64,000 bases of DNA from Nannocystis bainbridge (GTDB taxonomy: Bacteria; Myxococcota_A; Polyangia; Nannocystales; Nannocystaceae). The stretch is taken from contig NZ_JAQNDL010000003.1 of assembly GCF_028368995.1 (NCBI RefSeq), forward strand, positions 32,001-96,000. The letters are read 5' to 3'. Positions 1 to 64,000 of the stretch are shown here, piece after piece (position 1 is the stretch's first letter; each line of letters starts with the position of its first letter). Below the pieces are notes generated by a model. That model had not been told where the DNA came from. It made no database searches and saw only the letters and a program-made list of their open reading frames with translations. The translations under genes and the position numbers were made by a program.

Positions 1-528
1 CATCGGCGCCTGGCTGATGTGACGCTCGATGATCACCGGCGCCGGCGTCGCCCCGCGCGTCACCACGAAGCCCGCCAGTCCCATCATTCCGAGCGCCGCC
101 ACCCCGATCATCACATACAACGGCATCGGCGGCGGCGCCGACCGGGCCCGCGCCCGCACCGGCGTCGGCGCGATCGGCAGCGGCCCCGCCGCCAGTTCGC
201 TGAACCGGGCCGCCCGCGGCCGTTCGGCCTGAACCGTGCCACCGAGCGCTCGCACGTCGATCAGCCCCGAGCCGTCCTCCGGCTCCGGCTCCGGCCGCCG
301 CGCCACCGCCAAACGTACCGGCGCCTCCGCGACGCGGCCGACGTCCAGCGGGCCCAGGCTGGCCAGCGAGAACAGCACCGAATCTTCGTTGCGGGCGCCC
401 ATCATCCGGCCCGCCCCTCGAACCTCACGGCTAGCGAGGGATTCGCCGCACCGGCTGCACCGCGAGGTCGAGGACGCGCCCGCGGCGGACAGGATCAGGG
501 CACCATGGTGATCGCATACGAGGTTCAT
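1..528 (-). CDS. 5' part of a myxobacterial membrane-anchored protein with AgmX/GltJ-like motifs; runs off the window edge
   Basis: Not in the ORF track. Read by hand from ATG at 528, open to position 1: MNLVCDHH...CSRC (Zn-ribbon-like), RNEDSVLFSLASL, GSGLIDVRAL, a Pro-rich linker and a TM helix (LYVMIGVAALGMMGLAGFVV). Family link is recalled, not searched. Confidence 0.65.
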   Translation of the reverse strand, partial: MNLVCDHHGALILSAAGASSTSRCSRCGESLASREVRGAGRMMGARNEDSVLFSLASLGPLDVGRVAEAPVRLAVARRPEPEPEDGSGLIDVRALGGTVQAERPRAARFSELAAGPLPIAPTPVRARARSAPPPMPLYVMIGVAALGMMGLAGFVVTRGATPAPVIIERHISQAPM

Positions 529-677
529 GACGGCGTGCCTTCCATTCGCCGCAGCTCGCCGTGACGGACAGGATCGTCCGATCGCCGTCGCGCGAGTGCG
601 CCGAAAAAATGGTTGCTGTCTCCCCCAACGACCCCGCCGCGCGATCGATCTACGCCGCGGGGCTCATGCCCCCCGCC

Positions 678-2963
678 TCATCGCGGCGAGACCTGGAGCA
701 GCACGAATTCCTGGTCGTCCGGGCGCCCGTCGCCGCGGTGGCGCCCGACGCTGAACGGCAGGTTGTTGTCGTTGCCCACCAACATCCGGCCCTGCGGCAG
801 CAGCACCAGGCTCTCGATGGTGACGAACGGCATGGCGAACACCCCGCCACCCACACCGACATCCCCCGCGCTCGCCGGCGCGAGGCTGTGCGGGTCGGCG
901 ATCCTCAGCAGGTCGACCCGCGCGCCGGCCTCGACCGTCGCACCCGGCGCCGCCAGCGTGATCGTGCGGACCACCTTTTTAAAAGCGTCACCGAGCTCGC
1001 CCTCCGAATCGTCGCGCTCGATCACGAACCCGCGCCCATCGGCGTCGAGCTGGAAATCCGTCACCGCGACCGCGCCCGCTTCGAGGCGGTGGCGCCAGCG
1101 CCTCTCGGTATATGTCCTTTGTGACAGGTCATACTCGTGGATCCACACCTCGCCCGCCGGCGCACCCACGATCGGCTTCTCGAGGATCGGCAGCAGCGCC
1201 GGCGGCGAGCTCCGCAGCGCCATGCCCTCGAACCCGCCGCTGGTCGCCACCGCCAGCGGCTGCGTCCGCGCCGTCACCCCGTGCGGCCAGCCGAGCCCCG
1301 CCAGCCACCGGCTCGGCGCGCCGCCCAGCACCGGCAAATTGGTCCCGTCGGCCAGCAAGAACACGGTCCCGAGCGCCGGCGCCCGGTCCTGCACCTGCAG
1401 CAGCGTGCGATAATCGAAGCTCTGCACCCACGCCCGCTCGGTCGCGCCGGCGGCGACGATCGCCGCGCTCACGCGCTCGGCGAACACCGCCGCGAACGGA
1501 TCGTCCGGCGTCAACTTCGTCTCCACGCTCAGCCGCACCCGGCGCGCGTTGGCGGCCCGCCGCGCCGCCTCGGGGTGCCCCGCCCCGGGCCCCGCGGCAT
1601 AATAATCACCATACGCGGCGACGAAGCCCAGCCACTGCGCCAGCGTCGGCGGCGTGTACGGATCGGCCAGTCCCTCCGCGCTGGCGAACGCGACCACCAC
1701 CGGTGACAGGGTGCGGTCATTCGCCTGTTCGGCCCCGCGCACCAGCCCGTCGCACACGAATCGCCGCTGCAGCGCCGCGATCGTCAGCGCCCGCACCCGC
1801 CGCGCGCCACCTTCCACGTCGCGACACTTACGCGCGTCGAGCTCCAGATCGTGCCCGAGCACCGGCACGTCGTCGGCCGTGAGCACGACATCGGTCTCGA
1901 GCGTCGTCATCAGCTGATCGAGCGCCGCCTCCATCGCCGGCAGCGTGTTCTCGGGCCGCAGGTCGCGCGCGCCGCGATGCCCTTGCAGATCGATGCGCTC
2001 GCGCCGCACCAGCCCGTCGGCGTCGACGAAATCAGACACCCCGTCGCCGTCGCCGTCGAAGCTGCGCGCCGCCTGATACAGCAGATCGGGCCGGTCGGAG
2101 ATGATGCCGTCGACTCCGAGGCGCATCAGCGCGTGCATGCGCGCGACTTCGTTGACGGTCCACACCACCACCGGAAACCCGGCCGCGCGCAGCGAGTCGA
2201 TCGCGAACAGCTCGCGCCCGTCCTCCCCCGGCGCTTCGTCCTTCACCATCGCGTGGTGCGGCGAGAACACCGGCGGCCGGATCGCCCCGCGCTGCCGCCC
2301 GCGCCAGGCGACCGCGTTCATCAGCCGCAGCGCCGCGCCCTCCTCGTTGTTCGGGTTCTGCGGCGCGCGCAGCTCGAGCCCGGGCCGGTCGAGATCCGGC
2401 AACCCGATGGGCGGCTCCAGCACGACGCCGTCGGCCGCGGTGTGCAGCAAGAACGGCCCGAACTCGTCGCCGAACCACAGCGTCCCGTCGGGCGCGCGCT
2501 GCATCGACTCCGGATCGAAGTCCGCCCCGGTCAAGACGCGGGCGTCGCTGAATTGCTGGACGATCGGGAATCCGATCTTGCGGTCCGGATCGCGCAGCTC
2601 GATTTGCCCGAGCACCTCGACCCCGCCGCTCCCGCCCGCCGCCGTGCGCAGGTCGAGCCGCAATGTATAGACCCGCAGGTGAAAATCGGCCGAGTTCTCG
2701 ATCTTGCCATAACCGTTGTCGACGAGCCCGAGGTACGTCCCGTCGTCATTGGCAAGCAGCGCCGAGAACCCCTGCACCGGCTGCGACGCGAACGGCACCG
2801 CCTGCCCGTGGATCGGCCCCGACCCCAGGCGCTCGCCCGACGCCGGCCCGGCCGCGAACGTGCCCGCCGGCAGCACCGCGCGCCCGAGCAGCGTCGCTGG
2901 CGGCGCAGCGACCGGCGAACCGCAGGCCGCCGCGAATGCCAGCACCAGCGCCGACCTACGCAT
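678..2963 (-). CDS. Lipoprotein: phytase-like (esterase-like activity of phytase) domain with an inserted glycerophosphodiester phosphodiesterase (GDPD) domain
   Basis: Lipobox LAFAAAC. Phytase-like motifs QGFSAL, DFDPES, GDEFGP, GFEGMA, NDNNLPF. GDPD motifs GHRGAR-PENT, ETDV, GHD, ETK, QSFD, WTVN, GVDGIISDRPD. Confidence 0.88.
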   Translation of the reverse strand: MRRSALVLAFAAACGSPVAAPPATLLGRAVLPAGTFAAGPASGERLGSGPIHGQAVPFASQPVQGFSALLANDDGTYLGLVDNGYGKIENSADFHLRVYTLRLDLRTAAGGSGGVEVLGQIELRDPDRKIGFPIVQQFSDARVLTGADFDPESMQRAPDGTLWFGDEFGPFLLHTAADGVVLEPPIGLPDLDRPGLELRAPQNPNNEEGAALRLMNAVAWRGRQRGAIRPPVFSPHHAMVKDEAPGEDGRELFAIDSLRAAGFPVVVWTVNEVARMHALMRLGVDGIISDRPDLLYQAARSFDGDGDGVSDFVDADGLVRRERIDLQGHRGARDLRPENTLPAMEAALDQLMTTLETDVVLTADDVPVLGHDLELDARKCRDVEGGARRVRALTIAALQRRFVCDGLVRGAEQANDRTLSPVVVAFASAEGLADPYTPPTLAQWLGFVAAYGDYYAAGPGAGHPEAARRAANARRVRLSVETKLTPDDPFAAVFAERVSAAIVAAGATERAWVQSFDYRTLLQVQDRAPALGTVFLLADGTNLPVLGGAPSRWLAGLGWPHGVTARTQPLAVATSGGFEGMALRSSPPALLPILEKPIVGAPAGEVWIHEYDLSQRTYTERRWRHRLEAGAVAVTDFQLDADGRGFVIERDDSEGELGDAFKKVVRTITLAAPGATVEAGARVDLLRIADPHSLAPASAGDVGVGGGVFAMPFVTIESLVLLPQGRMLVGNDNNLPFSVGRHRGDGRPDDQEFVLLQVSPR

Positions 2964-2969
2964 GCACGC

Positions 2970-3134
2970 ACCTCACGAACGAGGCGTCATGCATCACGCA
3001 CGAGGCGGCACGCCTCACGAACGAGGCGTCACTCACGAACGAGGCGTCACGCCCCACGCATGATGCGTCACGAATCAAGAACCACGCGTCACGCCTCACG
3101 AACAATGCGTCACGCCTCAAGAACGACGCGCCAC
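2970..3134. repeat. Degenerate 21-bp tandem repeat, 8 units (consensus ~GCCTCACGAACGAGGCGTCAC)
   Basis: Units start at 2970, 2991, 3012, 3033 (18-bp unit), 3051, 3072, 3093 and 3114, directly upstream of the 678..2963 start codon. Confidence 0.9.
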
Positions 3135-3338
3135 GCTCCGCACCGGAGCACGCGCCACGCTCCACACGATACAGCTCCCGAGCGCTCCCGAGTCTCACGA
3201 AACGCGCAGTCACGCCATTCGCCGCTCGCGCGCCCACTCCCGCGAAGATCGGTCGCTCGCCGACCCTCGCCTCGAACCTCGGCCTGCCGTGCATGCGCAC
3301 GCGCGATCTGGCCCGCGCCCGCGCCCGCTGTCAAGCGC

Positions 3339-4001
3339 TCAGGCCGCCATCGCCGCCGTGCGCACGTGCTCCGGCGAGATCCCGAAGTGTTCCCGCACCT
3401 GCTCGATCGGCCAGGTCAGCATCGCCGCCCAGTCGGCCCCGAACAGCGGCCGCGTCGTCTGGCCCAGGCGCCAGCCGCGGGTGATCGCCTCCATGCGCCG
3501 GTCGCCGTCCTCGTACTGGAACAGCATCCCGTTGAGCAGCCCCGCCGACAGCAGCAGGTGCCCGAGCGGCGACTGCAGCTGGGCGATGTAGAACGCCTGC
3601 AGCCCCAGCTCGCCCGCCACGTCGGTGTCGAAGCCGAGCACCGTGTGCCACAGATCGTGGCTGCGCTCGAGGTGCAGCTTCATCAGCGCCGCGTCGCCGA
3701 CCGTGTCGGCCGCGCTGTGATAGACCCCGTTCGGGTCGAGCTTGCGCGCGTCGAGGAAGCGGGCGAACTCGCGGCCCAGGCTGCCCTCCGGCAGCGTTCG
3801 CAGCGCCTCGAGCTTCAGCTGCAGCGGCGCCAGCGGGCGCTCCAGGTAGGTCTTCACTTCGGGGCGGGCCAGCATGCGCCGCAGCCCCGGTGAGTCGTCG
3901 AACGCGTCGGCGAGGGCGAACACCAGGTCGAGGCGATCGGTGTCACGGACGAGGCGGACGTAGGTGCTGGCGAAGCGGAACAGGCCGACGATCTTGCGCA
4001 T
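3339..4001 (-). CDS. Coq4-family protein
   Basis: LPEGSLGREF and HDLWHTVLGFDTDVAGELGLQAF (HDxxH...E metal motif). Start moved to ATG 4001, which has GGAG 8 nt upstream. Confidence 0.88.
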   Translation of the reverse strand: MRKIVGLFRFASTYVRLVRDTDRLDLVFALADAFDDSPGLRRMLARPEVKTYLERPLAPLQLKLEALRTLPEGSLGREFARFLDARKLDPNGVYHSAADTVGDAALMKLHLERSHDLWHTVLGFDTDVAGELGLQAFYIAQLQSPLGHLLLSAGLLNGMLFQYEDGDRRMEAITRGWRLGQTTRPLFGADWAAMLTWPIEQVREHFGISPEHVRTAAMAA

Positions 4002-4033
4002 GCGAATCACTCCCTGCGGGCTTGCGGAGAAGA

Positions 4034-4047
4034 TGAGTCTTTGCTCA
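4034..4047. promoter_or_regulatory. Possible TetR operator (TGAG-N6-CTCA)
   Basis: Short palindrome in the 70-bp divergent gap between the Coq4-like gene and tetR. Short enough to be chance. Confidence 0.3.
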
Positions 4048-4071
4048 GATCCTCGCCACTCGCTTTTCCGC

Positions 4072-4710
4072 ATGGCCGCCCCCGCCCGCAAAAAGCCCGT
4101 CAAACGGCGCCGCAGCCCGATTCAGAGCCGAGGTCAGGTCACCGTCGACGCCATCGTCGAGGCGGCCGCTCAGATCTTGGCCAAGAAAGGTCCGGCGGCC
4201 GCGACCACCAACGCCGTCGCCGCGCGCGCCGGCGTCAGCATCGGCACCCTCTACCAGTACTTCGCCGACCGCGAGGCCCTGCTGCGCGAGATCGGTCGCC
4301 GTCACGTCGCCGAGATGCAGGCCGTGCTCGCCGGCGCCCTCACCGGCATGGAGGGCCTGGCGCTGCCGGCCGCCGTCGATCGCCTCGTCTCCGCGATCGT
4401 CGCCATGCACCGCGTCGCCCCGCGGCTGCACCAGGCGCTGCATCAATCGCTGGCCCGCGACCACCTCGACACCATCGACGCCTTCGAGGTCGCCGTCGAG
4501 GCGATGGTCGCCAGCGCCCTCGTCGGCCGCGGCGACGACCTCGACCTGCCCCACCCCGAGCTCACCGCCACCGTGCTGGTCCGCGGCCTCGGCGGCCTGA
4601 TCCGCACCACCCTCCGCCGCGAGCCCGAGCGCCTCGACGACCCCGCCCTCGCCCTCGCCATGCGCGCGATGATCCTCGGCACCCTCGGCGAGAGCCGCCG
4701 CAAGGGCTGA
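4072..4710 (+). CDS. TetR/AcrR family transcriptional regulator
   Basis: PIQSRGQVTVDAIVEAAAQIL...TTNAVAARAGVSIGTLYQYFADREAL HTH. Divergent from the Coq4-like gene. Confidence 0.93.
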   Translation: MAAPARKKPVKRRRSPIQSRGQVTVDAIVEAAAQILAKKGPAAATTNAVAARAGVSIGTLYQYFADREALLREIGRRHVAEMQAVLAGALTGMEGLALPAAVDRLVSAIVAMHRVAPRLHQALHQSLARDHLDTIDAFEVAVEAMVASALVGRGDDLDLPHPELTATVLVRGLGGLIRTTLRREPERLDDPALALAMRAMILGTLGESRRKG

Positions 4711-4849
4711 CGGGCGCCAGTAAAGCTCGCAATCCCTCGTGACGCCCACGGCGCCGCTTCGCCACGGGCCCATCGCTCGCCGCGTGGCGACGCCCTCTCC
4801 AAGCCCTCTCACGGATCCGCGTGACGGCGCTCCCGCCTGGCCGCACCAG

Positions 4850-4943
4850 CATCATGTCGAATAGAACATGTCTTAAAAAGCATGTTCATTAAGACATGTC
4901 CATTAGAGCATTCCCGTTCGAGCATGCTCGTTCGGCCATCCTC
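4850..4943. repeat. 14-bp-period RRRCATGYYY array (array A)
   Basis: Cores at 4853, 4867, 4881, 4895, 4909 (CATT), 4923 and 4937 (CATC), plus an in-phase CATG at 4993. Lies between convergent genes. Confidence 0.88.
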
Positions 4944-5010
4944 GCCCGACACGGCACCCAGCCCCACGATCGGCGCTGGGCTCGGCTTCGGACATGCCCT
5001 TTCAATCAGA

Positions 5011-6495
5011 TCATTCGCTCGCCCGGCGCAGCACGAACAGCCTCGCCGCCGGCGCCGCGGTCGGGCCTGGCAGCGTGCTCGCGGCCTCACGCTCGAGCGT
5101 GAACGCCGGCGCGAACGGCCCCGCGATCGTCTCCTTCGCGTACGGCGTCACCCCGGCGGCCGGTTCGGCCAGCGTCTTCACGATCAGCGCCCCGCCGGGG
5201 GCGACCAGCCGGGCCATCGCCGCCGCATGGCGCTCGGCCTCCGCCGGCGCCAGCAGGTGCAGGCACGCGCGATCGATCGCCGCGTCGAACCGGCCCTGCA
5301 GGCGCGTCGCCGTGATGTCGTCGCTCAGCCAGATCGCCCGGCTCGTCGGCGCACGGGCGCGGGCCTGCGCGAGCGCGGCCGCCGAGATGTCGGTGGCGAC
5401 CACCGTGTGACCGCGGCTCGCCAGCGCCACCGCCAGCGCGCCCAGGCCCGTCCCGACCTCGAGCACGGACAAGCCCGTCGCGCCCTCGCGCTCGACCGCC
5501 GCCAGCAGGTCCGCGTCGGCCTCGTCGTGCTGCCACGGCAGCTCGGCCGGCGCGTGCGTGCGGTACAGCCGGTCCCAGCCCTCGGCCCCGCGCGGCGCCT
5601 GGGCCAGCCCCGCGCTCGCGCGCTCGCGCACGATCGCCTCGAGCAGCTGCACCACCACCTCGGGCGGCGGCGCCCCGCCCAGCATCGGCGTGCGCATCGC
5701 CGGCGGATCGGCGACCTCCAGCGCGCGCGCCGGGTGGGCCACGTGCAGCCCGTCCGCGATCAGCTGCGCCAGGTTGCGCTGCACCGCCGGCTCCGCGTAC
5801 ATCGCGGGGTTCATCGACGGCACCACCAGCACCGGCGCGCGCGTCGCCAGGGCGATCGCCGCCACCGCCGACGCGTGGTCCCCCGTCGCCAGCCGCGCGA
5901 TCGTCGTCGCCGACGCCGGGCACACCAGCACCGCGTCGGCCCACTGCGCCAGCTCGATGTGCGGCACCCGATGCACCTGGCTCTCGGGCCAGATCGCCGT
6001 CACCACCGGCGCGTGCGTCAACGCCTCGAGCGCCTCGACCCGCACGAACCGCAGCGCGCTCTCCGTGACCGCCGCGCGCACCTCGAAGCCGCGCGCCTGC
6101 AGCCGCTGGATCAGCGCCGGCGCGTGCATCGTCGCCGCCGCCCCCGTCAACCCCACCACCACCCGCGGCCCGGCCGTGCGCCCTGCCCGTGACGGCCCCG
6201 TCGTCACCGCCTCGAGCGCCCCCGTGCGCCGCAGCAGCGCCAGCAGCTCGCCGATCACCTCGGGCCGCTCGATCGGCGCCCCGGCCAGCGCCTCGACGTG
6301 GGCCAGCACCTCCGCCCCCGAGCGCGGCATCGCCAGGAACGCCAGCACCGCCGACGCCAGCGCCGCCGAGTCGCCGGTCAGCGCGTGGCCCTCGCCGTCC
6401 GGGCCCAGCGCCACCAGGCGCTCGCCGCATTCGTAGATCCGCACCACCGAGGCGCGGCGGAGGTTCCATTCGGTCCAGCGCTCGGGGTCCGTCAT
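5011..6495 (-). CDS. Three-domain protein: RRE/PqqD-like N-terminus + HFCD (LanD/EpiD-type) flavoprotein + class I SAM methyltransferase (TPMT/thiol-MT-like)
   Basis: HFCD motifs VVVGLTG, PHIELAQWAD, PASATT, PSMNPAMY. MTase motifs GWDRLY...LPW, VLEVGTGLG, TDISAAAL, FDAAIDRACLH. The first ~95 aa show a 3-strand + 3-helix pattern (inferred RRE). Confidence 0.85.
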   Translation of the reverse strand: MTDPERWTEWNLRRASVVRIYECGERLVALGPDGEGHALTGDSAALASAVLAFLAMPRSGAEVLAHVEALAGAPIERPEVIGELLALLRRTGALEAVTTGPSRAGRTAGPRVVVGLTGAAATMHAPALIQRLQARGFEVRAAVTESALRFVRVEALEALTHAPVVTAIWPESQVHRVPHIELAQWADAVLVCPASATTIARLATGDHASAVAAIALATRAPVLVVPSMNPAMYAEPAVQRNLAQLIADGLHVAHPARALEVADPPAMRTPMLGGAPPPEVVVQLLEAIVRERASAGLAQAPRGAEGWDRLYRTHAPAELPWQHDEADADLLAAVEREGATGLSVLEVGTGLGALAVALASRGHTVVATDISAAALAQARARAPTSRAIWLSDDITATRLQGRFDAAIDRACLHLLAPAEAERHAAAMARLVAPGGALIVKTLAEPAAGVTPYAKETIAGPFAPAFTLEREAASTLPGPTAAPAARLFVLRRASE

Positions 6496-6541
6496 CGTCG
6501 TCCTGAGTTCTCGCAGCCCGACCGGGCCGCCCGGGATGCTA

Positions 6542-7000
6542 TCATATGATCAGCAGCCGACACTCACCGTCGATCCACGCGCACAGCTGCTGCACCCCGC
6601 AGACCGCCTCGTCGGTGATCTGCGAGCAGTCGACCGTGCATTGCACGATCTCCGGCGGCCACACGCACAGCGGCGTCGCCTCGCACGTCGGCTGGTCCTC
6701 GATCTCGTCGCAGTCCGGGACGCCGTCGGTCTCGGCGTCGGTCGTCACCGACGTCGCCACTGTCGGATCGGTCGTCGAGGTCGTCGGCCCGCTGGCCGTC
6801 GTGGTCGTGCTCGTCGGGCCGTCGGTCGAAGTCCCGGGGGTCGTGTTCGTGGTCGATTCCGTCGGGTCGTCGGTCGCCCCGGAGGTCACGACCGTCGTCG
6901 ACGGCTTGTCGTCGCCGTCGTTGCAGGCCGGCGCCGCGGTCACCGAGGACACCGCGAGGATCGCCGGCACGCACAGTCTTCGTCCGATGTCGGGTCGCAC
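6542..7000 (-). CDS. Lipoprotein with Thr/Ser-rich linker and C-terminal duplicated Cys-rich motif
   Basis: Signal peptide ending APAC, low-complexity T/S/D linker, then two copies of C-x8-C-x5-CxW...C, ending ECRLLII. 46 bp upstream of the flavoprotein gene on the same strand. Confidence 0.8.
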   Translation of the reverse strand: MRPDIGRRLCVPAILAVSSVTAAPACNDGDDKPSTTVVTSGATDDPTESTTNTTPGTSTDGPTSTTTTASGPTTSTTDPTVATSVTTDAETDGVPDCDEIEDQPTCEATPLCVWPPEIVQCTVDCSQITDEAVCGVQQLCAWIDGECRLLII

Positions 7001-7116
7001 GCCTGCAGCCTATCACGCCCCTCCTCGCGCGGATCGCGGCAGCCTGCGGCCGGCGCCCCCCAGAGCGGACGCGCAAGCTCGAGCACCAGGCTGCGCCCGA
7101 CGGCAGGCCGACGCGC

Positions 7117-7196
7117 GGACAGGCCCGATCCGACATGCCCCGACCGCCATGCTCTCAAGATCATGTCCTATGCGACATGTCCTTTGATGCAGGTAT
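7117..7196. repeat. 14-bp-period RRRCATGYYY array (array B)
   Basis: Cores at 7120 (CAGG), 7134, 7148, 7162, 7176 and 7190 (CAGG), in a divergent intergenic region. Confidence 0.85.
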
Positions 7197-7429
7197 CCGA
7201 TCCTTGCGATCGCCACGATGCCGCCGAAGATCAATGTCGGCACTGCGCGCCGCGCGACCGAAATGCCCGGTGCGCTCGCGGCGGCCGCCGCCCGCGGGGC
7301 CCTGTGCGCGGCTCCCCGTGAGCGCTGCGACGAATCGAAAAAACGCGACGAATCATCGTTCCGTAACAGTTCCACCGGCGAATCCGCTTCCCAGCCCCGG
7401 CCCACGCCCCCTCGGGCTATGCTCGCGCG

Positions 7430-8638
7430 ATGGAGCCCGAGTACCCGATCCTCTCCGAGGCCTTCTTCGCCGATCCCTATCCGCTGCTCCGCCAGCTCCG
7501 CGAAGAGTGCCCCGTCTATTATCATGCCCCGCTCGGCGCGTGGTTCCTCGCCCGCCACGACCACTGCGAGATGGCGGTCCGCGATCGTCGTCTGAGCAAT
7601 GCTCGCGCCCGCGAGCTGCTTTCGACGCTGATGCCGACGCTGCGCGGGACCGGCGAGCTCGAGGCGATGATCGGCCAGTGGTCGCGCCTGTTGTGGTTCC
7701 TCGATCCGCCGAAGCACACGCGCAGCCGCGGGCTGGTGATGCGGGGCTTCAGCGCCGCGGCGATCGAGCGCGTGCGCGGCGAGGTGCGCGCCAGCGTCGA
7801 ACAAGCGCTGGCGAACGTCGCCGGCGGCGGCGAGATCGACGTGGTGTGGCAATTGGCCGACCCGGTCGCGCTCGACGTCCTCTGCGCGATCTTCGGCCTC
7901 CCGCACGACCAGCGGGCCGAGTTTCGCCGCTGGACCACCGACATCATGCAGGCCGCCGGCGCCGGCGCCATGGACGAAGATCCGGCGATGCGGGCCAAGG
8001 AGTCCTCCTTCAAGCTGTTCGGCCTGCTCTCGGCGATCGTGCACGAGCGGTGCGCGCGGCCGGGCGACGACATGATCAGCCGCTTCCTCGGCGACGAGCG
8101 CGGCGATCCGGCGGTGATCGAGGAGGTCACGATCCAGTGCTTCCAGATGGTCGGCGCCGGCTACGTCACCTCGCGCAACCAGATCGCCTGCGCCGTGCTG
8201 GCCCTGCTCGAGCACCCGGACGAGCTCGCCCGCCTGCGCACCGACCCGCGCCTGCTGGTCCCGGCGATCGAGGAGCTGCTGCGCTTCGCGCCCTCGGTGC
8301 TGACCACCAACCGGCTCGCCGCCGAGGACCTCGAGATCGGCGGCAAGCAGATCCGCCAGGGTCAGCTGGTGTTCCCGATCCTCGCCTCCGCCAACCGCGA
8401 TCCCGCCGCCTACGTCGAGCCCGACCGCCTCGACCTCGCCCGCGGCGGCCGGCCGATGACCTTCAGCGTCGGCCCTCACTATTGCCCGGGCGGCCCGCTG
8501 GCGCGGCTCGAGCTCGAGGAGGCGCTGGCGGGCCTGCTGCGATTCTCGTCGTGGCAGCAGCTCGGCGATTTCGACTACCGCGGCGCCAGCCTGCAGGACC
8601 GCGGCCCCTCCCAGCTGCGCGTGCAGCTCGGGGTCTGA
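7430..8638 (+). CDS. Cytochrome P450
   Basis: DPYP, DPPKHTR, EELLR (ExxR), SANRDP, FSVGPHYCPG heme motif. I-helix reads GAGYVTS. Confidence 0.95.
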   Translation: MEPEYPILSEAFFADPYPLLRQLREECPVYYHAPLGAWFLARHDHCEMAVRDRRLSNARARELLSTLMPTLRGTGELEAMIGQWSRLLWFLDPPKHTRSRGLVMRGFSAAAIERVRGEVRASVEQALANVAGGGEIDVVWQLADPVALDVLCAIFGLPHDQRAEFRRWTTDIMQAAGAGAMDEDPAMRAKESSFKLFGLLSAIVHERCARPGDDMISRFLGDERGDPAVIEEVTIQCFQMVGAGYVTSRNQIACAVLALLEHPDELARLRTDPRLLVPAIEELLRFAPSVLTTNRLAAEDLEIGGKQIRQGQLVFPILASANRDPAAYVEPDRLDLARGGRPMTFSVGPHYCPGGPLARLELEEALAGLLRFSSWQQLGDFDYRGASLQDRGPSQLRVQLGV

Positions 8639-8758
8639 CCGCGGCCGCGTCCGCTCCGCGTCCCGCGCCAATCGCGGCCCGCGCCACCGCCGGCGCCGCG
8701 TGCCGCGATTGGCGTGCCTGCGGCTGGGCGAGCGGCTCGCCCTCCCTACACTGATCGC

Positions 8759-9073
8759 ATGCGCAACGACAACCCGAAGCTCGCCCCGCGCGAGCCCGAC
8801 GCCCCTTCCAACCTCGAGAAGGACCCCGACGATTGGGTCACCGGCGACGAGCGGATGACCGACGCCCAGGCCTCGTACCTCAAGACCCTCTCCGAGGAGG
8901 CCCACGAGGAGTTCGACCCGACGCTGACCAAGGCCGAGGCTTCGAAGCGGATCGACGCGCTGCAGCATGTCACCGGCCGCGGCCGCCACGACGACGCCGC
9001 CGACGCCCCGGCCAGGCCGCCGACGCGCGGCCGGCCCGAGGCGGACGACAGCCCCGAAGACCTCGACGAATGA
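8759..9073 (+). CDS. DUF3072-like small protein
   Basis: KDPDDWVTGDERMTDAQASYLKTLSEEA...LTKAEASKRIDAL signature. Confidence 0.85.
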   Translation: MRNDNPKLAPREPDAPSNLEKDPDDWVTGDERMTDAQASYLKTLSEEAHEEFDPTLTKAEASKRIDALQHVTGRGRHDDAADAPARPPTRGRPEADDSPEDLDE

Positions 9074-9141
9074 CGCACGGCGCCGGCGCGATCACCTGAG
9101 CCTGCATGCGCCGGCGATCGCCTCGCCTCACAATCGGTCCC

Positions 9142-9351
9142 ATGACCGCCGCCAGGAAGATCCACGGCCCGCACGATCCGTCCAGGATCGACCTCGACCA
9201 CGACTGGGAGCTCGACTACTGGACCCGCGAGCTCGGCGTCACCGAGCTCGAGCTGCGCGCGGCGATCCGCTCGGTCGGCAGCGACGACACCGAGCGGGTC
9301 CGCAAGCACCTCATGGGCGCGCGCCCCGGGCAGATCGTCGACCGCGGCTGA
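9142..9351 (+). CDS. DUF3606-like small protein
   Basis: DPSRIDLDHDWELDYWTRELGVTELELRAAIRSVG pattern. Confidence 0.8.
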   Translation: MTAARKIHGPHDPSRIDLDHDWELDYWTRELGVTELELRAAIRSVGSDDTERVRKHLMGARPGQIVDRG

Positions 9352-9442
9352 CGACCTGCGCCTTCGGCCAGATCGACGGGCCGGCGCTCCGGGCGTTTGT
9401 CGCTCGCGCCGCGAGGTCGGGTCCGCTAGCATCCGCGCCCCC

Positions 9443-9889
9443 ATGGACCTCGCCGCCGAGTTCATCAAGCACTTCCCGATCGCCTCTGGCCGGTTCTCCC
9501 TCGAGCTGGTCCCCGACACCGTCGTCGAGGCGCAGCCCGACGGCTGGAGGACGCCGATCCGCCTGTTCTTGTGGGACACGCTCGACGACGGCAAGCGGGC
9601 CATCCGCGACATCCGCGAGCAGGAGGTGCAATGGCTGCCCGCCGAGGCCGCCGACGATCCGCGGGTCGCCGCCTACCTCGAGGGCTGGGCCGCGGCCGTG
9701 CGCGCCATCTTCGAGCGCCACGAGGAGCGGCTGGCCGCCGGCGCGGAGATCGACAAGAGCAACTACTTCGACCTCCCGGCGGACCTGGTCTGCCCCGAGG
9801 TCCTGCAGCTGCGCCGGCCGCAGACCGCCGACGAGTTCACCGAGACGCTGCTCGCCAGCAAGCAGCGCCTCGGCCGGTTTCTGCCGTAG
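9443..9889 (+). CDS. Hypothetical protein (148 aa)
   Basis: ATG start, GC3-biased codons, globular composition. No motif recognised. Confidence 0.75.
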   Translation: MDLAAEFIKHFPIASGRFSLELVPDTVVEAQPDGWRTPIRLFLWDTLDDGKRAIRDIREQEVQWLPAEAADDPRVAAYLEGWAAAVRAIFERHEERLAAGAEIDKSNYFDLPADLVCPEVLQLRRPQTADEFTETLLASKQRLGRFLP

Positions 9890-9900
9890 CGGCGCGCGCC

Positions 9901-11031
9901 TCAGCGCCCGTCGGGGTTCGATTCGCTGCAGTAGCGCAGGGCGTCCTGCAGCGAGCGCAGCGTGTGAAGCCGGCTGAGGTCGAGGCCGAGCTCGGCCATG
10001 ATTCGGGCGATCGGCGGGCGGATGCCGGTGATGATCGCCTGGGCGCCGAGCAGGCGCACGCTGTGGATGATGCGCACCAGGTGCTCGGCCGAGGTCGGGT
10101 CCACCGTGTCGACGCCGGTCAGGTCGAGGATGGCGAAGCGGGCCCGCTTGCTCGCGATCGCCTGGAGCAGCTCGTGAAGGATGCTGGTCGCCCGCTGCTC
10201 GTCGAGCGAGCCGACCAGCGGGACCGCCAGCGCGTCGTGCCCGACCTCGATGATCGGGCTCGACAGGCGCACGATGGCCTCCTTCTGCTCCTGAATGATG
10301 CGCACCTGCGAGCGCAGCAGCTCCTCGGTGCGCCGACGCTCGGTGATGTCGGAGGCGATGCAATAGGCCCCGGCGTTGTTGCCGTGGGCGTCGCGGCGCG
10401 GCAGCGTGATCTGGCTGTAGAGCGACTCGCCGAAGCCGAACTCGATCACGCGCGTCTCGCCGCGGAAGGCCGCGCTCATGGCCAGGCCGATGTCGGGGAT
10501 GAGGGTGTTGTAGGCTTCGAACACGTTGACGCCGACGTTCTGCCCCGGTTTGAGGCCGATCTGCGCCAGCAGGCCGCCCTCGGAGACCTCGCAGACGCCG
10601 CGGGTGTCGACCGCGAACACGTTGGTCGGGACGTTGTTGACCAGCTCGCGCAGCAGCTCGGCCTGACGCACGGTGGTGAGGTCGCGGGTGACGTCGAGGG
10701 CGAGCATCGCGGCGCCGACGATCGCGCCGTCCGGTCCGCGCAGCGGGTAGAACGAATGCAGCCAGTACGCCTGGCCGTGGACGCTCTCGACCCGCACTTG
10801 CTCGCCCTGAAGGCTGCGGCGGAAATGCTCGAGCACGCCGGGTTGCCCGGCGAACGCCTGCGCCAGCGAGGCGCCGACGGTCGCGGTCGCGGCGACCCCC
10901 ATGGCCTCGAGCCCCCTGCCCTCGGCCAGCGTCAACACCTCGCCGGCGTCGATGCCGATCAGCGTCGTGCTCTCGGACTCGAGCAGCCCGGTCAGGACCT
11001 GAAACTTGAGAGCAGGATCTGCGGTCGCCAT
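9901..11031 (-). CDS. PAS-PAS-STAS protein (RsbR-like sensor/co-antagonist)
   Basis: Two PAS/PAC-like segments (…GAAMLALDVT, …YCIASDITERR) and STAS motifs LSSPII, PLVGSLDEQRA, ILDLTGVDTVD, LLGAQAIITGIRP. Confidence 0.92.
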   Translation of the reverse strand: MATADPALKFQVLTGLLESESTTLIGIDAGEVLTLAEGRGLEAMGVAATATVGASLAQAFAGQPGVLEHFRRSLQGEQVRVESVHGQAYWLHSFYPLRGPDGAIVGAAMLALDVTRDLTTVRQAELLRELVNNVPTNVFAVDTRGVCEVSEGGLLAQIGLKPGQNVGVNVFEAYNTLIPDIGLAMSAAFRGETRVIEFGFGESLYSQITLPRRDAHGNNAGAYCIASDITERRRTEELLRSQVRIIQEQKEAIVRLSSPIIEVGHDALAVPLVGSLDEQRATSILHELLQAIASKRARFAILDLTGVDTVDPTSAEHLVRIIHSVRLLGAQAIITGIRPPIARIMAELGLDLSRLHTLRSLQDALRYCSESNPDGR

Positions 11032-11240
11032 CGGGCCGCACTATATCGGAGCGGCGGCGCGACTGCACCGACCTCTACCGGTCGGAACAGCGACTCGCGC
11101 CCGTGCGGCCGGCCATGCGCGATTCCGGGACCCGCCGGCAATGGCGTGACCCGGGACCCCACGAGGCTCGATTCAGCGCAGAACCGAGCCTCGTGCGATA
11201 CGGCGCAGCCGGAGCGTCTTCATCCGGCGGCGCCCGTCGA

Positions 11241-13973
11241 TCACCAGAAGCACCACTCGACCTCGTCGCCGTTGAGCGTGCCGTCGAGGTCGCGGTCGAG
11301 CGCCACCCGCTGGCCCGAGCCGCGCGGGACGCAGGTGAAGGTCAGCTCCTGCTGGGGGAGCAGCGCGCGGGCCCGCAGCTGCGCCTCGGTGAGCGCCGGC
11401 TTGAGCCGCTGGTCCTGCACGAACGCGGTGCCGTTCCACAGGTAGCCGCGCCGCTCACCCAGGTACGAGCCGTGGGCCACCAGGTCGCAGTCGCCGGCGC
11501 TCGCGCGGGCCCGCAGCAGCGTGATCCGCGACGAGACGACGGTGCTGTTGCTGCTGGTGAGGGTGATCTGCTGGCCGACGCTCGGGGCCATGTTGGAGTC
11601 GAAGGCGAGCACGAACGCCTCGACCTGGCGCCGCTCGGTCGGGGTGTCGGACTCGAGCCCGCCGGGGTTGAAGATCGGGTCCTCGACGAAGCCGATCTGG
11701 CTGAGGAAGCCGAACACCGAGTCCATCGAGCCCTCGTGGGTGTAGCCGAAGCCGCGAATCTGGTCGCCGAGGAAGCTGTCGTCCTCCTGGGGGTTGATGG
11801 AGGTGTTGCGCGGCAGGCCGAACTTGCCGATCTTCGTATAGGCGTTGCGCAGGTGCGGGACCTTCATGGTCTGCACGAACTCGGTGCCGACGTACGAGCC
11901 GTCGGAGCCGAAGAAGCCCGGGCGTTCGACGCCGTACTGGGCGTTGCCGGCCGGATCGAGCACGTGACAGAAATTGCAGGTCATGCCGAGCGTGGCCGGC
12001 TTGTTCATGTATAGGTCGCGACCGGCGGCCTGGAACGGGGTCAGCGAGTTGTCGAGGTTGCGCACCGGGTTCGGCGGGTAGGTCAGCTGCATCGCGAAGT
12101 CGGTGAACTTCTGCATGTCGGTCGCGGGGATCTCCTGCGTCCGGCCCATGACCTCGACGAACGTCTTGTTGAACTGCTTGAACGCGGTGAGCTCGTCGAA
12201 CGAACCCTGGTTCGGCTGCGCGTTCGGCGGGAAGTTCGGGCTGGTCTTGTCGCCGCGCCAGTGCATCGCGCCATGGTTGGCCATGCCGCGCAGGCTCTGG
12301 GTCGTCATCGGCCCCTTCATCGGGTGGAAATCGATCGGGAAGTCGGGCAGGAAGATGGTCTTGAACGGCCCGGGCGCGATGGTGACGTCGCCGTCGGGGT
12401 TGCCGAGGTCCCACGCCAGGTGGTCGACGTCGCCGTACACGTGACAGCTCGCGCAGGCCGAGTCGCCGCGGCCCGAGGTGTAGGTCGCGTCGTAAAGGAA
12501 GCGGCGGCCCTCGGTCACGCTCGCCGGCTCCGGGTTGTGCATCGCCAGGTGCTGGATCTCGTCGCCGTCGTCGGTGTCGATGATCGAGACCGCGTTGTCG
12601 AAGCGGGTCATCACATACAGACGGTCGCGTGACTCGTCGAGCAGCACCGCCGTCGGTCCGCCGCCGGCGACCTGGATCTGCTCACACGGGTCGGGCCAGA
12701 AGGTGTTGTTCTCGAGCGCGGCGGTGTCGTACACGCCGATCTTGTCGGACCCGAGGGCGGCGACGTAGAGGGTGTTGCCGTCGGCCGAGATGGCCATGCC
12801 CTGCGGCAGCGCGAGGCTGAGCTCGGCGTCCTCGTTCGGCAGCGGCTGGAACGGCGCCTCGAAGTCGAGGTGCGGGTTCAGGTGGCGGGTCGTGACCGTG
12901 TTGCCCTGCGGGTTCAGGATCGAGATGTTGTTCTCGGCGAAGTGGCCGTTGACATTGGTCTCGGCGAACACGCCCGGCCCCGCGAAGCGGACCTCGTTGC
13001 GCGCGGAGGTGTTGCTGACGTAGATCTTCCCACTCACCGGGTTGACGATCATGTTGTAGAGGATGGCGCCGACGCCGGTGTAGAAGCCGGCGGCCCCGGT
13101 GACCTGCGTCGGGGTCGCGGCGTTGGCGTCGATGACGAACACGTCCTTGTCGGGCAGGCTGAACTTGACGTCCTCGTCCCACTGGACGCCGCGCTCGTCG
13201 ACCCAGTGCTGCCCGTCGTACTTGACGATCAGCGGGTTGCCCGGCGCGGCGACGCCGGCGTGGTTGGTGTTCGGCTCCGGGGTGTCGCCGCCGACCAGCA
13301 CCGAGTCGATCGTGGTCGTGCGATTGCCGGAGAAGTGCGCGGCCGCGTACACCTTCGAGCCGTCGGGGGACGTCGCCAGCGCCCGCGGGGTGTCGGCGAA
13401 CAGGGTGATGACCGTCTTGGGCGTGCCGCCGGCGCTCGCGCCGAGGTTGTTCGCGTCGAACACCCAGACATCGGCCCGGCCGACGCTCGGGGTCGTCAGC
13501 TGCGGGTCGAAGCCGATGTTCTGCCCCCGGTGGGCGGTGGTGATGAACGCCCGGTTCTTGCCCGGGCCGGCGAACACGATGTCGCGCGGCTCGTCGCCGA
13601 CCAGGAGCGTCCGCGTGACGCGATTGGCGGCGGCGGTGCCGACATAGACGACACTGACACTGTCCGACACGTGATTGACGACCCACACCTCGGTGTTGCT
13701 GCGGGCCGCCACGGCGACCGGCTCGACGCCGACGGGGATCGAGGTCCGGTGCGACAGGCCCCACCAGGTCACGTCGTAGACCTCGAGCTGACCGTCGGGC
13801 GTGTTGACCGCGAATAACGTCTTCTTGTCGGGCGAGAGGGCAAGCGGACGGACCTGTCCGCTTTCGAACAGGGTGTACGAAGGAGGAGCCGTCGCCCCTG
13901 CCGTCCCCGCCGTCCCCAACATCAACCCGAGACCTACCGACCACGAAAGTACGCGCACGCCTATCGAGAGCAT
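11241..13973 (-). CDS. Secreted YncE/YVTN-type beta-propeller + di-heme c (cytochrome c peroxidase/MauG superfamily-like) protein
   Basis: Signal peptide, propeller repeats (IPVGVEPVAVA, LVGDEPRDI), two CxxCH motifs (CASCH, CNFCH), HWRGD, KVPHLRN. GGAGG upstream of ATG 13973. Confidence 0.87.
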   Translation of the reverse strand: MLSIGVRVLSWSVGLGLMLGTAGTAGATAPPSYTLFESGQVRPLALSPDKKTLFAVNTPDGQLEVYDVTWWGLSHRTSIPVGVEPVAVAARSNTEVWVVNHVSDSVSVVYVGTAAANRVTRTLLVGDEPRDIVFAGPGKNRAFITTAHRGQNIGFDPQLTTPSVGRADVWVFDANNLGASAGGTPKTVITLFADTPRALATSPDGSKVYAAAHFSGNRTTTIDSVLVGGDTPEPNTNHAGVAAPGNPLIVKYDGQHWVDERGVQWDEDVKFSLPDKDVFVIDANAATPTQVTGAAGFYTGVGAILYNMIVNPVSGKIYVSNTSARNEVRFAGPGVFAETNVNGHFAENNISILNPQGNTVTTRHLNPHLDFEAPFQPLPNEDAELSLALPQGMAISADGNTLYVAALGSDKIGVYDTAALENNTFWPDPCEQIQVAGGGPTAVLLDESRDRLYVMTRFDNAVSIIDTDDGDEIQHLAMHNPEPASVTEGRRFLYDATYTSGRGDSACASCHVYGDVDHLAWDLGNPDGDVTIAPGPFKTIFLPDFPIDFHPMKGPMTTQSLRGMANHGAMHWRGDKTSPNFPPNAQPNQGSFDELTAFKQFNKTFVEVMGRTQEIPATDMQKFTDFAMQLTYPPNPVRNLDNSLTPFQAAGRDLYMNKPATLGMTCNFCHVLDPAGNAQYGVERPGFFGSDGSYVGTEFVQTMKVPHLRNAYTKIGKFGLPRNTSINPQEDDSFLGDQIRGFGYTHEGSMDSVFGFLSQIGFVEDPIFNPGGLESDTPTERRQVEAFVLAFDSNMAPSVGQQITLTSSNSTVVSSRITLLRARASAGDCDLVAHGSYLGERRGYLWNGTAFVQDQRLKPALTEAQLRARALLPQQELTFTCVPRGSGQRVALDRDLDGTLNGDEVEWCFW

Positions 13974-14111
13974 CCCCACCTCCAACTGCACAGAGCCGAT
14001 TTTCAACGATCGTCCCCCCCCAGGGTCCGATCCCATTGTCGCGTGTCCGTCAGACCGTGCCGCGCACGGCGCCGACGTATTAGTGCATGTTAGCAGGTCA
14101 ACAGATCCTAG

Positions 14112-14145
14112 GGCTACGATTAATTCATGGATTTAAATCGTGGCC
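14112..14145. promoter_or_regulatory. AT-rich imperfect palindrome, putative operator upstream of the beta-propeller/cytochrome gene
   Basis: GGCTACGATTAA-N10-TAAATCGTGGCC, 10 of 12 arm positions complementary. Conspicuously AT-rich for this sequence. Confidence 0.4.
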
Positions 14146-14321
14146 GCTCTCGGGTCTCGATGTCCCACCGCACCCGACTCGGCTCTCGGGGGCCGAAGGC
14201 CGCGCGGGTGGCTGTATGTACAATCGCCACAGCGAAGACCGCGCGTCTCGACAATTGCCGAACCCCGCCGAGCGAGGCTGCGGCGGGGTGTCGCGGGGGG
14301 CGGCCGGGCGGCGAGCGGCCG

Positions 14322-15569
14322 TCAGGCGGAGGTCATCGTGATCGGCAGCGACTTGAAGCCGCGGACCATCATGCTCGGCAACCATTCGAGCGGCGCGTCG
14401 CTGGCGAGGCGCAGGTCGGAGAAGGTCCGGAGCAGCGTTTGAATGGCCAGACGTCCCTCGAGCCGCGACAGCGCCGCGCCCGGGCAAGTGTGGATACCAG
14501 AACTGAAGGACAGGTGACGTACGTCCTGGCGCTCGATGTCGAACCGGTCGGGATCGGGGAATCGATGACCGTCTCGGTTCGCGGAGCAGAGGACGCTCAG
14601 CACATAGTCGCCGGCGGGGATCCGGCCCCCCGGCAGATCGGTGATGTCCACGAGCGCGCGGCGGAAGGTGCCGAACGTCGGGCCGTCGAACCGCATCAGC
14701 TCCTCGAGCGCGTTGTCGAGGAGGCGCGGCTCCTGGCGCAGGCGCTGCGCCTGCTCGGGCCGGCGCACGAGGATGTTGACCGCGTTGGCCACCATGTACA
14801 GCGTCGTCTCCTGGCTGGCCAGGAACAGGGTCACGCACATCGCCACGAGCTCGGTGTCGGTCATGCCGACGCCGTCGACGCGCGCCTCGACCAGCTTGCT
14901 CAGCAGGTCCTCGGTCGAGCGGCTGCGCCGCGCGGCGATGTGCGCGTTGAAGTATTCGTAGTAGCTCATGACGCCGCGGTACGCCGACTCGACAGCCTCG
15001 GCGGTGGCGATGCCCGCGCCGAACAGCGACATCACGATCAGCGCGTCCTCCCGCAGCCGCTCGCCGTCCTCGCGCGGGATGCCCATGAGCTCGCTGAACA
15101 CGATCATCGGCAGCTGCGCGGCGAAGTCGGCCACCACGTCCATGCGCCCGCGCGGGCGCACGGCCGCCAGCAATTCGTCGATCGCGTGCTGGATCCGCGG
15201 CCGCAGCCGCTCGACCGCCTGGACCGTGAACGCGCGGGAGATCAGCGCGCGCAGCCGCGTGTGGTTCGGCGGGTCCATGAACGCGACCCAGCTCGACACG
15301 AACGTGTTGAACACCTCGAGCTTGTCACGCACGCTCTCGGGCGCGCCGACGCCGTACTGTTCGACCTTCGAGTTGGAGAACTCCGACTTGCTGTCGCGTA
15401 GGACCCGCTGGACGTCGGCGTAGCGGGTGAGGACCCAGCTCTTGAGCAAGGGGTGCCAAAATACCGGCTCTTCCTCGCGCATGCGCGCCAGCGTCGGATA
15501 GGGGTCGGCGAAGAAAGCTGGGCTGAGAATGTCGAACTTGACGGGGGGCGCGGTCGGTTGATGAGACAT
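14322..15569 (-). CDS. Cytochrome P450
   Basis: DPYP, MDPPNHTRLR, LASQETT I-helix, EELMR, SANRD, FSSGIHTCPG. Start moved to MSHQP (15569). Confidence 0.95.
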   Translation of the reverse strand: MSHQPTAPPVKFDILSPAFFADPYPTLARMREEEPVFWHPLLKSWVLTRYADVQRVLRDSKSEFSNSKVEQYGVGAPESVRDKLEVFNTFVSSWVAFMDPPNHTRLRALISRAFTVQAVERLRPRIQHAIDELLAAVRPRGRMDVVADFAAQLPMIVFSELMGIPREDGERLREDALIVMSLFGAGIATAEAVESAYRGVMSYYEYFNAHIAARRSRSTEDLLSKLVEARVDGVGMTDTELVAMCVTLFLASQETTLYMVANAVNILVRRPEQAQRLRQEPRLLDNALEELMRFDGPTFGTFRRALVDITDLPGGRIPAGDYVLSVLCSANRDGHRFPDPDRFDIERQDVRHLSFSSGIHTCPGAALSRLEGRLAIQTLLRTFSDLRLASDAPLEWLPSMMVRGFKSLPITMTSA

Positions 15570-15946
15570 CGGCGAGGGCTCCGAGGCCGTGGCGGCGACG
15601 GGGCGGCCGGGCCCGTCGACGGCGGTCGAGATGCTTGAGCATACATCGCCGCGCCACGGTGGAGAATGGGCGCTGGGGACCCTTCTGCGAGTGCCGTGGT
15701 GCGCGTGCGACTGGTGCATCGTCGAACGCGTGTGAACGCTGCGGATGGAGCAAGGCGCGGTTTCGTGCCGTTTGCGCGCCATGGCCCGCGGACGATTGTT
15801 CGTGCGTCATCGCCGCCAGGGCGGCAAGGGCCGACCTCGCCTGCGGGCGTGGCCCTGCGCGCCGCGCGAATGCAGGGGTGACGACAAGGACGCCGCCAGC
15901 GCGGCCAGACGGTATGATACGACGGTTCGGCTCAGCGACGCTCGAC

Positions 15947-18900
15947 ATGGACGCCTCTCCACGGTTCTCGCTCAAGCAACGGCTCCACGAGGGGCAGAAC
16001 TCGATCATCTTCCGCGGCGTCCGCGAAGACGAGCAGACCCCCGTCGTCATCAAGGTGCTGAAGGGCGAGTACCCCAGCCCCCGCGCATTGAGACAGTTGC
16101 GCCGCGAGTTCGTCACGCTGCGCGAGCTCGAGGTGCCGGGGGTCGTGCGCGTCTATTCGCTCGAGAACTACGGCAACGGGCTCGCGCTGGTGATGGAGGA
16201 CGACGGCGGCGTGCCGCTCAGCGACGTCATCCACGGCGAGGCGCTGCAGCTGCGGCGGGCGCTCGAGCTGGGCGTGGCGCTGGCCGACACCCTGGCGCGC
16301 CTGCACGCGCGGGCGATCATCCACAAGGACATCAAGCCGCACAACATCCTCGTCAATTCGACGACCGGCAGCGTCAAGCTGATCGACTTCGGCATCGCTA
16401 CCAACCTGGCCCATGAGACAGCCCAGGTCTCGAGCCCCGAGGCGCTCGAGGGCACGCTGATGTACATGTCGCCCGAGCAGAGCGGGCGGGTCAACCGGAT
16501 CGTCGACCAGCGCACCGACCTCTACTCGCTCGGCGTCACGCTCTACGAGATGCTGACGGGCGCGGTCCCGTTCAACGCCAACGACGCGATGGAGCTGGTC
16601 CACAGCCACATCGCCCGCACGCCGGTGCCGCCGTGGGTGCGCACGCCGACGGTCCCCCGCGCGGTCTCCGACATCGTCATGAAGCTGCTGGCCAAGGGGC
16701 CGGAGGACCGCTACCAGCACGCGCTCGGGCTGTCGGCCGACCTCGCCCGCTGCCTGGCGGCGCTCGACGAGACCGGCGAGATCGAGGCGTTCGAGCTCGG
16801 CCAGCGCGACCGCGCCGACGTGCTGCGCATCCCGCAGAAGCTGTACGGCCGCGAGGCCGACATCCGCGCCCTGACCGAGGCGTTCGGGCGGGTCCAGGAC
16901 GGCCGCCCCGAGCTGGTGCTGGTCGGCGGCGGCGCGGGCGTCGGCAAGTCGATGCTGGCCCACGAGGTCCACCGCGTGATCGCCCGCGGCGGCGGCCGCT
17001 TCGTCACCGGCAAGTTCGACCTGGTCCAGCGCAACATCCCGTTCAGCGCCCTGGCGGCGGCCCTGTCCGACCTGCTGCGCCAGCTGCTGACCGAGTCGTC
17101 GCGCACGCTGGCGGAGTGGCGCACGCGCATCCAGCTGGCCGTCGGCAGCAGCGGCCAGCTGGTCGTCGACCTCGTGCCCGAGCTCGAGCGGATCCTCGGC
17201 AAGCAGCCGCCGCTGCCGCCGCTGCGCCCGACCGAGTCGCAGAACCGCTTCGGCCTGGTGATGCAGAACTTCGTGCGCGCCCTGTGCCCGCGCACGTCGC
17301 CGCTGGTGATCTTCCTCGACGACCTGCAGTGGGCCGACGCCGGCTCTCTGTCGCTGCTGCGGCTCATCCTCACCGATCCCGACGGCGGCCACCTGCTGCT
17401 GGTCGGGGCCTATCGCGACGGCGAGGTGGACCTCGCCCACCCGCTGCGCGCGACGGTCACCCAGCTGCGCAAGGACGGCGTGGCCCTCACCGAGCTCGCG
17501 CTCGGCCCGCTCGACCGCGCCAGCGTGCGCGCGCTGCTGGCCGAGACGCTGCTCCGCGAGCGCCCCGGGTCGCCGCCGCCGCGCGAAGAGGTCGAGCGGC
17601 TCGAGAGCCTCGCCACGCTGGTGTTCGACAAGACCCACGGCAACCCGTTCTTCCTGACGCAGTTCCTGACGATGCTGCATCGGAACGGGCAGATCCGCTT
17701 CGACGCGACCACCGGCGGGTGGGCGTGGGACACGGCCGCGGTGGCCGCGGCCCCGATCACCGAGAACGTGGCCGAGCTGATGTCGGAGCGGCTGCGCGAG
17801 TTCCCGGGCGACACCCAGCGCCTGCTCGCCGTCGCCGCCTGCGTCGGCCACGAGTTCGACGTCGTGACCCTGGCGCGGATCGCCGAGCGCAGCACCGGCC
17901 GCGTCGCCGCCACGCTGTGGCCGGCGCTGCAGGCCGGCCTGGTCGTGCCGCTCGACTCCAACTACCGCCTGCTCGAGGCGATCGACGACGGCGCGCCCGA
18001 GGCGAATGAGACAGTGGAGCTGGTGGTCGCCTGCCGGTTCCTCCACGACCGCGTGCAGCAGGCCGCGCTGTCGCTCAGCACGCCCGAGGCGCTGCACGAG
18101 GTCCACCTGCGGATCGGTCGCAGCCTGCAGGCCGCCCACGTCGGCGAGCTCCGCGGCGACGCGCTGTTCGACGTGGTCCGCCACCTCAACGCCGGCGCGC
18201 CGCGCCTCGACGACCCCGGCGAGCGCCTGCATTTGGCCCGCGCCAACCTCGAGGCCGCGCGCGCGGCCAAGCGCGCCACCGCCTACGCCGCCGGCGCCGC
18301 GTTCGCCTCGGCCGGCATCGCGGTGCTGCCGACGGACGCGTGGGACTCGCAGTACGCGCTGACGCTCGCGCTGCACCGCGAGCAGGCCGAGTGCGACTAC
18401 ATGTGCGGCCGCGTCGACCGGGCCGACGCCAAGCTCGCGGACCTGATCGGTCGCGCCCGCTCGCCGGTCGAGCAGGCCGACCTGTTCGCCCTGCGGGTGA
18501 TGCTGCTGTCGTCGCAGGGCCGCTTCGCCGAGGGCCTGGCGGCCAGCCGCGTCGGTCTACAGCAGTTCGGCGAGCTGCTGCCGGAGACGCCCGAGGCGAC
18601 GATGGCGACCTTCGGCGCGGTCTACGGCGAGATCGAGGCGACGCTGGCCGGCCGCACGGTCGAGTCGCTGGCCGACGCGCCGGCGATGCGCGACCCGGCC
18701 CACAGCGCGGTGCTCCGCCTGCTCAACGAGGCGTTCGGCGCCGGCTTCGTGGTCGACGCCCGCCTCGGCTCGGTCGTCATCCTCAAGCACGTCCTGCTGT
18801 CGCTCACCCGCGGCCCGGGCGAGCTGTCGGCCTTCGGCTACGCGACCTTCGGCTACCTGCTGGTCGGCCCGCTCGGCCGCCCCGCCGACGCGCTGCGCTA

Positions 18901-21205
18901 CGGCCGGCTGGCGCTGCAATTGCTAGAGCGCTTCACGTCGACCGAGGTCGCCAGCCGCGTGCACTTCATGGTCGGCTTCTACACCGGCCACACCCGCCCG
19001 CTGCGCGACAGCCTGCACCACCTCCACCAGGCCCGCGTGCTCGGGCTCGAGACGGGCGACTTCATGTACGCCTCGCAAGGGGCGGTGTTCCACGCGCTGG
19101 CCAACCTGCGCCGCGGCGAGGACCTGTCGGCGGTCCGCGAGGAGATCGATCAAGGCCTGGCGCTGATGGTCCGCACGCGCGACGCGATGTCGACCGCGCA
19201 GCTGGTGCTGCTCGGCAACGTGGTCGACGCGCTGCAGCACGAGCAGTGGTTCCACGGGCCGCTGGTCGGCGACAACGAGGGCGAGACCGAGTGGCTGCGC
19301 GGGGTCGACGCGAGCGGGCTCGTGATCGTCCGCTTCCTCCATCACGTCAGCAAGCTGATGACGGCGACGCTGTTCGAGGCGTACCCGGAGGCGCTGGCGC
19401 TGGCCGCCGCGGCCCAGCCGTTCATGGCGGTCGCCGTCGGCGGGCCGCACACCGCCGACCTGCCGTTTTACGCCGCGCTGGCGCTGGCGGCCAGCCACGC
19501 GACCGCGGCCGACGAGGCCGAGCGCGCGGCGCTGATGGCCCAGCTGCTGGCGCACCGGGCGACCACGGCCCAGTGGGCGCTGCTGTGCCCCGAGAACGAG
19601 CAGCACCGCCTGCACATCCTCGACGCCGAGATCGCCCGCATCCGCGGCCAGGACCTGGTCGCGCTCGACGAGTACGACCGCGCGATCGAGTGGGCCCGCC
19701 GCAGCCAGTTCATCCACCACGAGGCGATCGCCAACGAGCTGTGCGGCCGCTTCCACCAGGCCCGCGGCCGGGCCCAGATCGCCCGCGTGTACCTCGGCCA
19801 GGCCCGCTACGGCTACGAGCGCTGGGGCGCGCTGGCGAAGGTGCGCGCGCTCGACGTCAAGTACCCGCACCTGGCCGCCCGCGCCGAGAGCGTCGGCACG
19901 ACGATCACCGCCAGCAGCAACCGCGCGCTCATCACCAGCTCGCTGTCGACCACCGGCAACCAGGGCCTGGACCTCACCAGCGTGATCAAGGCCGCGCAGG
20001 CGCTGACGGCCGAGATCGCGGTCGAGCCGCTGCTCGAGAAGATCATCCAGATCATGATCGAGAACGCCGGGGCCCGCCGCGGCGTGCTGCTGCTCGAGCG
20101 CGAGGGCCAGCTGAGCGTGGTCGCCGAGTCGTCGGTCGACACCGGGTCATACACGCTGAAGCAGCCGCTGCCGCTGGCCGAGGCGGCGTCGGTGCCGGTG
20201 TCGATCGTCAACTACGTGGTCCACACCACCGACAGCGTGGTGCTCGAGGACGCCGCCCGCGCCGGGCCGTTCACCACCGACACGTACGTGGCCCGCAGCG
20301 GGATGCGCTCGGTGCTGTGCACGCCGCTGGTCCACCAGACCAAGCTGACCGGGGTGCTGTACCTCGAGAACGAGCTGATCCCGTCGGTGTTCCCCGAGGC
20401 CCGGCTGCACACGCTCAAGCTGATCGCGTCGCAGGCGGCGATCTCGATCGAGAACGCCAACCTGTACGCGAACATGGAGCGGCTGGTGCAGAAGCGCACC
20501 GACGAGCTGCACCGCGTCAATCAATCGCTGACGGCCAGCAACGCCGAGCTCGACGCGTTCGCCCGCACGGTCGCCCACGACCTCAAGAACCCGCTCGGGG
20601 CGATGGTCGGCTACTCGGAGTACCTGCTCGAGCACATCGACGAGGTCGACTCCGACGAGGTCGAACGCGTGGTCGAGAACATCCGCCGGGCGTCGCACAC
20701 GGCCACCAACATCATCGACGAGCTGCTGCTGCTGGCCGGAGTGCGCAAGCAGCAGATCCAGACCAGCCGCCTCGACATGGCGGCGATCATGCGCCAGGTC
20801 GAGCAGCGCATGGACTACATGCTGCGCGAGTACGGCGGCGAGATCGCGGCGCCCCAGGCGTGGCCGTCGGCGCTCGGCTACGCGCCGTGGATCGAAGAGG
20901 CGTGGACGAACTACATCAGCAACGGGCTGAAGTACGGCGGGTCGCCGCCGCGGCTGCAGCTCGGCGCCGACGCGATCGAGGGCAAGGTCCGCTTCTGGGT
21001 CCGCGACAACGGGCCAGGCATCGACCAGGAGGCGCAAGCGAAGCTGTTCGCGGAGTTCTCCCGGCTCGATACGGTGCGCGCGGAAGGCCACGGGTTGGGG
21101 CTGTCGATCGTGCGCCGCATCATCGAGCGCCTGGGCGGCAGCGTGGGGGTCGAGAGCGAACTCGGCGGCGGCAGCCTGTTCTTCTTCACGCTGCCAGCTG
21201 CGTGA
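15947..21205 (+). CDS. Ser/Thr kinase + AAA ATPase + helical region + GAF + histidine kinase (multi-sensor hybrid kinase)
   Basis: HKDIKPHN, DFG, YMSPEQ; P-loop GGAGVGKS; LDDLQWAD; GNPFF; GAF (SVLCTPL...GVLYLEN); H-box AHDLKNPL, DNGPGI, GHGLGL. Confidence 0.95.
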   Translation: MDASPRFSLKQRLHEGQNSIIFRGVREDEQTPVVIKVLKGEYPSPRALRQLRREFVTLRELEVPGVVRVYSLENYGNGLALVMEDDGGVPLSDVIHGEALQLRRALELGVALADTLARLHARAIIHKDIKPHNILVNSTTGSVKLIDFGIATNLAHETAQVSSPEALEGTLMYMSPEQSGRVNRIVDQRTDLYSLGVTLYEMLTGAVPFNANDAMELVHSHIARTPVPPWVRTPTVPRAVSDIVMKLLAKGPEDRYQHALGLSADLARCLAALDETGEIEAFELGQRDRADVLRIPQKLYGREADIRALTEAFGRVQDGRPELVLVGGGAGVGKSMLAHEVHRVIARGGGRFVTGKFDLVQRNIPFSALAAALSDLLRQLLTESSRTLAEWRTRIQLAVGSSGQLVVDLVPELERILGKQPPLPPLRPTESQNRFGLVMQNFVRALCPRTSPLVIFLDDLQWADAGSLSLLRLILTDPDGGHLLLVGAYRDGEVDLAHPLRATVTQLRKDGVALTELALGPLDRASVRALLAETLLRERPGSPPPREEVERLESLATLVFDKTHGNPFFLTQFLTMLHRNGQIRFDATTGGWAWDTAAVAAAPITENVAELMSERLREFPGDTQRLLAVAACVGHEFDVVTLARIAERSTGRVAATLWPALQAGLVVPLDSNYRLLEAIDDGAPEANETVELVVACRFLHDRVQQAALSLSTPEALHEVHLRIGRSLQAAHVGELRGDALFDVVRHLNAGAPRLDDPGERLHLARANLEAARAAKRATAYAAGAAFASAGIAVLPTDAWDSQYALTLALHREQAECDYMCGRVDRADAKLADLIGRARSPVEQADLFALRVMLLSSQGRFAEGLAASRVGLQQFGELLPETPEATMATFGAVYGEIEATLAGRTVESLADAPAMRDPAHSAVLRLLNEAFGAGFVVDARLGSVVILKHVLLSLTRGPGELSAFGYATFGYLLVGPLGRPADALRYGRLALQLLERFTSTEVASRVHFMVGFYTGHTRPLRDSLHHLHQARVLGLETGDFMYASQGAVFHALANLRRGEDLSAVREEIDQGLALMVRTRDAMSTAQLVLLGNVVDALQHEQWFHGPLVGDNEGETEWLRGVDASGLVIVRFLHHVSKLMTATLFEAYPEALALAAAAQPFMAVAVGGPHTADLPFYAALALAASHATAADEAERAALMAQLLAHRATTAQWALLCPENEQHRLHILDAEIARIRGQDLVALDEYDRAIEWARRSQFIHHEAIANELCGRFHQARGRAQIARVYLGQARYGYERWGALAKVRALDVKYPHLAARAESVGTTITASSNRALITSSLSTTGNQGLDLTSVIKAAQALTAEIAVEPLLEKIIQIMIENAGARRGVLLLEREGQLSVVAESSVDTGSYTLKQPLPLAEAASVPVSIVNYVVHTTDSVVLEDAARAGPFTTDTYVARSGMRSVLCTPLVHQTKLTGVLYLENELIPSVFPEARLHTLKLIASQAAISIENANLYANMERLVQKRTDELHRVNQSLTASNAELDAFARTVAHDLKNPLGAMVGYSEYLLEHIDEVDSDEVERVVENIRRASHTATNIIDELLLLAGVRKQQIQTSRLDMAAIMRQVEQRMDYMLREYGGEIAAPQAWPSALGYAPWIEEAWTNYISNGLKYGGSPPRLQLGADAIEGKVRFWVRDNGPGIDQEAQAKLFAEFSRLDTVRAEGHGLGLSIVRRIIERLGGSVGVESELGGGSLFFFTLPAA

Positions 21206-21206
21206 G

Positions 21207-21403
21207 GCGGGCTCTCGCTGCGCGGGCGGGCTCGCTTGCTGCGGCGGGCGGCATCGGGCTCTCGGTGCGGCGGGCTCTTGCTGCGCGGGTGGTTCAGGAT
21301 GCCCGGCAGGCTCGGGGCCTTGCTGCGCGGGCGGGCCCGAGCTCTTGCTTCGCGGGCGGGCTCGAGCTCTTGCTTCGCGGGGGGCTCGAGCTCTTGCTTC
21401 GCG
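21207..21403. repeat. Degenerate 24-25-bp tandem repeat (CGCGGGCGGGCTCGAGCTCTTGCTT)
   Basis: Clear units at 21326, 21351 and 21376, with decayed copies back to ~21207. Confidence 0.75.
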
Positions 21404-21425
21404 AATTGCCGACCGCGCCTCGCGG

Positions 21426-21526
21426 GGGGTTCGGGGAAGGGCCGGCCGCGAGTTAACCGGCAGATGGATGCTCGTTCCTCGCACCCATCCCGCCTCTAAT
21501 TCGCGGCCGGCCCTTCCCCGAACCCC
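21426..21526. repeat. ~100-bp palindromic REP/MITE-like element
   Basis: 30-bp arms GGGGTTCGGGGAAGGGCCGGCCGCGAGTTA (21426-21455) and TAATTCGCGGCCGGCCCTTCCCCGAACCCC (21497-21526) with one mismatch; the inner GATGG/CCATC extends the stem. Confidence 0.85.
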
Positions 21527-21738
21527 TTGCACGGCTGCAGCCGTGAGAGGCCGACTCGCCGTCGTCGGCTCCGCTGCGGGATTGTGTTCGCGGAGATCGT
21601 GGGGCGCCTGTTCGACGGCCAGGACTGGCCGCCGAACAGACGCTTTCTCGCGTCAATAACGGCGTGTCTCCCCGCGCGGCGAGGTCTGCCGCGTCCGCGG
21701 CGCTCCTCTTCGTGTCGCGAGGCCTCCGCGTGCCCGGC

Positions 21739-22270
21739 GACTCTCACCGCGCAACGACGGGTCTCGCGTGCAGGCGACTCTCTTCACGCGACGATGTCTC
21801 TCGCGTTGCACGACGACTCTCTTCGCGCGACGAGGCTTCCCGTGCACGTTGACTCTCGGCGCGCGACTTCCCGTGCGTGCACGACGACCCTCTTCGCGCG
21901 ACGAGGCCTCCCGTGCACGATGACTCTCGGCGCGTGACGACTTCCCGTGCGTGCACGACGACCCTCTTCGCGCGACGACATCTCTCGCGCACGACGACTC
22001 TCTTCGCGCGCCGATGCCTCCCGCGTGCACCGCAATTCTCTTCGCGCGACGACGGCTCCTGCGTGCCCCATGACTCCCTTCGCGCGCCGATGCCTCCCGC
22101 GTGTACGGCAACTCTCTTCGCGGGACGACGGCTCCTGCGTGCCCCGTGACTCTCTTCGCGCGCCGATGCCTCCCGCGTGTACGGCAACTCTCTTCGCGGG
22201 ACGACGGCTCCTGCGTGCCCCGTGACTCTCTTCGCGCGACGACGTCTTCCGCGCGCGACGACGACTCGCG
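21739..22270. repeat. Tandem array of ~15 units of 35-39 bp with core ACTCTCTTCGCGCG
   Basis: Core A at 21740, 21777, 21816, 21852, 21887, 21923, 21961, 21997, 22035, 22073, 22111, 22149, 22187, 22225 and 22264. Alternating A/B units form a 76-bp higher-order repeat at the 3' end. Confidence 0.9.
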
Positions 22271-22359
22271 CCTCACGGCTCTCATGCATGGCCGCAGGGC
22301 TTCAGAGCCGCTCAGCCGCTGTCATGAGCGCATGGGCCCGCCGGAGCGCGTGCGAGCCG

Positions 22360-22884
22360 TCAGCGGGCGCGTACGCCGTAGAGGAAGCGGGCGTAGCCGA
22401 TCTCGGCGGCGTTCTTCATCAGCTCGACGTTGGCCCACGCGAGCACGTCGGCGAATGGGCGGTCCGGGAACGGCCAGCGGGTGCGCTGCGGGGAGCGCAG
22501 GTCGTCGTCGTCGAGCGCCTCGACGGCGGCGCGCCAGCTCGACTGGAGGCGGCCGAGCCGTTCGCGCACGCTCTCGGCGTCGCCGGGCCAGGCGACGTCC
22601 TCGCGCATCAGCGTGGCGGCGCCGAAGGAGTGGTCGAGCGCCATCGACCACCAGAAGCCGATGTGCCAGGTCAGCCAGGCGATGCTCGGCGGGCCGATGT
22701 CGTAACCCTCGTGCTCGGGCCAGTCGGCGCGCCAGCGGCCATCGACCGCGCGGTGGACGTGCAACCCGACGTGCGCCGGTCGCCACAGGCACTCCTCCGT
22801 GGTGAGGCCGTCGAGGTGATACTGGGCCAGCATCCACGCGGTGTCGAGCTGCCGCAGCAGGATGTCGCGGGCTTCGGTGGGCAT
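22360..22884 (-). CDS. DinB family protein
   Basis: LDGLTTEECLWRP, PPSIAWLTWHIGFWW, ELMKNAAEIG. Confidence 0.88.
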   Translation of the reverse strand: MPTEARDILLRQLDTAWMLAQYHLDGLTTEECLWRPAHVGLHVHRAVDGRWRADWPEHEGYDIGPPSIAWLTWHIGFWWSMALDHSFGAATLMREDVAWPGDAESVRERLGRLQSSWRAAVEALDDDDLRSPQRTRWPFPDRPFADVLAWANVELMKNAAEIGYARFLYGVRAR

Positions 22885-23297
22885 CGCCGGAGATCTTCGA
22901 GAAGAGCGCCGCAGAAATCAAGCCGGCGCACCGGCGACGCCAAAAGACGGCACATCCCTCCTGTGCGCGAGGCCTGCCCTGCCGGCCCTCGATTCATGAA
23001 TCCGATGGCCGCAGGCAGGCCCGTGCAGGGCTCGCGGATGAGATGTCCCGAGAGACAGATCGTGATTCAAGCCCGAGCACACCGTCGCGGCCCGACGCAG
23101 CGGTCCTCGACCGACACGACCGTGCCGCTGATCTCGCGGGCCTCAGCAGCGCCCTCTCACCCACGCGGCCGTCTCGCGGTCTCGGCCCGCCCGCCCGCGT
23201 GACAGCCCCACTGGCTCGCTGGCCTCGACAGCGCTCCTCTGACGACACGGCGTCGCGCCCGTCCTCGCGGTCCTCGGCCGCGCCGGCGCGGCGAGCC

Positions 23298-24545
23298 TCA
23301 GCCCAGCTCCACGTAGTTGCCGGGCACGGCGGGTGGCAGCATGGCGCCGTCGCGTAGCATCGAGAACAGCAGCTCCATGGTGTTCGCGCCGTGCGACTCG
23401 ACGACGCGGCGGCCGTATGTGCCCGTGCCGATGTAGTAGCGCCGATCGGGCGAGACGATCGCGTCGAGGACCATGCGTCCTTCGTCATCGCGCAGCTCGA
23501 CTTGCTCCCACCCGAGCGCCGTGCAGACCCGCTCGCCCCAGGCCGCCCCGACCACGCGGTGAAACCTGCGCTGCGCGAACTCGCCAGCGATGAACCGATC
23601 GACCCGCGCCGCGAGCTCGCGGATCGCCGCGACCGGATCGGCAGGCGGTAACGCGTCGAACGCCCGCCAATCGAGCTCCTCGATCGCAGCCGGCACGCGC
23701 GCACGGGACCGCTCGCGCAACCTCCCGCCCGGCACGACCCGCTCCCACCCGCCCTCCGACGACCACGTCGCCTGCGCCACCCTGGTCGAGCGCCCCGCGA
23801 CCTTCTTCGCCGCCTGCGCCGTGCTTCTCGCGGCCTTCTTCGTCCCCGAGCGGTTCGTCGTCCTCCCCGCGGCGTTCTTCACCGACGACTTCCTCGTCGT
23901 GCTTCCCGCGGCCTCCTTCGCCGACGACTTCTGCGCCGTACTCTCCGCAACTTTTTTCGCCGACGACTTCTGCGCCGTACTCTCCGCGCCCTTCTTCGCC
24001 GGCGAGCTCTTCGTCGTGCTTACCGCAGTCTTCTTCGCCGCCGCCGTCTTCGCCGTACTTCCCGCGGTCTCCTGCGACGACGCCTTCTTCGTCGTACTTC
24101 CCGCGGTCTTCTTCGTCGACGACTTCTTCGTCGTCCTCCCCGCGGCCCCCTTCGCCGCCCCCTTCTTCGTCGTCCTCCCCGCGGCCCTCTTCGCCGCCGA
24201 CGTCTTCGTCGCGCCCCCCGCGGCCTTCTTCGCCGCCGACGTCTTCGTCACGCGCCCCGCGGCCTTCTTCGCAGCCGTCGTCTTCGTCGCGGCGCTTCCC
24301 GCGGCCTTCTTCGCAGCCGACGACCTCTTCGCCGTGCGTCCTGTCTTCTTGTGTGCCGACGACTTCTTCGCCGCGCTTCCCACGGCCTTCTTCTCCGACG
24401 ACCGCTTCGCCGCACTCCCCGCCCCAACTGTCTGCGGCGACCCCCCCGCGGCCTTCTCCGTGCCGGTCTCGCGCTCCGCCGAATGTCGCCTCGCTGCCCT
24501 CTTCGCACCAGCCGCGGGCTTCTTCTGCGTCGCCGTCGTCTTCAC
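23298..24545 (-). CDS. Histone H1-like Lys/Ala/Thr/Ser repeat protein with a C-terminal globular domain
   Basis: ~13-aa repeats (AAKKAAGRTTKKS-like) over ~230 aa, then ~150 aa of globular sequence (GAAWGE...IVSPDR...NTMELLFSML...PGNY). Start taken as GTG 24545 with GGAG 5 nt upstream; start uncertain. Confidence 0.75.
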   Translation of the reverse strand: MKTTATQKKPAAGAKRAARRHSAERETGTEKAAGGSPQTVGAGSAAKRSSEKKAVGSAAKKSSAHKKTGRTAKRSSAAKKAAGSAATKTTAAKKAAGRVTKTSAAKKAAGGATKTSAAKRAAGRTTKKGAAKGAAGRTTKKSSTKKTAGSTTKKASSQETAGSTAKTAAAKKTAVSTTKSSPAKKGAESTAQKSSAKKVAESTAQKSSAKEAAGSTTRKSSVKNAAGRTTNRSGTKKAARSTAQAAKKVAGRSTRVAQATWSSEGGWERVVPGGRLRERSRARVPAAIEELDWRAFDALPPADPVAAIRELAARVDRFIAGEFAQRRFHRVVGAAWGERVCTALGWEQVELRDDEGRMVLDAIVSPDRRYYIGTGTYGRRVVESHGANTMELLFSMLRDGAMLPPAVPGNYVELG

Positions 24546-25292
24546 GCCTGCTCCACTCCTCGTCGTCGTCTTCAAATCGTCTCGCGCCCCGTCGTCTTCT
24601 TCATCGCTGATTTCCTCGCCGTTGTCTCGCACCCTGGTTCGCGCCAGCAGTCGCGCTTCCGCAGTGAACCTCGCACACCTCCGCCCCGGACGCTCCGCTG
24701 AGCGCACGCGGGTCGGCGGCGGTCGACTCGCCGCAGTCGAGCATCAAGCGACCTGGATCTCCACAGACTGCCCGCCGACCGAGTGAGGGCACAGCTCTCG
24801 ACCGCGCGACACTTGCCGCAAGAACCATCCGGCCTGGACGTCTCGCATCGCTATCTGTCTTCAAAGACAGCTCACGCCGACCTACGCAACCCAGCACGCG
24901 GCACGAAGAACCAACTCGGTTCATGCCCCCAGGCACACCGGGCCTGAGCGATGCACCCGCTCGATCTGGCCTGGCTTCGAGAAGCCATCACGAGCACGAG
25001 GGGTCTGCAGAACTGATCTGTCCTTTCGAACAGCCCTATCCCGAACGGTCTCCGCCCGGCGAAGCGCGGGGCTCGCGACGATCCTCGCAGGCGGGCACGG
25101 AGCGGCGGAGTGGGACGCAGGTGGGACGGAGCCTGTTTCACCGCGCGCAGGCGCCAACGCTCGCCGTTCACGCCCTGGCCTGCGCGCTGGCCGATCTGCC
25201 TTCAAGGACAGATGGCGCCGAGCACGTGAGGGCGCCCGCCGTCGCGAGGGACCCACTCCGCCGCTCCGTGCCCGCCGTCACCCGGTTCTCCG

Positions 25293-25447
25293 CGCCCCGC
25301 GCCCCCGCACACGCCCCGTTCCTCGCCCCTCGCCAAACTCGCCCCGCGCCCCCGTACACGCCCCGTTCCTCGACCCTCGCCAAACGCGCCCACGCCCCCG
25401 CACACGCCCCGTTCCCCGCCCCTCGCCAAACTCGCCCGCGCCCCCGC
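25293..25447. repeat. 47-bp C-rich tandem repeat (3 units plus a partial)
   Basis: Units start at 25293, 25340, 25387 and 25433 (CGCCCCGCGCCCCCGCACACGCCCCGTTCCTCGCCCCTCGCCAAACT). A (GACCGA)n microrepeat follows near 25517-25545. Confidence 0.85.
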
Positions 25448-25598
25448 TCCTCGACCCGCCGATCTCTCGAACACGCTCCATCACTCGACCGAGCCCCCGC
25501 ACACGCTCCGGCCCTCGACCGAGCCGAGACCGAGACCGAGACCGACCCCCGACCTCTCATGCGCGCGACTCCAGCTCTCCGGAGCCGCGCGCGCAGCC

Positions 25599-28500
25599 TC
25601 ACCGTCGCAGATGCCGGTCGATCAGCCGCGCCAGCGTCTCCACCCACGGCTCGTCCATCATCGTGAAGTGGTCGCCTGGAGTTCGGTACAGCGAGAACGG
25701 CCCTTCCACCAGGTCCAGCCAGTACATCCCTGCGTGTGTGTCGCGGGTGTCGCGTTGTTCGTTCGCTGCGAAGTACACCACCTCGGCCGCGATCGGCTGC
25801 GGCTTGTAGCGTTGCTCGGCCAGGCACGTCGCCAGCACGATCTGTCGCAGCGCTGCGTCCGTCTCGAGCGCCGCCACGAAGCTCTGGTACGACGGTGACT
25901 CGCACGAAGCGAACGCCTCGTGGCTGCGGAGGAAATCCTCGATCGTCAGGATCACGTCCTCGTACACTGCCGGCATCGACGGCGCATCCAGGATCAGCAG
26001 GCGCACCGTGTGGCCGCGGCTTTCCAGCTGGCGGGCCACCTCGTACGCCGTGATCCCGCCTGCCGAGTGCCCGCCCACGATGAACGGCCCCTCTGGTTGT
26101 TCGCGCAGGATCTCCGCCACATAGCGCTCGGCCATCGCGGGCACCTCGTCGAGCACTGGCTCGCCCGCGTCCGTGCCTGACGCTCGCACCCCGAAGATCG
26201 CCGCCCCGCCCGCATCCAGGTGGCGGCTCAGCGGCAGGTACGTGTACACCGTCCCCCCGATCGGCTGGACCAGGAAGATCGGCCGCGTCCCTGGCTTGCC
26301 TGGCCGCAGCGGCACCAGCAGCGAGCGCTCGCCCTCCTCTGCTCCCCCGCCGATCAGGCTGCGCAGCGCCGCCACGAACTCGGCGAAGTTCGGGTGCTCG
26401 AGCAGCGCGTGGACTGGCGTCGTCACCCCGAAGCGTTCGCGGACGCGGGCCCGGATCTTCACAGCCGTCAGCGACGTCCCGCCGAGGTCGAAGAAGTTGT
26501 CCGAATCGTGCACCCGCGTCACTCCCAGCGCCTCGCGCCAGATCTCCGCCACGATCGCCGCCAGCCCGTCGCGCGGCGCCTCCTCCCGCGCCTCGCTCGA
26601 GTTCGCCGCCGGCTCTGGCGTCGGGGCTGCAAGCACCAGCGTCGGCCCGGCCGGTCGCACCTCGATCGCGTGGCGCGTGCGCGCGAACGGGTACGTCGGC
26701 AGCGGCAGCTTGCGCCGCGGCTCCTCCCCCGCGAACGCTTGCCAGTCGATCGGCGCCCCTGCGCACCACAGCTGCCCGAGCGCCAGCAGCAGCGCCTCGA
26801 GCTCGCTGCGACCCGCGCGCGGGTGGGCCATCGCCGCCACCACCAGCCGGTCCGGCCCCGCATCCGGGTGATTGCGGATGAAGCTCGCCAGGTGCCCGCC
26901 CGGGCCCACCTCGAGGCACACCGTATCCGGGTCCGCGTGCAGCGTCGCCGTCCCGTCGGCGAAGCGGACCGTCTGGCGCAGGTGGCGGCCCCAGTAGCCC
27001 GGGTCGCACAGCTCCGCCCCGATCCACTCCCCCGTCATCCCCGACACCATCCGGATCTGCGGCGGCGAGAACTCCACCGCGCGCGCCCGCTCCACCAGTC
27101 GTTCGACCAGCGGCTCCATCAGCGCCGAGTGCGACGCCGTGGCGATCGGCAGTCGGCGGGCCTCGATGCCTGCCTCCACCAGCGCCGCCAGGAACGGCTC
27201 CATCGCCGTCATCGCCCCTGCCACCACGCACGACTCCGGCCCGTTGATGGCCGCCAGCGACAGCCCAGGCACCAGCCGCGCCGCCGCGGCCGCCGGCGCC
27301 AGCGGCACCGCCACCATCGCCGCCGGCGGGGCCGCGTCGCACAGCGCCCCGCGGATCGCCACCAGCGCCACCGCGTCGGCCAGCGAGAACACCCCCGCCA
27401 CCGCCGCCGCCACGTACTCCCCGAGGCTGTGGCCGAACAGCGCCGCCGGGCGCACGCCCCAGTCGATCAGCACCTGCGCCAGCGCGTACTCGACCGCGAA
27501 GATCGTCGCCATGTTGCGCGACGGCGCCAGCAGCCGCTGCTTCGCCGCCTCGTACCCGCCCGGCGGCGGATACATCGCCGTCCGGATGTCCTCCCCCAGC
27601 TCGGCCACGAACAGCTCCGCGCACGCGTCGAGGGCCGCGCGGAACACCGGCAGCTCCGCGTACAGCTCGCGGCCCATGTCGACGTGCTGACTACCGCCGC
27701 CGGGGAACACGAACACCACCTGCGGCGCGCGGGCGCGCACCTGCCCGCGGACCATCTGGCCCGGGCTGCGGCCGGCCAGGGCCGCCTGCGCCCCGGCCCC
27801 TTCGCGGCAGACCACCACCGCGCGCGCCGGCGCCAGCGCCGTCCGCTGCTGCAGCGTGTACGCCACGTCGGCCAGCGGCAGCGTCGGCCGCTCGCCCAGG
27901 TGCGCCGCCAGCAGCTCCGCGCGCGAGCCCAGGGCGGCGCTCGTGCGCGCCGACAGGGGCAACATCTGCCACGCCCGGCCCGGCCCGCCCGGCCCCGGGT
28001 TCGGCGCCGCCTCGAGCACCACGTGCGCATTCGTCCCGCCCACCCCGAACGCGCTCACCCCCGCGCGCCGCGGCCCTGCCTGCTCCGGCCACGCCACCGC
28101 CGTCGCCGGCACGAAGAACGGGCTCTCTGCCAGCCGCAGCTCCGGGCTCGGCGCCGTGAAGTGCAGCGTCCCCGGGATCTGGCCGCGCTCCAGCGCCAGC
28201 GTCGCCTTGATCAGCCCCGTCACCCCCGCCGCCGCGCTGAGGTGGCCCAGGTTGCTCTTGATCGATCCCAGCGCGCACCCGCCGATCCGCGCCTCCGCGG
28301 CCGCGAACACCCGCGTCAGCGCCGCGACCTCGATCGGGTCGCCCAGCCGCGTCGCCGTCCCGTGGGCCTCGACCAGCCCCACGCTCGCCGGCGACACCTC
28401 GGCCGCCGCGTAGGCCCGGCGCAGCACGTCGACCTGGCCCTGCAGCCCTGGCGCCGTGTAGCCGACCTTGTCCGCCCCGTCGTTGCCGATCGCCGAGCCG

Positions 28501-31500
28501 CGGATCACCGCCCGGATCGCGTCGCCGTCGCGCAACGCGTCGCCCAGGCGCTTCAGCACCACCACCCCGACCCCGCTGGCCGCCACCGTGCCCGCGGCCG
28601 CGGCGTCGAACGGCCGGCAGTGCCCGTCGGGCGACAGGATCGATCCATCCTCGTGGACGTGGCCCAGCACCGTCGCCGGCGCCACCGCGGCCCCGCCGGC
28701 CAGGGCCACGTCGCACTCGCCCGCGCGCAGGCTCTGGCTGGCCAGGTGGACCGCCACCAGCGACGTCGAGCACGCCGACAGCACCGTCACCGCCGGCCCG
28801 CGCAGCCCCAGCTTGTAGGCCACGCGCGACGTCAGGTTGTCGGGGATGTTGGCCACCCCGCGCTGGAACTCGTCGATCCCGCCCGCGCCGCCGCCGAGCG
28901 CCAGCCAGTGGCGCGGCGCGTCGCAGCCGCCGAACACCCCCACGCGGTCCGACCCGCGCGACGGATCGCAGGCCGCGTCCTCGAGCGCCGCGAACGCGGC
29001 CTCGAGGAACACCCGCTGCTGCGGATCCATCAGCCGCGCCTCCTGCGGGCTGTAGCCGAAGAACCCCGCGTCGAAGCAGAACGCGTCGCTCATCACCCCG
29101 AACGCCGGCACGAAGCCCGGCACCCGTTCGACGCCCGCCGCCGCCAGCGCCTCGTCATCGGAGAAATGAATGCCCTCGACCCCGGCGAGCAGGTTGTGCC
29201 ACAGCGCCTCGACGTCGTCGGCCCCGGGGAAGCGCCCCGCCATGCCGACGATCGCGATCGCTTCGACACTCGCCTGCGGACGGATCGCGATCGCAGCGCT
29301 CGCCACCTCCGGCACCGCCCCCGCCAGCCGCCCTGCCAGGCTGCGGATCGTCGGGTGCTGGAACAGCTCGACCATGTCGAGCCGGCGCCCGAACTTCGCC
29401 TCGATCGCCGTGCGCACCCGCGCCAGCAGCAGCGAGTGCCCGCCGAGCTCGAAGAACGCCTCGTCGATCCCGACCTCCGCCAGCCCCAGCGCCTCGCGCC
29501 AGATCTCCGCCAGCCCCCGCTCCACCTGCGAGCGCGGCAGCGCGATCGTCCGCGCCTCTGCTCGCGGGCTGCGGTCCGCCAGCGCCTGCACGTCGACCTT
29601 GCCGTTCGGCAGCGTCGGCAGCGAAGCCACCGGCACCACCGCCGACGGCACCATGTGCCCCGGCAGCCGCGCCCGCGCGAACTCTCGCACCGCCCCTGCC
29701 AGCTCCGCTTCGGGCTCGCGCGGCACCACGTACGCCACCAGCTCCTGGCGGACCACCACCACCGCCGCGTCGCTCACCTCCGGGTGGGCGCGGACCACCG
29801 CCTCGACCTCGCCGAGCTCGATGCGGAACCCGCGGAGCTTCACCTGGCGATCGAGGCGCCCCGCGAACTCGAGCTGCCCGTCGGCCCGCCAGCGCACGCG
29901 GTCGCCGGTGCGGTACAGCCGGGCCCCTGGCGCCGCCGAGAACGGGTCCGGCACGAAGCGCTCGGCCGTCAGCCCTGGCCGCCCCAGGTACCCGCGCGCC
30001 ACCCCGGCGCCGCCGACGTGGAGCTCGCCGAACACCCCGATCGGCGCCGGCTCGCCCGCCGGGTCGAGCACGTACACCTGCACGCCCGCCAGCGGCCCCC
30101 CGATCGGCGGCGGGCCCTCGCCCGGCTCGCACGCCGCCGCCGTCGCGCACACCGTCGTCTCGGTCGGCCCGTAGGCGTTGACGAACCGGCGCCCGCGGCC
30201 CCAGCGGCGCACCAGCTCGGCGCTGCAGGCCTCGCCCGCCGCCACCACGTGCACCAGGTCCGGCAGCGGCTCGTCGCCCATCGCCGCCAGCAGCGACGGC
30301 GGCAGCACGCACATCGACACCCGTTGCTCGCGCAGCAGCGCCGCGAACTCCGGCCCTGGCACCGGCAGCCCTGGCGGCACCAGGCACAGCGTCGCCCCCG
30401 CGCCCCACGCCAGCAGCAGCTCGAACACGAACGCGTCGAAGCTCAGCGCCGAGAACTGCAGCACCACGCTGCCGTCCGTCAGCCCGAACAGCCCCCGCTG
30501 CGCCCGCGCCAGGTTGATCGCGCTGCGGTGCTCGATCACCACCCCCTTCGGCCGGCCCGTCGAGCCCGACGTGTAGATCACATAGGCCGCGCGCCCCGGA
30601 TCGTCGCTCACCGTCACGTCCGTCGCCTCGGCCGCGATCGCCTCGTGATCGGCGTCGAGCCGGATCACCTGGCGCCCCGCGAACCGCTCCGCCAGGCGCG
30701 CCTGCGTCAGCACCACCTGCGCCCCGCTGTCGGCCAGCATGAACTGCAGCCGCTCCGCCGGGTACGCCGGGTCGAGCGGCAAAAACGCCGCCCCGGCCTT
30801 GAGCACCGCCACCACCGCGATCACCAGCTCGAGCGAGCGCTCGACGCTGATCGCCACCAGCGACTCCGCTCCCACGCCGCGGGCCGCCAGGTGGCGCGCC
30901 AGCAGCTCCGCGCGCCGCTCGAGCTCCCCGTACGTCAGCCGCGCCGCCCCGAGCATCACCGCCACTCGCAGCGGATCGCTGGCGGCCGCCTCGGCCACCA
31001 GCGCGTGCATCATCGCCGCCCCGCCCTGCGCCAGCGCCGGCGTCGCATTCCAGCGCGTCACCACCTCGGCCCGCTCCTCCGGCCCGAGCAGCGGCGCCTG
31101 CGACACCCGCCCTTGCGGCCGCGCGATCGCCCCGCGCAGCAGCGCCAGCAGGTGCTCGCCCATGCGCTCGATCGTCGCCCGCTCGAACAGGTCCGCGCTG
31201 TACTCGAGCAGCGCCGACAGCTCGCCGTCCTCGTCGCGCACGTAAAGCGTCAGGTCGAACACCGCCCGCGGCACGTCCGCCTCGACGCTCTCGACCTCCA
31301 GCCCCGCCAGCCGCAGCTCGCGGGCCCCCGGGGGCTGCGGCGCGAAGCCGACCTGCACGATCGGGTTGTGGCTCAGCGTCCGCTCGGGCCGCAGCTCCTG
31401 GACGATGCGGTCGAACGGCACCGCGTCGTGATCGTAGGCCGCCAGCGTCGTCTTGCGCACCTGCGTCAGCAGCTCGGCGAAGCTCGGGTCGCTGGCCAGG

Positions 31501-34500
31501 TCGACGCGGATCGGCAGCGTATTGACGAAGAACCCGACCAGCCCCTCGAGCTCGACCCGATCGCGGGCCGCCGTCGGCACCCCGAGCACGATCGTCGATT
31601 CACCGGCGTAGCGGTGCAGCAGCGCCGCGAACCCGGCCAGCAGCACCAGCGTCGGCGACAGCCCCGCCGGCGCGCCCAGGCGGCGCAGCCCCGCGCTGAC
31701 CTCGGCCCCCGGCCGCAGCGCGACCGCCCCGCCGCGGAAGCTCTGCACGCTCGGCCGCGGCCGGTCGGTCGGCAGCGACAACAGCCGTGGCGCCCCCGCC
31801 AGCGCCTCGCGCCACCACGCGATCGACCGCTCCAGCCCCTGCTGCAGGCGCCCGCGCTCCCACGCCGCGTAGTCGGCGAACTGCAGCCCCAGCGGCACCA
31901 GCCCGGCCGCCATCCCCCGGCGCTCCGCCTCGTAAAGGGCCGCCAGCTCGTCGAGCAGCAGCCGCATCGACCACCCGTCGACGACGATGTGGTGCAGGTC
32001 GAGCAGCAGGAAATGCTCATCGTCGGCGAGCTGGATCAGGCACCCGCGGAACAGCGGGCCGCGCGACAGATCGAACGGCCGCCGCACCTCGCTCGCGAGC
32101 CGGCGCTCGAGCTCGAGCGCGCGCAGCTCGGCCGGCAGGCTGCGCAGGTCGAAGCGGCGCAGCGGCACCGCCACGCGCTCGCCGATCACCTGCCGCGCCT
32201 GGCCTGCGACCTCGACGAAGGTCGTGCGCAGCGACTCGTGGCGCTCGACCAGCGCATCGAGCCCGCGCTGCAGCGCCGCCGCGTCGAGCGACCCGCGCAG
32301 GCGGAACCCGTGCGGGCAGTTGTAGGCCGTGCTGTCCGGCGCCAGGCGGTCGAGGAAGAACAGCCGCTCCTGCGCCAGCGACAGCGGCAGCGGCCCGTCC
32401 CGCCGCGCCGGCGCGATCGGGCTCGGCTCGCTCGCCGGCGCCCGTCGGGCCCGCACCAGCCCCGCCAGCGCCGCCACCGTCGGCCCCGCGTAGAGCTGCG
32501 CCAGTGACAGCTCGACCGCGAACGTCCGCCGCACCCGCGCCAGCACCTGCGTCGCCAGCAGCGAGTGTCCGCCGAGCGCGAAGAAATCGTCGTGCGCCCC
32601 GACCCGCTCGACCTTCAACACGTCCTGCCAGATCGCCGCCAGCGACACCTCGAGCTCCGAGCGCGGCGGCACCGACGTGCTCGCCGTCGCGTCGTCCTCC
32701 GGCCGCGGCAGCGCCCGCTTGTCGATCTTCCCGTTGGGCGTCAGCGGCATCGCCGGCAGCCCGACGAACGCCGTCGGGATCATCGCCTCCGTCAGCGACC
32801 GGCGCAGGAACACCCGCAGCTCGGCCGCCACGTCGCAGGCCGCCTCGCCGTGGCTGGCCACGAAGTAGGCCACCAGCCGGCGCTCGCCCGGCGTGTCCTC
32901 GCGGGCGACCACCACCGCCTCCTGCACCCGCGGGTGGCGGGAGATCGCCGACAGCACCTCGCCGAGCTCGACCCGGACCCCGCGGATCTTCACCTGGTCG
33001 TCGCGCCGGCCCAGGTAATCGATGGTGCCGTCGGGCCGCTGGCGGGTGATGTCGCCGGTGCGATAAAGGCGGGCGCCGGGCTCGCTGGCGAACGGGTCGG
33101 GCACGAACCGCTCGGCCGTCAGGTCGGGCCGGCCCCAGTAGCCGCGGGCCAGGCCCTCGCCGCCGAGGTACAGCTCGCCGGGCACGCCGACCGGGCACGG
33201 GTTCATGTGCGGGTCGAGCACGAACACCCGCGTATTGGCGATCGGCCGCCCGATCGGCGGGTGCGGCACCCACTGCGAGCGCGCTTCGGGCAGCGCGTAC
33301 GCGGTCACCACGTGCGTCTCCGCCGGCCCGTAGTGGTTGTGCAGCGTGCACCGCGGCAGCCGCTCGAACAGCGCGATCACGGGCGCGGTCAGGTGCATCT
33401 GCTCGCCCGACGTCGTCACCTCTCGCAGGCTGCGCAGCACCTCGGGCCGGTCGGCGAACTCCTCCGCCAGCTGCTGCAGCACCACCACCGGCAGGATGAC
33501 CTTCTCGAGCGCCTCGGCCTCGATCGTCGCCCCGAGCCGGGCCACGTCGTGGCGGACCGCCTCGTCGATCATGTGGACCGCGCCGCCGGTGCGCCACGCC
33601 GTGAACAGCTCGTAGAAGCACAGATCGAAGCCCAGCGCCGCGAACTGCAGCGTGCGCGCCCCGCCGAGCAGCGCCTCCGCGTGCCACTCGATCAGATTGA
33701 CCAGCGCCGCGTGCGGCATGCCGATCCCCTTCGGCCGGCCCGTCGAGCCCGACGTGTAGATCACGTAGGCCAGGTCGCCCGGGTCGGTGCGCGGCAGCGG
33801 CACCGGGCTGGCCTCGACCGCCACCTCGACCAGCACCGGCTGGGCCTGGCTCGGCGGCAGCGTGGCCGCCAGGTCGGCGCGCGTCACCATCGCCACCGCC
33901 CCGCTGTCGGCCACGATCCACGCCAGCCGCTCCGGCGGGTAGGCCGGGTCGAGCGGCACGTAGGTCCCGCCCGCCAGCAAGATCGCCAGCACCCCGACCG
34001 CCAGCTCGAGCGAGCGGTCGAGGAACAGCCCCACCGGCACGTCGGCGCCGACCCCCAGCCCGCGCAGGCGCCACGCCAGCCGGGTCGCGCGCGCCTGCAG
34101 CTCGCGGTACGTCAGGCTCTGGCCGCCGCACACCACCGCCGGCGCGTCGGGCGTGCGCGAGGCCTGGGCCGCGAACAGCCCCTGCAGGCAATCGGGCCCG
34201 AGGTAGGCCGCGCCGGTCGCGTTCCACGCGTGCACCACCGTCTGCAGCTCGGCCGGCACCAGCAGCGCCAGCGTGCTGACCGGCCGCGCCGGCTCGGCCA
34301 GCGCCGCCACCAGCACCATCTCCCAGTGACCGAGCAGCCGCGCCACCGTGTCGGGCTCGAACAGGTCGCGGTCGTACGCGGCCAGCAGCAGCCCCTCGCG
34401 CAGATCGATCGCCAGCTCGAGCTCGTGCGCGACGACCCCGAGGTCGAGCGCGACCCCCGACGGCTCGTCGCTGGCGCCGTGGAAATACACCTGGCACTCG

Positions 34501-35585
34501 GGCGCGCGAGTCGTCATCGCCGCCACCAGCGAGGCCAGCGCGCCGTGCTCCTGCGCCGTGGCGATCGCCGCCTGCGTGCGCGCCAGCAGCGAACCGAAGC
34601 CCTGCTCCGGCAGGACCGCGACGCGCAGCATCCAGCGGTCGGCCACCGGCCCCAGGCGCGGCTTCTCGCCCGCCTGGGCCGCGCGCGCCTCGACCACCAG
34701 CTCGGCCTGCCCGGTGTAGCGGTGCAGCACCGCCAGCAGGCCGGTCAGCGCGACCGTCTCGACCTCGACCCCGCCGCGGGAGGCCGCGGCCGTCAGCGCC
34801 GCCGGCACGTCGTCGCCGAGCCGCCGCGACGCCCTGGCCCCAGGACGGGCCGGCACCGGCGAGCGCGGGCGATCCACCGGCAGCTCGAGCAGCGCCGGCG
34901 CGCCGGCGTGCTGGGCTTGCCACCAGGCGATCGCGCTGCGGGTCTGCGGCGACTCCAGCGACTCGGCCTGGGCCCGCAGGTGCTGGGTATAACGCCCGGT
35001 CACCTGTCCGGGCATTGGACCGGACCCCTCCACCAGCATTCGCCATTCCTTAAGGAGGCACTCCGCGTCGCTGTCTGCATCGGCGAGCAGCGCGTGCACG
35101 ACCAATACTGCCAGGTGCCGATCGGCGCGCTGGCGGATCAGGCAGACTCGCCACGGCGGCTCGGCCTGCGGATCGAGCCCGCCGCGCGCCGCCTCGCCGG
35201 CGCGGCACAGCACCTCCTCCTCGCTCCAGTCGCCGCCCTCGACGCGGACCAGCCGCGGCGACGCGGCCGCGGCGATCACCTGCAGCAGCCGCGCTTCGCC
35301 GGTCTCCTGCGTCCCCTCGCAGAAGGTCGTCCGCAGCAGATCGTGGCGCTCCCCGAGCCGCAGCGTCGCCTGCTCGAGCCGCCCGACGTCGACCGCCCCG
35401 TCGACCCACGCCGCGGCGCAGCGGTGGTGGACCGGCGACGGCCCGAACAGCCCCAGACGCAGCCATACCAGCGCCTGCTCGCAAGAAGCAGCGATTGTGT
35501 AGCCGGCGACAGGACCCTCGCGGTGCGGCGGTCCGAGGTCGATCGAGTCCACTCCTGTGTATACATCCGAGCGACGAAGGTGCAC
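25599..35585 (-). CDS. Hybrid NRPS-PKS: C(degenerate)-A-T-C-A-T-KS-AT-ACP-TE
   Basis: A-domain cores YTSGSTGRPKG (x2), YGP, YRTGD; T domains GGHSLL (x2); C2 HHIVVDG; KS SACSTS / EAHGT / NLGHL; AT GHSLGE; ACP GGTSL; TE GHSAGG...GDHFTM. Start uncertain (GTG 35585 after GGGGGA; the ORF is open to 35807). Confidence 0.95.
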   Translation of the reverse strand: MHLRRSDVYTGVDSIDLGPPHREGPVAGYTIAASCEQALVWLRLGLFGPSPVHHRCAAAWVDGAVDVGRLEQATLRLGERHDLLRTTFCEGTQETGEARLLQVIAAAASPRLVRVEGGDWSEEEVLCRAGEAARGGLDPQAEPPWRVCLIRQRADRHLAVLVVHALLADADSDAECLLKEWRMLVEGSGPMPGQVTGRYTQHLRAQAESLESPQTRSAIAWWQAQHAGAPALLELPVDRPRSPVPARPGARASRRLGDDVPAALTAAASRGGVEVETVALTGLLAVLHRYTGQAELVVEARAAQAGEKPRLGPVADRWMLRVAVLPEQGFGSLLARTQAAIATAQEHGALASLVAAMTTRAPECQVYFHGASDEPSGVALDLGVVAHELELAIDLREGLLLAAYDRDLFEPDTVARLLGHWEMVLVAALAEPARPVSTLALLVPAELQTVVHAWNATGAAYLGPDCLQGLFAAQASRTPDAPAVVCGGQSLTYRELQARATRLAWRLRGLGVGADVPVGLFLDRSLELAVGVLAILLAGGTYVPLDPAYPPERLAWIVADSGAVAMVTRADLAATLPPSQAQPVLVEVAVEASPVPLPRTDPGDLAYVIYTSGSTGRPKGIGMPHAALVNLIEWHAEALLGGARTLQFAALGFDLCFYELFTAWRTGGAVHMIDEAVRHDVARLGATIEAEALEKVILPVVVLQQLAEEFADRPEVLRSLREVTTSGEQMHLTAPVIALFERLPRCTLHNHYGPAETHVVTAYALPEARSQWVPHPPIGRPIANTRVFVLDPHMNPCPVGVPGELYLGGEGLARGYWGRPDLTAERFVPDPFASEPGARLYRTGDITRQRPDGTIDYLGRRDDQVKIRGVRVELGEVLSAISRHPRVQEAVVVAREDTPGERRLVAYFVASHGEAACDVAAELRVFLRRSLTEAMIPTAFVGLPAMPLTPNGKIDKRALPRPEDDATASTSVPPRSELEVSLAAIWQDVLKVERVGAHDDFFALGGHSLLATQVLARVRRTFAVELSLAQLYAGPTVAALAGLVRARRAPASEPSPIAPARRDGPLPLSLAQERLFFLDRLAPDSTAYNCPHGFRLRGSLDAAALQRGLDALVERHESLRTTFVEVAGQARQVIGERVAVPLRRFDLRSLPAELRALELERRLASEVRRPFDLSRGPLFRGCLIQLADDEHFLLLDLHHIVVDGWSMRLLLDELAALYEAERRGMAAGLVPLGLQFADYAAWERGRLQQGLERSIAWWREALAGAPRLLSLPTDRPRPSVQSFRGGAVALRPGAEVSAGLRRLGAPAGLSPTLVLLAGFAALLHRYAGESTIVLGVPTAARDRVELEGLVGFFVNTLPIRVDLASDPSFAELLTQVRKTTLAAYDHDAVPFDRIVQELRPERTLSHNPIVQVGFAPQPPGARELRLAGLEVESVEADVPRAVFDLTLYVRDEDGELSALLEYSADLFERATIERMGEHLLALLRGAIARPQGRVSQAPLLGPEERAEVVTRWNATPALAQGGAAMMHALVAEAAASDPLRVAVMLGAARLTYGELERRAELLARHLAARGVGAESLVAISVERSLELVIAVVAVLKAGAAFLPLDPAYPAERLQFMLADSGAQVVLTQARLAERFAGRQVIRLDADHEAIAAEATDVTVSDDPGRAAYVIYTSGSTGRPKGVVIEHRSAINLARAQRGLFGLTDGSVVLQFSALSFDAFVFELLLAWGAGATLCLVPPGLPVPGPEFAALLREQRVSMCVLPPSLLAAMGDEPLPDLVHVVAAGEACSAELVRRWGRGRRFVNAYGPTETTVCATAAACEPGEGPPPIGGPLAGVQVYVLDPAGEPAPIGVFGELHVGGAGVARGYLGRPGLTAERFVPDPFSAAPGARLYRTGDRVRWRADGQLEFAGRLDRQVKLRGFRIELGEVEAVVRAHPEVSDAAVVVVRQELVAYVVPREPEAELAGAVREFARARLPGHMVPSAVVPVASLPTLPNGKVDVQALADRSPRAEARTIALPRSQVERGLAEIWREALGLAEVGIDEAFFELGGHSLLLARVRTAIEAKFGRRLDMVELFQHPTIRSLAGRLAGAVPEVASAAIAIRPQASVEAIAIVGMAGRFPGADDVEALWHNLLAGVEGIHFSDDEALAAAGVERVPGFVPAFGVMSDAFCFDAGFFGYSPQEARLMDPQQRVFLEAAFAALEDAACDPSRGSDRVGVFGGCDAPRHWLALGGGAGGIDEFQRGVANIPDNLTSRVAYKLGLRGPAVTVLSACSTSLVAVHLASQSLRAGECDVALAGGAAVAPATVLGHVHEDGSILSPDGHCRPFDAAAAGTVAASGVGVVVLKRLGDALRDGDAIRAVIRGSAIGNDGADKVGYTAPGLQGQVDVLRRAYAAAEVSPASVGLVEAHGTATRLGDPIEVAALTRVFAAAEARIGGCALGSIKSNLGHLSAAAGVTGLIKATLALERGQIPGTLHFTAPSPELRLAESPFFVPATAVAWPEQAGPRRAGVSAFGVGGTNAHVVLEAAPNPGPGGPGRAWQMLPLSARTSAALGSRAELLAAHLGERPTLPLADVAYTLQQRTALAPARAVVVCREGAGAQAALAGRSPGQMVRGQVRARAPQVVFVFPGGGSQHVDMGRELYAELPVFRAALDACAELFVAELGEDIRTAMYPPPGGYEAAKQRLLAPSRNMATIFAVEYALAQVLIDWGVRPAALFGHSLGEYVAAAVAGVFSLADAVALVAIRGALCDAAPPAAMVAVPLAPAAAAARLVPGLSLAAINGPESCVVAGAMTAMEPFLAALVEAGIEARRLPIATASHSALMEPLVERLVERARAVEFSPPQIRMVSGMTGEWIGAELCDPGYWGRHLRQTVRFADGTATLHADPDTVCLEVGPGGHLASFIRNHPDAGPDRLVVAAMAHPRAGRSELEALLLALGQLWCAGAPIDWQAFAGEEPRRKLPLPTYPFARTRHAIEVRPAGPTLVLAAPTPEPAANSSEAREEAPRDGLAAIVAEIWREALGVTRVHDSDNFFDLGGTSLTAVKIRARVRERFGVTTPVHALLEHPNFAEFVAALRSLIGGGAEEGERSLLVPLRPGKPGTRPIFLVQPIGGTVYTYLPLSRHLDAGGAAIFGVRASGTDAGEPVLDEVPAMAERYVAEILREQPEGPFIVGGHSAGGITAYEVARQLESRGHTVRLLILDAPSMPAVYEDVILTIEDFLRSHEAFASCESPSYQSFVAALETDAALRQIVLATCLAEQRYKPQPIAAEVVYFAANEQRDTRDTHAGMYWLDLVEGPFSLYRTPGDHFTMMDEPWVETLARLIDRHLRR

Positions 35586-35723
35586 ATTTCCCCCTGGATG
35601 CGCGAACAGCACGCGCTGGAGCGATCTGCTCCCGTCCCGCGGATTCGCCTCGGCGCGGATACGTATCGCCGGGTGAATGTCCGTAGTCGTGGAGCCAAAT
35701 AAAAGGCGAAGTCCCGTGCAGCG

Positions 35724-35818
35724 GGTGTGAATAGATATACACCGCGCCACACCGCCGACTACCAGGAATTCTACTGAGCGGACAGATGTCCGCAAGTCAC
35801 CTCGCAAATGTCATTTGC
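35724..35818. promoter_or_regulatory. Cluster of three palindromic sites upstream of the NRPS-PKS
   Basis: GGTGT-N10-ACACC (35724-35743, contains TGTGA-N6-ATACA, CRP/FNR-family-like); GCGGACA-GA-TGTCCGC (35778-35793); GCAAATG-T-CATTTGC (35804-35818). Confidence 0.5.
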
Positions 35819-37251
35819 CAGACTCACGAACTCGCGACGCAGTCCGGCGAACAAGCACTCTCGCGTCGGCGCCTCGGCGCGGCGAGGTCCGCGGAGATCT
35901 CTCTTGTGAATGACGTCGTGGAACAATTGCGGCTCCTGCAGTGAAACGCCCGCCGCGCGCCTCGCCCGGTCCGCAGCCGTTCGCCGGCCCTCGGCAGGAG
36001 CGGTCGGCATCGCGCATCCTTGGCTGTGCATCGGTGTGTCTCCACATTTCACGAGCGCTCGCGGACGCGGACGCTCTTCAGGCGAACGGTCGTCGACTGC
36101 TGCTTGCCGGGCCCCTGACCGGGCCGCCCGGCGCGACCTGACGGTGAACGAACGTCCCGGAGATCGCCGGGCGAAATCATGGCACCCCGCATCGAGGTGC
36201 CTGCAATCGATCGCGGCCGCGTGTTCGTCGCGGCTGGCGACGCGCGCGCGACGGGCCCGCGCCCCTGCGCGTGACCCGATCGCCAGCGCCCCGCGAATCT
36301 CCGCCAGGGCCCGCCGCCGAGCTCCGCTCGCGCCCGCGATCTCGCAGCCTCCCGCGAGCCGCACCGCCGACGGGCGCTCGCCGACCCGCCTCGCCGCAGG
36401 CTGGCACCTCGCGCCGAAAGCATGCCCCCGCGCGCCGCCGCGAGCGGACGCTGCAGCGCCCGGACCGTCGAGCCGCGGGTGCGAACACGGCGTGGCTCGA
36501 CCCTGCCGCGGAAGGCGCCCCGAATCACGCGCACGCCCCCGAGCCTTCGCCCGCGCGCCGCCCCGAGCCATTGATACGACACCGCGAGCGCGATTGTCAG
36601 CAGGACCGAATCGCGGCTCGCCCGCGTCCCTTCGACGATTCGACGCGATCGCCCGCTCGCGTCGAACATCGCCCAGGGTCGAGCCCTCGGAGACCCGCCC
36701 GAAAACAGTCGGCATCTTCCGACGGTACCCGCCGCGCCCGCGAATCGCAACCGGCGCAGCACCGGCGATCGCTCGTTCGCACCACCACGAGTTGCGGCCT
36801 GCAGACAGCACCTGTCGATTCACCCGCCATCCCGCTCGCGTGCGCCGCCCCGCGGCCGATTGGCCGCATGTCTCAAAGGACATCCCGATCGCCGCCCAGG
36901 GCGGCCGGCGGCATGCTTCGCGCGAATCACGGCGGGGTCATCCGCCCGGCCGCCTCGTCGGCGCCTGCTCGTCGCGCATCACCCTGAGGGTCGGCAACGC
37001 CTGCCTCGACGGCGCGCAGCGGCTGCGTCTCCGGCGAGGCACGCAAGTGCCGGCACGCCGCTCGCCCGCGCATCGCTGCGACCAGACCTCACCAGCGCCG
37101 GCTCCGCGAACCCCACCGTTTGCCCCGAGCACCGCTCGGCGAACCCCGGGTGACAGGAGGCCCGCGTCACACCTCTTCGCAATCACCGGTGCATCCGGCC
37201 CCCATCCTTGCGCTGCTCACATTGCCTGCCGCTCGCGCGCACCGGCCGGGA

Positions 37252-37971
37252 TCACGCCCGGCGCTCGGCGATGTGAATCGCCGACGTCACGCTCTGCGCC
37301 ACCGTCTCCTGCAGCAGCGCCGAGAACATCGTGTACGCCGCCTTTTGCCCGTAGTAGAGCCCGACCGCCCGGCGCTCGTCGATGCGGAAGCCGTGGCGCC
37401 ACGCGACCGCCCCGGTGTCGGCGCGACGGATCTCCACGTCCAGCTCCCCGGCGAACGAGAGGAAGCTGAACGGCACCCCGATCACCGCCAGCAGCCCCAG
37501 CGGCACCGCGTTGCTGTGCACGCGCATCTCGGTGCGGCGGATCGCCCCGTCGATCACGAACGTCGCCTCGCCGCCGGCGCGACAGCGTTCGGGCGAGGCC
37601 GTGACTTCAATGGCCCAGTCGGGCCGCGCCTCGCGGATCGTCGCCGCCAGCAGGTCCGGCAGCGCCGTGCGCAGGTCACCCGCGCGCACCAGCGGCCGCC
37701 CGTTCTTGCTGCCCACGAAGCCGCCGCGGTCGACCTGATGGAACGTGTGCCCCATATAGAAGAGATTGGGCCCGGGGATCAGGCCGACCGGCGAGGTCGT
37801 CGTCAGCACATCGCCGCGGAGGTCGTCGAAGCGGCACACCAGCAGCGACACCGGCGGCCCCACGGCCTCGGGCAGCGCGGGCAAGCGCACGGGCGCCTCG
37901 TGCAGCGACGCGAGGTGAGTGCTACAGCCCGCCGCCAGCAGCGACGCGACCACGAGTCCGCGTGAGAGCAT
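37252..37971 (-). CDS. Hypothetical lipoprotein (239 aa)
   Basis: Lipobox LAAGC, GC3-biased codons. Confidence 0.8.
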   Translation of the reverse strand: MLSRGLVVASLLAAGCSTHLASLHEAPVRLPALPEAVGPPVSLLVCRFDDLRGDVLTTTSPVGLIPGPNLFYMGHTFHQVDRGGFVGSKNGRPLVRAGDLRTALPDLLAATIREARPDWAIEVTASPERCRAGGEATFVIDGAIRRTEMRVHSNAVPLGLLAVIGVPFSFLSFAGELDVEIRRADTGAVAWRHGFRIDERRAVGLYYGQKAAYTMFSALLQETVAQSVTSAIHIAERRA

Positions 37972-38109
37972 GCGGCCTTGAACCCGAAGGACCGGCGCCT
38001 ATTCCCGCGTCGGTCGCTGCTTCCGACGCGCTCGATCGCCCGCGCCGGGCCTGACCCGGGAAGACCCCCTGTTCTCGCAGGGATCGCCGGGCCTGCGATC
38101 GGCCCTCGC

Positions 38110-38335
38110 TTCACCGCTCCTGGGCTCGATCCTCCATCCCTGATGATTCGGCCGGCGAGCGGCCCTGCTCACAATCCTCCATCGCAGCCCCATCGCACGG
38201 CCCGTACTGCGATTGAACGCCCATGATTCGCCGCTCGTGGCTGCGATCCTCCATCCCTCATGACTCGCCCTGCGATCGGTCCTATCCAAAATCCTCCATC
38301 GCGGCATTCTTCGAACGGCCGGTAGTGCGATTGAA
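38110..38335. repeat. Imperfect 117-bp tandem duplication carrying four ATCCTCCATC (minus strand GATGGAGGAT) motifs
   Basis: Motifs near 38128/38245 and 38173/38290 (both pairs 117 bp apart); both units end in TGCGATTGAA. Confidence 0.8.
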
Positions 38336-38567
38336 GAATGCACCCATCTGCACGGCACCCTGTTCATTGCCGACACCGCTCCACTCCGCGCCCCGCGGCC
38401 CGCGCGATGACCCTACGTCAGCAGCATTCGAGGTCCGGTTCGCACGCCGCTCGCGCACGTCGGTCCGGTCACGCACCGCGCAAGTCTTGCTGGCACCGAC
38501 CCCTGGTCGCGCGAATCGCCGATGATAGAGTCCGGTCCATCGATTGGCGATCGACCGGAGAATGGCC

Positions 38568-39347
38568 GTGACGGAGCCCATACGCGCATTGCGCCCCCGA
38601 ACCACCGAACTGCTGCGCGGCGACCTGCGTGACGTGAGCCTCGTCTCATTGTTGCAACTGGCCCAGGTCGAGGCGATCAGCGGCTGGCTGCGCATCGAGG
38701 GCCGCGGCGAGATTACCTTGCTCAAAGGTCATGTCGGCCTCGTCGCCTGCGGCCGCCTGAGCGGCGTCGAGGCCCTGCGCGAGCTCGCCTTCCACGACCG
38801 GGGCCGCTTCGTGCTCGCCCGCGGCGAGCCGGCCGGCGATCGCTGCGGCGACAACGTCACCTTCGCCCTGATGGACGCCTACCGCCTGCGCGACGAGTGG
38901 AAGCGGCTCGCCGACGCCGTCCTGCGGCGCGTCGGCGAGCGCCCGTGGAAGCCCACCGGCGGCCCCTTCGACCCGATCGTGCTCGAACTCGACGGTCGCC
39001 GCACCCTCGCCGAGCTCGTCGATCCCAACCCCGGCATCGCCACTCTGGTGATCGACGCCGCCCTCGACGCCCTGCGCCTCGGCGCCATCGAGCGCGTGCC
39101 CGAGGCCCAGCGGCGCCCGCCCCCGCTCACCGTGATCGACGGCAGCGACGCCGGCGACCCCGAAGACCCCGACGATTTGCTCGACCGCGGCCGCGATCTC
39201 GCGCGCCGCGGTGATTACGACGGCGCCGAGGCGCTGCTGCGCCGGGCCCTGGCCCGTCGGCCCGACGACCGCATCGCCCAACAGAACTTACGGGCCCTCG
39301 CCCGGCGCCGCGCCGCGCCCGGGCCCGAAACAGAGGACATCCGATGA
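38568..39347 (+). CDS. DUF4388 (PATAN-like) domain protein with C-terminal TPR
   Basis: LRGDLRDVSLVSLLQLAQ...GWLRI...G-I-L--G...GVEAL-EL...GRF; LDGRRTLAELV; TPR-like LLDRGRDLARRGDYDGAEALLRRALARRPDD. GGAG 7 nt before GTG 38568. Confidence 0.85.
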   Translation: MTEPIRALRPRTTELLRGDLRDVSLVSLLQLAQVEAISGWLRIEGRGEITLLKGHVGLVACGRLSGVEALRELAFHDRGRFVLARGEPAGDRCGDNVTFALMDAYRLRDEWKRLADAVLRRVGERPWKPTGGPFDPIVLELDGRRTLAELVDPNPGIATLVIDAALDALRLGAIERVPEAQRRPPPLTVIDGSDAGDPEDPDDLLDRGRDLARRGDYDGAEALLRRALARRPDDRIAQQNLRALARRRAAPGPETEDIR

Positions 39348-39712
39348 CTCGCTCCGAACAGATAAGCAAGCTGCTGCGCAACCTCTCCACCACCACCCCC
39401 GACATCGAGGCCGCTGCCGTGGTCGACAACGACGGCCTCCTGATCGCCTCGGCCCTGCCCGCCGACGTCGAGGACGACCGGGTCGCGGCCATGAGCGCCG
39501 CCCTCCTCGGCATGAGCGAGCGGATCGTCCGCGAGCTGGCGCGCGGCGACTTCTCGCTGGTCATGGTCCGCGGCACCCAGGGCTTCGTGATCCTGGCCCG
39601 CACCGGCGCCGACGCGGTGCTCACCGTGCTCGCCACCGAGGCCGCCAAGCTCGGCCTCGTGTTCCTCGACATCTCGCGCGCGGCGAAGGAGATCGGCCGC
39701 CTCCTCGGATAG
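39344..39712 (+). CDS. Roadblock/LC7 (MglB-like) protein
   Basis: IEAAAVVDNDGLLIASALP...DRVAAMSAALLG...ELARG...AKLGLVFLD. ATGA overlap with the upstream gene. Confidence 0.93.
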   Translation: MTRSEQISKLLRNLSTTTPDIEAAAVVDNDGLLIASALPADVEDDRVAAMSAALLGMSERIVRELARGDFSLVMVRGTQGFVILARTGADAVLTVLATEAAKLGLVFLDISRAAKEIGRLLG

Positions 39713-39716
39713 ACCC

Positions 39717-40127
39717 ATGCTCGGCGTCGAGGCCCAGCTCACCGCGCTCCTGGGCGGCATGAACCGCGGCGGCGGCTACCCGCTGTCGCTCGTGTGCACC
39801 GCCCAGGGCCTGCTCGTCGCCGCCGCCGGCGAGCACGCGCGCAGCGACGTCGCCGCCGGGCTCACCAGCCTGTTCGACGACATCGTCCAGCGCGCCGTCC
39901 GCGACCTCGGCCTCGTCGACGTCGACGAGCTCACCCTCGCCGCGCCCGACGCCGGTCGTGTCGTCATTCGCCCGCTCGCGCGCGACTGCGTGCCGCGGCT
40001 GTTCCTGGTCGTCTTCGTCCCCGGCGGCCGCACCTGGCGGCGCCACACCAATCACATCACCCGCAAGCTGCTGGCATTGCTGAGCCCCTGGCTCACCCGC
40101 GCCGCCGCCCCGCAAGAGCCCCCATGA
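39717..40127 (+). CDS. Divergent roadblock/longin-like protein
   Basis: SLVCTAQGLLVAAAG...VAAGLTSLF pattern, same size class, in the operon. Confidence 0.72.
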   Translation: MLGVEAQLTALLGGMNRGGGYPLSLVCTAQGLLVAAAGEHARSDVAAGLTSLFDDIVQRAVRDLGLVDVDELTLAAPDAGRVVIRPLARDCVPRLFLVVFVPGGRTWRRHTNHITRKLLALLSPWLTRAAAPQEPP

Positions 40128-40663
40128 CCGACGCGTCCGCCATCTACGCCGCGATCCAACAATTCATCGGCTTCGACGCCGACGACGCCGCCCGCCTGCG
40201 CGAACTGGCCCCCCTGTTCGCCGAGCACGGCTCTACCCTCACCGACCGCTTCTACGCCAAGCTGGCCGCCGACCCCGAGCAATCCGCGCTCATCGCCGGC
40301 CGCGTCGAGTCGCTGCGGCAGACCCACATGCGCTGGCTCTCCGAGCTGTTCGCCGGCGACTACGGCGAGCGCTACTTCGACGATCGCTGGCGGATCGGCC
40401 TCGCCCACGTGCGCGTCGGCGTGCGCCCGTGGTGGGTCGAGGCCGTCACCAGCTTCCTGCGCAGCGAAGGCCTCGCGCTGATCGAAGCCCACGTCGCCGA
40501 CCCCGAGCGCCGCGCCGCCTCGGCGCGCAGCCTGCTGAAGATCCTCGACCTCGACCTGATGATCATCAACCTCGCCTACGCCGACGACCGCGTCGACCGC
40601 CTGTGCCGCTTCACCGGCATGAGCCGCAAGCTGATCGAGCGCTGCATCGCCCAGGGCCGCTGA
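40124..40663 (+). CDS. Protoglobin / globin-sensor single-domain protein
   Basis: FIGFDADD--L, DRFY, WLSELFAGDYG--Y, RIGLAHVRVGV (proximal His), KILDLDL. ATGA overlap at 40124. Confidence 0.92.
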   Translation: MTDASAIYAAIQQFIGFDADDAARLRELAPLFAEHGSTLTDRFYAKLAADPEQSALIAGRVESLRQTHMRWLSELFAGDYGERYFDDRWRIGLAHVRVGVRPWWVEAVTSFLRSEGLALIEAHVADPERRAASARSLLKILDLDLMIINLAYADDRVDRLCRFTGMSRKLIERCIAQGR

Positions 40664-40731
40664 TCGCCCGGCGACCCGAGCAGCGCCCGCGGGAGCCTCA
40701 CGCGGCTCGCACGCCGCTCGGCGTGCGCAGC

Positions 40732-40769
40732 ACGCATGTCTTTTCGGACATGTCGTAACAGACATCCTC
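40732..40769. repeat. 14-bp-period RRRCATGYYY array (array C)
   Basis: Cores at 40735, 40749 and 40763 (CATC); a further pair at 40931 (CATG) / 40945 (CAGG). Confidence 0.7.
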
Positions 40770-41090
40770 GATCGCTGCCGCGTGAGCCGCGCGACGGGTC
40801 CGCTGCCCTCCGCGACGAGGACGCTCGCGACGCACGACCTCACGAACGCCGCGGGCGCCAGCCGCTCCGCGCCGGGTCTCACCCGGCTTGCGGAGCGCCC
40901 TGGCGCCCACGGCATGGCTGCACTTCAGGACATGTACTTCGGAGCAGGACTCTGGGTCGACACCGGAGCTGCTCGAGGGGCGAGGTTCGGCGCAGCCGGC
41001 GAGGCCGGTGCAGCCGTCGTGCGGCGCCCGTCGAGGCGCCGCGGGGCCGGTCCGCGCTGGCAGGGGGCTGGCCCTGGGCGCGGCGGTCGC

Positions 41091-41312
41091 TCAGCTCGTG
41101 TGCGCCGAAGCCGACGCCGACACCGCAGCGGCCTGTCCGCCGCGACGCGGCCACTCGAGGCCGAGCTTGACGATCCGCCGCTTGAGCGCGTGGCGGGTGA
41201 TGCCGAGCAGAGACGCCGCGCCGACGATGTTACCGGCGGTGGTGAGCGCCTCGTTGCAGAGGCGGCGTTCGGCGTTCTCGAGATTGAAGTCTTCCAAAAT
41301 CAGCTGTGGCAA
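41091..41312 (-). CDS. Stand-alone Fis-type (HTH_8) DNA-binding protein
   Basis: LENAERRLCNEALTTAGNIVGAASLLGITRHALKRRIVKLGL. TTG start with GGAG 8 nt upstream. Confidence 0.85.
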   Translation of the reverse strand: MPQLILEDFNLENAERRLCNEALTTAGNIVGAASLLGITRHALKRRIVKLGLEWPRRGGQAAAVSASASAHTS

Positions 41313-41939
41313 GGTCCGTACTCCGTGTGACGATGTGTATATCGCAACGGAGTGTTCTCGCGCGGATCAAGCGGAGGCGCGGCGGCAACTCACGATCCCT
41401 CCTGCCCCGCATCCACGGCCCCTCGCGCCGCCTCCTCGCCCGCGAGGCCCCGTCCGCGAGCGGCCGCCCAGGGGGCCCTCCACGGCCTCTCAGGCCGACT
41501 TCGCGAAGATTCATCGCCGCGCTCGCGGGTCCGATCGCCGTCGCCGGTGGGCCGCGAGATCGGTCGAGTCCTGCACCCACGAACTATGACGACACGCGCG
41601 ATTCTGAGCGACGCCATTCTGCGGTGATGTCGGCCTCGCCAAGATCCACGAGCGGCGCGCTGCTGCGTTCGCGGCGGCTCGGCGAGAGCCGCGACGAATG
41701 TGCCACCCGACCCCACGCGTGGGTCCCCATCGCTCGCCGCCGCAGCGACCCGCGGCCGCGTCTCGGCGTTCGCAGGCGGCCCGCGATTGCCCACCCGTGC
41801 CCTGGCGTCCACCGCTGCCGCGGCGCGGGCCGGCGTGACGCCCTCGGCGGCCAGGCCGGCGGCGGGAGCGTCGGGATCGGGAGCGTGTCGGCCCGGATCT
41901 TCCGTGTCACGCGCGCCGGGGCTGCCTCGTCTCGGCCGC

Positions 41940-42665
41940 ATGCCCACCGCCACCGACCCCTCCCGTGACGCTGCGCGCGAGCGCGCGCTGATCCGCGTCC
42001 AGGCTGCCAGCGGGGCCCTGTTCGCCGTCTTCCTCGTGGCCCACCTCGTCAATCAGATGTTCGCCGCCGCCGGCCCGGCCGTGTACGACGCGATGCAGAT
42101 CCGGCTGCGCGCCGCCTACCACGCGCCGGCGATCGAGATCGCCTGCGTGCTCGTCCCGCTCGCGGTCCACGTCGTCGCCAGCGTGTGGCGCATGGTGCGT
42201 CGCCGCCGTCGCGGCGGCCCTGCAGCCGCCGCGCCGCGCATGCGATGGCAGCGACGCACCGCGATCGTCCTGCTGAGCTTCACCCTCGGTCACATCATCG
42301 CCACCCGCGGCCCCTCGCTGGTCTACGGCGTCTACCCCGAGTTCTCCGGCGTCGCCTACACCATGGTATGGCTCCCCGCCTATTTCATCCCCTATTATTT
42401 GTTGTTCTCGCTCGCCGGCCTCTATCACGCGCTGAACGGCCTGGCCCTCGGGCTGCCACGAATCGGCCTCGCCGGCCCGCCCGCGCTGCGCTCCGGCCGG
42501 GCCGTCGCCCTCGCCTGGCTGGCCGGCGCGGTCGCCCTGGCGCTCGGCATCGCCGGATTCGCCGGCGCATGGCACGACTTCCGCGAGCAGGCCGTCACCA
42601 GCCCCTATGCACAATTGCTGAGCGACCTCGGCGTCGCCGACAGCCCCCACGATTCGCACCCCTGA
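41940..42665 (+). CDS. Integral membrane protein, SdhC-like di-heme cytochrome b fold
   Basis: Five TM segments with His in FLVAHLVN, LAVHVVA, TLGHIIA and GLYHALNG. Confidence 0.72.
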   Translation: MPTATDPSRDAARERALIRVQAASGALFAVFLVAHLVNQMFAAAGPAVYDAMQIRLRAAYHAPAIEIACVLVPLAVHVVASVWRMVRRRRRGGPAAAAPRMRWQRRTAIVLLSFTLGHIIATRGPSLVYGVYPEFSGVAYTMVWLPAYFIPYYLLFSLAGLYHALNGLALGLPRIGLAGPPALRSGRAVALAWLAGAVALALGIAGFAGAWHDFREQAVTSPYAQLLSDLGVADSPHDSHP

Positions 42666-42873
42666 TGCGTGTCCCTCTCGTCGCCGACCGTCAAGTCGAC
42701 CGCGCCCGCGCATCGCTCGAACGCGATCTCGCCATGACTGCCCTCGCCGCCATGGCCGCGACGATGAACTCGATCTGAGGCCTCATCACCCCGACGAGGC
42801 CCGCGTCCTCATCATCGTGGCCACCTTCGCGTTCATCGGCCCGCCTCGCCACGCGATGCGGTACGCTCGCGCG

Positions 42874-44043
42874 ATGCCCAGGACGAGCATCGCGGCCGTG
42901 AGCACGCCTGTGAAGCTGGCAGCGTTCTTGTGCGGCGCGCAGCTCGGCTGCAGCCCAGCCCCGGCGCCGGAGGTCGAGCGCGAAGCCCCGGCCGCCCCTG
43001 CTCCGCCCGCCGCGACCGCGGCACCGCCGAGCGCGACCCCACCCGCCGAGCCGCCGGCGAAGCCCGCGCTCGATGCTGCCGCGCAGGCCGTCACGTGCGC
43101 CCCGGAGGTGCCCGCGGACGCGACGCTGGTGGACCGCCTCGAGCTCTTCCGTTCGGTCTGCGGCGGCGTGCTGCTGGCCTCCCGCGAGGACGGCCTGCAC
43201 GCCTTGACGCCCACGCTCGAGCCCATCGTGCGCATCCTCGACAAGCGCGTGCGATGGCTGCAGGCGCGGCGCGACGGTGAGGCGCGCGAGCTCTACTATT
43301 TCCCCGCCGACGCGCCAGACCTCGTGCACCTCGACCTCCGCACCGGCCGTGAGGAGGTGCTCGTAAGCTTGCCGCGCCTGAAGCATCGGTGCTTCACCGG
43401 CGCCGAACCCGGCCAGCCGTCATCTCCCGCCGACCCCGTGGATTTCATCCAATCCACCGACCGCCTCGACCTCGACCTCGCGGCCGGCGTGCTTTGCCTC
43501 GACATCGGCGATCGCAACGAGAACATGGCCTCCATCGGCCTCAACCTCCGCGCCGATCTACGCACCCGCAAGGTCGAGCAACGGACCGTTTTCGTCACCG
43601 AGGATTGCCAGAAGGGCGCCGGTCGCGAGCGAGAGCCTGCCTGTCGCCCGGCGCGAAGCGACCTCCCGTCCCCCACGGAGATCGCAGGCTCCGATCGCTC
43701 GGGCCTGGCCTCGCCCTCGGGCCACTGGTCCTATTACTCCGACGAGGACTTCGGGGCCTCCGGCGATTACATGTACAGCGCCGCGTTCTTGTTCGACACC
43801 CGCTCCAGGACCGCCTACGCGGTGACCCCGACGGCCCTCGTGAAGTTCACGCCCGGCACGCCCGACGCCCCGCAGCGCCCCCCGGAGACCACCTGCCTCA
43901 TCCCCGCCGAAGCCCAGGCCCGCTGGATGCCCGGCCGCGACCTCCTGATCCTCGAGGGCTGCGGCGAAGCGGGCCTGCTGATCGTCGAGCCGCCAGGGCG
44001 CGTACAAAAGGCGCAGGCGCACGCCGTCATCCCCTACCCGTGA
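42874..44043 (+). CDS. Hypothetical lipoprotein with Pro/Ala-rich linker
   Basis: Lipobox-like QLGC, P/A linker, beta-rich body. Start uncertain. Confidence 0.75.
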   Translation: MPRTSIAAVSTPVKLAAFLCGAQLGCSPAPAPEVEREAPAAPAPPAATAAPPSATPPAEPPAKPALDAAAQAVTCAPEVPADATLVDRLELFRSVCGGVLLASREDGLHALTPTLEPIVRILDKRVRWLQARRDGEARELYYFPADAPDLVHLDLRTGREEVLVSLPRLKHRCFTGAEPGQPSSPADPVDFIQSTDRLDLDLAAGVLCLDIGDRNENMASIGLNLRADLRTRKVEQRTVFVTEDCQKGAGREREPACRPARSDLPSPTEIAGSDRSGLASPSGHWSYYSDEDFGASGDYMYSAAFLFDTRSRTAYAVTPTALVKFTPGTPDAPQRPPETTCLIPAEAQARWMPGRDLLILEGCGEAGLLIVEPPGRVQKAQAHAVIPYP

Positions 44044-44152
44044 CGGGCTCGCGGAGCGGCCGGCCGATGCATCGGCACTGTCGTCACGTCCCACTCCGGC
44101 ATCCGCCGAAACAGCTCGCGCGCGGCCGCGTTCCGGCCTAACCTCCGGGGCC

Positions 44153-44551
44153 ATGACGACGCGCCACGCCTCCTGCTCCTGCGGCCAAATTCGGGTCACG
44201 TGCGAGGGGGATCCTGTGCGGATCTCCATGTGTCACTGTCTGGCCTGCCAACAGCGCACCGGCAGCGTCTTCGGCGTGCAGGCGCGGTTCAAGCGCGAGC
44301 ACGTCACGCTGGGGGGCGAGACATCGACCTTCGTCCGCACCGGCGATAGCGGCGGGCGGAGCACCTTCCATTTTTGCCCGACCTGCGGCTCGACGGTGTG
44401 GTGGGAGTTCGACGCGGCGCCGGAGCTCATCGCGGTGGCCTACGGCGCATTCGCCGATCCCAGCCTTCCACCCCCGACGGTCTCCGTCTACGAGGAGCGA
44501 CAGCACCCCTGGACCGTCATGCCGACACTGGACGTCGAACACATCCATTAG
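44153..44551 (+). CDS. GFA (CENP-V-like) Zn-binding protein
   Basis: CSCG, CHCLACQQRTGS, FCPTCGS. Confidence 0.93.
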   Translation: MTTRHASCSCGQIRVTCEGDPVRISMCHCLACQQRTGSVFGVQARFKREHVTLGGETSTFVRTGDSGGRSTFHFCPTCGSTVWWEFDAAPELIAVAYGAFADPSLPPPTVSVYEERQHPWTVMPTLDVEHIH

Positions 44552-44662
44552 GGCCCCGCCGCTGCGAAGCGCCGGTCGATCCATCGAGCTCGCCGAGTCC
44601 CTACCGTACCGCGAGGATGGCGACCGGGAACAGCGCCGATACGGTTCCAGGCGAGGCGTCCG

Positions 44663-45121
44663 CTATCTAGCGAAAGTCCCGGCGTCACATGCCATGCGGA
44701 CGTGATCGAGGCCGGGCCCGAAGCCTCCGGGTCGGACCTCGACCACGACGAACCCGTGCTTCGCGTAGAAGCCCTGAACTTTCTGCGACGTGTGCGTCTC
44801 GATCCGCCGGATCTGCGGATGCTCGCGCAGGAACGTCCCCAGGCGGTGATCCAGCAGCATCGAGCCGATCCCGGACCGCTGCCTTCGCGCGTCGATCATG
44901 CCCCAGCAGAGCGTCGCCGTGACTCCGTCTCGCTCGGCCGCGATCCCGCCCGATCCGACGATCTGCCCGCCGTCCTCGACCACGAAATAGGGCCCCGGGA
45001 GCGCGTCGAGGAAGCGGCCCAGCTCGGCCTCCTCGGGCGGCGAGAAATGTTCGGGGGTGTTGCCTCGCAGCAGCTCGAGACACGCTTCGCGATCGGCGGG
45101 AGAATAGGGGCGGATCTTCAT
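44663..45121 (-). CDS. GNAT family N-acetyltransferase
   Basis: MKIRPY, YFVVED-GQIVGSGG, RQRSGIGSMLL (motif A), FYAKHGF. Confidence 0.9.
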   Translation of the reverse strand: MKIRPYSPADREACLELLRGNTPEHFSPPEEAELGRFLDALPGPYFVVEDGGQIVGSGGIAAERDGVTATLCWGMIDARRQRSGIGSMLLDHRLGTFLREHPQIRRIETHTSQKVQGFYAKHGFVVVEVRPGGFGPGLDHVRMACDAGTFAR

Positions 45122-45349
45122 CGGCGGCGCCTCGGGGTGATCCTGTGCTGGGCGATAAGACAGGACATCGCCTGCGATTGGCAAGACTCCGGCCGTGCGA
45201 GCGCCCGCGCTCACTTCCGCGCAATTGCCGCAGACCGTGTTCGCCGGGCGCGCCCTTCCGCGACGCCGGCTCTGCTCGCCCTCCCGCGCATTGCGCCGCC
45301 TCCGCGTTTGCCGGGCCCGCGAAATGGGCCATGCAGGACGACGAAGGAC

Positions 45350-45940
45350 ATGTCCGACGCGCCCAACCTCTCCGACGACGACGAGCGCGGCTGTCATTAC
45401 GCGCTGCTGATCATCGACATGATCAACGGCTTCGACTTCCCCGACGGCGAGCGCCTGCGCCACCAGGCCGGGCCCGTCGCGGAGCGGATCGCCGGGCTGG
45501 CTGCGCGTGCGCGGGCCGCCGAGGTCCCCGTCATCTACGTCAACGACAACTTCGGCCGCTGGCGCTCCGATTTCCGCCACGTGATCCAGCACGTCTGCCA
45601 GCACACCGCGGGCGCCGCGATCGCCGAGCGCCTGGCCCCGGGCGAGCGCGACTATTTCGTGCTGAAGCCGCGCCACTCGGGCTTCCTCGGCACCTCGCTG
45701 GAGGTCTTGCTGGCGCACTTGCGGGTGCGCAGCCTGATCGTCACCGGCATCACCGGCGACCTCTGCGTCCTTTTCACCGCGATGGACGCTTACATGCGCG
45801 GCTTCGAATTGCGGATCCCCGCCGATTGCGTCGCCTCGGTCGACGAGGCCAACAATCGCCGCGCCCTCGACCTGCTGCGCGAATCGATGCGCGTCGACAC
45901 CTCGCCTGCGCCCGAGATCGAGCTCCGGCGCGACTCGTGA
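45350..45940 (+). CDS. Isochorismatase-family cysteine hydrolase
   Basis: ALLIIDMINGF, PVIYVND, KPRHSGF, TGITGDLCV. Confidence 0.92.
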   Translation: MSDAPNLSDDDERGCHYALLIIDMINGFDFPDGERLRHQAGPVAERIAGLAARARAAEVPVIYVNDNFGRWRSDFRHVIQHVCQHTAGAAIAERLAPGERDYFVLKPRHSGFLGTSLEVLLAHLRVRSLIVTGITGDLCVLFTAMDAYMRGFELRIPADCVASVDEANNRRALDLLRESMRVDTSPAPEIELRRDS

Positions 45941-46015
45941 GTCGCGCCATCGCTCGCGCTGTCGCCGGTCACGCCGCCGCCCTTCGACGCCGGCGGCGTG
46001 ACCCTCTTTGCGGGC

Positions 46016-46864
46016 TCAGGGGTTGATGGGGTCGCCCCAGCTGGCGACATTGCCGAAGCCGACGAAGCCGTCCTCCTCGCCGACCTTGACCTCGTTGAGC
46101 AGCGAGCCGCCGAGCCCCGGCCCCTGCAGGGTCGCCCCGATCTCGATGCCCGTCACGATCCACTGCGGGTCGTCGGCCTTGTAGAGCGTGGCCGGGTCGA
46201 ACGACCCGTTCACGCCGGGCGGCAGCAGCTCGACGCGGAGCTGGGCCGACGCCGGGTCGAACAGCTGCAGCACCCCGTCGCGGTGCTCGTCGAACTCGAG
46301 CCCCTCGGTGACGAAATCGAAGCCGACGTCGATCTCGAGGCGGTCGGCGCAGTCGCTGGGGAAGCCCTCGCCCTCGTAGTCGGGGTTGAGCTCCGAGTCG
46401 ATCCAGCGCACCTCGCCGGCGTCGTAGCGCACCTCGACCGTCAGCGGCAGCGACACGCCGCGCCACGCGTCGGACAGCGACAGCGGCTCCTCGGCGAAGG
46501 TCAGGAGGGTCTCGCGCGGCCCGAGCTTGTCGGCCAGGAACGCCTCGGCCGTGACGCCGAGGGGCGTCTCGGCGTCGGCAGCGATCACCGTCGGCGTGTC
46601 GATGCAGGCCGGCGCCTCGCCGTTGGTGCCGGTGGTCTCGGTCTCGCCCGGCTCGGCCGTGGTGGTGATGTCGCCCTCAGTGGTCGAGCTGCTCGGGTCG
46701 GGGCCGGTCGGCTCGCTCGCGGTCGGCTCGCTGGCGCTCGAGTCGGTGCCGGAGCTCCCGGTGTCGGGCGCGTCGGTGGTGCTGTCGATCGGGTTCTTGT
46801 CGGGGTTGCAGGCGAAGAGCACCGCGAGCGACAGGGCGAAGGGGGTCAGGGTGGATTTGGTCAT
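46016..46864 (-). CDS. Hypothetical lipoprotein with Thr/Ser-rich linker
   Basis: Lipobox LFAC, T/S/G/D linker, acidic globular domain. Confidence 0.85.
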   Translation of the reverse strand: MTKSTLTPFALSLAVLFACNPDKNPIDSTTDAPDTGSSGTDSSASEPTASEPTGPDPSSSTTEGDITTTAEPGETETTGTNGEAPACIDTPTVIAADAETPLGVTAEAFLADKLGPRETLLTFAEEPLSLSDAWRGVSLPLTVEVRYDAGEVRWIDSELNPDYEGEGFPSDCADRLEIDVGFDFVTEGLEFDEHRDGVLQLFDPASAQLRVELLPPGVNGSFDPATLYKADDPQWIVTGIEIGATLQGPGLGGSLLNEVKVGEEDGFVGFGNVASWGDPINP

Positions 46865-47488
46865 GGCGTAAGCTCAGGTCAATCGGTAAGTCGTCGGGTC
46901 CGAACTTCAATGACCATAGCACCCGCGCACCGGGAGGTGCAAACCCATCGACGCGATGAACGCCGCGCCCGCGTTTTGTCAGCCCTGGCGACCGCGGTGA
47001 TGGCCGTCTCCATGCCCGCACGAGGACATGCGCACCGCGACGGCGAGGCCATACCGCGGCACGCATGTCATGCCGAGGCGTCCGCATCGAGCGCTGCGCT
47101 GCGCAGTCGATTGCCGAGCTTTCGCGGGCAAAACGCGGCGCCGGTGAGGAAGTCCGGCCGAGCCCGGCAGCACCGAGCATGTCGAATGTGACACCTGCGC
47201 AATGAATATTGGCAGCGGCGAAGATTCTTCGACCCATGACGTGCGGGCAGCCGTCCGCCCGAGACGCCTGCCGTCCCCGCCCCGCAGCAGGCGCCTCTCG
47301 TGATCGCTCGGCGCCGCTGCCCGCGCGCTCGCGCCGGCCGGCTCGCGCCTGGAGCCGATCGGCGAGCCCACCGCACCGACGAGCGGCCGCACGGGCGCCC
47401 GTGCGGCCGTTCCGCCCATGCGATCCGAACGCGCTTTCGCGCCCCCCGGCCCCGCCGCCGCACGGTGCTAGGATTGAGGTTGCGACCG

Positions 47489-48370
47489 ATGCTCCGACGA
47501 ATCGCAGCACTCATGTCCCTCCGCTCGCTCTCCGTGGCGACCGGTTTCACCGTGGCGTCGGCCGCGGCGGTCGCCGCCGCGGAGCAGCCCGAGGCCGTCG
47601 AGTTCGCCTCGGCCGACCGACAGGCCACGCCGCTCACCGGCTACCTGTACCGCCCGGCCGGCCCGGGCCCGTTCCCCGCCGTGATCGCGCTGCACGGCTG
47701 CGGCGGGCTGTTCGGCGCCCGCACCCCGCAGCAACTGTCGGAGCGCCACGACGACTGGGCCGAGCGGCTGGTGCGGCAGGGCTACGTCGTGTTCTTCCCC
47801 GACAGCTTCGGCTCGCGCGGCGTCGGCAACGTGTGCAAGCAACGGTCACGGCAAGTCACCCTCGGGCGGCGCACCCGCGACATTCAGGGCGCGCTCGCCT
47901 GGCTCGGCCAGCAATCGTTCATCGACGAAGATCGCCTGGCGCTGCTCGGCTGGTCGCAAGGCGCCACCACCGTGCTGCAGTTCGCCGGCGAGCGGCCCAC
48001 GCGGGGCGCCGAGGTCCGCACCACGGTCGCGTTTTATCCCGGGTGCCAGCGCTTCCTCGACGATCCGGACTGGCGGCCGCGGCTGCCGCTCACGATCTTG
48101 ATCGGCGCCGCCGACGACTGGACGCCCGCCCAGCCGTGCCGGCTGCTGTCGCAGCGATTTCCGGGGAAGATCGACCTCGTGGAGTATCCGGGCGCGGTGC
48201 ACGGCTTCGACGCGCCCCACCAGCCGGTCCGCCTGCACCGCGGCCTGGCGTACACGGCCTCGGGCACCGGCGTCGCCCACTCGGGGACCGAACCGGAGGC
48301 GCGCAAGGAGGCGATCCGCACGGTCAAGCTACAGCTGAATCGGGCGTTCGCCAGCCCCAGCTCGCGCTGA
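47489..48370 (+). CDS. Dienelactone hydrolase family alpha/beta hydrolase (exported)
   Basis: LHGCGG, GWSQG nucleophile elbow, FYPGC, DDWT, YPGAVHGFD. GAGG upstream of ATG 47489. Confidence 0.9.
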   Translation: MLRRIAALMSLRSLSVATGFTVASAAAVAAAEQPEAVEFASADRQATPLTGYLYRPAGPGPFPAVIALHGCGGLFGARTPQQLSERHDDWAERLVRQGYVVFFPDSFGSRGVGNVCKQRSRQVTLGRRTRDIQGALAWLGQQSFIDEDRLALLGWSQGATTVLQFAGERPTRGAEVRTTVAFYPGCQRFLDDPDWRPRLPLTILIGAADDWTPAQPCRLLSQRFPGKIDLVEYPGAVHGFDAPHQPVRLHRGLAYTASGTGVAHSGTEPEARKEAIRTVKLQLNRAFASPSSR

Positions 48371-48416
48371 GGCGCAGCCGGGCCGGACGCTTGCGATTGT
48401 GGGCACCCGCGCTCCC

Positions 48417-48986
48417 ATGACGCTCCGCACGCCCGCCGCGGCAAGCTCATGGCTCGAGCATCGAGCGAAGCGATACCCTCTCCGCGTGACCGGCGAGCAG
48501 CACGCGGGCGAGACGGAGCCGCCCGACACGGCGCGTCGCGGCGTCATCCGGTTCGGCTGGAAGACCGGCCTGCTGCTCCCGTTCGCCGCGCTGATCACCG
48601 CGACGACCCTCGCCGGGTTCGCGCGCATCATCCAGGACCACCTCGCCGTCCGCTACGATCGATGGTTCGAGCTCGGGATGGTGACAGGTCAGGTCGTCTT
48701 CCAGTGGGCAGTGCTGTGGCGCCGCTCCTGGGCCGAGCGGCTCGACTACGCGGTGATCCTGCTGTTCGTCTCGAGCCTCGGGGCCGCGCTGCTGTGGCCG
48801 CTGCTGGTTTGGAATGAATCCTCACCGGTCCGGCCGCTCGCGGCCACGGCCTACTTCTTCGCGGTCGTCGCGGTGATATTCGTCGTCCACGTGCGACTGG
48901 TGCGGCAGGCCGCGCTGCCGCTGATCCTCTGCATGACGTGGGTGGCGTACCGGCTGATCATCCTGGCGATCGTGCTGCCGCGTTGA
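48417..48986 (+). CDS. Hypothetical integral membrane protein
   Basis: About five hydrophobic segments, GC3-biased codons. Confidence 0.75.
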   Translation: MTLRTPAAASSWLEHRAKRYPLRVTGEQHAGETEPPDTARRGVIRFGWKTGLLLPFAALITATTLAGFARIIQDHLAVRYDRWFELGMVTGQVVFQWAVLWRRSWAERLDYAVILLFVSSLGAALLWPLLVWNESSPVRPLAATAYFFAVVAVIFVVHVRLVRQAALPLILCMTWVAYRLIILAIVLPR

Positions 48987-49165
48987 TCTTCATCGCCGCG
49001 CCGCCAGGCTCGCCCCCGTTCCGACATTCGCCGGAGTACCAACATTCGCCACGCAGGCACGGCGCCGCCGCGAGCGCCTCGAGTCGGGCTCGCACGTGAA
49101 CTCCGGCAGCGGAACCTGCCCGCTCTCCTCGAGCCGCAGCGCGGCGGTGGCCGCGACGCCGGGCG

Positions 49166-51001
49166 CTATTCGGCCACCGCATCGGCGCGGACCATGGGCC
49201 GTGGCGCGCGGAGCTTGTGGAGGGCCGTCTCTGCCCAATCGTAGGCGTAAAGGGCGGCGAACAGCCCCACGGCCGCCTGGTGCCGCAGGCGGATCACCCA
49301 GCGCAGCCGCCCCTCGAAGGAGATCGGCAGGCGCTGGACCCACGATGCCCCGCCGGACTTCACCACGTCGAGCGCCGACAGCGTGACGACCTTGCCCATC
49401 TTCAGCAGCGGCAGTCGCCACAGGGGCGGCAAGGGCTTCGTGAAGCCGACGATGGTCTTGAGCGTGGGCCCGCCGATCCCATGATCGAGCCGGAACCGCG
49501 CCCGCTCCGCGATGGCGGATTGCAGGGCCCGCTGGATCGCCTGCACGCGCTCAGGGGACAGCCAGCGCCAGGCCGTGGTCTGCGAGAAATAAAGGCACCG
49601 CTCGAGCCGGTCCCGGATCGCCCGCAGCTCCGGCGTCTCCCTCGACGTGTCGCCCTCGGTGTCGATGAGCCAGCGCACCAGGTCGGCGCGCACTGGCCCC
49701 GACGCGAACAGGACCACAAAATCGAGGAGGTGGGACAGCGCGAAGAAGCGGCTGTCCGCGATGGCCGGCGAGTACTTCTCGCGCACCATGTTTCGCATGA
49801 TCTGCCAGTCTTGCGCCGTGGCGTCGTTCACTCGATCGATATAGGCCCGATCGAGGCGATGCTCGTGCACGTCGCGCTCGATGATGTTGGCGATGTGCCA
49901 CGAGGTCACCATCGCCAGCGAGATCCCCTGGCTGTAGTAGGCGTCGATGATGGACGCGGCGTCGCCGACCATGCCGTAGCGCTGCTCGCTCACGAACGTG
50001 TCGGTCAGGTGTTGCACGTCGCGGTAGCTGCGAAACTCGAGCAGGGTGTCCTCGGAGATCAATCCATCCAACACCGGGTGACGGTGAATGACTTCCCAGA
50101 ATTTCTCGCGCAGCGAGGAGCCTGCCGGCGGCAGGCGCTGGTCCCACGTGACCCCGATGCTGATGCGGTCGCCGCCGAGCCGGATGACCCAGATCCAATA
50201 CCCCTCTCCCCACATGTGCACCGTGAAGTAGTCACGCGAGCTCTTTTCACCGTCCTCGTCATTAAAAACCCAGCGCTCGCCGAACAGCGCGTCGGTCACC
50301 CCGCTGAACTGGCCCCACGCGGCCGTCGTCTGGAAGCCGTCGTCGATGTCGACCGCGTGCTTCATCTTCTTGGCCAGGAACCGGTTTCGGCCCGAGCAAT
50401 CCAGCACCCAGCGGACACGCGCGCTCGCTGGCTTTCCGTCTCGGCTGGACGACCAGAGGACCGTGTGCAGCCCGCTGCCCTCGTCGAGCAGCACGTCGCG
50501 GACCTTCGCGGTGTCGCAGAGCGTGATCTTGGGGTGGCTCCGCACCTGCTCGCACATGAAGCGCTCCAGCTCGGGGCGGACCATCTGCATGTCGAGGAAC
50601 ATGCACCGCGACCACTTGTCGCCGCACAGCTTCTCGTAGAGATAGTGAGGCGGATGGAAATCGGCCTGCGCCCCCCACTCGGACGCCCCCTCGAAGCCCT
50701 GCGCGCCCTCCGTGCCGTGCGTCATCCACACGCCCCGCTTGGGGAAGCACTGCGGCAGAAACGGCTCCACGCCGCCGATCGTCCGCAAAAAGGCGTTGGT
50801 GAACAGCAGCATCGACTCGCCGACCTTGTAGCTCTCTTTCCGATCGGTCAGGTTGTCGACGATCACCACGCGGAGGCCGCGCTTCGCAAGCTGGAGGGCG
50901 TTGAAGAGGCCCAGCATGCCCGCGCCGATGATTGCGACGTCCGCCTCGACGCCCTCGGACACCGAGACCCCGGCCGCGGGATCGAACTCGCCGTTATCCA
51001 T
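49166..51001 (-). CDS. Flavin-dependent halogenase-like FAD oxidoreductase
   Basis: IIGAGMLG, KVGES, FPKRG (catalytic-Lys position), DCSGR, YWIWVIRL (WxWxI), GDAASIIDAYYSQG. Confidence 0.85.
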   Translation of the reverse strand: MDNGEFDPAAGVSVSEGVEADVAIIGAGMLGLFNALQLAKRGLRVVIVDNLTDRKESYKVGESMLLFTNAFLRTIGGVEPFLPQCFPKRGVWMTHGTEGAQGFEGASEWGAQADFHPPHYLYEKLCGDKWSRCMFLDMQMVRPELERFMCEQVRSHPKITLCDTAKVRDVLLDEGSGLHTVLWSSSRDGKPASARVRWVLDCSGRNRFLAKKMKHAVDIDDGFQTTAAWGQFSGVTDALFGERWVFNDEDGEKSSRDYFTVHMWGEGYWIWVIRLGGDRISIGVTWDQRLPPAGSSLREKFWEVIHRHPVLDGLISEDTLLEFRSYRDVQHLTDTFVSEQRYGMVGDAASIIDAYYSQGISLAMVTSWHIANIIERDVHEHRLDRAYIDRVNDATAQDWQIMRNMVREKYSPAIADSRFFALSHLLDFVVLFASGPVRADLVRWLIDTEGDTSRETPELRAIRDRLERCLYFSQTTAWRWLSPERVQAIQRALQSAIAERARFRLDHGIGGPTLKTIVGFTKPLPPLWRLPLLKMGKVVTLSALDVVKSGGASWVQRLPISFEGRLRWVIRLRHQAAVGLFAALYAYDWAETALHKLRAPRPMVRADAVAE

Positions 51002-51079
51002 ACCCAGATCCTTTCTCCAATTGTGCCACCGACCTCGGCCGGCGACAGACTCGAACCACCGCAGCGCCGCCTCAGCCGA

Positions 51080-51748
51080 TCACGGCCGCTGCCCGTCCAT
51101 CCCCTCGCGCGGGTCGCCGTACAGGGAGAAGCTCCGCAGGAACAACTCGCGGAATTGGGCGTTGCCGCGGAGGACGTGCACGATGAGGTGAAAGCGGTCG
51201 ACCTGGCTGTCGTTGACGACGGAATGCTCATAGCTGAGGTTGACCGCGAAGGCCCGCCCGTCGGCGAACGGGACCTCATGGACGACGCCTCGATCGCGGT
51301 AGAGGAACCGACAGCCCGCCGGATGGTTGAGCGCGATCGAGATCGAGGCGAGCTTGCGCTCGCTGTAATCGGCATGGAAGGGGACCCGCCCCCCCGGCCG
51401 GAGCAACATCAGCCGGACCCGGCCGAACTGCGCCTCCGGGAACGTGGTCTTGACATAGGCCGTCGTCGCGGGGCACAGGTCGGCCGCGTCCGTCCACTGG
51501 TACGCGTCCGCCTGGCCGGCCTCCGGGACCCCATAGGCCTCGAACCCGAGCGTCTTGTCGCTCCCCAGCCCGTGAAGGGCGAGGGCCTTCCAGCGGCCGT
51601 CCGGGACCTCGCCCTCGCGGTGATCCACGAATCGGGGGATGCGGCTCGCGGCCTCGGCGAGCATGGCCTCGCCCGGCGGCGGGATGTCCAGCCGCAGATA
51701 CGGCATGTCACTGTGAACGATGGAACCGTAGGAGCGTTCGTGATTCAT
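51080..51748 (-). CDS. Aspartyl/asparaginyl beta-hydroxylase-like Fe(II)/2OG oxygenase
   Basis: RVRLMLLRPGG--PFHAD (HxD), HSVVN, DRFHLIVH. ATG 51748 overlaps the upstream stop (ATGA). Confidence 0.88.
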   Translation of the reverse strand: MNHERSYGSIVHSDMPYLRLDIPPPGEAMLAEAASRIPRFVDHREGEVPDGRWKALALHGLGSDKTLGFEAYGVPEAGQADAYQWTDAADLCPATTAYVKTTFPEAQFGRVRLMLLRPGGRVPFHADYSERKLASISIALNHPAGCRFLYRDRGVVHEVPFADGRAFAVNLSYEHSVVNDSQVDRFHLIVHVLRGNAQFRELFLRSFSLYGDPREGMDGQRP

Positions 51749-52449
51749 GACATATTCCCGAGGTGCTCGGCCCGGGCGCTCGCCGCCCGGGCGACCGCGC
51801 CCATCCATTCATCGCGTGTGCGGGCGCGTACATGCTCAAGGCCTCGCTGGAGCACCTCGGCGTCGTGCCGCGCCATCCCGTGCGCAGCCGCGAGCGCCAG
51901 AGCTCTCAACGCCCCGGCCGGAACGACACGGGACACCAGCCTCCGCCGCTCCGCCTCCTGTGCGCCGATCAGGGCGCCGTCCAGCGCCAGCTCCAGCGCG
52001 TGCGCTTCGCCGATTCGCCGCGACACCGCCGGGAACACGAGATACGGCCAGAGCCTGCGCGTGACCTCCGGGAGCCCGAACTGGGCGTCGTCGGCGGCGA
52101 AGATGACATCTCCCAGGACGGCGAGCCCGAGGCCGCCGCCGACGGCGTGGCCCTGGACCGCGGTGATCAGGGGCTTCGAGAGCCACGCAAAGGCGGAGAA
52201 GAGCCGCTCGTGCGCGGGCGTCGTCTGCGACGCGCCGGCCTCCTTGAGATCGAGCCCCGCGCAAAACGACGGACCATCGCTTTGCAACAACAACACCCTG
52301 ATATCACCGGCGGCGGCGGCACCTTCGAACTCTTTTAGAAGCCCGTCACAGGTCGCGGCGTCGAGCGCGTTTCGCTTTTCGGGCCGGCTGATTGTCATGA
52401 TCCGCACGCCGCGATCGGTCTCGCCAACTACAGTCGTCCGCCCCACCAT
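51745..52449 (-). CDS. Enoyl-CoA hydratase/isomerase (crotonase) family protein
   Basis: RPEKRNAL, FCAGLDL, KPLITAVQG-AVGGGLGL, FGLPEV. Confidence 0.92.
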   Translation of the reverse strand: MVGRTTVVGETDRGVRIMTISRPEKRNALDAATCDGLLKEFEGAAAAGDIRVLLLQSDGPSFCAGLDLKEAGASQTTPAHERLFSAFAWLSKPLITAVQGHAVGGGLGLAVLGDVIFAADDAQFGLPEVTRRLWPYLVFPAVSRRIGEAHALELALDGALIGAQEAERRRLVSRVVPAGALRALALAAAHGMARHDAEVLQRGLEHVRARTRDEWMGAVARAASARAEHLGNMS

Positions 52450-53128
52450 GCGCGGCAACCTATCTCCCAGTGAAGCCGCGAGCAAGCGCCAAGCACTGCG
52501 CGTTCCCGTCGATTGGAGAGATGCGGAGGAGGCCGGGGTTCGTCGGGAACACCGGGGGGTGAGATTCGCCTCGCGGCGTAGGCACTGGCGCGGATTGGTC
52601 CATCGTGATCACTATGATCGACATCGCGTCGATCGGCATCGCGCCGCTCGGCATCGTGACTGCATCGATCGAAGTCGTGATCGCGCCGATCGGTTTCGCT
52701 AACACCGGCTGGCGCGCAGGCCGGCGGCCGAGCCGCTCACGGAACGGAGGGTCCCCAGGGTGTTACGAGTCGCCGAATGCGCGGAGAGGCGAGACCGACG
52801 CTGAATCACCGGCTCTTCGATACCCCGAGATTCGCCCGCGTTGCAAAGCGCGGAGCATTCATAATCTGAGGGTCTCCGTCCGGGCTTTGGTCAATCGGCT
52901 TCACCGCCTTCTCATCAGTGAATGGCGCTATCGAAGATTCCTGATTGAGAACCAGGATGCGCGAACCGAGGAACCGAACCACATTGCTAGCGAGAGATCG
53001 CAGACGCTCGAGCATGTATTTGGGCTCTCGCCTGAGCGCACGTCCATCTCCGGCTGTTCTGGCGCCACGGTTCGGCACCAACGGATGCCGCCGTGAAGTC
53101 GATTCTTTGGCGCCTGCGCCTGGACTTG

Positions 53129-55276
<2,148 letters not shown>

Positions 55277-55295
55277 AGCCCGAGGACTCAAGACC

Positions 55296-56021
55296 ATGCC
55301 TACCACTACACACGAACCTTCGGGTCTCATCGCCATCCGCGCCCTCGTCGACCTGGAGCGCGAGCGCCAGGACCGCGAGCAGGCCGCCGCAGCCGCCCGC
55401 GAGGCCGCCGAGGCCGCTGCCCGCGAGGTCGCCGAGGCCCGCGCCCGCGCCGAAGCCGAGGCCCTGGCCCTGGCCGCCGCCGAGGCCCGGCGCCGCGACG
55501 AGCGCCGGCTGCACGAGGAGCGACTGCGCGCCGCCGAGGTCGAGGGCCGGCTGCGGGCCGGCCAGGCGGCTCACCTGGCGCAGGTGCAGGCCGAGCTCGA
55601 CGCCCGGACCGGCCCCGCGCGCCCGGCCAGCGCCGTCGGCCTGTGGACCGCCGGCGCCCTCGGCCTCGTCGGCCTCGGCCTCGCGGTGCTGCTGAAGACC
55701 GCCACCGCCGCGCCCGCGCCCGCGCTCGCGCCGGTGGCCGCCGCCGAGGACACCTCGCTCCGCGACGCCCGCCAGGCGATCGCCGAGCTCCGGGCCGGCA
55801 TCGCCGACATCGAGCGCAGCAACGAGGCCGACCGCCAGGCCCTCGCCAACGCCACCGCCCGCGCCGCGGCCTCCGTCGTCGCCCCCGCGGCCGCACCCGC
55901 GCCGACGCGCCCGCGCCCGAGCGCCCGCCCGACCGCCAGGCCGGGCGACAAGCCCCCAGTCGCCAAGCCCGGCGGGCTCAAGATCTGCGACACCAACGAC
56001 CCGCTGGCCGAGGACTGCTGA
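55296..56021 (+). CDS. Coiled-coil, single-TM, Pro-rich myxobacterial protein ending in a Cys motif
   Basis: SGLIAIRAL, E/R/A coiled coil, TM (AVGLWTAGALGLVGLGLAVLL), second coil, Pro-rich tail, C-terminal KICDTNDPLAEDC. Confidence 0.8.
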   Translation: MPTTTHEPSGLIAIRALVDLERERQDREQAAAAAREAAEAAAREVAEARARAEAEALALAAAEARRRDERRLHEERLRAAEVEGRLRAGQAAHLAQVQAELDARTGPARPASAVGLWTAGALGLVGLGLAVLLKTATAAPAPALAPVAAAEDTSLRDARQAIAELRAGIADIERSNEADRQALANATARAAASVVAPAAAPAPTRPRPSARPTARPGDKPPVAKPGGLKICDTNDPLAEDC

Positions 56022-56040
56022 TCGTCCTCGTCGCCAGAGA

Positions 56041-56120
56041 CGACATGCCCGATGGATCATGCTCCGAAGGACATGCTCCATCGAGCATGTCCTCGAGGAC
56101 ATGCCCGATGGGGCATGAAC
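56041..56120. repeat. 14-bp-period RRRCATGYYY array (array D, six perfect CATG cores)
   Basis: CATG at 56044, 56058, 56072, 56086, 56100 and 56114, filling most of the 102-bp gap between two convergent stop codons. Confidence 0.92.
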
Positions 56121-56123
56121 TCT

Positions 56124-56753
56124 TCAGCCGCCGGGCCCGCGGGGCAGCCCGCGGGCCGACAGCTCGCGGACCCAGTCGTCGAGGCGGTCGACCGTCGACG
56201 CGCGCAGCGCCGGCGTCTCGGCCAGGCGCTCGCAGGCGGCCACCACCAGCAGCCGGGCCTTGCGCAGGCGGCCGTACATGCCCGGCTCGGACAGCCCGTA
56301 CATGCGCGCCAGCTCGCCCGCGGTGGCGCCCTCGAGGTGGTAGAGCTCGAACGCGATCTGCAGGTCGATCGGCAGCTCGCGCAGCGCTTGCAGCAGGATC
56401 GTCTCCTCGCGCCGGTGGGCCAGCGCGCTGGTCGGCGACGGCCCGAAGCCTGCAAGCGAGTGCTCGATCGGGTCGAGGTGATCGGCGTCGCGGCGCTTGC
56501 GGCGGAGGTGCGTCAGCAGCACCAGCCGCGCCGTCCCGAGCACGTAGGTGCGGAACGCCGACTCGCCGCGGAACCGCTCCTTGCCCTCGCACATCGCCAG
56601 GAACGTCTGCTGGATCAGGTCGGCCGCCGCCGCCTCGCCGACCTTGTAGTAGAAAAACCGGCACACCGCGTCGAAGTGGCGCGCGAGCAGCGAGTCGCCG
56701 GCCGCGCGGTCGCCCGCGCGCCAGGCCGTCAGCAGCTCCTCGTCGCTCGTCAT
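56124..56753 (-). CDS. ECF RNA polymerase sigma factor
   Basis: SDEELL-AWRAGD, DLIQQTFL, RFRGESAFRTYVLG-AR, region 4 ALRELP...LRKAR. Confidence 0.92.
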   Translation of the reverse strand: MTSDEELLTAWRAGDRAAGDSLLARHFDAVCRFFYYKVGEAAAADLIQQTFLAMCEGKERFRGESAFRTYVLGTARLVLLTHLRRKRRDADHLDPIEHSLAGFGPSPTSALAHRREETILLQALRELPIDLQIAFELYHLEGATAGELARMYGLSEPGMYGRLRKARLLVVAACERLAETPALRASTVDRLDDWVRELSARGLPRGPGG

Positions 56754-56790
56754 GGTCGAGCTGCAGTATAGCGGCCGGCGCCGACCGCCG

Positions 56791-57756
56791 TCACGCCGCC
56801 AGCGGCTCGATCCCGTACTCGCGGCGCAGGTCCTCGACCTGGCGATCCATCACCGCCCAGAAGTCCCAGTGATCGGTGAGGTCGAGCTTCGCCTGCGCGC
56901 CGCGGGCGAACGCTCGCACCACGTCGTCGATCGCGCCGGGCTTGTCGTTGTAGTAGCCGTGCGCCGGGTCGGCGAAGACCGTCAGGCGCAGGCCGTGCTG
57001 GCCGTTGAGCAGCACGAACACCAGGACGCTGAACGGGTCCTGGCGCTTGTAGCCGGCCTGGAACGCGAGCACGAGGCCCTCGCTCTGGAAATCGGTGCCG
57101 TAGCCGCCGAGGATGTGCGACAGGTCGTGCGTCAGCAGCGGCTCGGGCGCGCCGTGCTTCTCGCCGGGGAACTTGAAGCCGTTGGCGTCGTAGAAGCGCC
57201 ACAGCTCCTTGCCCAGCGAGCCGTCGGGGTAGTTCGCCAGCCCGCGGTAGCGCCCGGCCACCGCGCTGTTCTCCCACAGCCCGGCGAAGCTGCCGACGTT
57301 CTTGAGCACGCCGAAGAGGCCCTGCTTCTCGTACAGCTGCTTCATCGCCGGGCCGAGCAGGCTGCGGCGGATCACGTCGAAGCGCAGCGCCACCAGCCGC
57401 TCGGTCTGGAACTTGCGCAGCTGCGCCAGCGCGACCGGCTCGACCGCGAGCGCCGCCGCGTAGCCCTCGATCGCCGCCTGCTCCTCCTCGGCCACCGTGT
57501 CGCGGGCGAGCGTCAGCGTGACCATGCCGCTGATCAGCTGGGTCCGCAGCGCCGGGTCGTCGATCGCCTCTGCCAGCGCCGCGGGCGTGATCGGATCGAG
57601 CGCGTCGAGGTCGAACGCGGTGCGCAGCAGGTGCTGCTGGATCGCCAGGAGCGCCTCGCGGCGGATCGGCGCCAGCTCGCCGGCTGAGGTGAGTACGGTC
57701 TTCATGGCGCGAAGGCCGGCGTGGGCTTGCTCGTGGGTCGGGATCAGAAACGTCAT
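56791..57756 (-). CDS. Helical (TerB-like) N-domain + Coq4-like metal-binding domain protein
   Basis: YPDGSLGKELWRFY--NGF-FPGE...HDLSHILGGYGTDFQSE (HDxxH...E). N-terminal half helical (TerB-like by inference). Confidence 0.72.
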   Translation of the reverse strand: MTFLIPTHEQAHAGLRAMKTVLTSAGELAPIRREALLAIQQHLLRTAFDLDALDPITPAALAEAIDDPALRTQLISGMVTLTLARDTVAEEEQAAIEGYAAALAVEPVALAQLRKFQTERLVALRFDVIRRSLLGPAMKQLYEKQGLFGVLKNVGSFAGLWENSAVAGRYRGLANYPDGSLGKELWRFYDANGFKFPGEKHGAPEPLLTHDLSHILGGYGTDFQSEGLVLAFQAGYKRQDPFSVLVFVLLNGQHGLRLTVFADPAHGYYNDKPGAIDDVVRAFARGAQAKLDLTDHWDFWAVMDRQVEDLRREYGIEPLAA

Positions 57757-58066
57757 GGCTCGCTCTCCGTGGCCTCATCGTGCGCCGCCCCGGCCCGCCG
57801 CGCCTTGTCGCAGCGCGCCAACGATTTGTCGCCACGCGTCATCCGCCGCGCACCCTCGGAGCGCACGCGTCATTCGCCGCGCGCGTCTGCACCTCGTCAC
57901 GCGTCATGCGTCGCGCACCCTCGATCGGTCGCCCCGTCACCCGCCGCGCGGCGGCACATCGTCACGCATCATTCATCGCGCGAGCGGCGATGCGTCGGCA
58001 CTCGGCGGGCAACTGCGCCTCGCCGTCGCGCCTCACATCATCAGCCCGTGCTTGCTACCGTCATTC

Positions 58067-59074
58067 TCACCGCGCCTCGCGCTGTCGCCACGCCGACGGC
58101 ACCGACCCGGTCCAGCGGCGGAACGCGCGGGTGAACGCCGCCACCTCGGTGAAGCCGACCAGGAACGCCACCTCCGACACCGTGCGCTGGCCCTCGCGCA
58201 GATAGCCGAGCGACAGGTCGCGCCGCACCTCGTCGACCAGCGCCTGGTACGTCGTGCCCTCGGCTTGCAGCGCGCGCTGCAGCGTGCGCGGGCTGGTCGC
58301 CAGCGCCTTGGCGATCGCCTCGAGCGGCGGCGGCTCGCCCGGCATCGCCCGCACCACCTGCGTCTTCACGCGATGCACCACGTCGTCGCGGGCCGGCAGG
58401 CGCGCCAGCAATTCGTCGGCGTGGCGCTCGAGCAGCGTCCCCAGCGATGGATCGGCGCCGCGGACCGGCGCGTCGAGCAGCTCGGCGCGGAACTCGAACC
58501 CGTTCGCGACCTCGTGGAAGGCCAGCGGCGCCGCGAAGATCCGCCGGTGCGGCTCGATGTCGGCCGGCGTCGCGTGCTGAAACCCGACCCGTCGCGCCGC
58601 GAACGTCGGCCCGACCAGCGCTCGCGCCCGCAGGAACCACGTCGCCACCGCGTACTCCGAGAAGTGCCGCGGCGCGCAGGCCGTCCCGCGCAGGCGCAGC
58701 TGCAGGCGCGCCTGCCCGTCCGCGATCGTCAGCGTCAGCTCGGCGTCGTCGTGGTGCAGGCGTTGATAGCGGAGCATGCGCTCGATCGCCTGCCGCAGCG
58801 TCGGCCCCTGCGCGCACACGTAGTCGACCACGTCGAACGGCGCGTCGCTAAGCTGCTCCGCGGCCCCGAGGCCGAAGCCCGGGTCGCCGCACAGCGCCGG
58901 CACTTGCTCCCACGCGCGCAGGAACAGCGCGTGGGGCACCCGCACGTGCGGGTCGGCGAGCAGGCCCGGATCGAACTCGAGCCGGCGGGCGAGCTCGTCG
59001 GGACCGACGCCGAAGCGCGCCGCCCCGAGCACACACATCCGGATCGCCTTGATGCACGCCGTCGACGGAGTCAT
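58067..59074 (-). CDS. AraC family transcriptional regulator (OruR/VqsM-type N-domain)
   Basis: DPGFGL, SPRTLQRAL--EGTTY--L-DEVRR, VSEVAFLVGF-E-AAFTRAFRRWTG. Confidence 0.94.
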   Translation of the reverse strand: MTPSTACIKAIRMCVLGAARFGVGPDELARRLEFDPGLLADPHVRVPHALFLRAWEQVPALCGDPGFGLGAAEQLSDAPFDVVDYVCAQGPTLRQAIERMLRYQRLHHDDAELTLTIADGQARLQLRLRGTACAPRHFSEYAVATWFLRARALVGPTFAARRVGFQHATPADIEPHRRIFAAPLAFHEVANGFEFRAELLDAPVRGADPSLGTLLERHADELLARLPARDDVVHRVKTQVVRAMPGEPPPLEAIAKALATSPRTLQRALQAEGTTYQALVDEVRRDLSLGYLREGQRTVSEVAFLVGFTEVAAFTRAFRRWTGSVPSAWRQREAR

Positions 59075-59225
59075 GCCCGGACTGAACTTCAGCGCCCCGG
59101 CGCCCTGCCGTCAATCGCCGCGACCCGGGAAAGCCCGGCCCTGCGCGCCTCCGCGGCCGGTGCGAGCGTCCCGGCGCCGGATCGCGCCCACGGATCTGCG
59201 CCCGCGCCTTGGCCGCACCTGGGAT

Positions 59226-59277
59226 GCGTATGACCCTTCGGACATGTCCTTTTCAACATTCTCTATCGGACATGTCC
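59226..59277. repeat. 14-bp-period RRRCATGYYY array (array E)
   Basis: Cores at 59229 (TATG), 59243, 59257 (CATT) and 59271, between the divergent araC and BON genes. Confidence 0.75.
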
Positions 59278-59443
59278 TTGTCGCCAGATTGCCTTCACGC
59301 CTCGGCTCGCTGCGGCCACTACGCACCCCGGCTCGCGCAAGGAACCTCAGGCGCAGCCGCGCGCCGTGCTGCGGCGCGGCGGGCGAAAGATCGTGGTTCA
59401 CGCCGTTCACCGCCCCAATTTGCCGTCCGCGGAGGATCGAACC

Positions 59444-60289
59444 ATGCAGAACAAGACACACCACCACCGCGAGCACCGCCACGGACACAAGGGCCGGCGA
59501 GATCTGGGCGAGACGCGCGGGCTGCTGGCGCGGGCCGTCGATCGCGTGCGCGCGTGGTTGGGCGACGAGGACGCCTCCGGCCGGCTGAAGCTCGACGCCC
59601 GGCGCAGTCGTCGTGACGCGCGGATCCAGGCCCGGGCCGAGCGGCGGGAGCACATGCGCCAGGAGATCGAGGAGCGGCGGCGCAGCGCCAAGCGGCATCA
59701 TCGCGAGCGCATGGCCGGCGCGCCCCCCCTGAGCTTCATCCCGTCGCCGCAGACCTGGCCGTGGCAGTTCATGGGACGCGGCGCCCCGTGGCCGCCGAAC
59801 CCCGAGTCGTACTACCAACAATCGCTGCCGCCCGGCGTGCGCGGCCGGCCGCTGCAGCGTCGCGGCCGCTTCACCGGCCGCGGCCCTCGCGGCTATGTCC
59901 GCCCGGACGCGCGGATCGTCGAGGACATCAACGAGGCTCTGACGTACAGCCCGCACATCGACGCCAGTGACATCGTCGTCCGCGTCGACAGCGGCGACGT
60001 CGTCCTCTCGGGCAGCGTCGACGATCGCTACATCAAGCGCCTGGTCGAGGAGCTGATCGAAGACGTCGCGGGTGTGCGCGACGTGCAGAACGACCTGCAC
60101 GTCGAGACCCGCGATCTGCAGGGCGCCGGCGGTATGCACCGCAGCTCGGCCCGCCGCGACGACAGGGGCGCGCAGCGGCGCGACATGACCGTGGGCCAGG
60201 ACTTCGAGGACCTCGAGACCAGCAACCTCAACACCGGCCAGGAGAGCTGCGCCCGCAAGCACCGCGGCGGCAGCTTCTCCGGCACCTGA
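59444..60289 (+). CDS. BON domain protein
   Basis: GRGPRGYVRPDARI-EDINE-LT...IDASDI-V-V--G-V-LSG-V...VAGVRDVQN-L. GGAGG upstream of ATG 59444. Confidence 0.9.
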   Translation: MQNKTHHHREHRHGHKGRRDLGETRGLLARAVDRVRAWLGDEDASGRLKLDARRSRRDARIQARAERREHMRQEIEERRRSAKRHHRERMAGAPPLSFIPSPQTWPWQFMGRGAPWPPNPESYYQQSLPPGVRGRPLQRRGRFTGRGPRGYVRPDARIVEDINEALTYSPHIDASDIVVRVDSGDVVLSGSVDDRYIKRLVEELIEDVAGVRDVQNDLHVETRDLQGAGGMHRSSARRDDRGAQRRDMTVGQDFEDLETSNLNTGQESCARKHRGGSFSGT

Positions 60290-60309
60290 GCAGCGCGAGC
60301 GACGGCCCG

Positions 60310-61044
60310 CGCGGCGACGTGGTACTTGTCGAAGGCGATCTTCGCGTCGCCATCGGGGATGGCCTCGCGGACAGCTTGAATGTAGGGCTCGTGCATGTCC
60401 ATGACGACCACCGAGACCGCAGCCCTCTCTGGGCGCGAAAAGCCGCTCAGGAAGCCCTTGAGGGCCCCTTTGCCGCGTCCGTCGGCGACGTGGATGACCC
60501 GCTTGCTGGCGGACTTCGGGTCATGCACGATCGTGACGTACTCGTGGCGCCGCTGGAAGGAGGTCTCGTCGACGGCGAGCATCGCCGGCAGCGCGACCTC
60601 GCGGCGCTCGAGTCCACATTGTACTGCACGCTCCTGGACGCCGGCGACCTGATCCCACGAGAGGCCGAGGCGCTCCGCGACCACTGCGATCGGCGCCTCG
60701 CGGAGCCAGTCGATCACCAGCGCCTCGAACAGCGCGGTGAGCCGGGCGCTACCGTCCGCCCAAGAGACGCGCATCGTCAGCGTACCGTGCTTCGGGCACG
60801 ACGTCCGCGGTACGCCGGCTTCGATGATCGTCCGATACTGACACGTATCGAGGTGCCGCCATCGACGAGTCCGTGTATCGTGACGGGGAACAGCCTGGTC
60901 ACACTCCGGGCACCTCGTCGGCACATCGGAGTCGTGCTCGACCTCGATGACGATCTGCCCCTGCCCGAGCTGCAGCTTCACCGCAGCAACACGCCAGGGA
61001 GCCTCGATACCGAGAATGCGGGCATAGAGTTCGGTCTCTGCCAT
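60310..61044 (-). pseudogene. ISL3 transposase, 3'-truncated
   Basis: zf CPEC...CPKH, WRHLD, HTH AERLGLSWDQV, VDETSF, MDMHEPY, FDKYHV. Similarity ends at ~60310, after which the frame runs antisense through the BON gene. Confidence 0.88.
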
Positions 61045-61107
61045 TCGCGCACGGTATCACGGCGCGATTTCGCGCGCAACCCACGCCACCCTCAACCCTG
61101 AAGAGCC
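60310..61107 (-). mobile_element. Truncated ISL3-family insertion sequence (left end plus 5' part of the transposase)
   Basis: Minus-strand end GGCTCTTCAGGGTTGAGGGTG at 61107, flanked by AT-rich TAATTTCT. No matching right end seen. Confidence 0.88.
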
Positions 61108-61631
61108 TAATTTCTACCGTGGCGATCGAGGAGCACAAGCTCCAAGCGGCGCTCCTCAGGGCGCTCGGCTCGCGCGAGAGCGCACACAAACACCCCTTTC
61201 ACGTCGTCGACCACGAAGCGCTGGCCGTGAGGGCGGCTGGGAGTACGAGTATTCGCTCGCGCCCAGACCGCCGCGCTGCCTCGCCGTCAATCTCGTGCGC
61301 AGCCTCTCCTGGCAGACCAGCGACTTCGGGCGCACCCGGCGGAAGTTTCCACTGCGCCTGCCGATGGCGAGCCTGAAGGGTTCGTGGAGCCTCGGCTCCG
61401 AGGGGCTCGCACCCGGCTGCTGACACGACCACGGTCGCGAAAGGACCGTGGGTGCCCGGGTGTATGCTCGGGCACCCAGCAGGCGCCGGCGCCTCGCCGA
61501 CAAGGCCGTCGTCGGCGGCGACGGGCTCGCGGTCGGCTCGCTGATCCACAGCTGCCGCGAGCTCCGCGGCGAGCACCGGCCGCGAGCGCTGGCGTCCGTC
61601 GAAGAAGCCCGGCTCGTACTCGTCCGTGATT

Positions 61632-61785
61632 TCCTGGCGATCGGCGTCTCGTCGAGGACGGCGGCCGCCTGCTCGTCGCACCACGCGAAGAAGTTGTCGA
61701 CGATCGGCCGCGACTTCTCGCGGCGGGTCTCCTCGCGCTTCTTCCGCGGCGCGGCGCGCCGAGTTCTGTGCGCTCGAAGTTCAAG
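61632..61785 (-). pseudogene. IS66-family transposase (TnpC) internal fragment
   Basis: APRKKREETRREKSRPIVDNFFAWCDEQAAAVLDETPIAR matches the IS66 segment that precedes the AI-YA motif. Flanks are unrelated. Confidence 0.7.
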
Positions 61786-61941
61786 CAACGACCTCGAGCC
61801 TGCCAATCGCGCCAGGAGCCAACCCCTCGCGCACAGGGGCGGCGCCGATCGGCGCATCCTGGCGCTCCTGTTGACAACTGCTGCGCCGCCAGTCAGCATG
61901 ACCTGGTTGCCTTGTGTCTCTTGTATCTAAGGAGTAGGAAG

Positions 61942-62568
61942 GTGCGCGTGAGTTGGTCAGCGGGTGGATTGTTGTTGAGCGTCGGGGTTACATTGGCCTG
62001 CGAGTCGGCGCCGGAGGCCCTGATGCCGCGCGACGGCGAGGCCCTGGTCCAGTCGCCCGGTGTCTGCGCCGAGGCCCTGCTGCCATCGGCCGTGAGCGTC
62101 GTCTGGGACGACGTGGCGAGCGACGCCAAGCTCCTCGGCACGGCCGACCCCGTGACGCTCGTCGTCACCAACGTCTCTGACCGTGCGATGCAAGTGCGGT
62201 CGTTCATCGAACTCGAACTCGACGCGGGCGAGCCCGGTCAGATCGCCCTGGGGACCGCGGGGCTCGCGCCAGGCGAGACGTTCACGACCGCCTTCTCGCT
62301 GTCGGAGCGAGTACCACCGGCGATACGCGCGCACTCGAGCTCACGTGGCATTCAGGCCACCGCCGAGGTCATGGACGGCGAAGGTCACCGGCTCGAGCTC
62401 GTCCATGCGCCGCCGATCTTCTACCACTGGGACGCCGACACGCTGCTGATCTACGGCGAGCACGTCTTGCACAAAGAGATGAATCATGGCCTCTGGGGCG
62501 CGCCAGCAGCGCTCGACGAAGACGAGGCCCGATTCGTCCGCCGCGCCCAGGTCTGGTCGAAGGATTGA
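61942..62568 (+). CDS. Hypothetical lipoprotein
   Basis: AAGGAG upstream of GTG 61942; lipobox TLAC. Confidence 0.72.
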   Translation: MRVSWSAGGLLLSVGVTLACESAPEALMPRDGEALVQSPGVCAEALLPSAVSVVWDDVASDAKLLGTADPVTLVVTNVSDRAMQVRSFIELELDAGEPGQIALGTAGLAPGETFTTAFSLSERVPPAIRAHSSSRGIQATAEVMDGEGHRLELVHAPPIFYHWDADTLLIYGEHVLHKEMNHGLWGAPAALDEDEARFVRRAQVWSKD

Positions 62569-62575
62569 CCTGTCC

Positions 62576-63908
62576 ATGGTATACACAATGCTCAAAAGAC
62601 CCTCCGGCCTGGCTCGCTACGCGGCGCTGGCCAGCGCTGCATTCGTCTTGTCCTTCGCCCTCGACGCGCACTCGAACCCGATCTTCGAGCACGACTGGTG
62701 CTTCCTTCCGCTGGCGCGTAAACGCCGTGGACAACGGGGTCGGCGAGGATTTCGGGACCACCAACGTGTGGCTCGCGCGCGGGGCTCGGGTCTACATCCT
62801 CCATCCGTCCGAGTCCCCGCGGACCTTGTACACGGACGTCGACACTGGCTGCCTCTCGTTCCTGTCCAACTTCGGCTCCGGCTTCGAGGTCCGGCTTCAC
62901 GCCGAGACGAAGGTGGGAGGCACCGGCAACATCACCATCCGCGCGTTCGCCAGCCTCGCTAACCTCGAGTACTGGGAGGCGCTTCCGGTCCAGGCGCGCC
63001 TGGAGTCGTGGCGCTGGTATGACGTGGCACCGACCTGCGACGGCACCTTCTGCGACTTGACCCTGACCAACACCTCGGTGACCGACGTCGTCTCCAACCT
63101 GATCGCCGCCGCGACGTGGGTCGTGCACAGGGTCGATTCGAGCACGAGCCCGCGGATCGCGGGGACGCACAGCCTGGCGGTGATCCACGCCGATTGCGAT
63201 ATCGGTTCGGGCTCCTGCTACATCAAGAACTCGCCGAACAATCGGATCTTCATCCAGGACACGCTGACGGGCCTGCCCGAGGGCGCCACGCGCAAATTCC
63301 TCATCGGCCACGAAACAGGGCACTTCTTTGACCACGTCTACTCGGGCGGCTTGCTCGCCGCCTCCGGTGCTTGGGGGCTGACGGACATCAATCACCCGCG
63401 TTGCAGCTCGGCCGGGGTCGTGGGCAATCATGCGTTGCGCTCCGAAGAGTGGGCAAGCGGTGCGTTCGTCGAGGGATTCGCGCACTTCATCTCCACTCTG
63501 GCATTCAATCAACACACCGAGCAGAACGGGATTTTCAAGTACTACAAGAACGACTCCGGGAGCGGGTTCAGCTACAACTTCGACACCGTCGACGTCGAGG
63601 GTTCGTCGAGTTGGCTGCACAGCACGTCGGGATGCGACTGCCGCAACGGCGCATTCTTGTGCCCCGACCGGTCGACCGAGCTCGACTGGCTCCGCTTCTT
63701 TTGGGACTTTCGCACCAACCCAGGAGGCACCGGCGACCCGCAGCCCACACACGCCGACATCTTTGCTATGCTCGCCCACGTGGGCGCAAACCACCTCAAC
63801 TACGGGCTCACGCAGATCTTCCAGTGGCTGGACGACGCGGTTCCGTCGACCCTGCAGACGCGCTTCACGGATTATGCGGAACATAATGGGGTCGACACCG
63901 CCCCCTAG
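62576..63908 (+). pseudogene. Secreted Zn-metallopeptidase (HExxH) gene frameshifted by a CTTC duplication at 62701-62708
   Basis: Signal peptide (MLKRPSGLARYAALASAAFVLSFALDAHS) in one frame; body with IGHETGHFF and EGFAHF in another. Removing one CTTC gives ...HDWCFRWRVNAVDNG in a single frame. Confidence 0.8.
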
Positions 63909-63917
63909 GAGCGACAA

Positions 63918-64000
63918 ATGGCACCTCGTCGATCACCTCTCCCGCTCATCGCCCACGCGACCGCGCTTGCCATCTTGCTCACCGCCTGTGCCCCGCACAA
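63918..64000 (+). CDS. 5' end of a lipoprotein gene (runs off the window)
   Basis: AGGAG then ATG; MAPRRSPLPLIAHATALAILLTAC lipobox. Confidence 0.65.
   Translation, partial: MAPRRSPLPLIAHATALAILLTACAPH

Follow-up and report, generated by a model that had tools for sequence, protein, structure and literature searches.

A three-domain RRE-HFCD-methyltransferase fusion of Nannocystis bainbridge and its lipoprotein-like neighbour with a conserved leader suggest a system for peptide or protein modification that has not been described before

Introduction

What might a single enzyme do that joins an RRE-like winged helix, an HFCD flavoprotein domain and a SAM-dependent methyltransferase in one polypeptide, and on which substrate would it act? 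Such an enzyme is encoded in the stretch of DNA analysed here (64,000 nt of Nannocystis bainbridge contig NZ_JAQNDL010000003.1, positions 32,001-96,000, forward strand; hereafter the window). A first-pass annotation, made from the sequence alone, suggested that the protein binds a peptide ending in cysteine, decarboxylates it oxidatively to an enethiol in the manner of LanD enzymes and then S-methylates the product. The observations on which that annotation was built, i.e. the open reading frame, the domains and the motifs, were all found again in this work; its interpretation is supported in part only, and it had missed a conserved lipoprotein-type gene directly upstream of the enzyme gene. 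The features of the locus are collected in Table 1.

Table 1. Features of the fusion locus, with positions given in the window.
Feature	Positions	Strand	Basis
Three-domain RRE-HFCD-methyltransferase enzyme gene	5011..6495	-	494 aa, no internal stops; stop codon 5011-5013
N-terminal RRE-like winged-helix domain, residues 1-98	6202..6495	-	AlphaFold2, Foldseek, VIA-align
HFCD flavoprotein domain, residues 106-290; His179, Asn229; Cys-free clamp hairpin 256-274	5626..6180	-	PF02441, structure matches, alignment, tree
TPMT-like class I SAM methyltransferase domain, residues 296-494	5014..5610	-	Pfam, solved neighbours, GxGxG
Spacer, partner stop to enzyme ATG, 46 nt	6496..6541	-	AGGA 7 nt before ATG (sequence read)
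Partner gene, 152-aa lipoprotein-like precursor	6542..7000	-	Translation; same-genus orthologues; leader HMM
Conserved leader/signal segment of the partner, residues 1-26	6923..7000	-	Alignment of 21 partner N-termini

Results and Discussion

Architecture of the fusion enzyme

The enzyme consists of three domains, and the full-length AlphaFold2 monomer model has a pLDDT of 87.9. There are at least 120 full-length homologues with identities of 49-86%. The motifs quoted in the first-pass annotation are present in the translation, namely VPHIELA (residues 178-184), PASATT (193-198) and PSMNPAMY (226-233) in the HFCD domain, and WDRLY...LPW (307-321) and FDAAIDRACLH (403-413) in the methyltransferase; the substrate clamp, read as lacking the Cys of the LACG motif, is indeed ARALEVADPP (257-266). 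There is no CoaB domain, since the match to TIGR00521 covers only profile positions 4-154 of 392.

The N-terminal part of about 100 residues is predicted by AlphaFold2 to contain four short strands and three helices (mean pLDDT 90.7). Its best Foldseek matches are TbiB1 with its leader, ThcOx, TbtB, TruD, NisB, the PbtF RRE and PqqD, and all six chains that reach a Z value of at least 8 in VIA-align carry an RRE (MccB 9.5, PbtF RRE 9.1, MibB 8.8, TigE 8.7, BmdB/BmdC 8.6, TbiB1 8.5). With RRE proteins dominating both lists, the modelled domain has the RRE fold, as had been supposed for residues ~1-95. At the sequence level, PF05402 (PqqD) does not match the window's copy, although it matches 2 of 32 family members (best E 9.4e-4), Lant_dehydr_N matches the domain in 4 of 32 (best E 5.9e-4), a profile of the domain gave nothing meaningful against solved structures, and the Pfam PqqD model had no match anywhere in the host genome. 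Searched against 1.84 billion proteins, the N-domain profile retrieved 138 representatives, which fall into three length groups of about 470-520 aa (the full fusions), about 283-312 aa and about 100-140 aa. All six proteins tested from the 283-301 aa class carry the Flavoprotein domain alone, i.e. they are RRE-HFCD proteins without a methyltransferase, hence the RRE travels with the HFCD domain.

The C-terminal domain is recognized by class I methyltransferase models of Pfam at residues 305-450 (Methyltransf_25, 56 bits; TPMT, PF05724, 34.1 bits vs a cut-off of 26), and all 35 enzymes compared retain the glycines of its GxGxG SAM motif (Gly348, Gly350, Gly352). Rv0560c, YtkW, Ecm18 (4nec) and halide or thiol methyltransferases are the nearest solved structures; the proposed TPMT- or thiol-type character is supported in so far as the nearest neighbours are thiol-, halide- and heteroatom-directed enzymes. 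It is very improbable, in our view, that the domain works away from sulfur, N- or O-methylating some other position of the same peptide independently of the HFCD domain, by analogy with CypD and CypM of the linaridins or with the daptide methyltransferase. Weak matches to 7wzg, the cypemycin N-terminal methyltransferase (E 0.008), and to the daptide model NF041820 (42.8 bits vs a cut-off of 175) do exist, and the RRE-HFCD proteins without a methyltransferase would suit such independence; however, TPMT-type, thiol, halide and Ecm18-type enzymes match more strongly, and the neighbouring partner protein begins with a signal peptide, which would be cleaved off.

The HFCD domain between CoaC and LanD

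The flavoprotein domain is unambiguous (PF02441, residues 111-253, 95 bits vs a cut-off of 22.7), and its sequence matches among solved structures are CoaBC, TvaF, SpaF, MrsD and EpiD. The catalytic His179 (HIxLA motif) and Asn229 (PxMNxxM(W/Y) motif) are kept in all 35 fusion enzymes, and both motifs align with those of nine CoaBC domains. The clamp differs: in the MAFFT alignment the nine CoaBC N-domains, including the host genome's own, all read LACG whereas the six fusions read EVA(D/E/Q), and all 35 fusion enzymes have Ala at position 262. The catalytic residues are thus conserved while the reducing clamp Cys is absent, so that the LanD-like trait ascribed to the domain stands.

Descent is another matter. 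A phylogeny of LanD versus CoaC, which the first-pass annotation had put forward as a check, gave a divided answer: the fusion domains arise among bacterial CoaBC N-domains, in a group of 65 rows with support 99/99 that lies a long way from the EpiD-context protein, but they form a separate clade (support 100/100) on a long stem of 0.9 substitutions per site. Among NCBIfam models TIGR00521 is the best match, with 133.9 bits below its cut-off of 219.7; TIGR02113 (92.1 bits, cut-off 261.4) and the CypD equivalog model NF033753 (35.3 bits, cut-off 215) are likewise below theirs. The fusion enzyme is nevertheless not the housekeeping CoaC, as the host genome has a separate CoaBC (G000:C1:94613-95797, 324.5 bits). 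The distribution of the fusion is patchy: of 401 genomes that were sampled within the class, 46 have it, which agrees with its not being CoaC, and a further scan of contigs found at least 4 additional fusion loci among the matches listed.

A conserved lipoprotein-like partner

The gene directly upstream encodes a protein that is made up of a signal/leader segment, a Thr/Ser/Pro-rich linker and a C-terminal domain with 8 Cys residues ending in CRLLII. Its GC3 is 0.92, and orthologues occupy the same position at five same-genus loci (L144-L147 and L122). Pfam and NCBIfam scans of seven partner proteins found no family, and a protein-atlas look-up of the window's copy returned only clusters of 'hypothetical protein' with scores below 0.9.

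The leader has a basic n-region, an LxVPxxLAV motif and Cys26 at the lipobox position. In the alignment of 21 leaders Pro12 and Cys26 are invariant and Leu15 is nearly so. Most partners pass a PROSITE-like lipobox rule; the window's copy, which reads APAC, fails it. A Tat signal was considered for the arginine pair of the leader and rejected because the arginines are not conserved whereas Pro12 and Leu15 are. Two other candidates were set aside as well. A match of one partner to NF058595 (a 'lipo-invert' C-terminal tail; 19.3 bits, cut-off 37) was judged non-specific: 14 of 14 control genomes also matched, every match in five genomes was below the cut-off, and the term 'lipo-invert' was not found in the literature searched. 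A 1153-aa open frame lying over one partner (locus L158) proved to be a shadow frame by codon-position GC.

The fusion gene co-locates specifically with this partner family. At 26 of 39 genome loci a partner is found within 600 nt of the fusion gene; it lies upstream in 23 of these, 22 times on the same strand and once on the opposite one, and downstream on the same strand in the other 3. It was not found at the remaining 13 loci. At two of the 13 the flank is too short for a verdict, and for another two a good partner-like ORF is present elsewhere in the same genome. An independent metagenome set shows a similar picture, with a partner at 9 of 14 assessable loci and none found at 5. Over 609 kb of fusion loci, all 28 hits of the leader HMM with at least 12 bits lie no more than 600 nt from a fusion gene. 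In the host genome the partner scores 40.7 bits vs 13.6 for the next best ORF; with an HMM built without its own genus it still ranks 1 of 120,587 genome ORFs, yet the score is weak (14.8 bits, E 0.12, next 14.1). A scan of the 46-nt spacer found no terminator-like site, and the two genes may be co-transcribed. A complex prediction for the N-domain and the partner N-terminus, run without controls, gave 0.26 and 0.29 vs a mark of 0.32, which speaks neither for nor against binding.

Of the genes that flank the fusion at 30 loci of up to 20 kb, the partner alone is conserved beyond the genus level. TetR, Coq4-like and P450 genes near the fusion are common to same-genus loci only. As had been noted, no lanthipeptide dehydratase was found in the window; Pfam detected no dehydratase, cyclase or kinase among its 29 large ORFs, nor is any of these conserved across the 30 loci. 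The only LanC-like match of the genome lies about 124 kb beyond the end of the window, and a genome search with Lant_dehydr_N had no match, its control likewise matching nowhere.

These data bear on a quite different view of the enzyme, namely that it is a CoaC-derived decarboxylase of a cysteine conjugate (pantothenoylcysteine-like or another N-acyl-cysteine) whose thiol is capped by the methyltransferase, with another role for the winged helix and a lipoprotein that is merely co-regulated. The position of the HFCD clade in the tree and the best NCBIfam match would fit, as would the 13 loci at which no partner was found, and HFCD flavoproteins without adjacent annotated lanthipeptide genes do exist, e.g. 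the Phaeobacter plasmid flavoprotein beside paaZ. We consider a small-molecule substrate quite unlikely: in the list of best structural matches the RRE fold belongs specifically to RiPP proteins that bind peptides, the leader motif occurs essentially nowhere else in the genome, and around the fusion no genes of a small-molecule pathway are conserved at the 30 loci.

Cysteines of the partners

Known LanD substrates end in Cys. The corresponding expectation for the fusion was not borne out, as not one of the 37 co-located partner ORFs ends in Cys, nor does any short ORF read near the window's fusion gene; the proposed conversion of a C-terminal Cys into an S-methyl-aminovinyl group is thereby left without a visible substrate. 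The lipobox Cys is the only one common to all partners. In 28 of 37 a tail of 4-6 residues separates the last Cys from the C-terminus, and all 28 Cys-rich partners have an even number of Cys (6 or 8) after the lipobox. The remaining 9 have none there, and the enzymes beside such lipobox-Cys-only partners (L158, L159, L162, L138) keep His179, Asn229 and the full set of methyltransferase motifs.

Methylation of an enethiol on sulfur is plausible as chemistry, and the original scheme can be upheld if a ribosomal peptide ending in Cys is encoded elsewhere, or if the 4-6 residue tail after the last Cys is trimmed; the peptide would then be bound, oxidatively decarboxylated to an aminoenethiol and S-methylated to a methylthio-vinyl amide. 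His179 and Asn229 combined with the missing reducing Cys, as in LanD, the similarity to TvaF (36% identity over 145 columns, rmsd 1.6) and the position of the last Cys in most partners all argue for it. We regard it as unlikely, however, given that no partner ends in Cys and that enzymes remain intact beside the 9 partners devoid of Cys after the lipobox. The even Cys count moreover fits disulfide pairs with no Cys to spare, and no conserved protease gene is found nearby.

Proposed mechanism

The reading that we favour, and hold to be somewhat better than an even chance, is that of a leader-guided cytoplasmic enzyme that modifies the neighbouring lipoprotein-type precursor before export, by means of its RRE, thiol oxidation in the HFCD domain and a methyltransferase cap. 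In its favour are the architecture with its conserved residues, the RRE fold, the co-location with the partner family, the missing clamp Cys, the intact enzymes beside partners that have only the lipobox Cys, the nearest solved neighbours of the methyltransferase and the precedent of RiPP-lipoprotein hybrids. Within it we infer that the leader is bound, which residue is altered, by what chemistry, and in which order the steps occur. Firstly, the RRE would bind the conserved element of the signal peptide, R-R-L-x-[IV]-P-x-x-L-A-[VF]-[TS]. Secondly, the flavin domain might oxidise a cysteine thiol to a thioaldehyde or enethiol, an intermediate that would not be reduced back because the enzyme has no CoaC clamp Cys. 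Finally, the fused TPMT-like domain would cap this intermediate, most simply by S-methylation, and all steps would precede Sec export.

The most economical target would be Cys26 of the lipobox, because it is the sole Cys common to every partner. We speculate, tentatively and with more doubt than belief, that the signal peptide doubles as a RiPP leader on which the RRE docks, and that it is the lipobox Cys itself that is altered by the flavin and SAM domains. If Cys26 is the target the chemistry cannot be classical C-terminal decarboxylation; S-methylated dehydrocysteine or a methylthio-heterocycle could result, in an internal, non-decarboxylative HFCD reaction. We know of no HFCD enzyme that acts on an internal Cys. 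The Asn equivalent to Asn229 presumably binds the substrate carboxylate in known HFCD members, which argues for a free C-terminal Cys such as none of the 37 partners offers, and this counts against the proposed mechanism. The genome and metagenome loci at which no partner was found, the weak score of the leader HMM built without the genus and the APAC lipobox of the window's copy count against it as well. Should the lipobox Cys be rewritten after all, the outcome would be either a RiPP-lipoprotein hybrid of a new kind or a switch by which the protein is kept from being lipidated.

All three domains come from known families, but no description of an RRE, HFCD and methyltransferase combination with a lipoprotein-type precursor was found in the full-text literature searched. 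If the partner is the substrate, a flavin/SAM route is added to the newly recognised RiPP-lipoprotein hybrids, and HFCD chemistry may extend beyond C-terminal cysteines. As this is a two-gene system, it should be directly testable by co-expression and mass spectrometry.

Comparison with known systems

It is useful to compare the fusion with the systems that its parts resemble. The N-domain shares the three-strand/three-helix winged helix of RiPP RREs (TbiB1, PbtF, MccB, NisB/MibB, TruD/LynD, ThcOx; Z 7.3-9.5, TM 0.5-0.63). It differs in being fused to an HFCD domain, an arrangement not found in the literature searched, and in that its presumed recognition sequence is inside a signal peptide. 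In terms of sequence the closest relative of the HFCD domain is the CoaC domain of CoaBC (Dfp), with 35-47% identity to bacterial CoaBC N-domains and the same His/Asn motifs. The fusions, however, lack CoaB, have Ala262 in place of the clamp Cys and a clamp that is 5 residues longer, and they make up a separate, patchily distributed clade in a host that keeps its normal CoaBC.

With the LanD decarboxylases (TvaF 6jls, SpaF 7cfu, MrsD, EpiD, CypD) the fusion shares the HFCD fold, the catalytic His, the Asn of PxMNxxM and the lack of a reducing clamp Cys. At the same time, the solved LanD chains that were matched are single-domain proteins of about 160-240 residues without RRE or methyltransferase, and the fusion departs from LanD in its CoaC-type branching, in the C-termini of its partners and in loci without nearby dehydratase, cyclase or kinase genes. 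The methyltransferase resembles TPMT-like, thiol, halide and Ecm18-type enzymes in its class I fold, in the WDxxY...PW N-terminal motif and the FD...DRxxLH motif, in a TPMT score above cut-off and in its structural neighbours (4nec, 7bgg, 3lcc, 8ajp), although the score is modest (34 bits) and the domain is here fused to HFCD.

RiPP-lipoprotein hybrids as such have a precedent in the 'DAG-RiPPs' made by MNIO enzymes (Chen et al., PMC12636315 / PMC13056109). There, too, the gene of a Cys-modifying enzyme has beside it one for a precursor that carries a signal peptide of the lipoprotein type and a lipobox Cys. The enzymes are different, an MNIO there and a flavin HFCD domain with a SAM methyltransferase here. 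Recognition appears to differ too: in the DAG-RiPPs it is through a conserved C-terminal motif, and the authors expect leader-independent pathways, whereas in the present system it is the signal peptide itself that is conserved, and the enzyme has an RRE.

The fusion gene and its genomic context

The window has a G+C content of about 72% and belongs to contig C2 of an 11 Mb genome. The first-pass annotation described the fusion ORF and its domains correctly, as judged by translation, Pfam and NCBIfam, and all the motifs it quoted are present in the protein, whose best homologue (86% identity) is annotated by NCBI as Nannocystis sp. The top NCBIfam match is coaBC_dfp at 133.9 bits, under the cut-off of 219.7 and covering the CoaC part only (profile positions 4-154 of 392), while CypD gives only 35.3 bits. 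The nearest solved structures of the HFCD flavoprotein part are M. smegmatis CoaBC, followed by TvaF (6jls), SpaF (7cfu), the human and plant PPC decarboxylases, MrsD and EpiD; those of the methyltransferase part are Rv0560c, YtkW, Ecm18 (4nec) and thiol or halide methyltransferases.

Features of the fusion locus and other genes in the window
Feature	Position	Strand	Remarks
Coq4-like protein	3339-4103	-	
TetR regulator	3964-4710	+	
Imperfect palindrome	4900-4945		overlapping arms 4906-4926 and 4923-4943, 76% complementary
Fusion gene	5011-6495	-	ORF translation, 494 residues
Flavoprotein PF02441	residues 111-253 of fusion enzyme		Pfam, 95 bits
Class I methyltransferase models, incl. TPMT PF05724	residues 305-450 of fusion enzyme		Pfam; TPMT 34.1 bits, cut-off 26
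Partner ORF	6542-7000	-	directly upstream of fusion gene; 152 aa, GC3 0.92
Cytochrome P450	7430-8638	+	
Cytochrome P450	14322-15782	-	
Multidomain signalling protein	15635-21205	+	1856 aa
Hybrid NRPS-PKS	25602-35810	-	3403 aa

The partner, which the first-pass annotation did not report, starts with a basic N-terminus and a hydrophobic stretch, carries a Cys at the lipobox position, and continues through a linker rich in Thr, Ser and Pro into a C-terminal domain with 8 Cys that ends in CRLLII. Its end is 46 nt from the ATG of the fusion gene, with AGGA 7 nt ahead of the ATG, and a scan of this gap found no terminator-like site. The palindrome, which occupies the space separating the TetR gene from the fusion gene's 3' end, may serve as an operator or mark where a transcript ends.

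The TetR gene, the Coq4-like gene and a P450 gene recur beside the fusion only in genomes of the same genus (loci L144-L147); beyond the genus level no neighbour except the partner is conserved. The NRPS-PKS, about 19 kb away, contains two stretches each of the Condensation and AMP-binding types, three carrier domains, a single KS and a single AT, ends in a thioesterase, and is not conserved beside the fusion gene in other genomes. The signalling protein combines a Ser/Thr kinase, an AAA_16/NACHT ATPase, a GAF domain and a histidine kinase (HisKA and HATPase_c).

The N-terminal domain

The AlphaFold2 model of the N-domain, built on an alignment of 32 family members (mean pLDDT 90.7), shows four short strands ahead of three helices; in the full-length model (pLDDT 87.9) a disordered linker follows at residues 99-105. 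The best Foldseek matches in the PDB are nearly all RiPP recognition elements (RREs), among them TbiB1 with its leader (E 1.9e-3, TM 0.55), ThcOx, TbtB, TruD, LynD, NisB, the PbtF RRE, MadB, TigE, PqqD, MibB, lasso B1, McbBCD, MccB and TglHI. An independent VIA-align run against 48,161 chains gave 6 chains at Z of at least 8, all RRE-bearing (MccB 9.5, PbtF RRE 9.1, MibB 8.8, TigE 8.7, BmdB/BmdC 8.6, TbiB1 8.5). The sequence signal itself is faint, PqqD matching 2 and Lant_dehydr_N 4 of the 32 members.

A profile of the domain retrieved only 138 representatives among 1.84 billion proteins, falling into three length clusters: full fusions of about 470-520 aa, a middle class of 283-312 aa and a short class of about 100-140 aa. 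In the middle class Flavoprotein was the sole further domain in all six proteins tested, which makes the RRE-HFCD pair the core and the methyltransferase an add-on.

Relationship of the HFCD domain to CoaC

The fusion enzyme is not the housekeeping CoaC, as the genome carries a separate, full CoaBC (C1:94613-95797, 324.5 bits). Among 301 genomes of the phylum, whole-query matches were found in 7, all of the same class, together with one truncated copy; the remaining matches are CoaBC-type (flavoprotein part) or methyltransferase part alone. Within the class the fusion is patchy, occurring in 46 of 401 genomes (E 1e-50 or better), with 22/71 in f1, 5/33 in f2, 10/67 in f8 and 2/71 in f69. One truncated copy (L039, G300:C12, 9547-10419) matches the query from residue 11 to residue 304, is interrupted by a TGA within that match, lacks the methyltransferase part and has no partner close by; it may be a decaying locus.

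In a maximum-likelihood tree of 74 HFCD domains, the 23 from fusions form one clade with a single long-branch Streptomyces plasmid flavoprotein (support 100/100, stem 0.9 substitutions per column), nested in a 65-row group of bacterial CoaBC N-domains (99/99), although the bootstrap is not fully settled and the placement of long branches is unsure. The genome's own CoaBC lies elsewhere within that group, and an EpiD-context protein and a Phaeobacter plasmid flavoprotein are distant from the fusion clade. The Streptomyces protein is a stand-alone flavoprotein (L176, S. halstedii plasmid NZ_CP109045.1, 239556-240077); two aminoglycoside-phosphotransferase-family genes about 4 kb away may mark a LanD-type RiPP locus.

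In a MAFFT alignment the clamp reads LACG in 9/9 CoaBC domains and EVA(D/E/Q) in 6/6 fusions, where it is 5 residues longer. His179, Asn229, Asn241, Glu260, Ala262, Pro265, Arg268 and the GxGxG motif are invariant across 35 fusion enzymes. With its catalytic residues invariant and no Cys in the clamp, the domain looks like an active cysteine oxidase/decarboxylase, predicted to be unable to reduce its enethiol product.

The partner family and its implications for the substrate

In distant relatives, too, the fusion gene is adjoined by small ORFs with a like N-terminus and entirely different C-terminal parts. Across 21 aligned partner N-termini, Pro12 and Cys26 are the sole invariant positions, with Leu15 close to invariant. 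A leader HMM (22 sequences) scored the window's partner at 40.7 bits and the rest of the genome at 13.6 or less (120,587 six-frame ORFs); without the five sequences of this genus the partner still ranked first, narrowly (14.8 vs 14.1 bits). The 39 distinct fusion loci (609 kb, 8146 ORFs) gave 28 matches of at least 12 bits, every one of them within 600 nt of a fusion gene. A partner is present at 26 of these loci (same strand: 22 upstream, 3 downstream; opposite strand: 1, upstream) and absent from 13, two of which have almost no flank. When five genomes were searched for unlinked partners, a good partner-like ORF (34 bits) turned up away from the fusion in two of the four with partnerless loci, and the fifth genome, G568, had one besides the adjacent partner at L148. 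Metagenome contigs collected separately by way of a methyltransferase motif supplied 14 loci with sufficient upstream sequence, of which 9 have the partner.

Two loci carry tandem partner genes ahead of the fusion gene (L158, 8787-8993 and 9048-9230; L159, 10855-11262 and 11269-11463). Their tails after the lipobox Cys are 21-51 residues long, acidic and Pro-rich, without further Cys, and several end in TPII or TPIV; lipidation, if it occurs, would make small lipopeptides of them. At L037 (6900-10701), which has no partner ORF, the fusion gene overlaps the end of an operon-like pair, which by eye appears NAD-dependent epimerase/dehydratase-like (367 aa) and acyltransferase-like (415 aa).

The first-pass annotation proposed that a peptide with a C-terminal Cys is decarboxylated to an enethiol and S-methylated by this one polypeptide. 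Its enzyme side stands in part; its substrate side is wrong or incomplete, since none of 37 partner ORFs ends in Cys. Nine lack any Cys after the lipobox and have short acidic Pro-rich tails, several ending in TPII or TPIV, and the enzymes paired with such Cys-poor partners retain all catalytic residues. In the remaining 28 the Cys count beyond the lipobox is exactly 6 or 8, and the last Cys lies 4-6 residues from the end. These even counts are compatible with disulfide-bonded exported domains, in which the lipobox Cys is the one left over. Should the enzyme act on a Cys of the partner, the lipobox Cys alone fits every case, and classical decarboxylation at the C-terminus would then be ruled out unless an unseen cleavage came first. 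With moderate confidence we read the locus as a two-gene system in which a leader-guided enzyme would modify a pre-lipoprotein.

Comparison with known systems

No account of an RRE-HFCD-methyltransferase protein came up in a full-text literature search. The predicted incapacity to reduce the product is the condition of LanD enzymes, at which the fusion HFCD domain would have arrived from a CoaC-like ancestor. The nearest concept to the fusion and its partner is that of RiPP-lipoprotein hybrids (PMC12636315, PMC13056109); the excerpts of these two papers mention neither decarboxylases nor flavoproteins, and the hybrids they describe are made by MNIO enzymes and expected to be leader-independent.
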